Source: Eledone cirrhosa | Lineage: Eukaryota | DNA length: 64,000 nucleotides | NCBI GenBank assembly: GCA_964016885.1 | Contig: OZ024748.1 | Location: forward strand, 39,866,001 to 39,930,000 | Reading direction: 5' to 3' | The notes under the pieces: model-generated | Told to the model about the DNA's origin: nothing | What the model saw: the letters and a program-made list of their open reading frames with translations, nothing else | Databases searched by the model: none | Position numbers and translations under genes: made by a program | Shown here: piece by piece, positions 1-64,000 of the stretch | Layout of the letters: every line of letters starts with the position of its first letter | Position numbering within the stretch: the first letter of the stretch is position 1

Positions 1-2432
1 CGCTATGCTGCTGGCATCGCACCATACGGTCCCGCTCTGTGATTTGGGAACATACCACCCTCCCCACGAACTCCTGCATCGTGACCATCTCTTGACATAG
101 CTGCATGCCGTCCGGAGCCACCCAGCAATCGGGTAGTCACCCACCAACTTTCCACACACCGAGAAAAGCTCCCGCCTACTCATACTTGGGCCCAGTTCTG
201 GAACTTCATTTCCCCTCTGGAATACCAAGACGCCCGTCCTGGCTCGCCGTAGCCTAAGTCCCAGCACGGCTCCTCCCTCCAACGCTTCTGACGGTTTCGC
301 AGCCAGTCCATACCCCTGTAAATGGCTCCTGACCTCCGCCGCCGACACCACAAACTCGTCCACTAGGATGTCGTCATGTAGGAGTTAGTGGCCCTCTTCA
401 TCTTGTCGGCCTTTCCCAGAATGGCCTTGAGGACCACCGCCATGATCTTCGGTGCGGAGCTCAGCCCGAAACCGAGCCTGGTCAGGCAATGTGTCCGGCC
501 CTTATACCTGACCAACTGATACTGCCAGAGCTTCTCATCTATATGCAATTGCAAGTATGCCGACTTTAGATCTACGATTGCGTCTCCACTCACGCAGGGT
601 TTCCCCCACAGAAATCCGTGACCTCGCCACTCGTGTGGCATGACACGTGCTCGTTCAGTTCCCGAAGGTCCAGCACCGGCCTCACCTTGTTCTTCGTGGG
701 TTGCGCCACCGCCATTAACGGCAATACTCCGCACTTCACCTCCTCTTTCCAGGGAAGCAGTATGCCCTCCTCAATCCATCTCTCTACCTCTCGCTCGAAC
801 TCGCCCCTAATGTTTCCCTTCAATGTGTGTTGATAGCAGCCCACTTTGGTCTTCAGTGTTGGTGGTTCTCTCTTCCAGTACCACTCAACAACCCATCGCT
901 GCCTATCGAACACGGCCTTGAAGTCTTTGTCCTGCACAGTGTAAGCGGGGTATTTCTCCTCGTGGGCCTTCTGGTTCTCCTGTCGCGTACTCACAGCGCA
1001 TACCGATGCAGCGGCACCAAACGACACACCGACGTTGTTCACTGTGACGCCTCCTAGACGGCAAATTGCGTCCATGCCCATAACCACGCCGATCCCATCC
1101 ACCACGCTGTCTACTACGATGGCAGAAAGCCTTATTTTCCTTCCCCGTACCGCTATTTCCATCTCGCTGCGATCTCGGCATTCAATTTTCGTGCCATCGA
1201 CTGCCCTTACGCTGCTCTTCCCTCTTCACCTCTGCGCCACCCCCGCGATCACCAGTGTCGTCGTACAACCCGTGTCCACGAGGGCTCGCTGTGGCTTTCC
1301 CCTCACGAAGACACCCACCACGGAGAGCGCCTCTACTCGTAACGGGCAACTACCGGCGCAGTAGTTCCTCTTGGATCGTTTCCCTGGTCGCAGTTAGTAG
1401 CGATGTGGCCTGGTCGCTTACACCGGTAGCATATTATTTCCGGCCTTGACTCTCTGCAGTCTCTAGCCATGTGCGGGCCCTGGCACCGAAAACAGCGACC
1501 TCTAAACGTTCGCGGGCGACCGCGTGCCGTGGTTGCCTACCTTTCACCATTTCGCTGCCAGCTGTCTTGAGCCTCTGTAGTTGCTATCGCCGCGACACTC
1601 TTCTTGGCATCTTCTGCTATGATCCGGGCTATTTCCACCAGTGAACGCATTTCCATTTCTTTGTAACCCGGGACTTGCTGCAGTTTCACCGCTATCTCGT
1701 CTGGAATTCCATTTATGAACGCCAACCGCACCGTGCGTTCGCATTCCACCTGATATCCAGCCAACATGGCCAATCGCCGTATTTCCGCTGCGAAAAGGTC
1801 AACGCGTTCACCGTTCCATCTAATTCTTGCCAGGTTAGCGAAAGCGGCTAACGGTCCCTCTGCGAACGCTTCCATCATGCGCCTCTCAATCTTTTGCGCA
1901 TCTCTTTGGCTGTGTTCGTCCAACTCAAGGAAGAGTACCAACGCGTCCCACTCGACGTACAGTGCCATGAGGCCAGCCACATCTTCTATCTTCTGCAAGC
2001 TTGCGACCAGCCGGACTTTTCGCAGCCAAGCGACAACATCACTTTCACCGGTAAATGCCCTCTTCTAATTAGTCTTGCGGTACGTGATAAACAAAAACAA
2101 CAGACTCCTCTCTGTTTTTCCAGCTGCTTTTTTTTTTTTTTTTTTTCAATCACATCTCAGTTTCCAGTGCCGAAATAGCTTGTGGTTAGAAAAAGCTATC
2201 TCACCGCTTTTCATAGGCGCAGCTAAATCCCACTGCTGGTTTCTCTTCTTCCACGTGCGTCCAACTCCTTAACACCGGGAGCTGCCAAAACTCGCGTCCA
2301 CACCGTTGCTGGTCACCACTAGAGAAAGGCCGATCTGCTGGCCCTTCCGGTCGAGCATCCTTCCGGCCAAGCACCCTTCCGGTCGAGCACTCCCCCGCTT
2401 CCGGCCACCGCACGCCACACCATACCCACATC
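1..2432 (-). mobile_element. Ty3/Gypsy LTR retrotransposon, decayed copy 1 (5' LTR-like region, gag with CCHC knuckle, protease, RT; runs off window start)
   Basis: Gag ORF 1537-1998; knuckle CFRCQGPHMARDC at ~1455-1500; protease LVDTGCTTT at ~1255-1290; RT motifs RPVLDLRELN, DLKSAYLQL, LGFGLSSAP; frameshifts including one at YxDD. Starts TGATGTGGG on the minus strand at 2432. Confidence 0.9.
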
Positions 2433-2441
2433 AATTAAATC

Positions 2442-3082
2442 TTTAATAACATCTAACTCTTATTTATCACATCTATATGAATTGATATAAATGTATCCCT
2501 ATAAGTATACCTATCAATTAAATTAATTTAATTTCTTTTTATAGATCTAAATTCCTTATGTTTTTAATAAGATTGGTATTTTTCACTAACATATTTATCC
2601 TAAAATTTTATTCTCCTTCGATTTTAACATTAGCATTATTCTTTAATAACATACAATTTTCGTGTACCTTTCACCGGCTTGACCTCTTTTCATCCCCAAA
2701 GTAATCTTTTCCTTCAAAGTATTATTTCCATTCAAAACTGAAGTCTGCATTCCTCTACTCCTAAATTAAATTTCTACTACTACTATTCTATCAACTTGAC
2801 CACTTACTACTCTTCTATTGGTCAATTAAAAACCTGTTCCCAAACAGACTTATTATATTAAATCTTTGTTGGTGTTTTTCAATAAACAAATATCATTATT
2901 TCATATATTCAGCATATATATGTGTAGGTATGTATATTCCCTCTGATAGTTTGTAAAATGTTTACATAGATCTATATGATATACATACCAACACACACAT
3001 ATATATCCTAGAAACGATCGTAAAATGATGAATTTGTTAATATAAGGAACTGTTTCTTTGTTTTTATTCATTGTTTTTATTA
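2442..3082. repeat. AT-rich ~640-bp repeat, probable PLE terminal region
   Basis: Direct copy at ~63296-64000 and inverted copy at ~58131-58767, the latter downstream of a GIY-YIG ORF. Confidence 0.7.
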
Positions 3083-3214
3083 ATTTATCTTGACTCTGTT
3101 TTCCTGTGATTTTCATTGAAAACATTTTTGAATACATCTTTTCTTTTCATGATATTTTGATTACATTGAGTTCTTCATACGGATTGGACACAACCTTATA
3201 TTTTGGTAGATTTA

Positions 3215-3274
<60 letters not shown>

Positions 3275-3994
3275 TAAGTAAGTTTTGAAACAGTGAGCAA
3301 GTTTGAAATTAGAAATATAAGTTTTCACCGTATTTTTTAATAAAGAAATTTTTAGGCTGATAATGGGGTTTAGAACCCTCAGATAAATGGAAAAAGATGA
3401 GTATTGACGTACGTGGGAGGTCAATACTCATCTTTTTCCATTTCTTTGAGGGTTCTAAACCCCACTAGCATGCTAAAAATTTCTTTAGACAAAAATACGG
3501 TAAAAGCATATATATATATATAAGGAAAAAAGATGAAATCGTAAATGCAACTGGAGTCTTTTTTTATAAAAATATATATTTATTTGGTTCCTTCACCGGT
3601 TTCGCAGTTCTTCTGCTTTTCAAAAGTAGAATTGAGATGGAGGATTTGTGTTTTTTCTCACATCTAGTTGGTGTTTGAATGTTACTTCTGTTTTATATGG
3701 AAAAAAGTGGCTCGAAATGCTAGGTTTTTAGAGAAGTAATTTGGTTGGTTTCCATATAAAACAGAAGTAACATTCAAACACCAATCAGATGTGAGAAAAA
3801 CCACAAACCCTCCATCTCAATTCTACTTTTGAAAAGCAGAAGAACTGCGAAACCGGTAAGGGAAGCAAATAAATATATATTTTTAAAAAAAAAGACTCCA
3901 GTTGCATTTTCGATTTCATCTTTTTTCCTTATACTTTCACTCGTGTAGGACATCTCGTTTTTTTTTCATTTTGGAAAAAAACCCTCATTTTCTA

Positions 3995-4036
<42 letters not shown>

Positions 4037-4561
4037 AAGTATGACCCCGACGGCAGAGCTCAAGCCATTTCGACGGCAGAGCTCAAGCCGTTTCGACGGC
4101 TATTTCTGGACTGAAATAGCCGTCGAAACAGCTTTAGTTCTGCCGTCGGGGTCATACTTTTCCTATTTCCCACTCTACTACCCTAAGTATTGAGTACTCT
4201 GGTGCGTTATGGTCCATCTGGTTCCTTTCCAGAATTCTTTTGTTATATATATATATATATATATATACAGGTACGTATATTCGTGTATTTGATGACTGAC
4301 AAAATATAATAAAATTTCTGAGTGAATTGTGAAGCAAATGATGGATAAATCAACAATTAAACAAAGAGATATATAAATATGTAAGTAAATGATGGAATAA
4401 TGGCCGCATGGGTAAAGAAAGTAGGCTGTTGTTGGTAACAACCGGTCATTGTTTGTTCATACTCTTAGAACATGTCAATTCTTTACGTGCATACACACCC
4501 TCCATTATTTACATATTCTCACAACCACCTCTGTGTTTATATACATATATGTATATATATA

Positions 4562-4668
<107 letters not shown>

Positions 4669-4699
4669 TATATGTATGTATATATATATACATACATAA

Positions 4700-5080
4700 A
4701 CATGCCCAAATGATGTTGGCATCACCTTTAGTGTACACCCAACGTTGGGCCCCGTGCTATCCGGCCACGACAAAAATCCCACTCGCATCACATAACAACA
4801 ATACGGCACAATTATTTCACCTAAATTGGCCCTGCACTCTTTAATATTACACCAAAATACATCAAAGCAGAAACAGACCCCATCAAGTTCAAGAAGTTTT
4901 TGGACAAATTCCTTCAAGAAATCCCGGATAAGCCCCCTACAACCGGATATGCCTCCGACAACAATAACTCTCTGCTCGATTTGGCCATGATGCTCAAACA
5001 CTGATTTGTTCGACTTCGCCAGGTGGTGCTATTAAGTTAGACATGGACATGGCCCATACTGGCCGAAACCTATCAAAGTT
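4700..5080 (+). mobile_element. 3' fragment of CR1/L2-group LINE ORF2
   Basis: Translates [41 protein letters not shown], resembling the C-terminus of CR1-group ORF2. Confidence 0.6.
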
Positions 5081-5354
5081 ATCAAAGTTATCAAAGTAAA
5101 TGATGGAAGAATGGGGGCATGAGTAAAGAAAGTAGGCTGTTGTTGGGACGAAACCGGTTATTGCTTGTTCATACTCTTAGAATAGTTGCAGTAATCATAT
5201 AGAGCTAAAATACGTGGTTGTCGGACGGCAAATAGGTGACCTATACTCTAAGAAAATCTGCAGTGAGGTGGTGTAGAATTGTTGCTCTTTATCTTTGGGT
5301 TAATCACAGCTCGTAAATATCTGTAAATATTTATTGGGTTGATTTGCTGAACAA

Positions 5355-6320
5355 ACTCTAAACCTAACACTAACCCTAACCCTAACCCTAACACTACCCC
5401 TAACCATATTGACCTGGTATGCTGAACAAACTCTAACTCTATCACTACGCCTAACCCTAACCCTAGCCATATTGTCCTGGTATGCTCAACAAACTCTAAC
5501 CCTAACCCTAACCCTAACTCTAAACATAACTCTGGCACTGAACCTAATACTAACTCTAACCCTAACCCTAATACTAACCCTAACACTAACACTAACTCTA
5601 ACCCTAACTCTAACCCTAACTCTAACCCTAACCTTTACTCTAACCCTAACACTAACACTAACTCAAACTCTTAACATTACTCTAACCCTAACTCTAACCT
5701 AACTTTAACTCTAAACCTAACTCTAACCCTAACACTAACCCTAACTCTAACTCTAACTCTGACCCTAACGCTGACCATAAATCTAAACCTAACTCTAACC
5801 CTAACTCTAACCCTACCTCTAACTCTACGCTTAACTCTAATCCTAACTCTAACACCACCTCTAACTCTAAACCTAACTCTAACCCTAACTCTAACCCTAA
5901 CTCTAACCCCAACTCTAACCTAACTCTAACCCTACCACTAACTCTAGCCCTAACCCTACCCTTAACTCTAAACCTAACTCTAACCCTAACTCTAAGCCTG
6001 AATCTAATCCTAACTCTAAACTTAACACTATCCCTAACTCTAACCCTAACTCTAACCCTAAATCTAACCCTAACTCTAACCCTACCCCTAACACTACCTC
6101 TAACTCTAAACCTAACCCTAACTCTAACCCTAACCCTAACCCTACCTCTAACTCTAACCCAAACCCTAACTCTAACCCTAACCCTAACCCTAACTCTAAC
6201 CCTAACTCTAACCCTACCTCTAACCCTACCTCTAACTCTACCCTTAACTCTGACTACAACCCTAACTCTAACGCTAACCCTAATGAAACCCCTAACTGGT
6301 CTAACCCTAACTCTAACGAG
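5355..6320 (-). repeat. Degenerate interstitial telomere-like array (CCCTAA/CTCTAA)n
   Basis: Hexamer repeats directly visible. Confidence 0.9.
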
Positions 6321-6749
6321 CCCTCAATCTAAATACTTAGAGTCCCTGGTAAAGAATAAATAAGTTAAGTGGTCCTACATCTGTTTCAATGGAAAGTAGA
6401 ACGGCGTGCTCATCTACTCTCGGGATCCAGAGTGGAATAAACGGGGTTGTGTGGAAAATCGCTAATTTTTCTAGTTTGTCTCTGTGATTGTTTCTTAAAC
6501 CAGAAATAGTCGTTTAGTTTACATATTGAAACCCCCTACCCATCTTATTTAATATGGGATTTCTAGTAATGTACTTCTATTTTGTCATGTGTGATCATTT
6601 TTTTAATGTCTAAATAACATTAATTGTCGCAGGAATGCTACGACTTAAAATAATATTTCACCAGAGATAGATTAGTAAAATTTAATAAGTGGAAGTGGGT
6701 TAATCTGAAAAATGTAATTTCCAGCCACGCTCTGAGAGTATATCACATA

Positions 6750-7038
6750 GACACATACATCCTGGTATACATATATATATACACATACACATATACATCC
6801 AGGTATACATATATATACACATACATCCTGGTATATATAAACACACACACCCATACATATTCCTCCAGGTATATATACACACACACATCCAGGTATATAT
6901 ATAGACACATACACACATACATCCAGGTATATATATACACACATGCACATACAAACATCTAGGTATATATACACACTCACACACATCCAGGTATATATAT
7001 AGACACACTCACACACATCCAGGTATATATATAGACAG

Positions 7039-7104
<66 letters not shown>

Positions 7105-7130
7105 ATATATATAGACACACAAACATCCAG
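6750..7130. repeat. Low-complexity ~30-bp repeat (catccaggtatatatatagacac...) plus (CA)n
   Basis: Repeated catccaggtata core visible. Confidence 0.8.
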
Positions 7131-7215
7131 TACAGCAAACAAGTGTTTACAGTAGAATCTTTCCTACTAAACAGATTGTTAGGAACACGTGTAATTACTG
7201 TCTGAATAAAGTGAC

Positions 7216-9545
7216 AACATACTGACTATGTTAAGACATCACAACATACTGACTGTGTTAAGACATCACAACATACTGACTGTGTTAAGACATCACAACA
7301 TACTGACTGTGTTAAGACATCACAACATACTGACTGTGTTCAGATATCACAACATACTGACTGTGTTAAGACATCACAACATACTGACTGTGTTAAGACA
7401 TCACAACATACTGACTGTGTTCAGATATCACAACATACTGACTGTGTTAAGACATCACAACATACTGACTGTGTTAAGACATCACAACATACTGACTGTG
7501 TTCAGATATCACAACATACTGACTGTGTTAAGACATCACAACATACTGACTGTGTTAAGACATCACAACATACTGACTGTGTTCAGATATCACAACATAC
7601 TGACTGTGTTAAGACATCACAACATACTGACTGTGTTAAGACATCACAACATACTGACTATGTTAAGACATCACAACATACTGACTGTGTTCAGATATCA
7701 CAACATACTGACTGTGTTAAGACATCACAACATACTGACTGTGTTAAGACATCACAACATACTGACTGTGTTCAGACATCACAACATACTGACTGTGTTA
7801 AGACATCACAACATACTGACTGTGTTCAGACATCACAACATACTGACTGTGTTAAGACATCACAACATACTGACTGTGTTAAGACATCACAACATACTGA
7901 CTGTGTTAAGACATCACAACATACTGGCTGTGTTAAGACATCACAACATACTGACTGTGTTAAGACATCACAACATACTGGCTGTGTTAAGACATCACAA
8001 GATAGTGGCTGTGTTAAGACATCACAACGTACTGACTGTGTTAAGACATCACAACATACTGGCTGTGTTAAGACATCACAACATACTGGCTGTGTTAAGA
8101 CATCACAACATACTGACTGTGTTAAGACATCACAACATACTGGCTGTGTTAAGACATCACAAGATAGTGGCTGTGTTAAGACATCACAACGTACTGACTG
8201 TGTTAAGATATCACAAGATACTGGCTGTGTTAAGACATCACAACATACTGGCTGTGTTAAGACATCACAACATACTGGCTGTGTTAAGACATCACAACAT
8301 ACTGGCTGTGTTAAGACATCACAAGATACTGGCTGTTAAGACATCACAACATACTGGCTGTGTTAAGACATCACAAGATACTGGCTATGTTAAGACATCA
8401 CAAGATACTGGCTGTGTTAAGATATCACAACATACTGACTGTGTTAAGACATCACAACATACTGACTGTGTTAAGACATCACAACATACTGGCTGTGTTA
8501 AGACATCACAACATACTGACTGTGTTAAGACATCACAACATACTGACTGCGTTAAGACATCACAAGATACTGACTGTGTTAAGACATCACAACATACTGG
8601 CTGTGTTAAGACATCACAACATACTGACTGTGTTAAGACATCACAACATACTGACTGCGTTAAGACATCACAAGATACTGACCGTGTTAATACATCACAA
8701 GATACTGGCTGTGTTAAGACATCACAAGATACTGGCTGTTAAGACATCACAAGATACTGGCTGTTAAGACATCACAAGATACTGGCTGTTAAGACATCAC
8801 AAGATACTGACTGTGTTAAGACATCACAACATACTGGCTGTGTTAAGACATCACAACGTACTGACTGTGTTAAGACATCACAAGATACTGGCTGTGTTAA
8901 GACATCACAACGTACTGACTGTGTTAAGACAGCACAAGATACTGGCTGTGTTAAGACATCACAACATACTGGCTGTGTTAAGACATTACAAGATACTGGC
9001 TGTGTTAAGACAGCACAACATACTGACTGTGTTAAGACATCACAACATACTGACTGTTAAGACATCACAACATACTGACTGTGTTAAGACATCACAACAT
9101 ACTGACTGTTAAGATATCACAACATACTGACTGTTAAGACATCACAAGATACTGGCTGTTAAGACATCACAAGATACTGGCTGTGTTAAGACATCACAAG
9201 ATACTGGCTGTGTTAAGACATCACAAGATACTGACTGTGTTAAGACATCACAAGATACTGGCTGTGTTAAGACATCACAACATACTGACTGTGTTAAGAC
9301 ATCACAAGATACTGGCTGTTAAGACATCACAAGATACTGGCTGTGTTAAGACATCACAAGATACTGGCTGTGTTAAGACATCACAAGATACTGACTGTGT
9401 TAAGACATCACAAGATACTGGCTGTGTTAAGACATCACAACATACTGACTGTGTTAAGACATCACAAGATACTGGCTGTGTTAAGACATCACAACATACT
9501 GACTGTGTTAAGACATCACAAGATACTGGCTGTTAAGACATCACT
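7216..9545. repeat. 27-bp minisatellite ACAACATACTGACTGTGTTAAGACATC, ~86 units with 25-bp variants
   Basis: Tandem periodicity visible; it produces the spurious LRHHNILTV ORFs. Confidence 0.97.
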
Positions 9546-9835
9546 AGATACTATCAAAAGACACGTCAGGGTGAGTATCGAACCCAGGAAACTACGATCA
9601 CTAATCAATCGGAATATTATATAAGCTATTATATAAACTGAATAACTTAGAAAAGTTATGCCAGAACAAGAGGTCAGATGTTGCGCTAATATCTTACATA
9701 ATTACAGAGATTCTTTTTTACAACGTATTAATAAATGTGTTCCACACCTATCCCTGTTTTTATATACCCTACACAGACACCTATATATTATTGTGCGTAA
9801 TGTATACGTATAATATAATATATACATATACATAT

Positions 9836-9867
<32 letters not shown>

Positions 9868-10034
9868 GTATATATATTGGATTAAATGCTCTGAAATAGC
9901 GATATATATGTGAAGATAGACATAGAATATTCGAAAATATTCTGTATGTTTATAATAAACATTTTGAAGACCTAATCGCTATAGAATAGAATACGTCACG
10001 TATTACAATTAGATTCTCGATAAAAGCAAGGGAA

Positions 10035-10077
10035 GTAAACTACGCGTTTCATTCTTATTAGAAATCTTCAGGATTAC
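10035..10077 (-). ncRNA. Degenerate minimal hammerhead ribozyme motif
   Basis: GTAATC-CTGAAGA-TTTCTAATAAGAAT-GAAA-CGCG-TA-GTTTAC; mismatches in stems I and II. Confidence 0.5.
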
Positions 10078-10281
10078 ATATCCAGTGCTTTTATCGAGAA
10101 TGATACAGCTAGAGACTTATAGAATACTTAGCTGTGTACAGGAACTGGTTTGAAAGAGCGGTTGCCGGTCCGGCAGAAATTAGAAATTGGATTAAATGCT
10201 CTGAAATAGCGATATATATGTGAAGATAGACATAGAATATTCGAAAATATTCTGTATGTTTATAGGTTACTTCCCTTGCTT

Positions 10282-11006
10282 TGTGTGTGTTTATGTGCTT
10301 GTGTATGTATTTATTTATCTTATTTTATTTAATTTTATTTACTTATTTATACTTCTCTTAGGTCAGTGTTGTTTGTTTGGGTGTTGTTGTTGTTCCACTC
10401 ATTCTTTCTGTTTAGCTTTTAAACAGAAAGAATGAGTGGAACAACAACAACACCCAAACAAACAACACTGACCTAAGAGAAGTATAAATAAGTAAATAAA
10501 ATAAAATAAAATAAGATAAATAAATACATACACAAGCACATAAACACACACTAGTCACCCAGCAGACACAACACTATACACACTAGTCACACATCACACA
10601 TAACACTATACACACACGCAAACGCATGCGCAAAGAAGACAAAATAAAATAAGATAAACAAACAAGCAAATAAATAAATAAATATATAGACAGACTGAAC
10701 AAAAAAAAATGGCGTAGACATACAACACAAGAGGAGGAACAATGAATATAACACCACTGACGATGTTGCAGATGTGCAACGAAAGATTTATGTAAATTAT
10801 GTAAACTATATATATGTGTTTGTGTCTATATTGTATCTGTATTATTTTTGACCGCCGGTCAGTCAATGGCAACATTGAGGACCGAGTAAGTTAGATCGCA
10901 GATATATATATATAAAAGACAGCGAGAAGCGAAAACCAACCAAACAGTGAGTGTGTTCTGTTATTAATTCTGGCAATATTACGCAAATATGACCCTCCCC
11001 AAATAT

Positions 11007-11011
<5 letters not shown>
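10282..11011 (+). mobile_element. Solo Penelope pLTR with 5' fold-back, same family as 23279-27130
   Basis: Matches 26495-27085; ~10282-10432 is an inverted copy of the adjacent sequence. Confidence 0.85.
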
Positions 11012-11104
<93 letters not shown>

Positions 11105-11699
11105 ATATATGTATGTATATAGGTATAAGTACATAGGTTGGTGGTGGTGTTGTAAAGTGTGAAATCCCACAAAGGTGTCAAATCAAATAATACAGACAGT
11201 TACATAAATGTAAACGAATAAAATAGGTGGAGAGGTGGGAAGAGAAAACTGGCAGAGGAAATGGTTGAATGTACTAACATATTTAATTGGTTTGGGGTTC
11301 TTTAGAATCTTTAAACAAATGTAAATCTTTTACAATTGTTTATCAATTATATAACCCTATAGGATTGCCATATTGTGTCATAATTATAAAGTTGTTTGAG
11401 AATTACGCAGGGTTATATAACGATTGGGGAACATTGTTGTAACATTAAGTAAGTTGTTCAGCCTGGAAGAGTGTTTAGATAAAAGTACGTAGGTAGGTAC
11501 GTATGTACGTATGTACGTATGTAGGTTGGTAGGCAAGGACATAGATATATATATGGATGGATAGATAGGTAGATAGATAGATTTCTTTATTAGCCACAAG
11601 GACGCAACAAGAAAAGGGGACAATACAAAGACATACCGGGGATTTTACATACACTTGTGTAAAAAATATAAGCAACAAACAATTACAACAATCGAAATC

Positions 11700-14600
11700 C
11701 CCAATAGGGGGGAGGCGCCACAAATGGGTTGTTTAATACCCCGTCGATCGAACAACCCTCAACTCCAGGAGCGTGTTGTGCAAGTGCTCCTTTCTTCATT
11801 TTGCTCTCTTCCTCAACCTACAGGCTTATAAACAGAGAAGGCCCAATCACTCGGGCCATTTTCGCTTCATTCACCCACCTTTCAGTAAATTTACTGGGGT
11901 GCAGTGCCTCTCTTTCCACCCTGATTCTCCTTCTAAAGTGATACTTAAAGAAGGGAATCAATTGTTGTCCGGAGAGAAAGGCATCTGTCCTCAGTCCTCT
12001 CAACCTCGTCCACCATATAACTTCTTTCACAATAGCCACCGTACAGAGGAAAACCGCCTCTCTTTCGTTTTTGAAAGAGGCTGGCGGTTTGATCCTTACT
12101 ATGGACTCGGCAGTCAACTGGATTTGTCCCATACGCGACAGCGGTTGTTCTGCATAGTTCCACAGGTCGGTTACGCCCGGGCAGTGTACAATTGCGTGCA
12201 GAACTGTTTCAATGTCCTGCGCACATCTTGGACACGTCCTCTTGGAAGGATCCTTGCCGGGGCGTCCGTGCCTGTAGATCTTGTCACGAACCGGTAGAGC
12301 TCCTCGGTAGCACTGCCAGGCCAGGGATCTCTGGAAGTTGTCCATAGGTCCCGGGCGGAAAGTCCTACCAAACAGACTAGTTAGCTCATCGTATTCGACG
12401 CCCAGAGTCTCTCCGAGCACGTCGTCGCCCTTGTAACGTACAATCCCTCTATAGAATGTCGAAGTGGAGTCTCCACTGATTGCTGCGCCCGCTTGCCAGA
12501 GGACTGTGAGCGCCTGAGCGCATTCAATGTGCCAGGCGCCCATCGTTTTCGGTCTTTTCTTCACCCAGGACTGCAGCTCCGTTAGCGAGACGAGCTGTGG
12601 GAAAGCCTGACTCACAAACGGTTCCCACACCGGTTGGGGGTCGTTGAGGAATACCTGGAGATGCCGCAGCCTCAGCGCAGGTTTGCGGATCATCAGCCAC
12701 GGCATTTCCAGCCCTCCGTTGGAAGGGTGCTGACAGCAGACGGATCTCCTCACCAGCGGAGCCTGCTTCTTCCACAGAAACTGGAAGAGCATGCGTTCCA
12801 TCTTGGCGAGGTGTTCACGGGGACAAGGCACGACAGTCAAGCGGTAGTAGATGACGGACGCTATGAAAGTGTTCGCCACCTCCGCTCGACCTTTCAAGGA
12901 CAGTTTGCACTCTGCCCACTACTGAGTGAGTGCAAACAGCTTGGCCGTGACCTCGTTCCAGTTTTTCTACACCTGGAGGTCTGGACCGAACCAGACCCCG
13001 AGCAATTTCACCGGTCCGTCCAGCGTCCAACGACGCTGTCGGATGTCATCGGTTTGCCTCTCCACGTACCGAGTTGCAAACCGACAGACTTGTCTGGGTT
13101 TAGTTTTGCTCCCGTCAGCGTTACGTATTCTTTCAGTAAGTTGCCGATCACCCCGATTTCCGATGTGCTCGACACCATTACCGTTACGTCGTCGGCATAA
13201 GCCGACGCCGCTTTGCGCAGTCCCGGTTCTAGGGGATGCCCTGCAACAGCTCCAATTTCCGCAGTAGTGGCTTTAGAGTCAATACATACAGAATGGAGGA
13301 GAGAGGGCATCCCTGTCGAATGGAACGCGTGATTGCGAACGGCTCCGATAAGTAGCCGTTCACCTTGACCCTCGAGCAGATGCTGGTGTGCATCGCCTCG
13401 ATCCATCCTCTGAACACGGGACCGAAACCGGCCGCCTTGAGAACCGCTGGTCGACCCTATCGAATGCCTTAGACTGATCCAAGTTGATCAGGGCCCCACC
13501 GAAGCCGGGTTTACACCCTACCCTCTCTATGATGTATCGCATGAGGTGGAGGTTGTCGTGTATGGACCTGGTCGGGATTGCGCATGTCTGCACTTCTGCC
13601 ACCAGGTTCTCGACGACAAGCGCCAGCCTCTTTGCCAACACCTTGGCCAAAATCTGTAACTCTGTGTTTAGCAGAATTATGGGCCGGAAGTTGCCTATGT
13701 CATCCCCCTTATTCTCGTCCTTCCTGATTAGTGTGACCACACCCCCGGTTACAGAACTGGGAAATCTCCCATTCTGTTGCCAGTTGCAGTAGACCGCTTC
13801 CAGGAGACCGGAGAATAAGTCCGGCATTGCTACGTAAAATTCGTAGGGTAGACCGTCGAGACCTGGAGATTTGCGTTTGCTGCATTGGCTCAGCGCGTCC
13901 CCTATCTCAGCGGCTGAAATCGGCTTTTCGCAGAACTTTGCCTCGCTGTCCGAGAGTCGCGGTAGGCCGTCGAGGTATGGACCGAAATCCATAGCCCCTC
14001 CCGGCGCGCCGCCCCTCCCGAACAGTTGAGCAAAATGCTGCTGAAAGGCCGCACACATCTGCTTCGGCTCACGTATCACGCGACCCTTTTGGTCCTTCAA
14101 AGACCGAATCGTGGACTTGTTGCCACTTTTTGCCTCCGTCACTCGGGCCCAGCTAACAGCTTTGGCTCACTCATTTCCCAGAGCACGTATTTTGCTTCTG
14201 ACAACGCAGCCCTCGTGCTTTGCGTCGAAGAACTGGTCCAAGGCCGTTATCGTTGCTAGCACGCTGGCTACGTTGCCACTTCTAATTGCCTCTTCTACTT
14301 TATCTACCAGTTCCTTCTCGGTTCTATTTCTATCTAACGCTAATTCTTTACTAAAAATTAACGAGTCTAATCTAACTGCCCTCTTGAGAGAGTACCACCA
14401 TCTGTTGTTGACAATGGCCCCTGTCAAGTGCTGTTTAACTAAAGTGCTAATCCGCCTACTGTAAGTGTAAGTGTAAATTTCTTGTGTTGTGTTTGTTTTT
14501 GTCTGTAGTTCTTGTGTGTGCTTTCGTTTTGTTGTAGGTATTTTGTTTTCAGGAGGTGGGCGTTTTGTTTGTGATGTTTTTTGTTGTTTGTGTTGGTGGT

Positions 14601-15235
14601 TGTATGTTTGTGGTAGTGTTTGCTGGTTTTTTGCTTTTGTGATGTCTTTTCTTTCTTTTCGAGCGATGGGGTTCTCCCTCGTCTTCACTGGGTGATGGCG
14701 AGATAGCCTCATCTGTTGTATCGTCTGTGTGATTGGAGAGGGGTATGTCTTGGGGAGCTGTTGTGTCTGTATGTGATTTTGCAGTGGTTTTAGGTGGAGT
14801 GGGGTTGGGTGGGACTGTGTTTGTTGTGGTTATTTTTGTGTTTTGGCGTTGTTGTTGTTGTGGTGGTGTTGGTGGTTGTGTTGTTTTGATGGGTGTCGGC
14901 AGAAGAGCCTTTTTTTTATTCATTAATTTAGGACAGGAAGCCCTCAGGTGACCCCTGCTAAAGCAATGGTAACATGAAGGCCACCTACCCTCAACCGAAA
15001 AGTTTATGTAAGTGAGTCCGTCCAGGAGTACACGTTGTGGGATCATAGCTATTCGCTCTGGGCTCATTTGCACCAGAACTTCAATGCTAGTCCCATTGAA
15101 TACATCTCTGGGGGACTTGCCTACTGACAGTATTCTGTCTTCATCAAAATTGATGAAGCCGCACAGTATCCACCATATGTTCACCTTAGGTGTGACACTC
15201 GTGATTTTGATCTTTTGTGTTATTTTTCCCAGCCA
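11700..15235 (-). mobile_element. L1/Tx1-clade non-LTR retrotransposon, decayed (ORF1 fragment, ORF2 RT and C-terminal zinc motif; endonuclease apparently deleted)
   Basis: KSPGLDGLPYEFY, NFRPIILLN, LDQSKAFDRVD, QGCPLS, AYADDV, CPRC..ETVLHAIVHC; ORF1 knuckle CYHCFSRGHLRASC at ~14935-14975; frameshifted. Confidence 0.9.
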
Positions 15236-15264
15236 TGTACTTATACCTATATACATACATATAT

Positions 15265-15333
<69 letters not shown>

Positions 15334-15435
15334 AAAAATGGAGTGGTTCGTTGTGGCACATGAGTTACATATGAATAAAATTCGTCCTTCATCAATGATC
15401 TTCCATTCATTGGTATTTCAGCGATTATATATATA

Positions 15436-15534
<99 letters not shown>

Positions 15535-15647
15535 CGAAGGAAATGTGGTAAGGAACCAGGTGGACCATAACGCACCAAAGTACACAATACTTAGGACTAA
15601 TTTTATTCATATGTAACTCATGTGCGACCACGAATCACTCCATTTTT

Positions 15648-15724
<77 letters not shown>

Positions 15725-16014
15725 ATATATGTATGTATATAGGTATAAGTACATAGGTTGGTGGTGGTGTTGTAAAGTGTGAAATCCCACAAAGGTGTCA
15801 AATCAAATAATACAGACAGTTACATAAATGTAAACGAATAATACATATATATGTGTGTGTGTGTATATGTATATGTATATATTATATTATACGTATTCAT
15901 TACGCACACTAATATATAGGTGTCTGTGTAGGGTATATAAAAACAGGGATAGGTGTGGAACACATTTATTAATACGTTGTAAAAAAGAATCTCTGTAATT
16001 ATGTAATTATTTAG

Positions 16015-18645
16015 ATAGGGTTAGGGTTAGGGTTAGGGTTAGGGTTAGGGTTAGGGTTACAGTTAGGGTTAGAGTTAGAGTTAGGGTTATAGTTATGTTT
16101 AGAGTTAGGGTTAGAGTTAGGGTTACAGTTAGGGTTAGAGTTAGAGTTAGGGTTATAGTTATGTTTAGAGTTAGGGTTAGAGTTAGGGTTTGAGTTAGGG
16201 TTAGAGTTAGATTTAGAGTTAGGTTTAGAGTTAGGTTTAGAGTTAGGGTTAGAGTTAGGGTTAGAGTTAGGGTTAGAGTTAGATTTAGAGTTAGGTTTAG
16301 AGTTAGGGTTTGAGTTAGGGTTAGAGTTAGATTTAAAGTTAGGTTTAGAGTTAGGGTTAGAGTTAGGGTTAGAGTTCGGGTTTGAGTTAGGGTTAGAGTT
16401 AGGTTTAGAATTAGGCTTAGAGTTCGGGTTTGAGTTAGGGTTAGAGTTAGGTTTGGAATTAAGCTTAGAGTTAGAGGTGGGGTGAGAGTTAGAGGTAGGG
16501 TTAGAGTTGGGTTTAGAGTTAGGGCTGGGGTTGTAGTTATGGTTAGATTTAGGGATAGAGTTAAGCTTAGATTTAGCCTTAGAGTTAGAGGTAGGGTTAG
16601 AGTTATGTTTAGTGTTAGGGTTAAGGTTAGGGTTAAGGTTAGGGTTAGAGTTAGCGTTAGGGTTAGAGTTACGGTTAGAGTAAGGGTTAGGGTTAGGGTT
16701 AGGGTTAGGGTTAGGGTTAGGGTTAGAGTTAGGGTTAGAGTTAGCTTTAGAGTTAGGGCTAGGGTTAGTGTTAGGGTTACAGTTACGGTTATAGTTAGGT
16801 TTAGAGTTAGAGGTAGGGTTAGTGTAAGACCAGTTCATAGCTAAGGTTACGTTTAGTATCAGATGGCGTTGATTAGTTAGAAATAGGGTGAGGGTTCATT
16901 AGAGTTAGGGGTTTCATTAGGGTTAGGGTTAGAGTTGGGGTTATAGTCAGAGTTAAGGGTACAGTTAGACGTAGGGTTAGAGTTACGGTTAGTGTTAGGT
17001 ATAGAGTTAGCGATAGAGTTAGGGTTAGAGTTACGGTTAGAGTTTGGGTTAGAGTTAGGGATAGAGTTAGGGTTAGAGGTACGGTTAGAGTTAGGGTTAG
17101 AGTTAGGGTTAGAATTAGGGTTAGAGTTAGGGTTAGAGCTAGGGCTAGAGTTGGGCTTAGGGTTAGAGGTAGGGTTAGAGTTGGGTTTAGAGATAGGGCT
17201 GGGGTTAGAGTTAGGTTTAGACTTAGAGGTAGGGTTAGAGTTATGGTTAGAGTTAGGATTAGAGTTAGGGTTAGAGTTATGTTTAGAGTTTGGGTTAGGG
17301 TTAGGGTTAGGGTTAGGGTTAGAATTAAACTTAAATTTAGAGGTAGGGTTAGAGTTAGGTTCAGAGTTAGGGTTAGATTTAGGGTTAGAGTTAGGTTTAG
17401 ACTTAGAGGTATGGTTAGAGTTATGGTTAGAGGTAGGATTAGAGTTAGGGTTAGAGTTATGTTTAGAGTTCGGGTTAGGGTTATGGTTAGGGTTATATTC
17501 AGAGTTAAGGGTAGAGTTACAGGTAGGGATAGAGTTTGGGTTAGAGTTAGGGTTAGAGTTAGGGTTAGGGTTAGGGTTACAGTTAGGGTTAGAATTAGGG
17601 TTAGAGTTAGGGTTAGGGTTAGAGTTATGGTTAGAATTAGGCTTTGAGTTAGAGGTAGGGTTAGAATTCGGGTTAGAGTTAGGGTTAGGGTTAGAGTTCG
17701 GGTTAGAGTTATGTTTAGAGTTAGAAGTAGTGTTAGGGTTAGGTTTAGAATTAGGGTTAGATTTAGGGTTAGTTTTAGGGTTAGAGTTAGGGTTAGAGTT
17801 AGGGTTACAGTTAGGGTTAGAATTAGGTTTAGAATTATACTTAGAGTTAGAGGTAGGGTTTGAGTTAGGTTTAGAGTTATGGTTAGGGTTAGAGTTAGGG
17901 TTAGAGTTATGTTTAGAGTTAGGGTTAGAGTTAGTGTTAGGGTTAGGGTTAGGGTTAGAATTATGGTTAGAGTTAGGTTTAGAATTATTGTTAGGGTTAG
18001 AGTTAAGGTTAGAGTTAGAGGTAGGGTTAGATTTAAGGTTAGAGTTATGTTTAGAATTAGGCTTTGAGTTAGAGGTAGGGTTAGAGTTAAGGTTAGAGTT
18101 AGGGTTAGGGTTAGAGTTAGGGTTAGAGTTAGGTTTAGTGTTAGGGTTAGAGTTAGGGCTAGAGTTAGAGGTAGGGTTAGATTTAAGGTTAGAGTTATGT
18201 TTAGAATTAGGCTTAGAGTTAGAGGTAGGGTTAGAGTTAGGGTTAGAGTTAGGGTTAGGGTTAGTGTTGGGGTTAGAGTTAGGGTTAGAGTTAGGTTTAG
18301 AGTTAGGGTTAGAGTTAGGGCTAGAGTTAGAGTTAGAGTAAGGTTTAGAATTAGGCTTAGAGTTAGAGGTAGGTTTAGAGTTAGAGGTAGGTTTAGAGTT
18401 AGATTTAGAGTTAGGGTTAGACGTAGGGTTAGAGTTAGGTTTAGAGTTAGAGTTAGGGTTAGGGTTAGAGTTAGGGTTAGGGTTAGGGTTAGGGTTAGGG
18501 TTAGGGTTAGGGTTAGGGTTAGGGTTAGGGTTAGAGTTAGGGTTAGGGTTACAGTTAGGGTTAGAGTTAGGGTTAAAGTTAGGTTTAGAATTAAACTTAA
18601 ATTTAGAGGTAGGGTTAGAGTTAGGTTTAGAGTTAGCGTTAGAGT
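16015..18645 (+). repeat. Degenerate telomere-like array (TTAGGG/TTAGAG)n in two blocks
   Basis: Pure TTAGGG runs at ~16017-16060 and ~18470-18530; short unique spacer at ~16825-16880. Confidence 0.95.
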
Positions 18646-18793
18646 ATACTTATATATACATATATATATACACATATATATACATATACACACACATATA
18701 TACACATATACATATACATATATCTATATGTATCTCTCTCTCTATATATATATATACAAAAGTTTAAGCAAAGAATCGCTGCTTATTACTATA

Positions 18794-18895
<102 letters not shown>

Positions 18896-18896
18896 A

Positions 18897-18957
<61 letters not shown>

Positions 18958-18958
18958 A

Positions 18959-19058
<100 letters not shown>

Positions 19059-19384
19059 TAAAATAACAGATTAAAGTTTAAGCAAAGAATCGCTGCTTTC
19101 ACCTTTAACGGGATCTTCTAAAACTAACAAAGTCAATCTGTAAACGCAGAAGTGGATATTTCAAATTTATTTTAATAAATATTTGCTCTAGTGTTATATA
19201 TTTGATATATACTTATCCTTATCGAGCCCTCTTTGGATTTTAGTCTTCAAATTTATTATTATTACTATATATATATATATATATAGCCTGTTGACCTAAG
19301 TGGCAACGGGAATATTTCAACTTTGAAAAGAAGAATAAAGCTTCGAGGTGTTTTGACTAGTTTAAGTAAACAGGTGAGACATAT

Positions 19385-19410
19385 ATGTCAACGAATCGCT
19401 ATTATATAAG
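19385..19410 (+). CDS. Candidate first coding exon of the tandem tryptophanase-like gene (MSTNRYYI-S)
   Basis: ATG followed by 26 nt ending AAG|GTAAGG, a strong phase-2 donor in non-repetitive sequence. Joined to the acceptor at 36852 it gives MSTNRYYISSDFIEPFKI, a normal N-terminal length for the family. Confidence 0.45.
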
Positions 19411-19519
19411 GTAAGGTGTGAAGTTAACTAACTATTATTAACAATGTAAAAGCAAACGTATCCTGTTCGGTTTGTATCGGCAATAATAATAACTTCTGAT
19501 TTAGGTACAAAATAATGAT

Positions 19520-19890
19520 AGAAATAACAATAAGTTTTACTATAGGCACAAGACCAACAGTATAAGAGGGGGGAGAGGCAATTAAATCGACCCCAGTGTA
19601 TTACTGGTACTTTATTTTATCGACCCTGTAAGGATGAAAGGTAAAGTTAACCTCGGCAGGATTTGAACTCAGGATGTAAAGGGCCGTAACTCTATGTTGA
19701 TGAGCTTTCCGACGCTGTACCAATTCTGTCAGCACAATTGTAGGCACAATGTCAGTAATTTGGTGGAAGGGAAAGTCGATGATTAAATCGACCCAGTGCA
19801 TGACTGGTACTTTATTTTATCGGCCCTGTAAGGATGAAAGGCAAAGTTAACCTTGGCGGGATTTGAACTCAGTTTGTAAAGGACCGTAAA
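19520..19890 (-). mobile_element. Two adjacent tRNA-derived SINE fragments (Nin/Deu-like core)
   Basis: Reverse complement of gagttcaaatcc..gcctttcatccttac.gggtcgataaaataaagtaccagt. Confidence 0.8.
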
Positions 19891-20401
19891 AAATAAGGAT
19901 TTCTTTATTACATTCATTTATTTCGTGGATCGTGGGTTGTCTCCCCTTCCCGCTTCGAGGCGCTATGATACTTCCTCAGCCAAAAACTGCTGGAATTTCA
20001 AATTTGGCAGTCATTCGAGGCGAGAGAGAGTAACTTTACGGACACGATTTTTGACTGCGGTAAGAAATTATTTTCTTATATCAAAGTTTAACGGGCTTCC
20101 ACTGATGATTTATAAGTGCCACCTAAATATATTCGTACATGAATATATATTAGGCTTCTACATAAACTGGAAACATTCTCCCAACTTGTAGAAAACTTAT
20201 AATGAAACAATTGTTTGGAAAGAGATATACTTTAACTTTAATTATATCTCATAAAATAATACAACTGGTTTTTCCACATTATACATATTGTTAGCACCCC
20301 AAACACTTAAATTGGGTTTATATTTAAATATAACCTACTGTTTGTTGAGTGAGATGGTTACCAGTCAGAGTTTAGCTTTAAACTATCTCTGTTATTGTAT
20401 T

Positions 20402-20523
<122 letters not shown>

Positions 20524-21041
20524 ATATTTGGAGAGGGTCATATTTGCGTAATATTGCCAGAATTAATAACAGAACACACTCACTGTTTGGTTGGTTTTCG
20601 CTTCTCGCTGTCTTTTATATATATATATCTGCGATCTAACTTACTCGGTCCTCAATGTTGCCATTGACTGACCGGCGGTCAAAAATAATACAGATACAAT
20701 ATAGACACAAACACATATATATAGTTTACATAATTTACATAAATCTTTCGTTGCACATCTGCAACATCGTCAGTGGTGTTATATTCATTGTTCCTCCTGT
20801 TGTGTTGTATGTCTACGCCATTTTTTTTGTTCAGTCTGTCGATATATTTATTTATTTATTTGCTTGTTTGTTTATCTTATTTTATTTTGTCTTCTTTGCG
20901 CATGCGTTTGCGTGTGTGTATAGTGTTATGTGTGATGTGTGACTAGTGTGTATAGTGTTGTGTCTGCTGGGTGACTAGTGTGTGTTTATGTGCTTGTGTA
21001 TGTATTTGTTTATCTTATTTTATTTAATTTTATTTACTTAT

Positions 21042-23243
21042 TTATACTTCTCTTAGGTCAGTGTTGTTTGTTTGGATGTTGTTGTTGTTCCACTCATTCT
21101 TTCTGTTTAGCTTTGGTCTTCTAATTTCTATTTCACTGGCCTCTATGATTTGCCTATCTGCTGGGTCATTCCTATGTTTAGATATTATTCTAATTTCTAT
21201 GTTGTCTATGTTACCGTCATGTTGTTGTCTAGCATGTTCGTATAGTACTGACCCGTTTTTTCGTCCTTTTAGTTCCCCCCAGTGTTGGTCTATCCTTTCA
21301 CCTATGCTACGAGCTGTCTCACCTATGTATGTTGTTGTCATGTTTCTGCAAGTACCCTCTGTACATCTTATGCTATAGACTACGTTTCTAGTTTTACAGT
21401 TTATCCGGGGGTTCACCTTACATATGATACATTTCCTATTGGTACAGTGGGTTTTCTTAAAAGGGTAGGTTTTGCTGATCAGGGATTTTATGGTGGTTCC
21501 TGGCTTTTCTACCACCTTTATTTTTAAGTGGGTCTTTCTCAGGGCCTTTCTACACTGGTTAGCTAATTTCCCTCCAGGGGTGGCGTCCACAAATATGACA
21601 CTCTGATATCTCTGGTTGTCGTACCATGATGTGGCCTTCCCTATCTTATGTCTAGCCCTATCTAAGCTATTCCATGATTTGCTCCTGTATAGTGGGCAAA
21701 TTCCTTTCATGTCCAGTTCTATGAGGGTCTTATACTTTTCCATGGCTCCTTCGTATACTCTGACTCTGTCTCTTTGGTTGTAGCCAGAGAACTGCATGCG
21801 GTTGATGAAGTGTTGGATGTGTCCTTCCATTTCTGTTGGGTCGCACATTCTGGACACATTCTTCATCACTCGTACCAAATCTGCGATCAGAATATTAAAC
21901 TTAGCACTACTGGACATCGCTGAGTTTTTGAGTATCAGGTATTTGGAGGCCATGGGTTTAGCATAGTGTGAGTGGAGAATTTGGGCTCTCTCGTCTATAG
22001 TGTTAATCCAGAGTTCTGTGTCTAATACAGGTAGTCTATTGTTAGGGTGTTTGGAAGGGAAGTCTATAGTTACAGTTATACTCTGGTGTATGGAATTAGC
22101 TATCTGCTGGATGCTTTCCATCGTGCTACGTTCTAAATCAAACTTGTTAGTGCTCTCTAGTGGGGGTGTTCTTATAACTATATTGATATCGTCTACATAA
22201 CGAGAGTACATGATGAGGTCTATGGAGCTTTCATTAAGGAGATCTTTAAGTCTCCTTTCCCACCATACCATGAAAAGGTTGGCAACATCACCAGCTATGC
22301 TGACGCCGATGGCTGCTCCCTCATTTTGGGTGTAGATTTTCTCATTGAACTTAAATATGTGGCCCTTTAGGGTAGTTTTGATACTAGCCCCTATTGCATG
22401 TGCGACCATTTTTCTTACCTGATCAGTGTTTTGGGGGGTCTGTATAGCTTTGGTCCACCCAATCCACCTTCCTATGGGAGTCTTTTTAGCCATTGAGGTT
22501 ATGGTGGGGGGTCTACCTCTTATAGGTCTACTAGGGCAGAAACATCTAAGGTCATGGCTGTCTAGGTAGTCAGTGTCGTAGGTAAGTCTAAGTAGGAGGC
22601 CCAGTTCGTCTGTGTCGACGTCGCAGAACTCCACCTCACTCTCAATGATCATCTCCACACATCTTTTCACAGCAAAATCAATGTTAATGGATGGGTACAG
22701 TGACACCACATCCATGCTGCCTATTATGCAGTTGGATAGGCTCCTGTTTTTGTTGCACTCACTGATTCTGCTGAGGAGGTCCTCTGTACTTTCACATACA
22801 TCTGGGGACATCTTGATTATGGGGCGTATAACCATTGAGAGGAAGTAGGAGATCCTGTAGTTGCTAGCTATATTAGCTCCGCATACGGGTCTTGTTGGTG
22901 GTCCTGTTGTCGGGTCGTCGACTGTCTTGTGGTCTTTGCGGAGCCCATACAAGGGTGGTATGCCATTGTTAGACGCCTGGAAGTTGTTGGCAGTGCGTCT
23001 GCCTCGCTTTAGGATGTCAGTCGACATCATCATGTGAGCGTTGAGGATTTTTTCTCTCCCATCGTGTCTTAGTTGTGCAACTTCGCTCGTGTTGGTGATG
23101 TGGGGTTGCATTGCCTCGATGTAGTTCGGCATGCTATCTATTGACATCCTACCAGACTTATCTGTGGGTAGACACACTACCTCACCATCCCTTGTGCGCT
23201 GCTTGAGGCTAACCAAGCCTTCTACAGGTTTTATCCCAAGTTG
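21042..23243 (-). mobile_element. Penelope-like element, 5'-truncated, open RT + GIY-YIG frame; pLTR at ~20515-21040
   Basis: PTDKSG, PPLYGLRKDHK, SMDVVSLYPSI, GAAIG, RYVDD, NVVYSIRC..YIGETAR; uninterrupted ORF. Confidence 0.95.
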
Positions 23244-23278
23244 TGTTCTGTTATTAATTCTGGCAATATTACGCAAAT

Positions 23279-26200
23279 ATGACCCTCCCTAAATATAACA
23301 ATATCTGTTTCGACACACGATTTCATATAAAAAACCTCGCAAAACTAATTCATCGCCGCTATGGCATTAGCTTGTGCCAAGCTGAAAGGTTATTGAAAGA
23401 CACTGTTTTCTGTTATATAAAAACTACAATAACAACAGAACAAATCCGCTTCTTAAAACACTGTGTTTCCTCCAAAACATACACAACAAACATATCAAAA
23501 CAAGTAAATAATTTATTATTGAACAAAACACAAGCTGAACGGCTAAAACACACAATAACAGTTAATATGAAAAGAACAACATACACAAAAGTCAACGCAC
23601 TCTACAGACAAAAACGCATCAACGGTAAGGAAATCCGAAATCTCATCACAGCAAACGAGAGAGATGACTTCATGAGCGTCATCCGACGCGAAACGAAATA
23701 TGCTCAAAACGAATGCTGTAGGCATTTCAAGAAGAAATTAGAATGGATGAATAAGAAAAAACTACAAGAAAGGAAAATCGAATATTCTCAAAAATACCCA
23801 GATAACATCGACAACATCCGTATGAGTGATGTAAAACTACCGGAAGAATTTACCAATGACCACACAGTAAATATCTATGGGAACACTTTAATCAGTGAAC
23901 AAGAACAACAAATCCTAAAGTTACCACCAAAATTTGCCATCTACAAAAAGATTAACCCTATGGAATGCAAAACGGAGCTGGAAAAGTGTTTCACAAAAAT
24001 ACGTTGGAATGCAAAGGTAAACAACAACAACAATAATAACGGTAGTAGTAATATAAACAATAACTCTGGGTATAGAAATAACAGCCATAACAATGGCAGG
24101 AAAGTGAGAAATAGTGATAATGGCAATAATACTAGCGATAGACAGAACAACAACAACCACAATAATAATAATAATAGAAACGTTAACCACAGACACAGCA
24201 ACAGTGACCACAGTAGTAATAACGGTAACAATACGAACAACAACAACAACAATAACCACAGTGGTAATAATGGAAATAGTACATGTAGCAACATCAACAA
24301 AAGCAAGAAACATAATAATAGTAACAACCACAATGGTAGAAATAGCAGTAACAACAACAACAATAACGGTGAAGTAAACAACAATACATCTAGCAATCAT
24401 AACAATAATAATATTAATGCTAATGATAGAAACAACAACAACCACCATGATAACAATAATAGCAACACACACAACTATGACGATAGAAATAACGACAACC
24501 CCTTAGAGAAACTATTTTTCAACCCAGCTGACAAAACATATAAGATGGGTAATATCTATCCTACGAGGTTACCCTTTAATAAAAGAGTTTGCATACCACA
24601 GCAAATAGATGACGAGACGGAGGCACAGTTCACCATAGCTAGAAATAAGATTAGACAAGTAGTAGACAGGTACACTATGAGACAGAGCAGACCAGAGGCC
24701 CAACAACTTGGGATAAAAGTATGCGGAGCTAATATAGCTAGCAACTACAGGATCTCCTACTTCCTCTCAATGGTTATACGCCCCATAATCAAGATGTCCC
24801 CAGATGTATGTGAAAGTACAGAGGACCTCCTCAGCAGAATCAGTGAGTGCAACAAAAACAGGAGCCTATCCAACTGCATAATAGGCAGCATGGATGTGGT
24901 GTCACTGTACCCATCCATTAACATTGATTTTGCTGTGAAAAGATGTGTGGAGATGATCATTGAGAGTGAGGTGGAGTTCTGCGACGTCGACACAGACGAA
25001 CTGGGCCTCCTACTTAGACTTACCTACGACACTGACTACCTAGACAGCCATGACCTTAGATGTTTCTGCCCTAGTAGACCTATAAGAGGTAGACCCCCCA
25101 CCATAACCTCAATGGCTAAAAAGACTCCCATAGGAAGGTGGATTGGGTGGACCAAAGCTATACGGACCCCCCAAAACACTGATCAGGTAAGAAAAATGGT
25201 CGCACATGCAATAGGGGCTAGTATCAAAACTACCCTAAAGGGCCACATATTTAAGTTCAATGAGAAAATCTACACCCAAAATGAGGGAGCAGCCATCGGC
25301 GTCAGCATAGCTGGTGATGTTGCCAACCTTTTCATGGTATGGTGGGAAAGGAGACTTAAAGATCTCCTTAATGAAAGCTCCATAGACCTCATCATGTACT
25401 CTCGTTATGTAGACGATATCAATATAGTTATAAGAACACCCCCACTAGAGAGCACTAACAAGTTTGATTTAGAACGTAGCACGATGGAAAGCATCCAGCA
25501 GATAGCTAATTCCATACACCAGAGTATAACTGTAACTATAGACTTCCCTTCCAAACACCCTAACAATAGACTACCTGTATTAGACACAGAACTCTGGATT
25601 AACACTATAGACGAGAGAGCCCAAATTCTCCACTCACACTATGCTAAACCCATGGCCTCCAAATACCTGATACTCAAAAACTCAGCGATGTCCAGTAGTG
25701 CTAAGTTTAATATTCTGATCGCAGATTTGGTACGAGTGATGAAGAATGTGTCCAGAATGTGCGACCCAACAGAAATGGAAGGACACATCCAACACTTCAT
25801 CAACCGCATGCAGTTCTCTGGCTACAACCAAAGAGACAGAGTCAGAGTATACGAAGGAGCCATGGAAAAGTATAAGACCCTCATAGAACTGGACATGAAA
25901 GGAATTTGCCCACTATACAGGAGCAAATCATGGAATAGCTTAGATAGGGCTAGACATAAGATAGGGAAGGCCACATCATGGTACGACAACCAGAGATATC
26001 AGAGTGTCATATTTGTGGACGCCACCCCTGGAGGGAAATTAGCTAACCAGTGTAGAAAGGCCCTGAGAAAGACCCACTTAAAAATAAAGGTGGTAGAAAA
26101 GCCAGGAACCACCATAAAATCCCTGATCAGCAAAACCTACCCTTTTAAGAAAACCCACTGTACCAATAGGAAATGTATCATATGTAAGGTGAACCCCCGG

Positions 26201-27130
26201 ATAAACTGTAAAACTAGAAACGTAGTCTATAGCATAAGATGTACAGAGGGTACTTGCAGAAACATGACAACAACATACATAGGTGAGACAGCTCGTAGCA
26301 TAGGTGAAAGGATAGACCAACACTGGGGGGAACTAAAAGGACGAAAAAACGGGTCAGTACTATACGAACATGCTAGACAACAACATGACGGTAACATAGA
26401 CAACATAGAAATTAGAATAATATCTAAACATAGGAATGACCCAGCAGATAGGCAAATCATAGAGGCCAGTGAAATAGAAATTAGAAGACCAAAGCTAAAC
26501 AGAAAGAATGAGTGGAACAACAACAACACCCAAACAAACAACACTGACCTAAGAGAAGTATAAATAAGTAAATAAAATTAAATAAAATAAGATAAACAAA
26601 TACATACACAAGCACATAAACACACACTAGTCACCCAGCAGACACAACACTATACACACTAGTCACACATCACACATAACACTATACACACACGCAAACG
26701 CATGCGCAAAGAAGACAAAATAAAATAAGATAAACAAACAAGCAAATAAATAAATAAATATATAGACAGACTGAACAAAAAAAATGGCGTAGACATACAA
26801 CACAACAGGAGGAACAATGAATATAACACCACTGACGATGTTGCAGATGTGCAACGAAAGATTTATGTAAATTATGTAAACTAGATATATGTGTTTGTGT
26901 CTATATTGTATCTGTATTATTTTTGACCGCCGGTCAGTCAATGGCAACATTGAGGACCGAGTAAGTTAGATCGCAGATATATATATATAAAAGACAGCGA
27001 GAAGCGAAAACCAACCAAACAGTGAGTGTGTTCTGTTATTAATTCTGGCAATATTACGCAAATATGACCCTCCCCAAATATAACAATATCTGTTTCGACA
27101 CACGATTTCATATAAAAAACCTCGCAAAAC
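23279..27130 (+). mobile_element. Penelope-like element, 1094-aa ORF (23279-26563) with Asn-rich insert and internal in-frame deletion, followed by pLTR and tail
   Basis: Same RT and GIY-YIG motifs; 27025-27130 repeats the ORF start region, the typical pLTR arrangement. Confidence 0.95.
26827..26870 (+). ncRNA. Hammerhead core in the Penelope pLTR (copies at ~10751 +, ~20740 -, ~31185 -)
   Basis: CTGACGA-T-GTTGCA-GATG-TGCAAC-GAAA-GATT-TA; stem I is weak. Confidence 0.65.
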
Positions 27131-27421
27131 TATATATATATATATATACATATATACATATATATATATGTATATGTCTCTACGTAACATGTACATAAAT
27201 ATGCAATATACAAAGCAAAGAGGGTGTGGTAAGGAACCAGGTGGACCAAAATGCACCAGAGTACTCAATACTTTGGGGAGTAGAGTGGGTAAAAGGAAAA
27301 GAGTCAGGACCCCGACGGCTGAGCTCCGGCCGTTTCAACAGCTAGATCCGAATTCGAATATATATATATTACAAGAACAGATTAAAGTTTAATCTGTTCT
27401 TACAATAAATATTTGCTCTAC

Positions 27422-27531
<110 letters not shown>

Positions 27532-27884
27532 TCTACGGTTCTTATATATTTGATATATATTTATTCTTATCGAGCCCTGTTTGGATTTTAGTCTTCAAAT
27601 TTATTTTTATTACTATATGTAAATATATATATTATAAGCGTAAATATGCAAGAAAAAACGTGTAAAACTGTTAACTTCTGGCCAATTATTTTTTTTTTTG
27701 CTTCTATTTAATCATATTTGTTGAAGTTGTTTACGAAAGGTGGACAGCGTTGTTATTATTCTCTGAAAGTTTCTTTACCATTTCTCATACTTAAACTCGT
27801 TTCACTTTCCAACTTCTCCCGATGAACGTGACCGTCTTACATTCTTCATATGTTTCATCCTTTCATTATGTAAAAGTAAATGAC

Positions 27885-28070
27885 GGTGGATTGGCAGTAT
27901 CGGTAGAGAGTCGGACGCCATGCTTTGCAGCACAGTTACGTCCCTTTATGGTCTGAGTTCAAATCCCGCCGAGGTTAACTTTGCCTTTCATCCTTACGGG
28001 GTCGATAAAATAAAGTACCAGTAATACACTGGGATAATTGCTGGCCTTGTGCCAAAAGTAGAAACAATTA
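27885..28070 (+). mobile_element. tRNA-derived SINE (other copies ~33145-33290, 45260-45450, 51500-51680 -, 56580-56720 -, 63766-63914)
   Basis: A/B-box-like head (GGTGGATTGGCAG..GAGTTCAAATCCC) plus a shared core. Confidence 0.85.
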
Positions 28071-28099
28071 TGTAAAAGTAAAATGTTTAATATATATAT

Positions 28100-28920
28100 A
28101 CTAGCAGAATGGCCCGGCGCTGCTCGGGATTCTAAACTTAGATTGGCATGTTTATCCCTCCTTTCTGAAACAGTTTCGTCGTATGTTCATCAATTGATGC
28201 AGGAGTCCTAATAAAAAGTGAAGTCGCCTTGGGTGAATAGGCAAATAATTTTCCATTAAGATTTTTCAAAAGTATGTAATTGCGTTCCCTCTCTTTTTTG
28301 TTGTTGTTTTTGCTGCTGTCGAGCCTCGTGAAATAAATATGTTTGTTTATATTTTGTTATTGTGTATGAAAAAATATCTGTACACAAATATATAATTATA
28401 TATATATGGATATTAAAATAACAGATTAAAGTTTAAGCAAAGAATCGCTGCTTTCACCCTTAACGGGATCTTCTGAAACTAAAAAGATCAATCTGTGAAC
28501 GCAGAAGTAAATATTTCGAAAAACGTTGCAACCGAAGGAAGACAGGAAGATGATACTTTGGTTTGTGAAGACATTCCCTGGCAATGAACGGGAAAAAACG
28601 AACATAATACGTCAGCAATGAGAGGAATATATATATATATACACACACTATATATACATATATATACACACACACATAGATAGCGAAGTCATGATGTCGT
28701 AATGCAGACAGCAGATATACAGACATATATTATAAGGGCGCGACGTTCAGCGCCTAATGCGGTCTCTAGGGCATTGAAAATTTGAAATATTCTTTGCTCT
28801 AAACACTCACACGACCATAAGTATTACAAGTGTAAAGTTTGAAAACAATCAGCTGGGTGGTTCTCGAGTTTTAGGGAGTCAGACAGACAGACAGACATTC
28901 TCTATTTTAGATATATAGAT
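28100..28920 (-). mobile_element. Non-autonomous Helitron-like element
   Basis: Minus strand ends with hairpin CCCGAGCAGCGCCGGG followed by CTAGT; the other end has TCTATA plus (TCTG)n. Confidence 0.6.
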
Positions 28921-28999
28921 ATATATAATACAGAAGATTATTCTCTCTGTCTATCTCTCTCTCTCCCTCCCTCCCTTCCCCTCGCTCTCTCTCTCTCTA

Positions 29000-29036
<37 letters not shown>

Positions 29037-29047
29037 GTGTATGTATG

Positions 29048-29102
<55 letters not shown>

Positions 29103-29319
29103 ATAATAATAATAGTAATAATAATAAATTTGAAGACTAAAATCCAAAGAGGGCTCGATAAGGATAAATATATATCAAACATATAAGAAGCGTAGAGCAA
29201 ATATTTATTAAAATAAATTTGAAATATCCACTTCTGCGTTTACAGATTGACTTTGTTAGTTTCAGAAGATCGCGTTAAGGGTGAAAGCAGCGATTCTTTG
29301 CTTAAACTTTAATCTGTTA

Positions 29320-29411
<92 letters not shown>

Positions 29412-30678
29412 AAAGTTTTATTTAAGATTGTTGGGTTACAACGAGTAAATATTTTATAACTGATATAAAGCACTCAACAAGTTTGGGACTAGATATACGA
29501 TATTAAACAAATGGAAACTATATTTGTAAAACCATATTTATTTCATTATACATATTTCAGGGATACCATATTAAAAATATGTCATGCCTTCTTCAGATAA
29601 AATACAATATATAAGCAGTTTTATAAATAAATTTGACGTACCATAAAATATTGATCAACTTCCATTTAAAAAAGTTGGTTTGGTAGTGAAATGTTTGTAA
29701 ATATTTAGTGTTAAGCACAGTTAGAAAGAAAGACGTAGAGAAGGAATAAATGTATGTAAAGAAAAACAGAGAGAGATAGAGAGAGATATGGGAGAGAGAA
29801 ATAGTGAGGAGGTGAAAAATGAGAGGCAGCTGAGGTAACAGGTGAATAATAATAATCATCATACAAATTGAGAGATTTAGGAGGGAGGGAGTACTGTAAT
29901 TATTTATTTATTTATTTATTTAGTTATAGTGTTAAGGAGACGGAGATAAATAAAAAATAACTAAAGAGAAAACAGCGATACTTAGATTACATCATGTATA
30001 GAGGGAGGAGAAGAAAGCTATATCTAGAGAGAAGGATGACAGATTTACAATTTTACGTTATGTCCCATCATTTTGAATTATCAATTCATATGAATTGGGT
30101 ATTATACTGTAAATATCAATATCCATGAATGAGACATAGATATATAAAAATAATGACCATATGTTTAGTTTAAAAATTCTCAGGTCTATATACCAAAACC
30201 TGAGATAAAACTTCAAAATACATAAGTATATATGTACTTACCGGAAAAAGAAAGAAAGAGAAAAAGAAAAAGAGAAGGTCATCTCAAGTTCTAGTTGACA
30301 CTATAGATATACACGTGAACATACGTGATCAACTCTGTAATTTCTTATTTCACATGAAAAAATGTTTCCCTTGCGTTATAAAAGATTTTACTATATATAT
30401 ATATACATACATACACATACATAAACATATATATTAATATTAATATTCCTGCCCTCACATACATGATTATCGTTCATGTATAGTTCATGTATCGTTCATG
30501 TATCGACAAGTAACAGTACACAATAACGCACTTATGACAGGCCAGAGATTTACGTGGGAGGTGATCTACCATAAATAACATCAATCCTACGAAACATCTG
30601 CCAAACCAACAAGAAACAGCCATGGATTTCTCCGATCTGTAAGAAAATCTTCTTTTCAATATTTTTTTCGAAATTATA

Positions 30679-31887
<1,209 letters not shown>

Positions 31888-31943
31888 TATATGTATATAT
31901 ATATATGTATATATATATATATACATATATATATACATACATA

Positions 31944-32555
31944 CAGGGGTTGGACAAAATAATGGAAACACCTAGCATCATAGAATCATAATTTTGAAAT
32001 ATCTATAAAACCGTCAAAAGCTTGTTTATTTTTATTGTTCTCGAGGTGGTCATTAATTTTGGTAGTAATTTTGGTAGTAATTTGGCAGTAATTGTGGTAG
32101 TAATTTGGCAGTAATTTTGGGAGCTGTACTTTTGTGATCCTTTCTAACAATTCGCGTAAGAGTCCGACGGTATCTATCTGAAAGTTTTGGTTTTCTTCCG
32201 GAGTTTTGTTTCGACGAGGAGGTTTTTCCCTCTTTCTCAAAGACTGTCATTACTTTCGAGACAGTACTTCTTGATACACCAAACATTTCGGCTGTTTTCG
32301 TTACGCTAGCGCCTGCCATACGAGCACCAACAATTTGACCTCTTTGAAAGTCCGATAGATCTGTCATTTTAATGAATTTTAATTACCTTTTTCTGATGAT
32401 ATCTGGAGAGAAACAGCAATTTAAACAAATCATATTAAGCAACACTAATAATAAATAAAAAAAAACATAAAAATAAACAATCTTTTGACGGTTTTATAGA
32501 TATTTCAAAATTATGATGCTATGATGCGAGGTGTTTCCATTATTTTGTCCAACCC

Positions 32556-32558
<3 letters not shown>
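31944..32558 (-). mobile_element. Internally deleted Tc1-type DNA transposon
   Basis: ~90-bp TIRs beginning CAGGGGTTGGACAAAATAATGGAAACACC, flanked by TA; ORF 32053-32367 encodes the Tc1 HTH region (DLSDFQRGQIVGAR..GRKPKL) with no DDE domain. Confidence 0.93.
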
Positions 32559-32590
<32 letters not shown>

Positions 32591-32593
32591 ATG

Positions 32594-32710
<117 letters not shown>

Positions 32711-32755
32711 GTGACGAAACATAAGTCAATTGCATGAACTCATAATCCTTTATTT

Positions 32756-32811
32756 ACTGCTATATATATTTCGATGATAGCCATTGAGTGGCTATGACCT
32801 CATCAGGCAGT
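32756..32811 (-). ncRNA. Intact minimal type-I hammerhead ribozyme, PLE-type
   Basis: ACTGC-CTGATGA-GGTCATAGCCA.CTCAA.TGGCTATCATC-GAAA-TATATA-TA-GCAGT. Confidence 0.85.
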
Positions 32812-32879
32812 TAGTAAGTTCTTAGATATGCCAGCTCTGTGCTTATGGTGTTGATTGTATCAGAGCCTTGGGGCATATC

Positions 32880-32935
<56 letters not shown>

Positions 32936-32988
32936 ATGTATAATATATATATATAATGTATAGCTATACACTGTATATATAATCATAC

Positions 32989-33030
<42 letters not shown>

Positions 33031-33083
33031 GTATGATTATATATACAGTGTATAGCTATACATTATATATATATATTATACAT

Positions 33084-33141
<58 letters not shown>

Positions 33142-33591
33142 CATATTCCAGCATAGCTACGTCCGTTAACGATCTTAGTTCAAATCCCGACGAGGTTGAC
33201 TTTGCCTTTCATCCTTACTGGGTCGATAAAATAAAGAAGCAGTAATGCACTGGGTAATTGCTGGCCTTGTGCCAAAAAGATGAAACAATTATATATATTT
33301 ATATAATATATAATATAGATATGTATATATATAATGTAGTGTGTGTTAGTGTGTATATATGTATGTATATATATATACATATGTGTGTGGGTGTGTAACA
33401 ATTGTTCTCGGTATGGTGAACTAACTGTTGTGTTAAAGGGTGAAAGCAGCGATTCTTTGCTTAAACTTTAATCTGTTATTTTAATAAATATTTCCTCTAG
33501 GGTTCTTATATATTTGATATATATTTATCCTTATCGAGCCCTCTTTGGATTTTAGTCTTCATATTTATTATTATTATTACTATATATATAT

Positions 33592-34415
33592 ACTAGCTGA
33601 GGTACCCGGTTATACCCGGGAGCGGGAGTATTCCCAGTTCCCATTAAAATGCCCAATGCCTCTCAGACTAAAAATGAAATACAAATATACGACAGATAAT
33701 CAAAAGCGAAGACAAATTCATTTACGAAACAATAATACAAACAAATATTGTTGATTACATTGGTCAGGTGAAAATATGTTCGTCAGAGAAGTTGAGTGTT
33801 GCTATAAATAAACAAATAGAACCCCATTAGGGTGTCTCAATATTATTGACATTTGCTGAAATTTTGTGAATAGATATCATATCTTGTCATTTACCTATGA
33901 TTTAAATTTCATATAAATCGAAGGGAAAACATTTTCAGTGGGGGTTTTCAACGGGGTTTTGTGCCCCTAGGGACCCTTTGATTAAAATGAAATATACTTA
34001 TCGAAGTACCCTGGGCAATGTAGTTTTAAAATATATATGGTTATGGGGGTCTATCTCCAAAAGCATAGGAGGAGTTCGTGAAATCTTGTTCCATTTATTG
34101 GCCAAAATGTTCACTATAGGGGGTTTAACCCCCAATAGGGTGTCTTAATATTATTGAAATTTGCTGAATTTTTGTGAATAGGCATCATATCTTGTCATTC
34201 ACCTATGGTTTAAATTTCTTATAAATCGATGGGAAAAAATTAAGCGGGGGTTTTCAGCAGAGGTTTGAACACCCGGGGAACCCTTTGATTAAAATGAAAT
34301 ATACGTAAGAAATCAAATGGGCATGAGCCCCCACACACGTGTCAAGCTACATCAAGATCCGTTTGTTAGTTTTTGAGTTTTAGGTTCACAAACAAACAAA
34401 CAGACAGAAATTGTC

Positions 34416-34425
<10 letters not shown>
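33592..34425 (-). mobile_element. Non-autonomous Helitron-like element with internal duplication; related fragment at 44875-45127
   Basis: Hairpin CCCGGGTATAACCGGG followed by CTAGT at the 3' end; (TTTG)n near the 5' end. Confidence 0.6.
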
Positions 34426-34463
<38 letters not shown>

Positions 34464-34959
34464 TATAAAGCTAACGGCCGTATGTATGTAACAAACTTTT
34501 CGCCAAACGGCTGGACCAAACAGAACAAATTTGCACTATAGATGTAACTTTTTCCAAGTAAAAAAGTGAGGGTATTTTTGTCTACTGAATTTTGTTAAAA
34601 GATTAAAGACATTATTTAAATATTCGCTTCTTTAAAATTTCAAATGTCAACACTTCCTGTTATACGACATTCCTCACTTTTTTTCGTCGCACAACATTCC
34701 CCTCTTTTTCTTAGTCTGTCTTTTTAGATAGATATAGGGCTATAACGTAGCGTCTTTATAATATGTCTCTGTAGGTCTGGCTGTCTGTATTAGATAACGT
34801 TTTTCGAAATATTTACTTCTGGGTTCACAGATTGATTTTTTTTAGTTTCAGAAGTTAAGGGTGAAAGCCTTTGCTTAAACATTGTTATTTTAATATATAT
34901 ATTCGTGTACAGATATTTTGCATACACAAAAACAAAAACCTATTTATTTCACTAAAGCA

Positions 34960-35410
34960 CAGACGGCTTATCGTCATTGTTACTGTTCGAGGTTAGAGGA
35001 CCACAGTCTTTCCAAGATCTGAGAACCATCAATAGCCATCAATGTTCCACTTACCGTTTGGCTTGCCAGATGCGTGGTTTGTTACACAATGACACCTATT
35101 GGCACCTCACCCTGCAAGAAGCAGCAACTGCTAAAATCCCTTCTCAGCTGCGAAAACCTTTTGCTATTATGCTGCACAACTGTGATCTCGCCACCCCGAA
35201 AGTCTAGCTGCGGACATCCTCCACCGCACACGCAGACACAATCCGAGCGTAACATACGATGTCGTTTTCAATGAGGCGCTCATCTGTCTTGAAAACAGTC
35301 TCCTGGAGATTGATGGTAGGCTTCTAAGTCACTACAGCTTACCTGCTCCTGGCAGGAGTGTCCTGAGGTCAATGTCTACAGAGCTTCTCCGTGAGATGAG
35401 CTACGAGATC
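34960..35410 (+). mobile_element. Helitron RepHel coding fragment (pseudogenised)
   Basis: LLFEVRGPQSFQDLRT..YRLACQMRGLLHND..W..LQEA..QLR resembles the conserved Rep-helicase linker of Helitrons. Confidence 0.8.
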
Positions 35411-36394
35411 AGTGCTTCTCCAGTGGTCAATTGTATGTAGGATGCTCTAGGGTGAGCTCGCCAAACAATCTCTTCATCTTTGCTCCGGAGGGCTGAACAA
35501 AAAATATTGTATACTCTGAGGCTCTAACAATGTAATTTAAATATTTTCTGTTACTTGGAATTTTCATTTTGGTTGTACAAATTATTGTTTGTTAAAAAAT
35601 ATGTTCTCTGTTCAGCCTTTATTGTTGTAACTCTCAATTATCTTTAACGTACTGGCTGCTGAACTGGGGAATCCTAAAACTATTCAAACCCAACATCAGA
35701 GCACGTTAACCATTTGGATAGTGAAAGAAAAAGAGAAAAATTTCAAATCTTTTATGAGGGATATGCAAATGAAGTAGAAGGGTAGACTGAAAATATCGTT
35801 ATATTTAGACGCCAGGTACATTTAAATAATTATTAGGATACTTTATAAAAGAAGATGAAGCAGAAGAAGGAAGAAAGATAGGCTCATATTATTATTAGGG
35901 TGCAAGTAGATTTAAAAATTTAAAATGTGTTGAAGTGGTAGAATACTAAACCAAAAAGTTTTCAATATATAACCAAATCATGAGTTATAATATATATATA
36001 ATGTATATAATTATTTTTTAAGGAATTAAGGTTGTAGGTACACTTTAGCTTATTATATTGCAACCAGTCAGTTTAGCTTATTATATTGAAACCAGTCAAT
36101 TTAGCTTATTATATTGCAACCAGTCAATTATATACATATTTATATAAATAGATAAAAATATATACATGCTGTTATTAATTCAAATATAATTTAAGGGTTA
36201 CGAAGGATATTTTCAATATGTAGTTAAGAAAAAAAAGTCCAAGATGGCACGGATGGGGTGGTCAGGAAGGAGACGTCCATACCATAATGCCAATGTAAGA
36301 CAGTAGCTATTGTCATTTTATCGTGTCAGTTGATATTACGTTAAATATAATTCTGGTTTTATCTGTGATTTACTGATATAGCTTACGTCAATTG

Positions 36395-36790
36395 TTTCTT
36401 CTTCATCCAGTTATTTCTGAGAGGGTCGTGGGGTCAGAGTCCTCCAACACTCCTTCCAGCAAGTCAGGTCAGAAGCAACCGTTTCCAACTGATCCGGCTG
36501 GATCTCCCAAGCATGACCAGCCAAGCTCATGGATCTTAGCAAACCATCTTACTCAGGGTGGGTCGATCCCTGGGTCTCTTGTCAGTTTGTTTTGCCCGTA
36601 AAATCTGTCCGGTGATTCTTTCCTGAGACATTCTAACCACATGTCCATAGTATCAGAGCTGTGATCTCTCAATTCGGAGAAGTAGCGGCTCTACCTGGAG
36701 TAACTCTCTGATCTCAGAACTACGCACTCTATCGAGTAACATTACTCCAAAGACCCTTCAGAGGAATCCCATTTCGGCCGCTTGTATTGT
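36395..36790 (-). mobile_element. RTE-type LINE 3' fragment
   Basis: Similar to 40075-40870 and 46030-46250; ends in a GAAGAAGA tail. Confidence 0.65.
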
Positions 36791-36852
36791 TTCTATTTAC
36801 GAAATAACACAACTGAGGATTTTAATAGTGTCAAATTTTCGTTTCCTTTCAG

Positions 36853-38328
36853 TTCCGACTTTATCGAACCATTTAAAATACATATTGTAGAGAACATAAA
36901 GATCAATAACCGTAACGACAGATTAATTGCTCTCGAGAAAGCTGACTACAACATCTTTAAATTACAACCTGAAGATGTCATGATCGATTTCCTTACAGAT
37001 GCTGGCACTAATGCTTTCAGTCTTGAACAAAACGCAAGAATATGGATGGGTGATGAAAGTTATGCCGGATCTACTAGTTATGAAACTTTGAAAGACACGG
37101 CAACATATATTTCTGGTTTTGAAAACATTCTGCCAGTTTTTTCTGAATGTATCAGCGAAGAGATTGTCGCTTCTTATTTCACAAAAGCTGGAGATAAGGT
37201 TATTGGGAATACTTTTACTTATTCACTTGAGAAGCATATAAAGGATCTTCATGCTGAAGCGATTTCTTTGTTAGATTGGTCAGATAATAATTTTGCAGGA
37301 AATCTAGATGTTCAAGCACTCAAAAACTTATTGGCAGAAAATGATAAAAAATCAATTTCCTTTCTTATAATGAATGTACCAGCAAAAAGTAGTGGTGGCC
37401 AACCAGTTAGTATGTCAAACATGAAAGCAGTTTCTGATCTCTGTCGCGAACATTCGATTCCGATATACATCGAAAGTAGTATGTATGGTGAGAACTGTTG
37501 GCTCAATAAAATGTACGAAGAGGCTTACTTCAATAAATCGTTAGTTGAGATATCGCAAGAAATGTTTTCTTTTTTCGATGGCTGCATTATTTCTGCTAAA
37601 AGAGATGGTAGAAGTGAGATTGGAAGTGTCATTTGTCTTCAAGACAAAGAAATGACTCGAAAATTGGGCACTGTTATTACTCTTAAAGCAGGTTTCATAA
37701 CTTATGGTGGGATGGCTGGCCGAGATATGGAAATGGTAGCGGTTGGCATGCGAGGTGCTTTGGATGAACAACTGCAAGACTATCGACAAAAACAATTGGC
37801 ATTTTTCAAAAGATCCCTGAAGGAATTTGGTGTTCCGATTGTGGAGCCAGTCGGTTGTAATACCATCTTCATTGATGCCGAAAATGCTTTTCCTAACTGT
37901 AAACACGCGTTTCATCCAGCCTGGTCTTTATCTTGTGCTGTTTATATCGTCGGGGGTATCCGATGCGCAGAGTTTGGTCAAGTTACTCGTCCAACAAGCA
38001 GCTTACCCACTAATCATTTTCTGAAAGACCGAGAATTACTAAAGCTTGAGATACCTCGTTTCATCTATACGACTTGTCACATTTTCTATGTTGCCTATGT
38101 TTTCGCTCAGCTTATTTCACATGAAATGCTTTCTGGAATGAAACTTATTGCCTGCTCCGAAGACCAAATAAAACTCGTGAAAATAAAAATGAAACCAAAT
38201 CATTCTCTGGAATATGACGATATCCAACTCCTTCCGGTACAAGACTGTGAACACATTCACTTCTTTAAAAACATATCTAATCAAAGAGTTATGAAAAGAA
38301 ATTCAATCGCCGAGGCATCTTCTATATG
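36853..38328 (+). CDS. Tryptophanase/tyrosine phenol-lyase-like domain 1 exon (catalytic Lys replaced by Arg) plus linker
   Basis: EPFKI, IDFLTDAGT, GDESYAGS, GGQPVSM, TYGGMAGRDME motifs; acceptor tttcctttcAG|36853; donor TG|GTCAGT at 38329. The open frame continues to a stop at 38407. Confidence 0.9.
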
Positions 38329-38887
38329 GTCAGTCGACATTCCTTCTTTTAAAAAGGGGACAAACACGTTAGATAATGTAATCGTAGACACAAAAAAGAC
38401 GTGGTAGTCATGATTGGAACGTCCCTGATCATAGAATTGCTCTGTCAATGTTCACCTGAACTTAAACAACAGCAACAACAACACAGAGATTTTTTTTGTT
38501 GCACCCAAACAGGATTCTGTAAATTCTAGATTGTACATTCTTTTATTCTTTTACTGGTTTCAGTCATTAGACTGTGGCCATGCTGGGGCACTGTTCTTTT
38601 ACTGGTTTCAGTCATTAGACTGTGGCCATGCTGGGACAGTGGTCTTTTACTGGATTCAGTGATTCTACTGTGGCCATGCTAGGGCACCAATTGATTGTTA
38701 GTTTGTTTTTTTTAATTGGTTTTATTCCCAACAATTAAACTATTGAACATGATTTTGAATAGAAAGTAGGGGAAAACATTGACAGTCTTGTCAAATATAG
38801 TTTTAATATTATGTTAACAAAAAAAGGAAATAAAATATCTTTGGAAACTTAAATATATTTCTTGTGATGTTCTTTTTACAATTATTT

Positions 38888-39170
38888 CACCAATATATAA
38901 TTAATATCAAACATTGTGATGTATGTTTCACCAATATATAATTAATAACAAACATTGTGATGTATGTTACACCAATATATAATTAATATCAAACATTGTG
39001 ATGTATGTTACACCAATATATAATTAATATCAAACATTGTGATGTATGTTACACCAATATATAATTAATATCAAACATTGTGATGTATGTTTCACCAATA
39101 TATAATTAATATCAAACATTGTGATGTATGTTTCACCAATATATAATTAATATGAAACATTGTGATGTGG
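38888..39170. repeat. 41-42-bp minisatellite, ~7 units
   Basis: caccaatatataattaatatcaaacattgtgatgtatgtt repeated. Confidence 0.9.
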
Positions 39171-40074
39171 TTGTGATAATTCGGGGAAAGATGGTACAAC
39201 GAATATTAGATAAACTAAGGTGAAAAGATACGACAAATCAGCATTTTAAACTTTTGTCTTATATTTCTTGATATTTTGAGGTGAAAAACTTTTTTCAAAA
39301 GAAAGAAATGGAGTCTGGTGTTGTCAACGCCCAAAGAATTGTTGATAAACGATTTATTTACATCAACTTATTATTGATGGTGAGATGCTTTTGTTTCACT
39401 TTAAAAAAATATTATAATAAGGTGACATACTAATATAAATATTATTTTAAAAATAAAAAACAAATCTTGAAACATCTTATGACTGTGGCAGTGGCAAGGT
39501 TTATAGAGTTAAGAAGCCTCACAACCATCTGATTTCCGGTTCCTTTAGACTACATGGCATCTTAAAGAAGTGTCTTTCTGCCATAGGTTCGAGTCAACAA
39601 AACGGACAGTTTGCCCTTTTCGGCTTGGCGGGCAGCAGGGCCTGGACTGGTGGTGGAATGCACCAGGTTGGTACTTGCAATTAATTGTAATATAACTGAT
39701 AGATGTTGTTTCAATTCTGTGCCATTAATTGTAGATCAACGACAACATTGTTGCAGTAGTTATTTCAATTCTGTGCCATTAATAATCTGTGTTACGAACA
39801 CTACATAAATAGTCTACAGGTGTTACCTTGATTTCACCAGATGGAAATATCAAAATCAAAATTGATTATGTAATTGTTCCAAACAATATTCTCGAAATGG
39901 TGAAAAACTGCCATGTGTATATTTCTACAGATATTGGTCTAGAATATTTCAACTTAGAGACTGGAAAACACAAACGTTATTATCATAAATGTACTGTGAT
40001 TGTGTGAGGCTTAATTATTAAAGATTGTAAAATCCATTCCCAGTGAATTGGTCAAACTATATCCAAGAATTTTC

Positions 40075-40875
40075 TTTTTCTTCCTTCACTTATTCCTGGG
40101 AAGGTCGTGGGGGAAGAGTCTTGAAACACTCCTTCTAGCAGGTCCTGTCAGAAGCAACCATCTCCAACTGATTTGGCTGGATCCCCAAGCGATACCTGCC
40201 AAGCTTATGGATGTTATCCAACTATCTTGCTCAGGGTCTACTCCTGGGTCTCCTGCTGGTTGGTTTTGCCAATAAAATCTGTCCAGTATTTCCTTGGACA
40301 TTCTAGCCATATAATATGTAATATCAGAGCTATGATTTCTCAATTCGGAAAAGTATCAGTTCTACCAGGTGTGATTCACAAGTCTCCAAGCTACACACAC
40401 TATCGAGTAATGATACTCCAAATACCCTTTTGGAGGAACCCCATTTTGGCCACTTGTTTTTGTGATTGTATTCTTTCAGTCATTACACAAGATTCATGAC
40501 CATAGGTAAGGGTTGGCACGAAAACCGAATTGAAGATAGTGAGTTTGGTGTTTACACCTACCTCCCTTCTTCTGATTACCAAATACCAAAGCTGTCACAT
40601 TACTGCGGCAGCTCCTGCAATTATTGCACTTAATTCGGCCTCCTGCCTTCCATCACTCGTGACCATGGCCCTGAGATACTTGAACTTCTCTACCAACTTC
40701 AGTAGAACTCCCTTCGCATGTAGAATGCACTGCGCAGGCTTCCTTTAGAAGACGAGTGTCTCAGTTTTCACAGCACTGAATTTCATTCCAGCCATGCATC
40801 ACTCTGCATCAAACCTATCAAGTGCAAGTCAGAGATCACCTTTTGTTGAGTTTGTAACACCATGTTGTCTGCAAA
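40075..40875 (-). mobile_element. RTE-type LINE fragment (RT C-terminus)
   Basis: KFKYLR and TKLTIFNSVFVPTLTYGHES motifs. Confidence 0.8.
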
Positions 40876-40966
40876 TTCCAGCCACAAATTGCTGGCCATG
40901 TGCCTAAATTAGAAAACCTTATTCCTGCAAAAGGTCCTGTTAATCCTTAATTATTATTAAATATAA

Positions 40967-41222
40967 CATATATACAAACTGGAGCTGTGTCAGGGACCAG
41001 TCCGCAAACATATATACAAACTGGAGCTGTGTCAGGGACCAGCCTGCAAACATATATACAAACTGGAGCTGTGTCAGGGACCAGTCCGCAAACATATATA
41101 CAAACTGGAGCTGTGTAAGGGACCAGTCCACAAACATATATATAAACTGGAGCTGTGTCAGGGTCCAGTCCGCAAAAATATATACAAACTGGAGCTGTGT
41201 CAGTGACAATGTCTGCAAACAA
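40967..41222. repeat. 42-bp minisatellite, ~6 units
   Basis: catatatacaaactggagctgtgtcagggaccagtccgcaaa repeated. Confidence 0.9.
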
Positions 41223-41546
41223 TGAGTTGAAAATTTTAACACCAAGAAATATATGATAAATAAAAACTACAGTTAACAGATTTTTGTGTTTTGAATTACT
41301 AAAGTGACACGTGTACAATGTAATTGGTATATATATATATACTCTCTCTATATGTATGTGTTTTTATATAAATATGTAAATATTTGTGTGTATATATATA
41401 TATATTGTTGTTATATAGTAAGGTGTATTATTGGTTGTGTCATACGGTCCAATAAACTTTTGTTAGCAATATTAAGTTCTCCACGCTTTTGTATATCTCC
41501 AATTCCATTTAAGGGAACAGCTAGATGATGTAAAACGGAGTATTTG

Positions 41547-43129
41547 TATCAAAATAAAGATCCGAAAGCATGGTATAAATTTCCAATCATTTTAATCACA
41601 ACACGTTTCAATAAGGGATAGATCGATCGTGTGGTCATGATCGATTATCACTGATTTCATCATTCTTAACTGAGCGTGTAATACGTCTATTTACTAACTG
41701 AGAGAACTCTATGGTTAGGGTATTCTAAACCTTCCTCAGGATTTTTGGAAAGTAACCTACCACTAACTGCCCCCTTTTTACCTTAGCCATAGAGTTCTCT
41801 CAATTAGCAAAAAATAGACAATCACACACTCAGGTAGTAGACAGCTAAGATCGTTTGCGCACCTACACACTGTACTCGGTGTGTTTCCACAGAGTTCTCA
41901 CAGCTGAGTGCATATTTACCATTACTTTAGAATACCTAGTTAGTAAATAGTTAGAACAATTACACTCGCAGTTAAGACCGATTACGCGCATTCACCATTA
42001 CTTTAGAATACCCTAACCATAGAGTTCTCTCAGTTAGTAAATAGACGTATTACACACTCAGTTAAGAACGTTACGCTCTTTATACATAATTCTACACAGT
42101 ACCCGGTTTCTTTAGACACAGAGTTGCCACAGTTATGACCAGTCATGATCTTGTCGATTGAATACTACACTAGGTTTTGGTCTGTGATCCTCTAACCAAG
42201 GAGTGCTCACAGTTTGCTGAATGGACAATACTACTTACACGCCATCAATGGACTTACACACATCCCCGGGGTTTTGTTATTTTATTTTGTGTTGGGTAAC
42301 ACACCTCCACCACTCAAACACTTATCTTAAAGGCCCGAGGGAAAACGCACACACTGACACCTTAACTCAAATACCCAACCCTACATGGAGCCCCTTGTTG
42401 GCCTACATGGCAGGTGCTTGCACGCACAGACTCGGGGACCCAGATTCTCAACGGGACAACGGCACATATAGAGTTCGATACGAGCTGACTACTTGCTCTA
42501 CACATGGATGTGTATATACCAAAACATACACTATTTAGACGATACAGATGTTACAATTCAATCGATACACGTATAGCAGAACGTTGAAGGGAATTTACTT
42601 GCGTGTGTATAGTGTTGTGGTTGACCCAATTTTTTTCTAATTTACATCGTGAAAATTGAGATTTGACCAATATAACGTTTGTTGTTTTGTAACCTAACTT
42701 TTGGTGCATACTGTGTTGCTGTGTATATTTTTTTTTCTCTGACCTCGCGTCGGTGTGTGTGAGTGTGTGTGCACTCAATAACACTAATTGTGACGGACCA
42801 AAATTCTACAGATCTGGTGCTGAGATTAGACCTGTCCAGCGTCTTTTACAGCTATTGAGAGATAGAGACTTGATAGATTTATGACCCTGACTGAAGACAA
42901 TAGCAGTTGTCGTGTTTTGGCTGCTGATTATTCATATGGGGAACAAAACTCCAGTGAGTGAACATCGTTAGTTTTTCCTCCCTCATATCAAAGATTTCAA
43001 GACATTTCATTATTCACCTGAGATCAGTGATAATCGATCATGACCACACGATCGATCCCTTATTGAAACATGTGTCGTGATTAAAATGATTGGAAATGTA
43101 TACCATGCCTTCGGATCTTTATTTTGATA
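41547..43129. mobile_element. ~1.6-kb intronic element bounded by ~110-bp inverted repeats
   Basis: 41547-41657 is the reverse complement of ~43022-43129; internal repeats of agagttctctcagttagtaaatagac. Confidence 0.7.
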
Positions 43130-43165
43130 TATATATATAAAACTGAATTTACATTTTTTTTCCAG

Positions 43166-44555
43166 TCTCCAAGCAATGGAACCTTACAGGATTAAGGTAT
43201 TTTATCCAGTCAATTTAATCCCCAAGTCTGACCGTATTGCATGTCTAAAAGCTGCCAACTACAACCCCTTTCTACTTAAATCGAAAGACATATTTATAGA
43301 TTTGCTAACAGATTCTGGTACAGGAAGTCAAAGCAGTGCCCAGTGGTCGGCTATGACTAAAGCCGGCTATTCAACTATTAATTCCGAATACGTTAAGGAA
43401 TTTGTACGTACAATTCAACACATTACCAATTTCAAACATGTATTTCCAGTTCATCAAGGTCGAGGAGCCGAAGGTTTGTTGGCAAAACTCCTACTGAATA
43501 AAGAGAGTGTTGTACTGAGTAATTCTCTCTTTGACACAACACGAGCACACGTTGAGTCATCTGGTGCAATTGGAATAGATTTGGCAACAAAGTCTTCAAA
43601 ATTCTTAGGTGATGCCGATGTGGAAAAATTTGAAGAAACACTGGATGAATATGGTTCTAGAGTTCATCTTGTAATAATAACCTGCACCAATAATGTGGTA
43701 GCCGGAGCTCCTGTGAGCATGCAAAATATAGAAATCATAACAAAATTATGTCGAAACAAGAATATCCCAGTTATAATGGACGCATGCCGTTTTGTTGAAA
43801 ATGCTTATTTTATCAAGACCTTAGACGAAAAATATTCTAAACACACAATCTTAGATATTGCCAGCGAAATGTTTTCTTATTTTGATGGTGCAACTATGTC
43901 TTTAAAGAAAGATGGTATGAGCAATGAAGGTGGGTTTATAGCTTTCAACAACGACAAATGGGCCACCAAAATATTTGACATAATCGAATATAAAAGTGGT
44001 TATTCAACTTACGGGGGAATAACTGGATCAAATCTTGTAGCATGTACTGTCGGAATTTCTGAGGCTATGAACGAAAATTACCTCCGATCAAGAATCTATC
44101 AGGCTAAATTACTGGCTGATTTCTTGGAAGATAATAATATTCCCGTATTTAAACCAGTAGGGGCCCATGCCGTCTACGTGAAAGCAAACAAAGTCTTGCC
44201 ACACCTTGATTTCTTGAAGTATCCAGCATGGTCCCTTAATTGTGCCGTATATATCGAAGGTGGTATTCGATGTGCAGAAATTGGCAATATAATGTTTGGT
44301 GAAAATTCAGATGGAACAAAACAAATTCATCCCTTTGAATATGTGCGTTTGGCTTTACCCAGAAGAACCTATACGGTCAACCATCTGCATTTTGTGGCCA
44401 AAACTTTTGGTTTTGTTGCCAAAAAAGCCCATTTAATCCACGGAATGGAAATTGTCAAATCTTCGCATCTCCTAAGACATTTCACAATTTGGATGAGACC
44501 ATTAAATGAATACCACCTTGAAAAGAATAATAATCAGAAAAAAATAAACTGTTGA
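43166..44555 (+). CDS. tnaA: Tryptophanase-like domain 2, terminal exon (PLP lysine intact)
   Basis: EPYRIK, DLLTDSGT, HQGRGAE, FDTTR, DACRFVENAYFIK, MSLKKDG, EIG, VRLALPRRTYT, LRHFT; acceptor ttttttttccAG|43166; an in-frame ATG is also present at 43176. Confidence 0.93.
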
Positions 44556-46029
44556 AGTTTGCCATAAATTACAATGTCAGTTATCTCTTGTGTACAGAAG
44601 AAGTTCATTAGAAGTATATATCACACTGGCCAAATTACCCACACCTTGCTGCGTTTCACACTTTTTTTTTTTTAAAGAAAATGATGAATGATTTTAAATC
44701 AGCGATATAATTTATGGAGAAAAACTCTGCATTTCAATATTACTCAATGTAAAATGTAATGCATGAAAAATTGGAAAACATTATTTTTTGTTATATATCA
44801 AATCAAAATTACATCATTAAATCTGATTCTTATTTTGTTTCTTGTAAATAATTTTTTTCAAAATATCAATTCAAAACTTTTGTGAATAGGGCATCATATC
44901 TTGTCATTTACCTATGGTTTAAATTTCATATAAATCGAAAGGAAAAAATTTTCAGCAGGGATTTGTGCCTCCGGGGAACCCTTTGATTAAAATGAAATAT
45001 ACTTATCCAAGTAACCTGGGAAATGTAGTTTCAGAATATATATGGTTATGGGGATCTAGCTCCAAAACTATAGGAGGAGTTCATGAACAAACAAACAGAC
45101 AGGAACTACAACTTTATATATATAGATTACTACCTACGTTTAAATGGGTTTTATATAAATGAATTTAAATGGCTTTTAATGGGTACATGTGTGTGCTTAT
45201 ATTAGTGAAGAAGTGCTTGCTTAAGAACTATGACATATGACTTCATAACACATATTATTGTGGTGGATTGGCAGTATTGGGAGAGGGTCGGATGCCATGC
45301 TTTGACGTATAGAGTTACGGCCCTTGCCATTCTGAGTTCAAATCCCGCCGAGGTTAACTTTGCCTTTCATCCTTACGGGGTCGATAAAATAAAGTACCAG
45401 TAATGAACTGGATATTTGCTGACCGTGTGCCTAACTTAGAAACAATTATAAAGAGAAATTCGTATTTTCTTGCATGTTTACATGCCTACATATTAAATAT
45501 ATGTATAGTTCTACACACAGTCTCAGCTACACACTCTGTATTTATACAGATATAATTTTATCATTCACTATGGCTGCTAGCATACTTCTTAATATATATA
45601 TATTAAATAAGTACCAATACAAACGCTAATTAAATGCAAATTAATTTCATTGGTACAAGAGATTTCAACACATTCTGCTTTTCAACTCGGCAAAAATACA
45701 GAGAGTTTGGCTAATATAGCAACATAGCTACACACACTTGCTAACCCTAACCCCTGCCGAAATTGAAACTAGCTGAGTTTGCTTCACAGGTTACTAAATA
45801 TCACGACTATGTATTCTACAATTGCACACACAATATACTGCATGTATACTTGCACCTTTTTCTGTTTTCATTGCTGCACCTTAACAACGAAGTAAATCAT
45901 TTTATAAATAAAAATATTTAAATTAGCAGTGTCTTGTTTATTTGTTAATTCTTATCCACGTGATTTGGAAAAATCATCTTACCCAGGGTAATATCACTTC
46001 ACAGTACACATCAGGAGTGGTTTATTTGA

Positions 46030-46620
46030 CCAATACGGTCAAACTTCTCTGGACTCGCAGACATACTTGGCATTGCTTCACCAACATAGTAAAACCAACC
46101 AGCAGGAGTCCCAGGGGTAGACCCCAAGCAGGATGGATGGATAACATCCATGAGCTTGGCTGGTCTTGCTTGGGGATCGAGCCAGATCAGTTGGAGACGG
46201 TTGCTTCTGACAGAACCTGCTGGAAGGAGTGTCTGAGGATTCTGCAACAGCATTTGGAAGATTATACTGAAGACTTGGGCATGTGGAAGAGCTGCATGAA
46301 GCTACTTAATGATGAGCAGAAGGAGCGACATGTGCAGGTGCGTAAGCACATCCTCAAGCATTTTGAAATCAAACCAGACATTTTCCTTTTCCCCAAGCTG
46401 AAGAGGGTCATCAGAGGAACCTGAGGTAGAAGCCATGAAGAGGGCTATATTAGCAGAGCTATGGAGAATTCTGGGTGAATCCATCCAAGAGTGCAGGGAG
46501 AAGAAAGATGGGAAATTGTGTTTGACCCAAGGGGGATTATTCTGAAAAGGAAAACTTCTAGTTCGGATTTAAAATATTTTATTTTGCAACTTCTGTCCTG
46601 TTTCTTTTCTGTCACTCCAT
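46030..46620 (+). mobile_element. RTE 3' fragment followed by decayed mariner-like transposase fragment
   Basis: RPRGRP..WMD-like RTE tail; EDLGM.K..KLLNDEQKERHV and DIFLFPKLKRVIRG resemble mariner transposase. Confidence 0.6.
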
Positions 46621-46630
46621 ATATATATAT

Positions 46631-46962
46631 ACATGGCTTAGTGGTTAGAGCATTTGCCTTGCAATCGAAAGGTTTGAGTTCAATTCTCAGACCGGGTGAT
46701 GTGTTGTTTCCTTGAGCAAGACACTTTATTTCACATTGCTCCAGTTTACTCAGCTGTAGAAATGAGATGATAGGGACTGGGGTCCCTATCATTCCACTGC
46801 AAAGTGGTCATGGAGGTGCCATGGCAAAAAAGCACCCAGCGCTCACTGTAAATGAGGTTGGTGTTAGGAAGGGCATCCAGCTGTAGAAATCAAGCCAGAA
46901 TCAGTTCCCGTCCTACCCTTGCAAGCAGGGAAAAGTGGACGTAAAATGATGATGATGATGAT
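46631..46962 (+). mobile_element. tRNA-head SINE with RTE-like (ATG)n tail; near-identical copy at 57592-57930
   Basis: GGCTTAGTGGTTAGAG..GAGTTCAATTC head, ccttgagcaagacacttt core, gatgatgatg tail. Confidence 0.85.
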
Positions 46963-47892
46963 ATATATGGATAATAGGATGAATTTGGTACAACCAATAA
47001 ATTATAAAGGCAACAAATATTTTCTTGTTTTAATATTGCAGTTTATACATATCTTAAGAAGCAGTATAAGAAAAGCTTACATTTCATTTTCAAACTTAAG
47101 TAAAAAATAAAATATATATTTATTTTCAATTTTTTAAATGCGAGCAAAAACATAAAATCGATTTGAATATTCATCACACACACATATATATACATGTATA
47201 TTATTTGGAAAAAAAAGGGGGTGGGGTAAAGTTTTATACAAAAAAATGATGACCAGTTCGAATATTTGAGAGAAAACTCAAGTATATTCGAACTGCTCAG
47301 ATATTAAAAAAAATTTTTTTATTAATATTCAATATTTAACATCTAATATTTGATAAAATTGTTTTACCAATCGAAACCAGTTATCCTAAACCGACGGTAG
47401 TCGGTTTAGTAATATTGTTGTCTTAGTGATTTCGTTGGCAATCGTCTCTTTACAGCATTATTAGAATGTCTTCCGATTATCAAAATCACATGAAAGTTAT
47501 ATGAGCATGGAGAGTAAATCATTGCACATCTCTTAAGCTAAAAATCTCGAAATATTTAATGCAACAATTATAAAATTATTCATTCTGTCAGATTAAAGAA
47601 AAAATAATCTTTTAATATTCCCTGGACTTTGGCAATTTCAACCCCCTACCAACAGTACTGCTGGTTCACTCTGGGTCACAGCGTCTGAGACAAGTCAGAG
47701 CGTAGTGTCCAAATAATTATTTTAAATTATTCTATGAAAAATAAGAATTAATTACACGTATCTAAATATCACAATTTGTTTTGTTGGATGATCTACCAAC
47801 TTTGCCATCAACCAGTCATTTCTATCAAATAATTTCCAATAATATTTGTGAATATGAAAAGGTAAAGAAAGATCGATATATGTGTGTGTATA

Positions 47893-49465
47893 TATAACGT
47901 CTGAATAGCTCAGGCTGTCATAACTGATAGTCCTCAGTGAAATATGTATAACGTCTGAAGAGCTCAGGCTGTCATAACTGATAGTCCTCAGAGAAATATG
48001 TATAACGTCTGAAGAGCTCAGGCTGTCATAACTGATAGTCCTCAGTGAAATATGTATAACGTCTGAAGAGCTCAGGCTGTCATAACTGATAGTCCTCAGA
48101 GAAATATGTATAACGTCTGAAGAGCTCAGGCTGTCATAACTGATAGTCCTCAGTGTAATATGTATAACGTCTGAAGAGCTCAGGCTGTCATAACTGATAG
48201 TCCTCAGAGAAATATGTATAACGTCTGAAGAGCTCAGGCTGTCATAACTGATAGTCCTCAGAGAAATATGTATAACGTCTGAAGAGCTCAGGCTGTCATA
48301 ACTGATAGTCCTCAGAGAAATATGTATAACGTCTGAAGAGCTCAGGCTGTCATAACTGATAGTCCTCAGAGAAATATGTATAACGTCTGAAGAGCTCAGG
48401 CTGTCATAACTGATAGTCCTCAGAGAAATATGTATAACGTCTGAAGAGCTCAGGCTGTCATAACTGATAGTCCTCAGTGTAATATGTATAACGTCTGAAG
48501 AGCTCAGGCTGTCATAACTGATAGTCCTCAGAGAAATATGTATAACGTCTGAAGAGCTCAGGCTGTCATAACTGATAGTCCTCAGTGAAATATGTATAAC
48601 GTCTGAAGAGCTCAGGCTGTCATAACTGATAGTCCTCAGTGAAATGTGTATAACGTCTGAAGAGCTCAGGCTGTCATAACTGATAGTCCTCAGTGAAATG
48701 TGTATAACGTCTGAAGAGCTCAGGCTGTCATAACTGATAGTCCTCAGTGAAATATGTATAACGTCTGAAGAGCTCAGGCTGTCATAACTGATAGTCCTCA
48801 GTGAAATATGTATAGCGTCTGAAGAGCTCAGGCTGTCATAACTGATAGTCCTCAGTGAAATATGTATAACGTCTGAAGAGATCAGGCTGTCATACCTGAT
48901 AGTCCTCAGTGAAATATGTATAACGTCTGAAGAGCTCAGGCTGTCATAACTGATAGTCCTCAGTGAAATATGTATAACGTCTGAAGAGCTCAGGCTGTCA
49001 TAACTGACAGTCCTCAGTGAAATATGTATAACGTCTGAAGAGCTCAGGCTGTCATAACTGAGAGTCCTCAGTGAAATATGTATAGCGTCTGAAGAGCTCA
49101 GGCTGTCATAACTGATAGTCCTCAGTGAAATATGTATAACGTCTGAAGAGCTCAGGCTGTCATAACTGACAGTCCTCAGTGAAATATGTATAACGTCTGA
49201 AGAGCTCAGGCTGTCATAACTGAGAGTCCTCAGTGAAATATGTATAGCGTCTGAAGAGCTCAGGCTGTCATAACTGATAGTCCTCAGTGAAATATGTATA
49301 ACGTCTGAAGAGCTCAGGCTGTCATACCTGATAGTCCTCGGTGAAATGTGTATAACGTCTGAAGAGCTCAGGCTGTCATAACTGATAGTCCTCAGTGAAA
49401 TATGTATAACGTCTGAAGAGCTCAGGCTGTCATAACTGATAGTCCTCAGTGAAATGTGTATAGCA
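47893..49465 (+). repeat. 29 x 54-bp tandem array; each unit is a minimal hammerhead ribozyme motif
   Basis: Unit ACGT-CTGAAGA-GCTCAGGCTGTCA.TAAC.TGATAGTCCTCAG(T/A)-GAAA-TATGTA-TA; the 54-bp period holds (48001 and 48541 are in register). Confidence 0.85.
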
Positions 49466-49694
49466 GAGTTTTAAATAAATCTGAATCGACTGATAATGGC
49501 CTCCAATCTTTTAATAGTGTGTGTATACATATGAGATTGTTTAGCCTTATATACCTTTCCACAATAATATATATATATATATAAGTAGAAGTGGTATTTA
49601 ATTTGTTGGAAGTCCGACAAACATAGATGTTTATAACTGATTTAGAGCACTCAATAAATTACTGGAGTAAATATTCAATGATATTAAATAAATG

Positions 49695-51145
49695 GAAACT
49701 ATATTTATAAAACTATATTTATAAACTATAGTTTTATAAATATAGTTTTTTAAATATAGTTTTATAAATATAGTTTATAAATATAGTTTTATAAACTATA
49801 TTTATAAAACTATATTTATAAAACTATATTTATAAAACTATATTTATAAAACTATATTTATAAAACTATATTTATAAAACTATATTTATAAAACTATTTT
49901 ATAAAACTATTTTATAAAACTATATTTATAAAACTATATTTATAAAACTATATTTATAAAACTATATTTATAAAACTATTTTATAAAACTATTTTATAAA
50001 ACTATATTTATAAAACTATATTTATAAAACTATTTTATAAAACTATTTTATAAAACTATATTTATAAAACTATATTTATAAAACTATATTTATAAAACTA
50101 TATTTATAAAACTATTTTATAAAACTATTTTATAAAACTATATTTATAAAACTATATTTATAAAACTATTTTATAAAACTATTTTATAAAACTATTTTAT
50201 AAAATTATATTTATAAAACTATATTTATAAAACTATATTTATAAAACTATATTTTTAAACAATTAAGTTAAAGTGTACATCTACATATGTATACGGAAGT
50301 ACTAGTATGCATATAAATACACACATGTATACATATGTACATGTACCGAGTTTTTCACTAGACACTTTACAGTGAGTGTCCAGCTAGTCTGTATGTAAAC
50401 AAACAGACGAACCGGGTTTTAAAGTCATACGAGTTTTCAAGGAAACACACTTCCTCCATTCTCCAGAGAGCCAGACAGGAATATTGGACTAGTTTCGATG
50501 TTATTACATCTCATCAGCAATATACACCTATCTTCCGGCTGCTCTGGAAAATTGTAAAAGCACATATCGTTATATGCTTTTTCTATGAAAATCAGTAGTG
50601 GGCAGACTAATTTGCATAGAACTAGTCCAATATTCCTGTCTGGCTCTCTGGAGAATGGAGGAAGTGTGTTTCCTTGAAAACTCGTATGACTTTAAAACCC
50701 GGTTCGTCTGTTTGTTTACATACAGACTAGCTGGACACTCACTGTAAAGTGTCTAGTGAAAAACTCGGTACATGTACATATGTATACATGTGTGTATTTA
50801 TATGCATACTAGTACTTCCGTATACATATGTAGATGTACACTTTAACTTAATTGTTTAAGCGTCAGTCATACAAAAGTGAGTTAGAAGCGAAACGAAATT
50901 TAATTTCGTTTCGTTATTTGTTTTTATATTTTCAAAACTATATTTATAAAACTATTTTATAAAACTATTTTATAAAACTATTTTATAAAACCATATTTAT
51001 AAAAGTATATTTATAAAATTATATTTATAAAACCATATTTATAAAACTATATTTATAAAACTATTTTATAAAACTATATTTATAAAACTATATTTATAAA
51101 ACTATATTTATAAAACCATATTTATAAAACTATATTTATAAAATT
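49695..51145. repeat. 13-15-bp AT-rich satellite (aaactatatttata) interrupted by a fold-back insertion at 50256-50860
   Basis: Periodicity visible; 50256-50493 is the reverse complement of ~50620-50859. Confidence 0.9.
50481..50523 (-). ncRNA. Intact minimal hammerhead ribozyme
   Basis: ATATTG-CTGATGA-GATGT.AATA.ACATC-GAAA-CTAG-TC-CAATAT: perfect stems I and II, GUC cleavage site. Confidence 0.9.
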
Positions 51146-51322
51146 CCCTATCCAGTGAATTTCCAACCGATAAGGTATGCTTTTCGTGGGTATGTCTCTA
51201 TTTATAAAACAAACTTTGTATTTTATCTGATGAAAGCATACCAATGTTGTCTTGGTTACCCTTGAAATATATATAATGAAATAAATATGGTTTTATAAAT
51301 ATAGTTTCCATTTATTTAATAT

Positions 51323-51395
<73 letters not shown>

Positions 51396-51401
<6 letters not shown>

Positions 51402-53305
51402 TTAGTTAAGCAAAACAAGACAACAAATTTCACAAAGAGGACATTATTAAAAGATTGTCAACATATTTTAGTTTGATGTAAGGAATGTAGAGAATAATAA
51501 TAATTTCTACTTTAGGCACAAAGCCAGCTATTACCCAGTACATTACTGGTACTTTATTTTATCGACCCCGTAAGGATGAAAGGCAAAGTTAACCTCGGCG
51601 GGATTTGAACTCAAACCGTAAAGGGACGTAACTATGCTAGAAAGCATGGCGTTCAACCCTCTGCCAATCCACCGCCCTTTTATATAATAATATTAATAAT
51701 AATAATGTCCGTTTACAATTGTTTCGCTACTCCATATAATATTTCTGGATCAAATGATTATATATCATTATTGATCTGGTTCAGTTGAAAATAATTAACA
51801 TAGGTAAAGATAGAGCAGCTCATCGGAACTTCAAAAGGAATATAAATTAAAATAAGGAAAGAATGTTACATAAATGTAATGTTCCATATATTGGTATTTC
51901 ACTATGGTGACCTGGGTATATCAATTGTCTGCCATAGTCGAGCAGTATTCTTCTGTCGAGGCTGCATTGTGTGAGATCTGCCTATGGGTAACAAGATGGC
52001 CGCCAATGGACATATTTACCTTACTAATTAGAGGGTGGTTTCAGGGGAAGTAACTCCTCGAGAGATTAGAAATTGTGGGTAGTTTATAGTTAAGTGGTAA
52101 TTTTTTTATTTTGAGACAATGTAAGGGAGGTAACTTATAATTATTTAAGTTAGTTATAGCTATTTAACTTATTAGCTACAAGTAAAAATGGGGCTAGATA
52201 ACTATGTTGGCGAAGGAATTAGCCCTTCGATGTTGACAGCTAATAGTTACCTCCGTTCTATCATTAATCAGTAGAGGTTGTGATAGAGTTATGTAATATG
52301 CTTCGGTAAGACAGTGGTCACAAGATTTTCTTCGTCCATTGAACGGTTGGGCCCTGAGTGTTAGTGAGTGTTCAATGTTGGTTAATTTAAGGTTTTTAAT
52401 GAGCCTAGCTAGAGATGTCGAACATTTGTTGTTAGGGTCTCAGAAGGAAAAAGAGTGCGCGTTATAGCGTACCTTAAAAGGGTTAGAGGTAGACCCAATA
52501 TAGGAGCTGGTATGCGAAGCAGTTTTAACTGTGCACCTATAGACTATGTTGGGTGTCAGGCAATGTCCATTTAGTGGGCATGCATTAGGGTAATGGCAGT
52601 TGCAGTTACTTCTGCGGTTAGTAAGAGTAGGGTTGTTTAACCTAAGCGGTTGGTCAGTGCTAGAAGGATTAGATGGGGGAGGTGTGCTACTAGAGTAAGT
52701 ATTGGTGTAGTGGCGTGGTGTATCCGATGGGGGCTGGTGGTACCGCGGTGTGGGAGTTATACTGTCTTAGTTTATCATGGTTACTGAATGTGATGTGGCA
52801 AGCTAAGTTAGGTATTGTGGAGAATGGGATTTTAATGTTATTTTTATTAAAGAGTTTGTAATATCTATGGTGGGGGGGATATTTAGATAGGATAGACAAG
52901 AAGCATTTAGGGATATTAGTGGCTAGATTAGATGAGAATGGGGGGTTAAGCCAGGTGATATTTCTAGGCATATTCCTTCTAGGGGTTCTAGTGGAGTTGG
53001 AACATTACATTTATGTAACATTCTTTCCTTATTTTAATTTATATTCCTTTTGAAGTTCCGATGAGCTGCTTTATCTTTACCTATGTTAATTATTTTCAAC
53101 TGAACCAGATCAATAATGATATATAATCATTTGATCCAGAAATATTATATGGCGTAGAGAAACAATTGTAAACGGACATTATCATTATTAATATTATTAT
53201 TATTAGTCTCTACATTCCTTACATCAAACTAAAATATGTTGACAATATTTTAATAATGTCTTCCTTGTGAAATTTGTGGTCTTGTTTCGCTTAACTAATG
53301 AATAT
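51396..53305 (-). mobile_element. Truncated Penelope/Neptune-like element (GIY-YIG fragment) with inverted terminal repeat; SINE inserted in one arm
   Basis: RNITWLNPPFS; CNCH..CPLNGHCL..IVYRC..YIGST; 51396-51885 matches the reverse complement of 53003-53305. Confidence 0.8.
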
Positions 53306-53459
53306 TTCCAGCTCTGTACACCTAACCTCTGCATGAACCCAGCCACCTAGCTGCTTTCTACTGCATGTTGCACATTGAGCACATGCCTTTACCCTTTGGC
53401 TTCTAACTAATTCACCAATCTCTCCTTTATCTCTCTCTTTAAGATTGGTTACTCTTGAA

Positions 53460-53527
<68 letters not shown>

Positions 53528-53710
53528 TTATTCGTTCACAGAATACATTAAAAAAAAATGTTTAATATTTCATATTTATTAAGATTGTTATACTAATCGA
53601 AACTGATTATAATAAAAGTAACAATTATAAAATTATTCCTTCCGTCGGATTAAAGAAAAAATAATCATTAAGTATTCATCGTCGTCGTCGTCATCATCGT
53701 CATCTATCTA

Positions 53711-53749
<39 letters not shown>

Positions 53750-53834
53750 GAAAAAATGAGGAAGTTTCATTTACATATGAAAATATATATAAATAGGGAT
53801 AGAGAGAGGTATGTAGATAGATAGAGAAACACAT

Positions 53835-53868
<34 letters not shown>

Positions 53869-54277
53869 TACTAAGACAAAATACAGGTCTGTACCAGCAA
53901 GACATGGTCTCCTGACCCAAGTTATCTCATAACGCAACAAGCCATCTAACATCCAACACATGCATGTGTGGAAAATGGACCTTAAATGATGATGATTGTA
54001 ATGATGACACACACAGACACACAATTTAACATCTGTCTTATGAAAACATGTTAAAGGGTTAGTATGCAATCACTTTGATGTCTTTGAAATGCACAAAACA
54101 GGATTATATAATTTTGTTATTAAAATAATATATGTTATTTCTCTGAGGAACTGGAATCATATGATTCCAGTTCCTCTAAGAGAAATAACAACCCAACCAG
54201 GAACTGGGCATATCGGAGTATTGACAGAGTTAAACACCTCAACAACATGTGTACCCGTGTCTACCACACCAATTCGG

Positions 54278-54332
54278 ACTGCCTGAAGAGGTCACAGCCA
54301 AAGATGGCTGTCACCAAAATATATATAGCAGT
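54278..54332 (+). ncRNA. Hammerhead motif, probably inactive (GAAA changed to AAAA)
   Basis: ACTGC-CTGAAGA-GGTCACAGCCA.AAGA.TGGCTGTCACC-AAAA-TATATA-TA-GCAGT; same family as 32756. Confidence 0.7.
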
Positions 54333-54540
54333 ACACTGTTAATAAACGAAGCCAAATTTTAAATATTTGACTATTTTATTTTGTTTATATATATATATAT
54401 ATATATATATTACAAAGAAGAGAAACGGTTTTATGTATACATCCTCTGTTTATTATATAATCCTGCTTTGTGCATTTCAAAGACATCAAAGTCATTGCAT
54501 AATAACACTTTAACATATATATATATAGATATATATATAT

Positions 54541-54577
<37 letters not shown>

Positions 54578-55119
54578 GAACCAGTTGTCCAAGGGAGTTA
54601 ATTTATTTCAGGTAAGATATCATAGTTAGTTTGGACCAAGCCGTTACTATCGAACATGTGATCAAAATCATATTCATAGTTGGGACAAAAGTCTTCTAAA
54701 TTCAGATCCGCAATGCTAAAAAGTATGGAAGGAAAACACAGAAAAAAGACAAATCAATGTTTATGAAGGAACAAGAAAATAAGAGAGACAAGTTAAAACA
54801 ATTATATTTCAAAGACTCAATGTATAGTCATGACACAAGTATTATAACGGGGAATTGGTAGACACATTAACTCTTAACGCCTGTTTTACATGAAACCACA
54901 TTAGTAAGACACTCTTGAAAAGTTCAAAACAAGACTATGACTGCATCATATTAAGTATTCAAATCTTTAGTTTACAGCAAATTTTCACAATAGTGTGTCC
55001 AATTGTAAAGACACTATAAACATTAGAATAAACAAACCAGTTTTTAGATATTTTCTATTGAAGAATTGCAAGATGTTAAGAGTTCAATGTCAGCTTAATT
55101 CATTACCATATTTCTCACA

Positions 55120-56142
55120 AAAGACACTGTATGTCATTAACCCTTTCATTACCATATTTCTAATGAAAGACAAAGTCTATGTCATTAACCCTTTCATTAC
55201 CATATTTCTAATGAAAGACACTGTCTATGTCATTAACCCTTTCATTACCATATTTCTAATGAAAGACACGGTCTATGTCATTAACCCTTTCATTACCATA
55301 TTTCTAATAAAAGACACTGTCTATATCATTAACCCTTTCATTACCATATTTCTAATGAAAGACACTGTCTATGCAATTAACCCTTTCATTAACATATTTC
55401 TCACAAAAGCCACTGTTTATGTCATTGACCATTTCATTACCATATTTCTAATGAAAGACATTGTCTATGTCAATAACACTTTCATTACCATATTTCTAAT
55501 GTAAGACACTGTCTGTCATTAACCCTGTCATTACTATATTTCTAATGAAAGACACTGCCTATGTCATTAACCCTTTCATTACCATATTTCTAATGAAAGA
55601 CACTGTCTATGTCATTAACCCTTTATTATCATATTTCTAATGAAAGACACTGTCTATGTCATTAACCCTTTATTATCATATTTCTAATGAAAGACACTGT
55701 CTATGTCATTAACTCTTTCATTACCATATTTCTAATGAAAGACACTGTCTATGTTATTAACCCTTTCATTACCATATTTCTGACACTGTCTATGTCATTA
55801 ACCCTTTCATTACCATATTTCTAATAAAAGACACTGTTTATGTCATTAACCCTATCATTACCATATTTCTAATGAAAGACACTGTCTATGTCATTAACCC
55901 TGTCATTACCATATTTCTAATGAAAGACACTGCCGATATCATTAACCCTTTCATTACCATATTTCTGACACTGTGTATTTCATTAACCCTTTCATTACCA
56001 TATTTCTAATGAAAGACACTGTCTATGTCATTAACCCTTTCATTACCATATTTCTAATGAAAGACACTGACTATGTCATTAACCCTTTCATTACCATATT
56101 TCTAATGAAAGACACAGTCTATGTCATTAACCCTTTCATTAC
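55120..56142. repeat. 48-bp minisatellite, ~21 units
   Basis: gacactgtctatgtcattaaccctttcattaccatatttctaatgaaa repeated. Confidence 0.95.
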
Positions 56143-56242
56143 GAAATATACCAATAATAATAATCTATACTATAAAAGAGAAGCTGTTTCTCCGTCACAA
56201 CATATAGGTAGAAGTGAAATGGGAAGAAGTGGATTGTTGTTG

Positions 56243-56324
<82 letters not shown>

Positions 56325-56742
56325 CAGAGAGAAAGAGTATGTGAAATAAAGATAAATAGTTTAAAGTGTAATTCAAGGATTATGATGAGAATAAATTAAC
56401 ATATTTCAATATCTTTCTTTAGGAAATATTTTCTCTCGCGTTTATTTGCTTAATAATATTCAAAGTGTTATTAAAGTTCAGCAAGAAAGTCAATCTATTA
56501 TTTGAACAATTTATAAAGGTAAGTACATGATGATTAACAAATACTTTTTCTGGCAGTGTAGCAACAATATAATAATAACAGCAATTTTGGAGGAGGGGAA
56601 AGTTGACTAAATCTACCCCAGTGTGTTACTGGTACTTTATTTTATCGACCCTGTAAGGATGAAAGGCAAAGCTAACCTTGGCAGGATTTGAACTCAGAAC
56701 ATAAAGGGTCGTAACTCTATGTCGCGAATACTTATATACATA

Positions 56743-56784
<42 letters not shown>

Positions 56785-57347
56785 TACGTAGTACTTACTG
56801 TGGCATAGGGCTATCTTCACACTCCATTCTATCAGTGTCATTCTGATAAATGTTTTCGTCCATTCTAAATTGTGAGATAAAGCATCGAGATTAGATTCAA
56901 GTTACTATAGGAAGAATTAAACTGTCTAAAAGTTGCTTCAAATGTATTGAAACTACCTTGGTCAGAAAATAACGCACAACATATATAGAAATAATTCTTT
57001 TACTGATTCCGGTAACTGCAGCCATGAAATATACTTAATCATATCAACTCCAGTACTAATCTTTAGTCAACCATAACACCAATCTATACAATTAGAAATA
57101 TACCCATTTGAAACTTGTCCCAATTTACCTGTCACACCCTGTGTGTGTAGAGAGAGAGAAATTCTGTATATGTGTTTACTCATCTCTTAATGAGCAAAGA
57201 GAGATCGATAAAATATGTTACTTGACTTAAAACTAAGTACTGGGATCAATATGATTGACTTAACATTTCTAGGTTGTGACCCAGCATGACCAGTTTATGG
57301 CCGAAAGCAAGAATAATGAAATAAGAAATAAAATACATTTTCCTTAC

Positions 57348-57411
57348 CCAGGTACGCTATCAATAAGGGTATTTGGTACATAGCCATGCAGCATCATCTG
57401 TCCATTGTCCT
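57348..57411 (-). CDS. Possible isolated 64-nt internal exon of an unidentified minus-strand gene
   Basis: ttcttgtgtttcttcAG|...CCTGG|GTAAGG; one open frame, DNGQMMLHGYVPNTLIDSVP. Confidence 0.4.
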
Positions 57412-58130
57412 CTGAAGAAACACAAGAAAAAAAATTAATTAATGAAGAATATTGAGTTATTTACTAAAATTATTAATTATTTCATTACTAAGACAGTAAC
57501 GTAACCCTTTCATAGCCACATTTCTAATGAAATACACTATTTTAATTAACTAATGAAGTATTTCAAGTTATTTACTAAAATTATTAATTAGGCACATGGC
57601 TTAGTGGTTAGAGCATTGGCTTTGCAATCGAAAGGTTGTGAGTTCAATTCTCAGACCGGGTGATGTGTTGTTTCCTTGAGCAAGACACTTTATTTCACAT
57701 TGCTCCAGTTTACTCAGCTGTAGAAATGAGATGATAGGACTGTGGTCCCTATCATTCCACTGTAAAGTGGACGTGGAGGCGACACGGCAAAAAAAAAGCA
57801 CCCAGCACTCACTGTAAATGAGGTTGGTGTTAGGAAGGGCATCCAGCTGTAGAAATCAAGCCAGAATCAGTTCCTGTCCCACCCTTGCAAGCAGGGAAAA
57901 GTGGACGTAAAATGAAATGATGATGATGATTTCATTACTAAGATAGTAACTTAATGTAAGGTTCTTATATAAAATTATGTTGGGAGATTTTAATTTAAAT
58001 TGGAAACATTAAAAATGGGTTTTATTTTATAGAATCAGCAGCAGTTTTGGCCGTGACGAGGGTTAGTAACTAAAGGGTGGGAGTTGGTAACTAAAGGGTG
58101 GGGGGTGGTAACTAAAGAGAGAGAGAGAGA

Positions 58131-59457
58131 TTAATAAAAACAATGAATAAAAACAAAGAAACAGTTCCTTATATTAACAAATTCATCATTTTACGATCGT
58201 TTCTAGGATATATATGTGTGTGTTGGTATGTATATCATATAGATCTATGTAAACATTTTACAAAGTATCAGAGGAATTATACATACCTACACATATATAT
58301 GCTGAATATATGAAATAATGATATTTGTTTATTGAAAAACACCAACAAAGATTTAATATAATAAGTCTGTTTGGGAACAGGTTTTTAATTGACCAATAGA
58401 AGAGTAGTAAGTGGTCAAGTTGATAGAATAGTAGTAGTAGAAATTTAATTTAGGGATAGAGGAATGCAGACTTCAGTTTTGAATGGAAATAATACTTTGA
58501 ATGAAAAGATTACTTTGGGGATGAAAAGAGGTCAAGCCGGTGAAAGGTACACGAAAATTTTATGTTATTAAAGAATAATGCTAATGTTAAAATCGAAGGA
58601 GAATAAAATTTTAGGATAAATGTGTTAGTGAGAAATACCAATCTTATTAAAAACATAAGGAATTTAGATCTATAAAAAGAAATTAAATTAATTAATAGGT
58701 ATACTTATAGGGATAAATTTATATTAATTCATATAGATGTGATAAATAAGAGTTAGATGTTATTAAACAATGTTGTTAAAGACGAAGGAAAAAAAATTGA
58801 GGGGGGGTGGATAAATGTATTAGTGAGAAATAACAAACTTATATAGACTACAAGGAATTTAGATTCATAACAGGAAATTAAAATAGTTTATATGTATACT
58901 TATAGGTATTAATTTTAGGAAAAGATAGCTGTAACAGGGAAATAAAATTATGAAGTTCTCAGTAGTAAAATACTAATTATAGGTTAACTAAATTTAAAAA
59001 AAGCTAATTATAAGAATTTGTAATATAAAAGTGTATATTAATTAGGTTTATAATATTTGAAAGTTCTTCTAATTCTATGATTGCACGATATAATTAATTC
59101 TTGTCGCTTATTTAATAGGATATCCTTAGATTTCATTATTTCGAAAAGTTCCTGGGAACATAATCTACACTCATATCTGTTATTTTGATAAGGGGTGGCC
59201 CTTCTGAGCACACTCCAGGTCAGGTTATAATCGATATACTTTTTTCTATAATTATTAATTATTTCAGCCAAGGATGTTATATTAGCTAATGCGGCATTTT
59301 TAAAACTGTATTTGTGGGTATTAAATCTTACTTTAAATTGGTTAGAAGTAGCTCCTATATATGAATAAGTTGAGTCCTTAGTGCTAATTTTACATTTATA
59401 TACTATGTTATTAATAAGGCAATTTCCTTTTAATGTGCAATTTGCGTTGTTTCTCAA
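58131..59457 (-). mobile_element. Penelope/Neptune-like 3' part: GIY-YIG endonuclease ORF (59038-59457) and terminal region
   Basis: CTLKGNCL..IVYKC..YIGAT..FKVRFNTHK..CRLC..LLNKRQE. Confidence 0.85.
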
Positions 59458-59459
59458 GG

Positions 59460-62400
59460 ATCAATTTTCCCCTCGTCCTACTGCATATGAAAGTCTGCTG
59501 TCCAAGTTGGTGGTTTGCGACTTCTTTGCGATCTCCGCAGTGTTGGGGTGGCACTTTGGGTTTCCTCTTCCTCGGAGTCCGTTGACACAGTGATTCTACG
59601 GACATCCAGGACATGACGTGGTACTCCGTCCAAGGACACATTGTTCTGGGAATTTACGGCCGTCACCGTTCCCCTTCCCCATTGAGATGTGCAACGTGCA
59701 TATGGGGGCTTAACCCAGACTTCTTCGCCCACCTGCACGAATGCACTCTCTCTCCCCACTGGCCGTTGTGATGGCGTGCACGGGTGCCGCCACTCGTATC
59801 TGAATACTGCTCTGTGTGGCACCGATTCCTCGACCTGTCTCACCCGAGGGGACATGTTGTACCAGAACACTGCCTCCATTGGTGAGATATGGCCCCGCTC
59901 CGCCATTGCCTTGATCGTCCGGTGGTGTCGCTCTACAATTCCATTCCCGCTCGGCCTGTGCGCTGCTCTGAAGAAACGGTCCACCTTCCATCCATCGAGC
60001 ATCTCCCTCAGCGCCTCCGAGCGCAACGCTGCGCTGTTGTCCATCAGCAGTTCGTCCACAGGGCCCCGCTCCAAGAACACCTCTCTCAACGTCCGCATGA
60101 TTTCCTCGGCCGTTCCAGTCTTCATCTCCCTCCATATCGCCATCCGTCCTGATCCACAGTCGACCATCGAGAGGTACGTTCCCTGTCGGTAGTGCGTTAC
60201 ATCCACCGCCAATCGCTTCCAGTCGCGATCCACCGGGAGGCTTTCCGTTTCATGTACACCCGGGGCGGGATCAATGGACTGACATCGGACGCAGCCTCTA
60301 ACCACCCTTTGAACACTGTGTCTGTTAACGTCCGAGTCGATTCTCCTGGCTAGGAACAGGCTCCTATCCACTCCCATGTGGTGCAAGTCATGCAACCCTT
60401 TCAGATCCGACTCGGTCAGCCGACACACGGCAGCTATCTCATCATCTACCTCCTCCGGTGCTTCCATCCAGGCTTTATTCACCCTAGTTAAGACGTCCGC
60501 CCTATTTTTCTCTGAGAGCACGAAAACTACACTCAGCTTCGGGTCGAACTCGGTGGCCAGCTCTCCTAAAGTTCCCAGGCAGCGCTTTATCAGCATCTCC
60601 GCCGCCCCTCTCGTTCGCACTCTCTTCTCACTGGTGAGCACTGATCTCACCCATCCGAGTAGAGTAGCCGAGTCGGTGCGTATCTCGATGGATGCGCATT
60701 CCCCACCGCAGGGCGAGGTTCACCCCTCTCAACACTGCGTCCAGTTCGGCTACATTGATGTGGTTGCAGTCGTCCTTCTTCATAAGCCAGGCTGCATCCT
60801 CGACCTCAACACCTCCTATCTCCAACGTGACACACAGCGCTATGCTGCTGGCATCGCACCATACGGTCCCGCTCTGTGATTTGGGAACATACCACCCTCC
60901 CCACGATCTCGTGCATCATGGCCATCTCTTGACATAGCTGCATGCCGTCCGGAGCCACCCAGCAATCGGGTAGTCACCCACCAACTTTCCACACACCGAG
61001 AAAAGCTCCCGCCTACTCATACTTGGGCCCAGTTCTGGAACTTCATTTCCCCTCTGGAATACCAAGACGCCCGTCCTGTCTCGCCGTAGCCTAAGTCCCA
61101 GCGCGGCTCCTCCCTCCAACGCTTCTGACGGCTTCGCAGCCAGTCCATACCCCTGTAAATGGCTCGTGACCTCCGCCGCCGACACCACAAACTCGTCCAC
61201 TAGGATGTCGTCAATGTAGGAGTTAGTGGCCCTCTTCATCTTGTCGGCCTTTCCCAGAATAGCCTTGAGGACCACCGCCATGATCTTCGGTGCGGAGCTC
61301 AGCCCGAAACCGAGCCTGGTCAGGCAATGTATCCGGCCCTTATACCTGACCAGCTGATACTGCCAGAGCTTCTCATCTATATGCAATTGCAAGTATGCCG
61401 ACTTTAGATCTACGATTGCTGAACCCCCGTCATGCGTCTCCACTCAAGCAGGGTTTCCCACACAGACATCCGTGACCTCGCCACTCGTGTGGCATGACAC
61501 GTGCTCGTTCAACTCCCGAAGGTCCAGCACCGGCCTCACCTTGTTCTTCATGGGTTGCGCCACCGCCATTAACGGCAATACTCCGCACTTCACCTCCTCT
61601 TTCCGGGGAAGCAGTATGCCCTCCTCAATCCATCACTCTACCTCTCGCTCGAACTCGCCCCTAATGTTTCCCTTCAATGTGTGTTGATAGCAGCCCACTT
61701 TGGTCTTCAGTGTTGGTGGTTCTCCCTTCCAGTACCACTCAACAACCCATCGCTGCCTATCGAACACGGCCTTGAAGTCTTTGTCCTGCACAGTGTAAGC
61801 GGGGTATTTCTCCTCGTGGGCCTTCTGGTTCTCCTGTCGCGTACTCACAGCGCATACCGATGCAGCGGCGCCAAACGACACACCGACGTTGTTCACTGAC
61901 GCCTCCTAGACGGCGAATTGCGTCCATGCCCATAACCACGCCGATCCCATCCACCACGCTGTCTACTACGATGGCAGAAAGCCTTATTTTCCTTCCCCGT
62001 ACCGGCATTTCCATCTCGCTGCGATCTCGGCATTCAATTTTCGTGCCATCGACTGCCCTTACGCTGCTCTTCCCTCTTCACCTCTGCGCCACCCCCGCGA
62101 TCACCAGTGTCGTCGTACAACCCGTGTCCACGAGGGCTCGCTGTGGCATTCCCCTCACGAAGACACCCACCATGGAGAGCGCCTCTACTCGTAACGGGAA
62201 ACTACCGGCGCAGTAGTTCCCCTTGGATCGTTTCCCTGGTCGCAGTTAGTAGCGATGTGGCCTGGTCGCTTACACCGGTAGCATATTATTTCCGGCCTTG
62301 ACTCTCTGCAGTCTCTAGCCATGTGCGGGCCCTGGCACCGAAAACAGCGACCTCTAAACGTTCGTGGGCGACCGCGTGCCGTGGTTGCCTACCTTTCACC

Positions 62401-63286
62401 ATTTCGCTGCCAGCTGTCTTGAGCCTCTGTAGTTGCTATCGCCGCGACACTCTTCTTGGCATCTTCTGCTATGATCCGGGCTATTTCCACCAGTGAACGC
62501 ATTTCCATTTCTTTGTAACCCGAGACTTGCTGCAGTTTCACCGCTATGTCGTCTGGAAATCCATTTATGAACGCCAACCGCACCGTACGTTCGCATTCCA
62601 CCTGATATCCAGCCAACATGGCCAATCGCCGTATTTCCGCTGCGAAAAGGTCAACGCGTTCACCGTTCCATCTAATTCTTGCCAGCTTAGCGAAAGCGGC
62701 TAACGGTCCCTCTGCGAACGCTTCCATCATGCGCCTCTCAATCTTTTGCGCATCTCTTTGGCTGTGTTCGTCCAACTCAAGGAAGAGTACCAACGCGTCC
62801 CACTCGAGGTACAGTGCCATGAGGCCAGCCACATCTTCTATCTTCTGCAAGCTTGCGACCAGCCGGACTTTTCGCAGCCAAGCGACAACATCACTTTCAC
62901 CGGTAAATGCCCTCTTCTAATTAGTCTTGCTGTACGTGATAAACAAAAACAACAGACTCCTCTCAGTTTTTCCAGTTGCATTTTTTTTTTTTTTTTTTTT
63001 CAATCAGATCTCAGTTTCCAGTGCCGAAATAGCTTGTGGTTAGAAAAAGCTATCTCACCGCTTTTCATAGGCGCAGCTAAATCCCACTGCTGGTTTCTCT
63101 TCTTCCACGTGCGTCCAACTCCTTAACACCGGGAGCTGCCAAAACTCGCGTCCACACCGTTGTTGGTCACCACTAGAGAGAGGCCGATCTGCTGGCCCTT
63201 CCGGTCGAGCATCCTTCTGGCCAAGCACTCTTCCGGTCGAGCACTCCCTCGCTTCCGGCCACCGCACGCCACACCATACCCACATC
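59460..63286 (-). mobile_element. Ty3/Gypsy retrotransposon, decayed copy 2 (gag-PR-RT-RNaseH-IN), lacking the 3' LTR
   Basis: YIDD RT motif; integrase HHCC and D-D-E (VDVTH, MDN, GIVERHHRT); polypurine tract AGGACGAGGGGAAAA; near-identical to 1-2432. Confidence 0.93.
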
Positions 63287-64000
63287 AATTAAATCTTTAA
63301 TAGCATCAAACTCTTATTTATCACATCTATATGAATTAATATAAATTTATCCCTATAAGTATACCTATCAATTAAATTAATTTAATTTCTTTTTATAGAT
63401 CTAAATTCCTTATATTTTTAATAAGATTGGTATTTTTCACTAACATATTTATCCTAAAATTTTATTCTCCTTCGATTTTAACATTAGCATTATTCTTTAA
63501 TAACATAAAATTTTCGTGTACCTTTCACCGGCTTGACCTCTTTTCATCCCCAAAGTAATCTTTTCATTCAAAGTATTATTTCCATTCAAAACTGAAGTCT
63601 GCATTCCTCTACTCCTAAATTAAATTTCTACTACTACTATTCTATCAACTTGACCACTTACTACTCTTCTATTGGTCAATTAAAAACCTGTTCCCAAACA
63701 GACTTATTATATTAAATCTTTGTTGGTGTTTTTCAATAAACAAATATCATTATTTCATATATTCATATATGCTTTCCAGCATAGTTACGTCCCTTTACGA
63801 TCTGAGTTCAAATCCCGCCGAGGTTGACTTTGCCTTTCATCCTTACGGGGTCGATAAAATAAAGTACCAGTAATGCACTGGGTAATTGCTGGCCTTGTGC
63901 CTAAAGTAGAAACAATTATTTCATATATTCAGCATATATATGTGTAGGTATGTATATTCCCTCTGATAGTTTGTAAAATGTTTACATAGATCTATATGAT

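Follow-up and report, generated by a model that had tools for sequence, protein, structure and literature searches.

Gene organization at the locus

Two long, stop-free reading frames, here called D1 and D2, lie on the forward strand of the analysed window, a 64,000-nucleotide stretch of the Eledone cirrhosa genome (contig OZ024748.1, positions 39,866,001 to 39,930,000). The D1 frame spans positions 36740-38407 (555 codons, stop to stop) and the D2 frame positions 43128-44555 (475 codons), and both translations match PF01212 and NF009709 above the curated cut-offs (128 and 395 bits, respectively, for D1; 181 and 495 bits for D2). Both fall under the TIGR02617 and TIGR02618 cut-offs; against the equivalog models TIGR02617 and NF053783, D2 reaches 349 of 826 and 390 of 750 bits, and D1 scores lower. 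An earlier reading of the window, made from its letters without database searches (hereafter, the sequence-only reading), had singled out these frames as stop-free in decayed surroundings. Both are indeed intact, but they are not the only long ones, as a retroelement-like frame of 1101 codons occupies positions 23258-26563 of the same window. Three coding exons were delineated:

30622..30638, + strand: shared first coding exon, coding part only (five codons plus two bases, MDFSD-L), with a GTAAGA donor at 30639
36853..38407, + strand: alternative last exon 1 (D1), acceptor AG at 36851-36852; 523 aa including the first exon
43166..44555, + strand: alternative last exon 2 (D2), acceptor AG at 43164-43165; 468 aa including the first exon

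The first coding exon lies outside the coordinates considered by the sequence-only reading and had been missed there. Its peptide, MDFSD, occurs only once across the six frames of the whole window, and a check of splice phases indicated that the exon joins in frame to D1 or to D2, the acceptors of both matching its phase. The resulting N-termini agree with those of the RefSeq isoforms X1 and X2 of Octopus bimaculoides (XP_014791032.1 and XP_014791033.1) at 13 of 13 residues each, and with those of O. sinensis (XP_036366181.1 and XP_029647098.2) at 13 of 13 residues for X1 and 12 of 13 for X2. In both Octopus species, X1 and X2 have the N-terminus in common and distinct C-termini. Overall, D1 is 75-77% identical to the Octopus X1 isoforms and D2 82-83% identical to the X2 isoforms, while D1 and D2 share 32% identity with each other. 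Two short Logan contigs (1641 and 2180 nt; P0053, P0448) also encode D2-type proteins that have a comparable leader and reach a stop. Since the acceptors are in phase with the common exon and the orthologues are annotated as separate isoforms, the best reading of the locus is that one gene would yield two subunits through alternative last exons, rather than one chain, a reading that leans on orthologues whose gene models are themselves predictions.

Reciprocal loss of active-site residues

Tryptophanase (TnaA, EC 4.1.99.1) and tyrosine phenol-lyase (TPL, EC 4.1.99.2) have the same fold and belong to the same family as D1 and D2. The predicted model of D1 comprises a full TPL/tryptophanase domain of fold type I (pTM 0.82; TM-score against TPL 0.89-0.92 depending on the target), with a low-confidence tail at residues 461-517. 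The bacterial enzymes are homotetramers with four sites (PMC10170061), residues have been assigned cis and trans roles (PMC11301627, PMC2770544), and in the catalytic dimer each site receives Tyr72* from the partner chain (PMC11301627). Unlike the subunits of these homotetramers, neither D1 nor D2 holds a full site. The key positions are:

37061..37063, + strand: Tyr71 equivalent of D1 (Tyr codon), predicted acid catalyst given to the partner's site
37601..37603, + strand: Lys257>Arg of D1 (AGA), which makes the PLP Schiff base impossible; Arg in 7/7 D1 sequences
43908..43910, + strand: PLP-binding Lys257 equivalent of D2; Lys in 9/9 D2 sequences

The motif changes that the sequence-only reading had listed for the two domains are present in the translations and align to C. 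freundii TPL as it had described. Of the trans residues, D1 retains Glu69, Tyr71 and the Tyr291 loop; Lys257 and most of the cis set are gone, with further losses at Ser51>Ala, Phe123>Thr and Asn185>Lys. D2 keeps Lys257 and all cis residues tested, and lacks the GDExYAG segment with Tyr71, presenting a Thr (43374) where the trans Tyr is expected. Hence, neither subunit combines Lys257 and Tyr71 in the same polypeptide. The sequence-only reading had described the stretch after TYGG in D2 as diverged; Tyr291 itself is retained in the D2 of this window (Tyr in 4/9 D2 sequences, Phe in 5/9). The pattern was quantified over 80 columns at least 97% conserved across 190 intact single-domain enzymes, all of them picked for carrying both the Lys257 and the Tyr71 motifs: 20 columns have been lost by D1 alone, 11 by D2 alone and 3 by both. 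Within the GDExYAG segment, the six conserved columns missing from D2 are exactly those that D1 retains. The sequence-only reading had proposed looking for the reciprocal pattern in orthologues. There, the PLP lysine is absent and the trans tyrosine kept in all seven D1 sequences, and the opposite holds in all nine D2 sequences. Judged from these alignments, the reciprocal loss is more than chance.

With regard to specificity, D2 carries Asp/Ile/His at TPL positions 124/381/448, which is the Trp-type combination. The equivalents of two Trp-specific residues, Asp123 and His438 in D2, are present in 9/9 D2 sequences; they correspond to P. vulgaris tryptophan indole-lyase (TIL) Asp133 and His458, which are required for Trp (PMC11301627).

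A quick tree of 84 rows recovers D1 and D2 sequences as one branch each (SH-aLRT 100 for both) and joins them with an intact chiton enzyme in a single branch (SH-aLRT 99), showing at the sequence level a mollusc ancestry of D1 and D2. The possibility that D1 is a pseudogene was rejected, given that identity between O. bimaculoides and O. sinensis is 95% for D1 and 91% for D2.

A putative hetero-oligomeric tryptophanase

The sequence-only reading had proposed that duplication and subfunctionalisation gave rise to an obligate asymmetric enzyme with a single composite site. That a duplication was followed by complementary losses of cis and trans active-site residues is supported by the conservation of these losses in orthologues, which in turn argues for an enzyme that is asymmetric by necessity, each dimer having one composite site. 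It is highly probable that the locus is a cephalopod tryptophanase gene with two mutually exclusive last exons, the products of which would form a D1/D2 hetero-oligomer with one working site per dimer. One promoter and one first exon would serve both last exons, each encoding a whole subunit, and the two mRNAs would be made in the same cells. D1/D2 catalytic dimers would then assemble, probably two per tetramer, with PLP bound only by D2 (Lys257, QGR loop, Asn185, Asp214, Arg404) and D1 contributing Tyr71 and the Tyr291 loop to the D2 site and Glu69 to the cation site. The one working site per dimer would convert L-Trp into indole, pyruvate and ammonia, whereas its mirror image would be dead and homo-oligomers inactive on Trp.

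Alternatively, a D2 homo-oligomer could work alone on easier substrates, such as S-alkyl-cysteine, cysteine or serine, with D1 as a regulator or scaffold instead of a donor of catalytic residues. Every cis residue tested is present in D2, and P. vulgaris TIL mutants at Asp133 and His458 (not at Tyr72) are dead for Trp but still act on S-ethyl-cysteine (PMC11301627). However, a mere scaffold would have no need of the six conserved GDExYAG columns kept by D1, and the Trp-specific Asp and His kept by D2 would be useless without a trans Tyr, making this alternative very unlikely. Within the preferred D1/D2 hetero-oligomer, the dead D1 pocket appears rebuilt, with Lys185, Glu214, Arg257 and Lys404 invariant in 7/7 D1 sequences; that it might be an effector site, in line with the regulatory or binding role suggested by the sequence-only reading, is a tentative and rather unlikely proposal. 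As a point against the preferred reading, the D1 of this window differs from that of other octopods by changes in its tail and its dead pocket (Arg100>Cys, His448>Leu).

In favour of the D1/D2 pairing, Phillips reportedly found in 2002 that E. coli H463F/Y74F hybrid dimers rescue activity. Cephalopod tryptophan indole-lyases are the subject of Yuasa 2023 (J Mol Evol 91:912, PMID 38007709), with two paralogues, TIL alpha and beta, reportedly inactive alone and active as a co-expressed heterotetramer. The core enzymology of cephalopod tryptophanase appears to be already published, and the pair already described for cephalopods. A literature search, with most subscription journals outside its reach, turned up no account of the array, of the exon common to both octopus subunits or of the pair itself, nor of the bacterial fusion discussed below. 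The O. bimaculoides and O. sinensis X1/X2 proteins constitute an orthologous pair with the same first-exon peptide and the same reciprocal losses; E. cirrhosa differs from the known cephalopod pair in its roughly ten tandem copies of the unit and in a longer D1 tail with a possible donor. In serine palmitoyltransferase, the PLP lysine resides on LCB2 only, and LCB1/LCB2 has one composite site. That enzyme is a PLP-dependent heterodimer (PMC13669308), but belongs to another family, catalyses another reaction and is encoded by two genes, not by two last exons. The cephalopod pair would be a natural case of a homo-oligomeric enzyme turned into an obligate hetero-oligomer via complementary loss, in which a single gene with alternative last exons keeps the partners under common regulation.

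A similar split in bacterial fused proteins

The same reciprocal split of Tyr71 and Lys257 is seen in a family of bacterial fused two-domain TPL-like proteins of 820-930 aa, mostly from uncultured organisms (e.g. GBD07018.1), in which the N half has Tyr71 without Lys257 and the C half the opposite (72/80). They are encoded as one frame, confirmed as a true single frame of 923 aa in two cases (L024, L025), whereas the cephalopod orthologues are separate isoforms. The predicted model of one fused protein (pTM 0.86) speaks for the overall fold only; it involves no distances and is not evidence on site geometry. The specificity residues are of TPL type in 73-75 of 80 C halves, with Thr124/Arg381/Phe448 in the catalytic half in contrast to the Asp/Ile/His of D2. 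Lost columns overlap between the bacterial C half and D2 (p=5e-6) and between the N half and D1 (p=0.013), the columns not being independent. AU tests on 31 of the 84 tree rows under LG+G4, a simpler model more prone to long-branch error, rejected the grouping of D1 with bacterial N halves (p=0.0016) and of D2 with C halves (p=7e-89). Horizontal transfer of a bacterial fused gene into cephalopods was accordingly rejected by the tree and the AU tests, and with a shared origin rejected the bacterial split would have arisen separately. The two systems together offer a test of how repeatable such degeneration is.

Separate subunits or a single chain

The sequence-only reading had joined D1 and D2 in a single-chain pseudo-heterodimer. 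Two features of the D1 tail bear on this proposal:

38329..38334, + strand: possible cryptic phase 2 donor (GTCAGT) within the D1 tail; 5/7 consensus positions
38340..38407, + strand: D1 tail peculiar to the window copy; two extra T bases remove the stop of the sister copies

The donor is the best of 12 GT sites within 38150-38420, it is in phase and ahead of the D1 stop, and the hypothetical D1-D2 join from it is open for 960 codons. The lengthened tail adds 19 residues (517 versus 498 codons), is missing from 9/9 sister copies and exceeds those of O. bimaculoides, O. sinensis and Argonauta; the two extra T bases could represent either a genuine allele or an error of the assembly. Exactly such a single-chain design exists in bacteria. 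Against it, the D1 of O. bimaculoides, O. sinensis and Argonauta ends ahead of the donor position, the D2 acceptor is compatible with the first exon directly, the two Octopus species have two separate RefSeq isoforms, and none of the 50 matches from a search for relatives of 810-2310 aa is a eukaryotic fusion in the order D1-D2. A fused chain as the normal product was therefore set aside as unsupported, and a 960-aa chain spliced through the 38329 donor, be it the main or a minor product, is highly improbable as an explanation of the locus. That this lineage also makes the 960-aa isoform is decidedly doubtful. Scarcely probable is the combined proposal that the lineage is moving from a spliced heterodimer to a fused design and that the D1 pocket serves to bind an effector, indole output being governed by the choice of last exon and by the array. 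The only long cephalopod model among those matches, Argonauta P0003, was rejected as proof of fusion, since its order is D2-then-D1 and its D2 is truncated; it is likely a mis-join in a tandem cluster, its neighbours being further D2 models.

Recent tandem amplification

The D1/D2 unit is present in this genome in about ten near-identical tandem copies, five of which look whole, with the first coding exon found in six forward and three reverse copies. The whole unit would have been recently amplified, with half of the copies already broken. That the locus represents a repeat in decay or wrongly assembled, with frames intact only through recent duplication, is extremely unlikely. In favour of this view, the copies are 99.1-100% identical to one another, 5/10 units are broken or incomplete and the units sit among retroelements and satellites. 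Against it, both frames remain uninterrupted and retain the diagnostic residues although identity to other octopods is 75-83%, and the distance between exon starts ranges over 5.4-6.5 kb among the copies, which also have both private and shared changes. Variation across the copies amounts to 19 nonsynonymous and 13 synonymous changes in D1 (pN/pS 0.38) and to 15 nonsynonymous, 4 synonymous and one stop in D2 (pN/pS 1.03), small counts that include broken copies. There is no sign of selection on D2 in this variation, and some on D1. The recent tenfold amplification may indicate high indole output in this octopod.

Reciprocal active-site losses in two tryptophanase-like domains

Two frames in the window each encode a tryptophanase-like domain, as the sequence-only reading had proposed with coordinates that proved correct on re-check:

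36740-38407: D1 frame, whole beta-eliminating lyase domain (PF01212, NF009709)
43128-44555: D2 frame, whole beta-eliminating lyase domain (PF01212, NF009709)

The two are 32% identical. In enzymes of this type Glu69 acts in trans (residue numbers refer to Citrobacter freundii TPL, outside the cited papers). According to PMC11301627, Tyr72 is donated by the other chain and the same-chain site is lined by Thr50, Ser52, Asp133, Asn194, Asp223, Lys266, Arg414 and His458; PMC2770544 puts Tyr74 and Tyr307 at the PLP of the neighbouring subunit. When aligned to C. freundii TPL, D1 retains Glu69, Tyr71 and Tyr291 and is substituted at cis positions (Ala51, Ser98, Glu99, Cys100, Thr123, Lys185, Glu214, Met217, Arg257, Glu262, Lys404), whereas the cis residues altered in D1 are all intact in D2, from which the GDExYAG segment is gone. 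The reciprocal loss claimed from the window is borne out by this alignment and recurs in orthologues: position 257 is Arg in 7/7 D1 and Lys in 9/9 D2 sequences, and Tyr71 is present in all seven of the former and lost from all nine of the latter. The pattern extends to relatives (P0323 at 43-44% identity, others at 51-57%), and the chiton enzyme is intact at the diagnostic sites. Across 190 intact enzymes, 80 columns are at least 97% conserved; both domains retain 46 of them, D1 alone has lost 20, D2 alone has lost 11, and three are lost in both. The dead D1 pocket has invariant residues of its own (Lys185, Glu214, Arg257, Lys404), which may merely occupy the PLP space or may provide putative ligand binding. 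TPL positions 124, 381 and 448 in D2 are Asp, Ile and His, the tryptophanase type, and Trp is therefore the likely substrate.

A shared first exon and two last exons

The closest relatives are cephalopod proteins, in which isoform X1 is D1-type and X2 is D2-type, both in O. bimaculoides (XP_014791032.1 and XP_014791033.1) and in O. sinensis (XP_036366181.1 and XP_029647098.2). All four begin with MDFSDL. The six frames of the window contain this peptide once, at 30622, with a GTAAGA donor after it. Joining this exon to the D1 acceptor yields 523 aa and to the D2 acceptor 468 aa, and both joins recreate the first 13 residues of the matching O. bimaculoides isoform. More distant D2-type records (P0053 and P0448, from contigs 1641 and 2180 nt long) have a similar leader and a stop. 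Taken together, these observations point to a gene with two mutually exclusive last exons, each encoding one subunit. Inverted repeats seen by eye in the D1-D2 intron (41660-41810 with 41930-42060; 41590-41670 with 43010-43110, the latter pair stopping immediately 5' of the D2 acceptor) could influence last-exon choice.

The sequence-only reading had D1 and D2 forming a single chain with one composite active site. The chemistry of that proposal would stand on the residue pattern; its architecture gives way to isoforms X1 and X2 with a common first exon, so that two spliced subunits are very probable and a single D1-D2 chain is highly improbable. What speaks for a single chain is the D1 tail, which is longer in the window than in other octopods and holds an in-phase GTCAGT at 38329, a candidate donor from which a D1-D2 join would give 960 codons. 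Two extra bases, absent from 9/9 sister copies, make D1 of the window copy 19 residues longer. The only named eukaryote among 50 relatives of 810-2310 aa is one Argonauta model, in which a cut D2 precedes D1; two more D2 models adjoin it, giving three consecutive D2-bearing models.

Two cephalopod paralogues, inactive alone, were reportedly found by Yuasa (2023) to form an active heterotetramer, and the Eledone gene is an orthologue of this system, which appears to be described already; the text or supplements of that work may describe the shared exon too. Some interest remains in the layout of two exons within one gene, in the tenfold array and in the convergence with bacteria. PMC8537960 includes octopus in the eukaryotes that carry tnaA, its accessible part being silent on the split, and PMC4962025 reports no KEGG match in O. 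bimaculoides.

A tandem array in the Eledone genome

About ten tandem gene units, half of them broken, lie on contig C8 of the same genome (39.12-40.13 Mb, loci L013-L021), with 10 D1 and 9 D2 copies between 39.13 and 40.13 Mb, 99.1-100% identical in DNA, and 2 inverted D1 fragments. The first exon and both open frames are present in five units (L013, L016, L019, L020 and the window). D2 carries a stop in L021 and is frameshifted in L014 and L015, D1 is frameshifted in L017, no D2 lies within the stretch read at L018, and the first exon was not found in ~9 kb upstream of L014, L015, L017 and L018. Variation among copies (19 nonsynonymous and 13 synonymous changes in D1; 15 nonsynonymous, 4 synonymous and 1 stop in D2) involves too few counts, with broken copies mixed in, for selection on dosage to be demonstrable. 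Inverted partial copies (L022:1794-4586, L023:1883-4601) run from the first exon through a shortened intron into D1, of which they retain just the initial 829 bases, and L109 holds an additional inverted first exon.

Repeats in the window are as follows:

590-2064 and 59478-62916: decayed LTR-retrotransposon-like stretches, related to each other, with integrase and reverse-transcriptase matches
11818-15364: decayed LINE-like element (RVT_1, zf-RVT)
20516-22886 and 24719-27089: perfect inverted repeat of 2371 nt, two copies of a retroelement-like frame
32053-32382: fragment of a Tc1-like transposase, located within the first intron

The LTR-like stretches, ~61 kb apart, perhaps mark the period of the amplified unit. 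The frames of the inverted repeat, which look Penelope-like, span 748 and 1101 codons, one with a weak reverse-transcriptase match; a piece of their beginning also occurs within the first intron, near 30930-31026.

Convergent double-domain proteins in bacteria

The single-chain design foreseen by the sequence-only reading was found in bacteria, as double TPL-like proteins:

P0004-P0051 and P0324-P0437: bacterial single-chain double TPL-like proteins
L024:3953-6724 and L025:3953-6724: bacterial genome loci encoding such proteins

Top-hit lists, which are no census, gave 81 two-domain proteins of 820-930 aa among 117 long proteins fetched, or 80 bacterial ones once the Argonauta model was removed. 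Within these lists, the N half has Tyr71 without Lys257 and the C half the reverse in 72/80, and the other eight retain Lys257 in the N half. P0004, P0017, P0019 and P0057, with the lysine present in both halves, look like early stages of reciprocal half-site loss. Across 80 genome loci, a single 923-aa frame was confirmed in two (L024, L025); the remainder hold a single-domain gene (70), two separate neighbouring genes (7) or a split gene (1).

A quick tree of 84 rows joins D1, D2 and the chiton enzyme in one branch (SH-aLRT 99) without settling the order inside it. Grouping D1 with the bacterial N halves (p-AU 0.0016) or D2 with the bacterial C halves (p-AU 7e-89) was rejected on 31 rows, which argues that the reciprocal split is convergent between cephalopods and bacteria.

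Tryptophanase-type and TPL-type genes adjoin in bacterial genomes L040, L067, L069, L083, L092, L097 and L100. Tryptophanase is fused to a DMATS-type prenyltransferase (PF11991) in actinobacterial P0029-P0047 and to a PF04820 domain in P0022, P0023 and P0026.

What the first reader, a model, noticed from the sequence alone, without database searches (positions are those of the whole stretch)
38320..43180. Phase-compatible intron fuses the two lyase ORFs; the domain-1 exon is symmetric and skippable
Seen: donor TG|GTCAGT (38328/38329) and acceptor ttttttttccAG|T (43165/43166) join as TG+T, reading ..SSI-C-LQAMEPYRIK in frame with a ~45-aa linker. The domain-1 exon is 1476 nt (phase 2-2), so skipping it would give an in-frame domain-2-only isoform. 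Both acceptors sit 4 codons before the EP motif, suggesting tandem duplication of one exon with its acceptor. Alternative: two separate genes forming a heteromer.
Basis: partly seen in the sequence, partly recalled or inferred. Interest (0 to 1): 0.7.

Follow-up and report, generated by a model that had tools for sequence, protein, structure and literature searches.

The report
Two half-enzyme exons, not a fusion
An octopus-type gene has one tiny shared first coding exon and two large last exons, each encoding a tryptophanase that has lost the half of the active site the other kept; they are most likely made as two separate proteins that pair up rather than as the proposed fused protein, a design that appears already published for cephalopods, with the unit here repeated about ten times.

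Summary
The splice arithmetic is right, but the fusion is not supported. The first coding exon is 30622-30638 (MDFSDL), not 19385-19410. It matches the shared N-terminus of the Octopus RefSeq isoforms X1 (ORF1 type, A) and X2 (ORF2 type, B), so the common phase-2 acceptors need no fusion intron. An RNA-like contig starts at acceptor 36853 and reads straight through the proposed donor; it comes from a paralogous copy with the same donor context, and contigs can drop minor forms. Octopod A orthologues stop about 17 codons before that donor. A keeps the in-trans Tyr74/Tyr307 but lacks the PLP lysine; B keeps the PLP site but lacks Tyr74. An A:B heteromer with one working site per pair is the best mechanism. 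Yuasa 2023 appears to have shown this for cephalopods (title seen, content recalled). Additions here: about ten recent tandem copies, 5 with all three coding exons open, and the same division of labour in 60 of 69 two-domain proteins, otherwise apparently bacterial, which the trees place as an independent origin. A minor fused isoform is not excluded (about 7%).

The parts
30622..30638 (+). Shared first coding exon, coding part: ATG to donor CT|GTAAGA, phase 2, encodes MDFSDL. Its 5' end is not determined.
   Evidence: The only M[DNE][FY]x[DE] match in six frames of the window; same N-terminus as O. bimaculoides and O. sinensis X1 and X2; present in the other copies
30639..36852 (+). Intron from the leader to acceptor A (GT..AG)
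   Evidence: Sequence; leader+A is open, 523 aa; the X4 contig stops fitting exactly at 36853
36853..38407 (+). Last exon A, coding part: tryptophanase-like subunit that keeps Glu72, Tyr74 (37061-37063) and Tyr307 but has Arg for the PLP Lys270 (37601-37603). 8 of the 10 copies stop about 20 nt after 38328; this copy has 2 extra bases and a 19-aa longer tail.
   Evidence: codon positions read
38329..38334 (+). Proposed donor GTCAGT. It lies in the lineage-specific C-terminal tail of A and is not used in the contig seen.
38408..38850 (+). Likely 3' UTR of A: contig to 38563, low X4 cover to about 38900, AATAAA at 38829
   Evidence: the exact end is a weak hint only
43166..44555 (+). Last exon B, coding part: subunit that keeps the PLP and substrate residues (Lys270 at 43908-43910, Asp137, Asp227, Arg230, Arg419, His463, Phe464) but lacks Glu72 and Tyr74
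   Evidence: leader+B is open, 468 aa, 52.7 kDa
19385..19410 (+). Possibly a non-coding 5' exon; unresolved.

Best explanation
One gene most likely splices its 17-nt first coding exon (30622-30638) to either last exon A (36853) or last exon B (43166), making two separate tryptophanase-like chains; A keeps the residues that act across the dimer and lacks the PLP lysine, B is the mirror image, and the two are predicted to pair so that B binds PLP and tryptophan while A supplies the catalytic tyrosine. Each A:B dimer would have one working site, and the enzyme would release indole, pyruvate and ammonia from L-Trp. Shown: exon sequences, phases, residue pattern, orthologous N-termini, a contig that starts at acceptor A and reads through the proposed donor. 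Inferred: that X4 is RNA, the leader-to-A and leader-to-B joins in this species, heteromer assembly, and tryptophan as substrate. The pair likely arose by tandem duplication of the single large last exon of an ordinary molluscan tryptophanase gene.
For: RefSeq X1 and X2 of O. bimaculoides (XP_014791032.1, XP_014791033.1) and O. sinensis both begin MDFSDL and continue into A or B; that exon is in the window in phase 2. Run X4 has no depth over 38915-39558, where the two larger runs do. It holds one 1740-nt contig laid on 36853-38563 with 29 unaligned letters at the 5' side (tables 2, 3, 8). 29 plus the T with which both A and B begin is 30, what a branch between two last exons gives in a 31-mer assembly (inference; k recalled, letters not shown). 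X4's word share of 0.35 fits A plus B (0.31-0.33), not A alone (0.16-0.18). Octopod A orthologues end at the FFK(H/N/D)(I/M)-like motif, 5 of 5 examined, about 17 codons before the donor. Residue table: all 6 A rows have Tyr74, Tyr307 and Arg at 270; all 7 B rows have Lys270, Asp137, Arg419 and His463 and lack Tyr74. Tyr74 and Tyr307 act on the neighbouring subunit's PLP (PMC2770544, passages; PMC11301627, passages). A and B nest with chiton, bivalve and coral single-chain enzymes.
Against: X4's kind is not on record. The X4 contig matches the copy at C8:39.127 Mb at 15 of 15 listed sites and the window's copy at 1 of 15, so it does not show what the window's own copy does. That copy also lacks about 3.3 kb just upstream of the leader. 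Contigs drop rare forms. A and B as sister groups has only 83-87 support in quick trees. No binding or activity was tested here.
Confidence: 0.85

Rival explanations
1. Alternative last exons are the main products, but this lineage also makes a minor fused A-B chain through the 38329 donor, made possible by loss of the ancestral stop of A.
For: The join is open and in phase. The stop seen in other octopods is gone here, so the frame reaches the donor. The order A then B is the order in 60 of 69 two-domain proteins. Contigs can drop minor branches.
Against: The contig reads through the donor unbroken. Donor-like sites of this strength occur about 1.9 per kb. Orthologues stop earlier. The donor is the same in 10 of 10 copies, but these differ by only about 1% and so show no selection.
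Confidence: 0.07
2. One reading: the fused 108-kDa chain is the main product and exon A is a skippable cassette.
For: Phase compatibility. One annotated two-domain cephalopod protein exists, Argonauta hians GAB1609293.1.
Against: Read-through contig. RefSeq gives separate X1 and X2 chains. No roughly 960-aa octopus protein among 4331 longer candidates or in the search up to 972 aa. The Argonauta model has the opposite order (B then A) and cuts B before Arg419 and His463, which looks like a prediction artefact in a tandem array (inference).
Confidence: 0.03
3. A and B are two separate genes with their own promoters, or A is a non-catalytic regulator rather than a supplier of the catalytic tyrosine.
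For: B has an in-exon Met before Glu-Pro and is annotated from it in some records. Leader junction letters were not seen.
Against: Same leader peptide on both chains in two species. A has no in-exon start near its acceptor (SDFIEP), and its contig is spliced there. A keeps exactly the in-trans residues that B lost, also in the 44%-identical P0320.
Confidence: 0.05

Closest known systems
Cephalopod tryptophan indole-lyases, TIL-alpha/TIL-beta (Yuasa 2023, J Mol Evol 91:912, PMID 38007709)
   Same: Title seen in a reference list; the paper is not held. Recalled, not checked: two cephalopod TILs from one duplication, each inactive alone, weakly active as a co-expressed heterotetramer. A and B are 72-84% identical to the octopod proteins.
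   Different: Whether that paper describes the alternative-last-exon layout I could not check. The roughly tenfold tandem repeat and the longer tail of A are features of this genome.
Octopus RefSeq tryptophanase isoforms X1/X2 (XP_014791032.1 and XP_014791033.1; XP_036366181.1 and XP_029647098.2)
   Same: Same leader MDFSDL, same two bodies, same residue losses.
   Different: A here runs 23-24 aa (most copies) or 42-43 aa (window copy) further; about 10 copies of the unit.
Bacterial tryptophanase / tryptophan indole-lyase TnaA (EC 4.1.99.1; E. coli, P. vulgaris 1ax4)
   Same: Full-length match (NF009709 above its cut-off for both); B has Asp137, His463 and Phe464 as in TnaA.
   Different: TnaA is a homotetramer with four complete sites; neither A nor B has a complete site, and both fall below the TnaA and TPL equivalog cut-offs.
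Two-domain bacterial 'tyrosine phenol-lyase/tryptophanase' proteins of about 840-940 aa (e.g. P0004, P0011, P0014)
   Same: N half keeps Tyr74 and lacks Lys270, C half the reverse, in 60 of 69.
   Different: Single chain; TPL-like Thr137 and Phe463; common origin with A or B rejected (AU p 0.00013 and 4e-64).
Serine palmitoyltransferase LCB1/LCB2
   Same: PLP heterodimer in which only one subunit has the PLP lysine and a single active site is proposed (PMC3794620, passages).
   Different: Different family and reaction; two separate genes.

Membership tests
Beta-eliminating lyase family (PF01212; tryptophanase subfamily NF009709) | Whole-protein score above the curated cut-off | tested here: met
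   A 394.8 and B 495.1 bits against 285; PF01212 127.9 and 180.5 against 27
Canonical homotetrameric tryptophanase TnaA | Equivalog cut-off (TIGR02617, NF053783) | tested here: not met
   277-391 bits against 750-826
Canonical homotetrameric tryptophanase TnaA | PLP Schiff-base Lys270 and catalytic Tyr74 in the same chain | tested here: not met
   A has Tyr74 but Arg270; B has Lys270 but Thr at 74
Canonical homotetrameric tryptophanase TnaA | Indole-binding Asp137 and His463/Phe464 | tested here: met
   Met in B, not in A
Tyrosine phenol-lyase | Thr and Phe at the places of Asp137 and His463; TIGR02618 cut-off | tested here: not met
   B has Asp and His; 318 and 382 bits against 720.7
Cephalopod split TIL pair | Orthology to the two octopod paralogues | tested here: met
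   A and B each form a 100-support group with Octopus and Argonauta proteins
Cephalopod split TIL pair | Complementary loss of in-cis and in-trans active-site residues | tested here: met
Cephalopod split TIL pair | Inactive alone, active as a heteromer (recalled from Yuasa 2023) | not testable with these tools
   Needs expression and assay
Alternative last exons of one gene | Same upstream exon joined to both acceptors, each exon with its own stop and 3' end | tested here: inconclusive
Single-chain two-domain lyase (as in bacteria) | Transcript joining A to B in frame | tested here: not met
   The only contig over exon A reads through the donor; minor forms are not excluded

The most novel reading that the evidence does not exclude
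This lineage lost the ancestral stop of subunit A, exposed a phase-2 donor at 38329, and now makes a single-chain A-linker-B tryptophanase beside the two separate subunits, arriving independently at the N=tyrosine donor, C=PLP holder design of the bacterial two-domain lyases, while the unit was being amplified tenfold.
Probability: 0.07. Interest if true: 0.6.

Novelty: new member of a known kind. Interest (0 to 1): 0.3.

Why it matters
The proposed fusion would have been a new protein architecture in an animal, but the evidence points to the known cephalopod split enzyme. What remains useful: (1) a shared first exon ties both obligate partners to one promoter and makes their ratio a matter of splicing and polyadenylation, a clean case for studying how homomers become heteromers; (2) the same split recurs in two-domain bacterial proteins of separate origin and probably tyrosine specificity, which my nine literature searches did not turn up as a described family (none was aimed at it alone, and most subscription papers are not held); (3) the recent tenfold repeat raises the question of indole production in this octopod, though half of the copies are damaged and the one RNA-like contig comes from the outlying copy.

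Tried and rejected
No RNA holder is listed on record for the stretch; this is no evidence either way. Careful trees did not finish; only quick trees are reported. Rows left out: 24 of 86; 34 rows used, 23. Four long proteins that the motif split missed were recovered. Contig depth of the unit (about 67-93) against stray repeat contigs (about 5-10) fits many copies but is not a copy number, so I do not rest on it. Rejected: 19385-19410 as the coding first exon (no match to orthologous N-termini; joined to a candidate acceptor at 30541 it stops after 20 codons). Rejected: descent of A and B from the bacterial two-domain proteins. Rejected: the Argonauta 847-aa model as support for a fusion. Rejected: bacterial contamination (splice sites, a 60.6-Mb contig, animal orthologues). 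The O. bimaculoides transfer list (PMC6011040, part 1 of 2 read) names no tryptophanase among its 12 gene labels. Yuasa 2023 could not be read; no supplements of any paper were opened, and that paper's figures may already show the exon layout. Earlier-finding look-ups by sequence and by words returned nothing.
Full report
Observation. The window holds two long single-exon ORFs on the + strand, A (36740-38407) and B (43128-44555). Both score above the cut-off of the tryptophanase subfamily model and below the TnaA and TPL equivalog cut-offs, and they are 30% identical. The joined frame is open, 960-963 aa and about 108 kDa. Donor-like sites of the same crude score occur 26 times in 13.8 kb of this gene, so one in the right phase in the tail of A has about an 8% chance of arising anyway.

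The first coding exon. The closest named proteins are Octopus RefSeq isoforms: X1 (A type, 480-481 aa) and X2 (B type, 465-467 aa) in O. bimaculoides and O. sinensis. All four begin MDFSDL and then enter A or B. A six-frame search of the window found one such peptide, ATG 30622 to a phase-2 donor after 30638. Leader+A gives 523 aa and leader+B 468 aa. The stretch at 19385-19410 encodes a different peptide. It has a strong donor and 7 copies in the genome and may be a non-coding 5' exon, which I could not test. A shared leader forces both acceptors into phase 2, which removes most of the apparent coincidence.

Transcript evidence. Four runs of one study hold the stretch; three were laid on 36500-41300. 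X1 and X3 cover all 30 bins. X4 is 16 times smaller, has no depth over 38915-39558, and holds one 1740-nt contig that fits 36853-38563 with 29 letters left over on the 5' side. I infer that X4 is RNA. The contig runs unbroken through 38328/9 into the sequence after the stop. The 29 letters were not displayed; 29 plus the T shared by the first base of A and B is 30, the overlap left by a branch between two downstream exons in a 31-mer assembly (inference). X4's share of words, 0.35, fits A plus B (0.31-0.33) and not A alone (0.16-0.18).

Orthologues. The five octopod A sequences examined (O. bimaculoides, O. sinensis, O. vulgaris, Argonauta, one unnamed) all end at the motif that here reads FFKNI, about 17 codons before the proposed donor. 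A conserved fusion through this donor is therefore not possible; the tail is particular to this lineage. The search among longer proteins gave 69 hits of 4331 candidates and no Octopus protein of about 960 aa. The one cephalopod two-domain record, from Argonauta hians, has B before A and cuts B short of its substrate arginine and histidine. Its neighbours in locus number are two more B-type models, so I read it as a prediction artefact in a tandem array.

Mechanism. On E. coli TnaA numbering, A keeps Glu72, Tyr74 and Tyr307 and has lost Gln101, Gly102, Phe136, Asp137, Asn198, Asp227, Arg230, Lys270, Arg419 and Phe464. B keeps all of those and His463, and has lost Glu72 and Tyr74; Tyr307 is Tyr or Phe in B. 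The pattern holds in all 6 A rows and 7 B rows for Tyr74 and Lys270, and in a distant unnamed A-type protein at 44% identity. In solved tryptophanases Tyr74 and Tyr307 contact the PLP of the neighbouring subunit, and Y74F is nearly inactive (PMC2770544, passages); Tyr-72* of P. vulgaris comes from the other chain of the catalytic dimer (PMC11301627, passages). A title in a reference list reports rescue of activity by hybrid dimers of H463F and Y74F mutants (Phillips 2002, title only). So A:A would bind no PLP, B:B would lack the proton donor, and A:B would have one complete site. Asp137 and His463 point to tryptophan. This is inference; no complex was folded and nothing was assayed.

Origin. 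Quick trees place A and B inside a group with chiton, bivalve, coral and Gordionus single-chain enzymes (support 97-99), as sisters with support 83-87. Of 106 long proteins held, 69 have two lyase domains; 60 of these have Tyr74 without Lys270 in the N half and the reverse in the C half, and 9 differ, one of them the Argonauta model. Those that carry names are bacterial; the set was retrieved by similarity to A or B and is not a census. Grouping A with the N halves or B with the C halves is rejected (AU p 0.00013 and 4e-64, 23 rows, LG+G4). The split therefore arose at least twice.

The array. The window is G000:C8:39866001-39930000. Ten full-length A copies and nine B copies lie between 39.12 and 40.14 Mb, plus two inverted partial A copies (counts are lower bounds). 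They differ by 3-16 of 1476 nt (A) and 0-14 of 1389 nt (B), with 17 synonymous and 38 non-synonymous variant codons, which suggests a recent, weakly constrained amplification. Five units have leader, open A and open B (39.12, 39.70, 39.84, 39.90 = window, 39.95 Mb). The others carry frameshifts, a stop, inversions, or lack the leader or B. The window's copy alone has 2 extra bases at 38347, absent from 9 of 10 copies and from all three runs' contigs, and lacks about 3.3 kb upstream of the leader.

What is known. Octopus tryptophanase genes are listed in PMC8537960 (passages). [quoted passage not shown] I confirmed the title in a reference list but could not read the paper. From memory it shows two cephalopod TILs that are inactive alone and active as a heterotetramer. 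The closest functional analogue outside the family is serine palmitoyltransferase (PMC3794620, passages). Other papers seen: PMC10170061 (passages), PMC6011040 (part 1 of 2), PMC13342648 (one reference passage); the rest as search listings only.

Verdict. The fusion intron is most likely a chance reading. The locus is an orthologue of the known cephalopod split tryptophanase, encoded as alternative last exons and recently amplified. Interest 0.3.

Noticed in passing
G000:C8:39.12-40.14 Mb (L001-L022, L026-L034): About ten near-identical tandem copies of the gene unit, mostly 35-65 kb apart, half of them damaged; the one RNA-like contig matches the outlying 39.127-Mb copy.
   Followed up: yes
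window 1-2911 and 60838-63765: 97.5% identical direct repeat 60.8 kb apart inside an LTR-type retroelement (RT and integrase hits below cut-off). The spacing is about one array unit, so such elements may have helped unequal crossing over (inference).
   Followed up: partly
P0004-P0064, P0192-P0243, P0321-P0352: Two-domain TPL-like proteins, bacterial where named, with N=tyrosine donor and C=PLP holder; P0002 and P0003 show a partly reversed split.
   Followed up: partly
window 30483-30502 against L053:6182-9460: The window's copy lacks about 3.3 kb just upstream of the leader exon, including a pyrimidine-rich tract; this may impair its splicing or expression.
   Followed up: partly
window 38347-38348: Two extra bases found only in this copy extend A by 19 aa; a private variant or an assembly error.
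   Followed up: partly
window 20431-27175: Two inverted, 98.7% identical copies of a retroelement ORF (748 and 1101 aa; weak RT hit in one) between 19410 and the leader exon, absent from the 39.12-Mb copy. It looks Penelope-like to me (recalled resemblance, not tested).
   Followed up: partly
L049, L050 (C8:39.803 and 39.749 Mb): Two copies keep the 19385-19410 stretch but lack the leader exon; there it could splice in phase 2 straight to A, giving a different N-terminus.
   Followed up: no
P0074, P0001, P0307 (Argonauta hians): Three consecutive gene models with B-type sequence suggest a tandem amplification in Argonauta too.
   Followed up: no
   Followed up: partly
window 11818-15364: Broken LINE-type retroelement on the minus strand (RVT_1 above cut-off, zf-RVT just below).
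   Followed up: no
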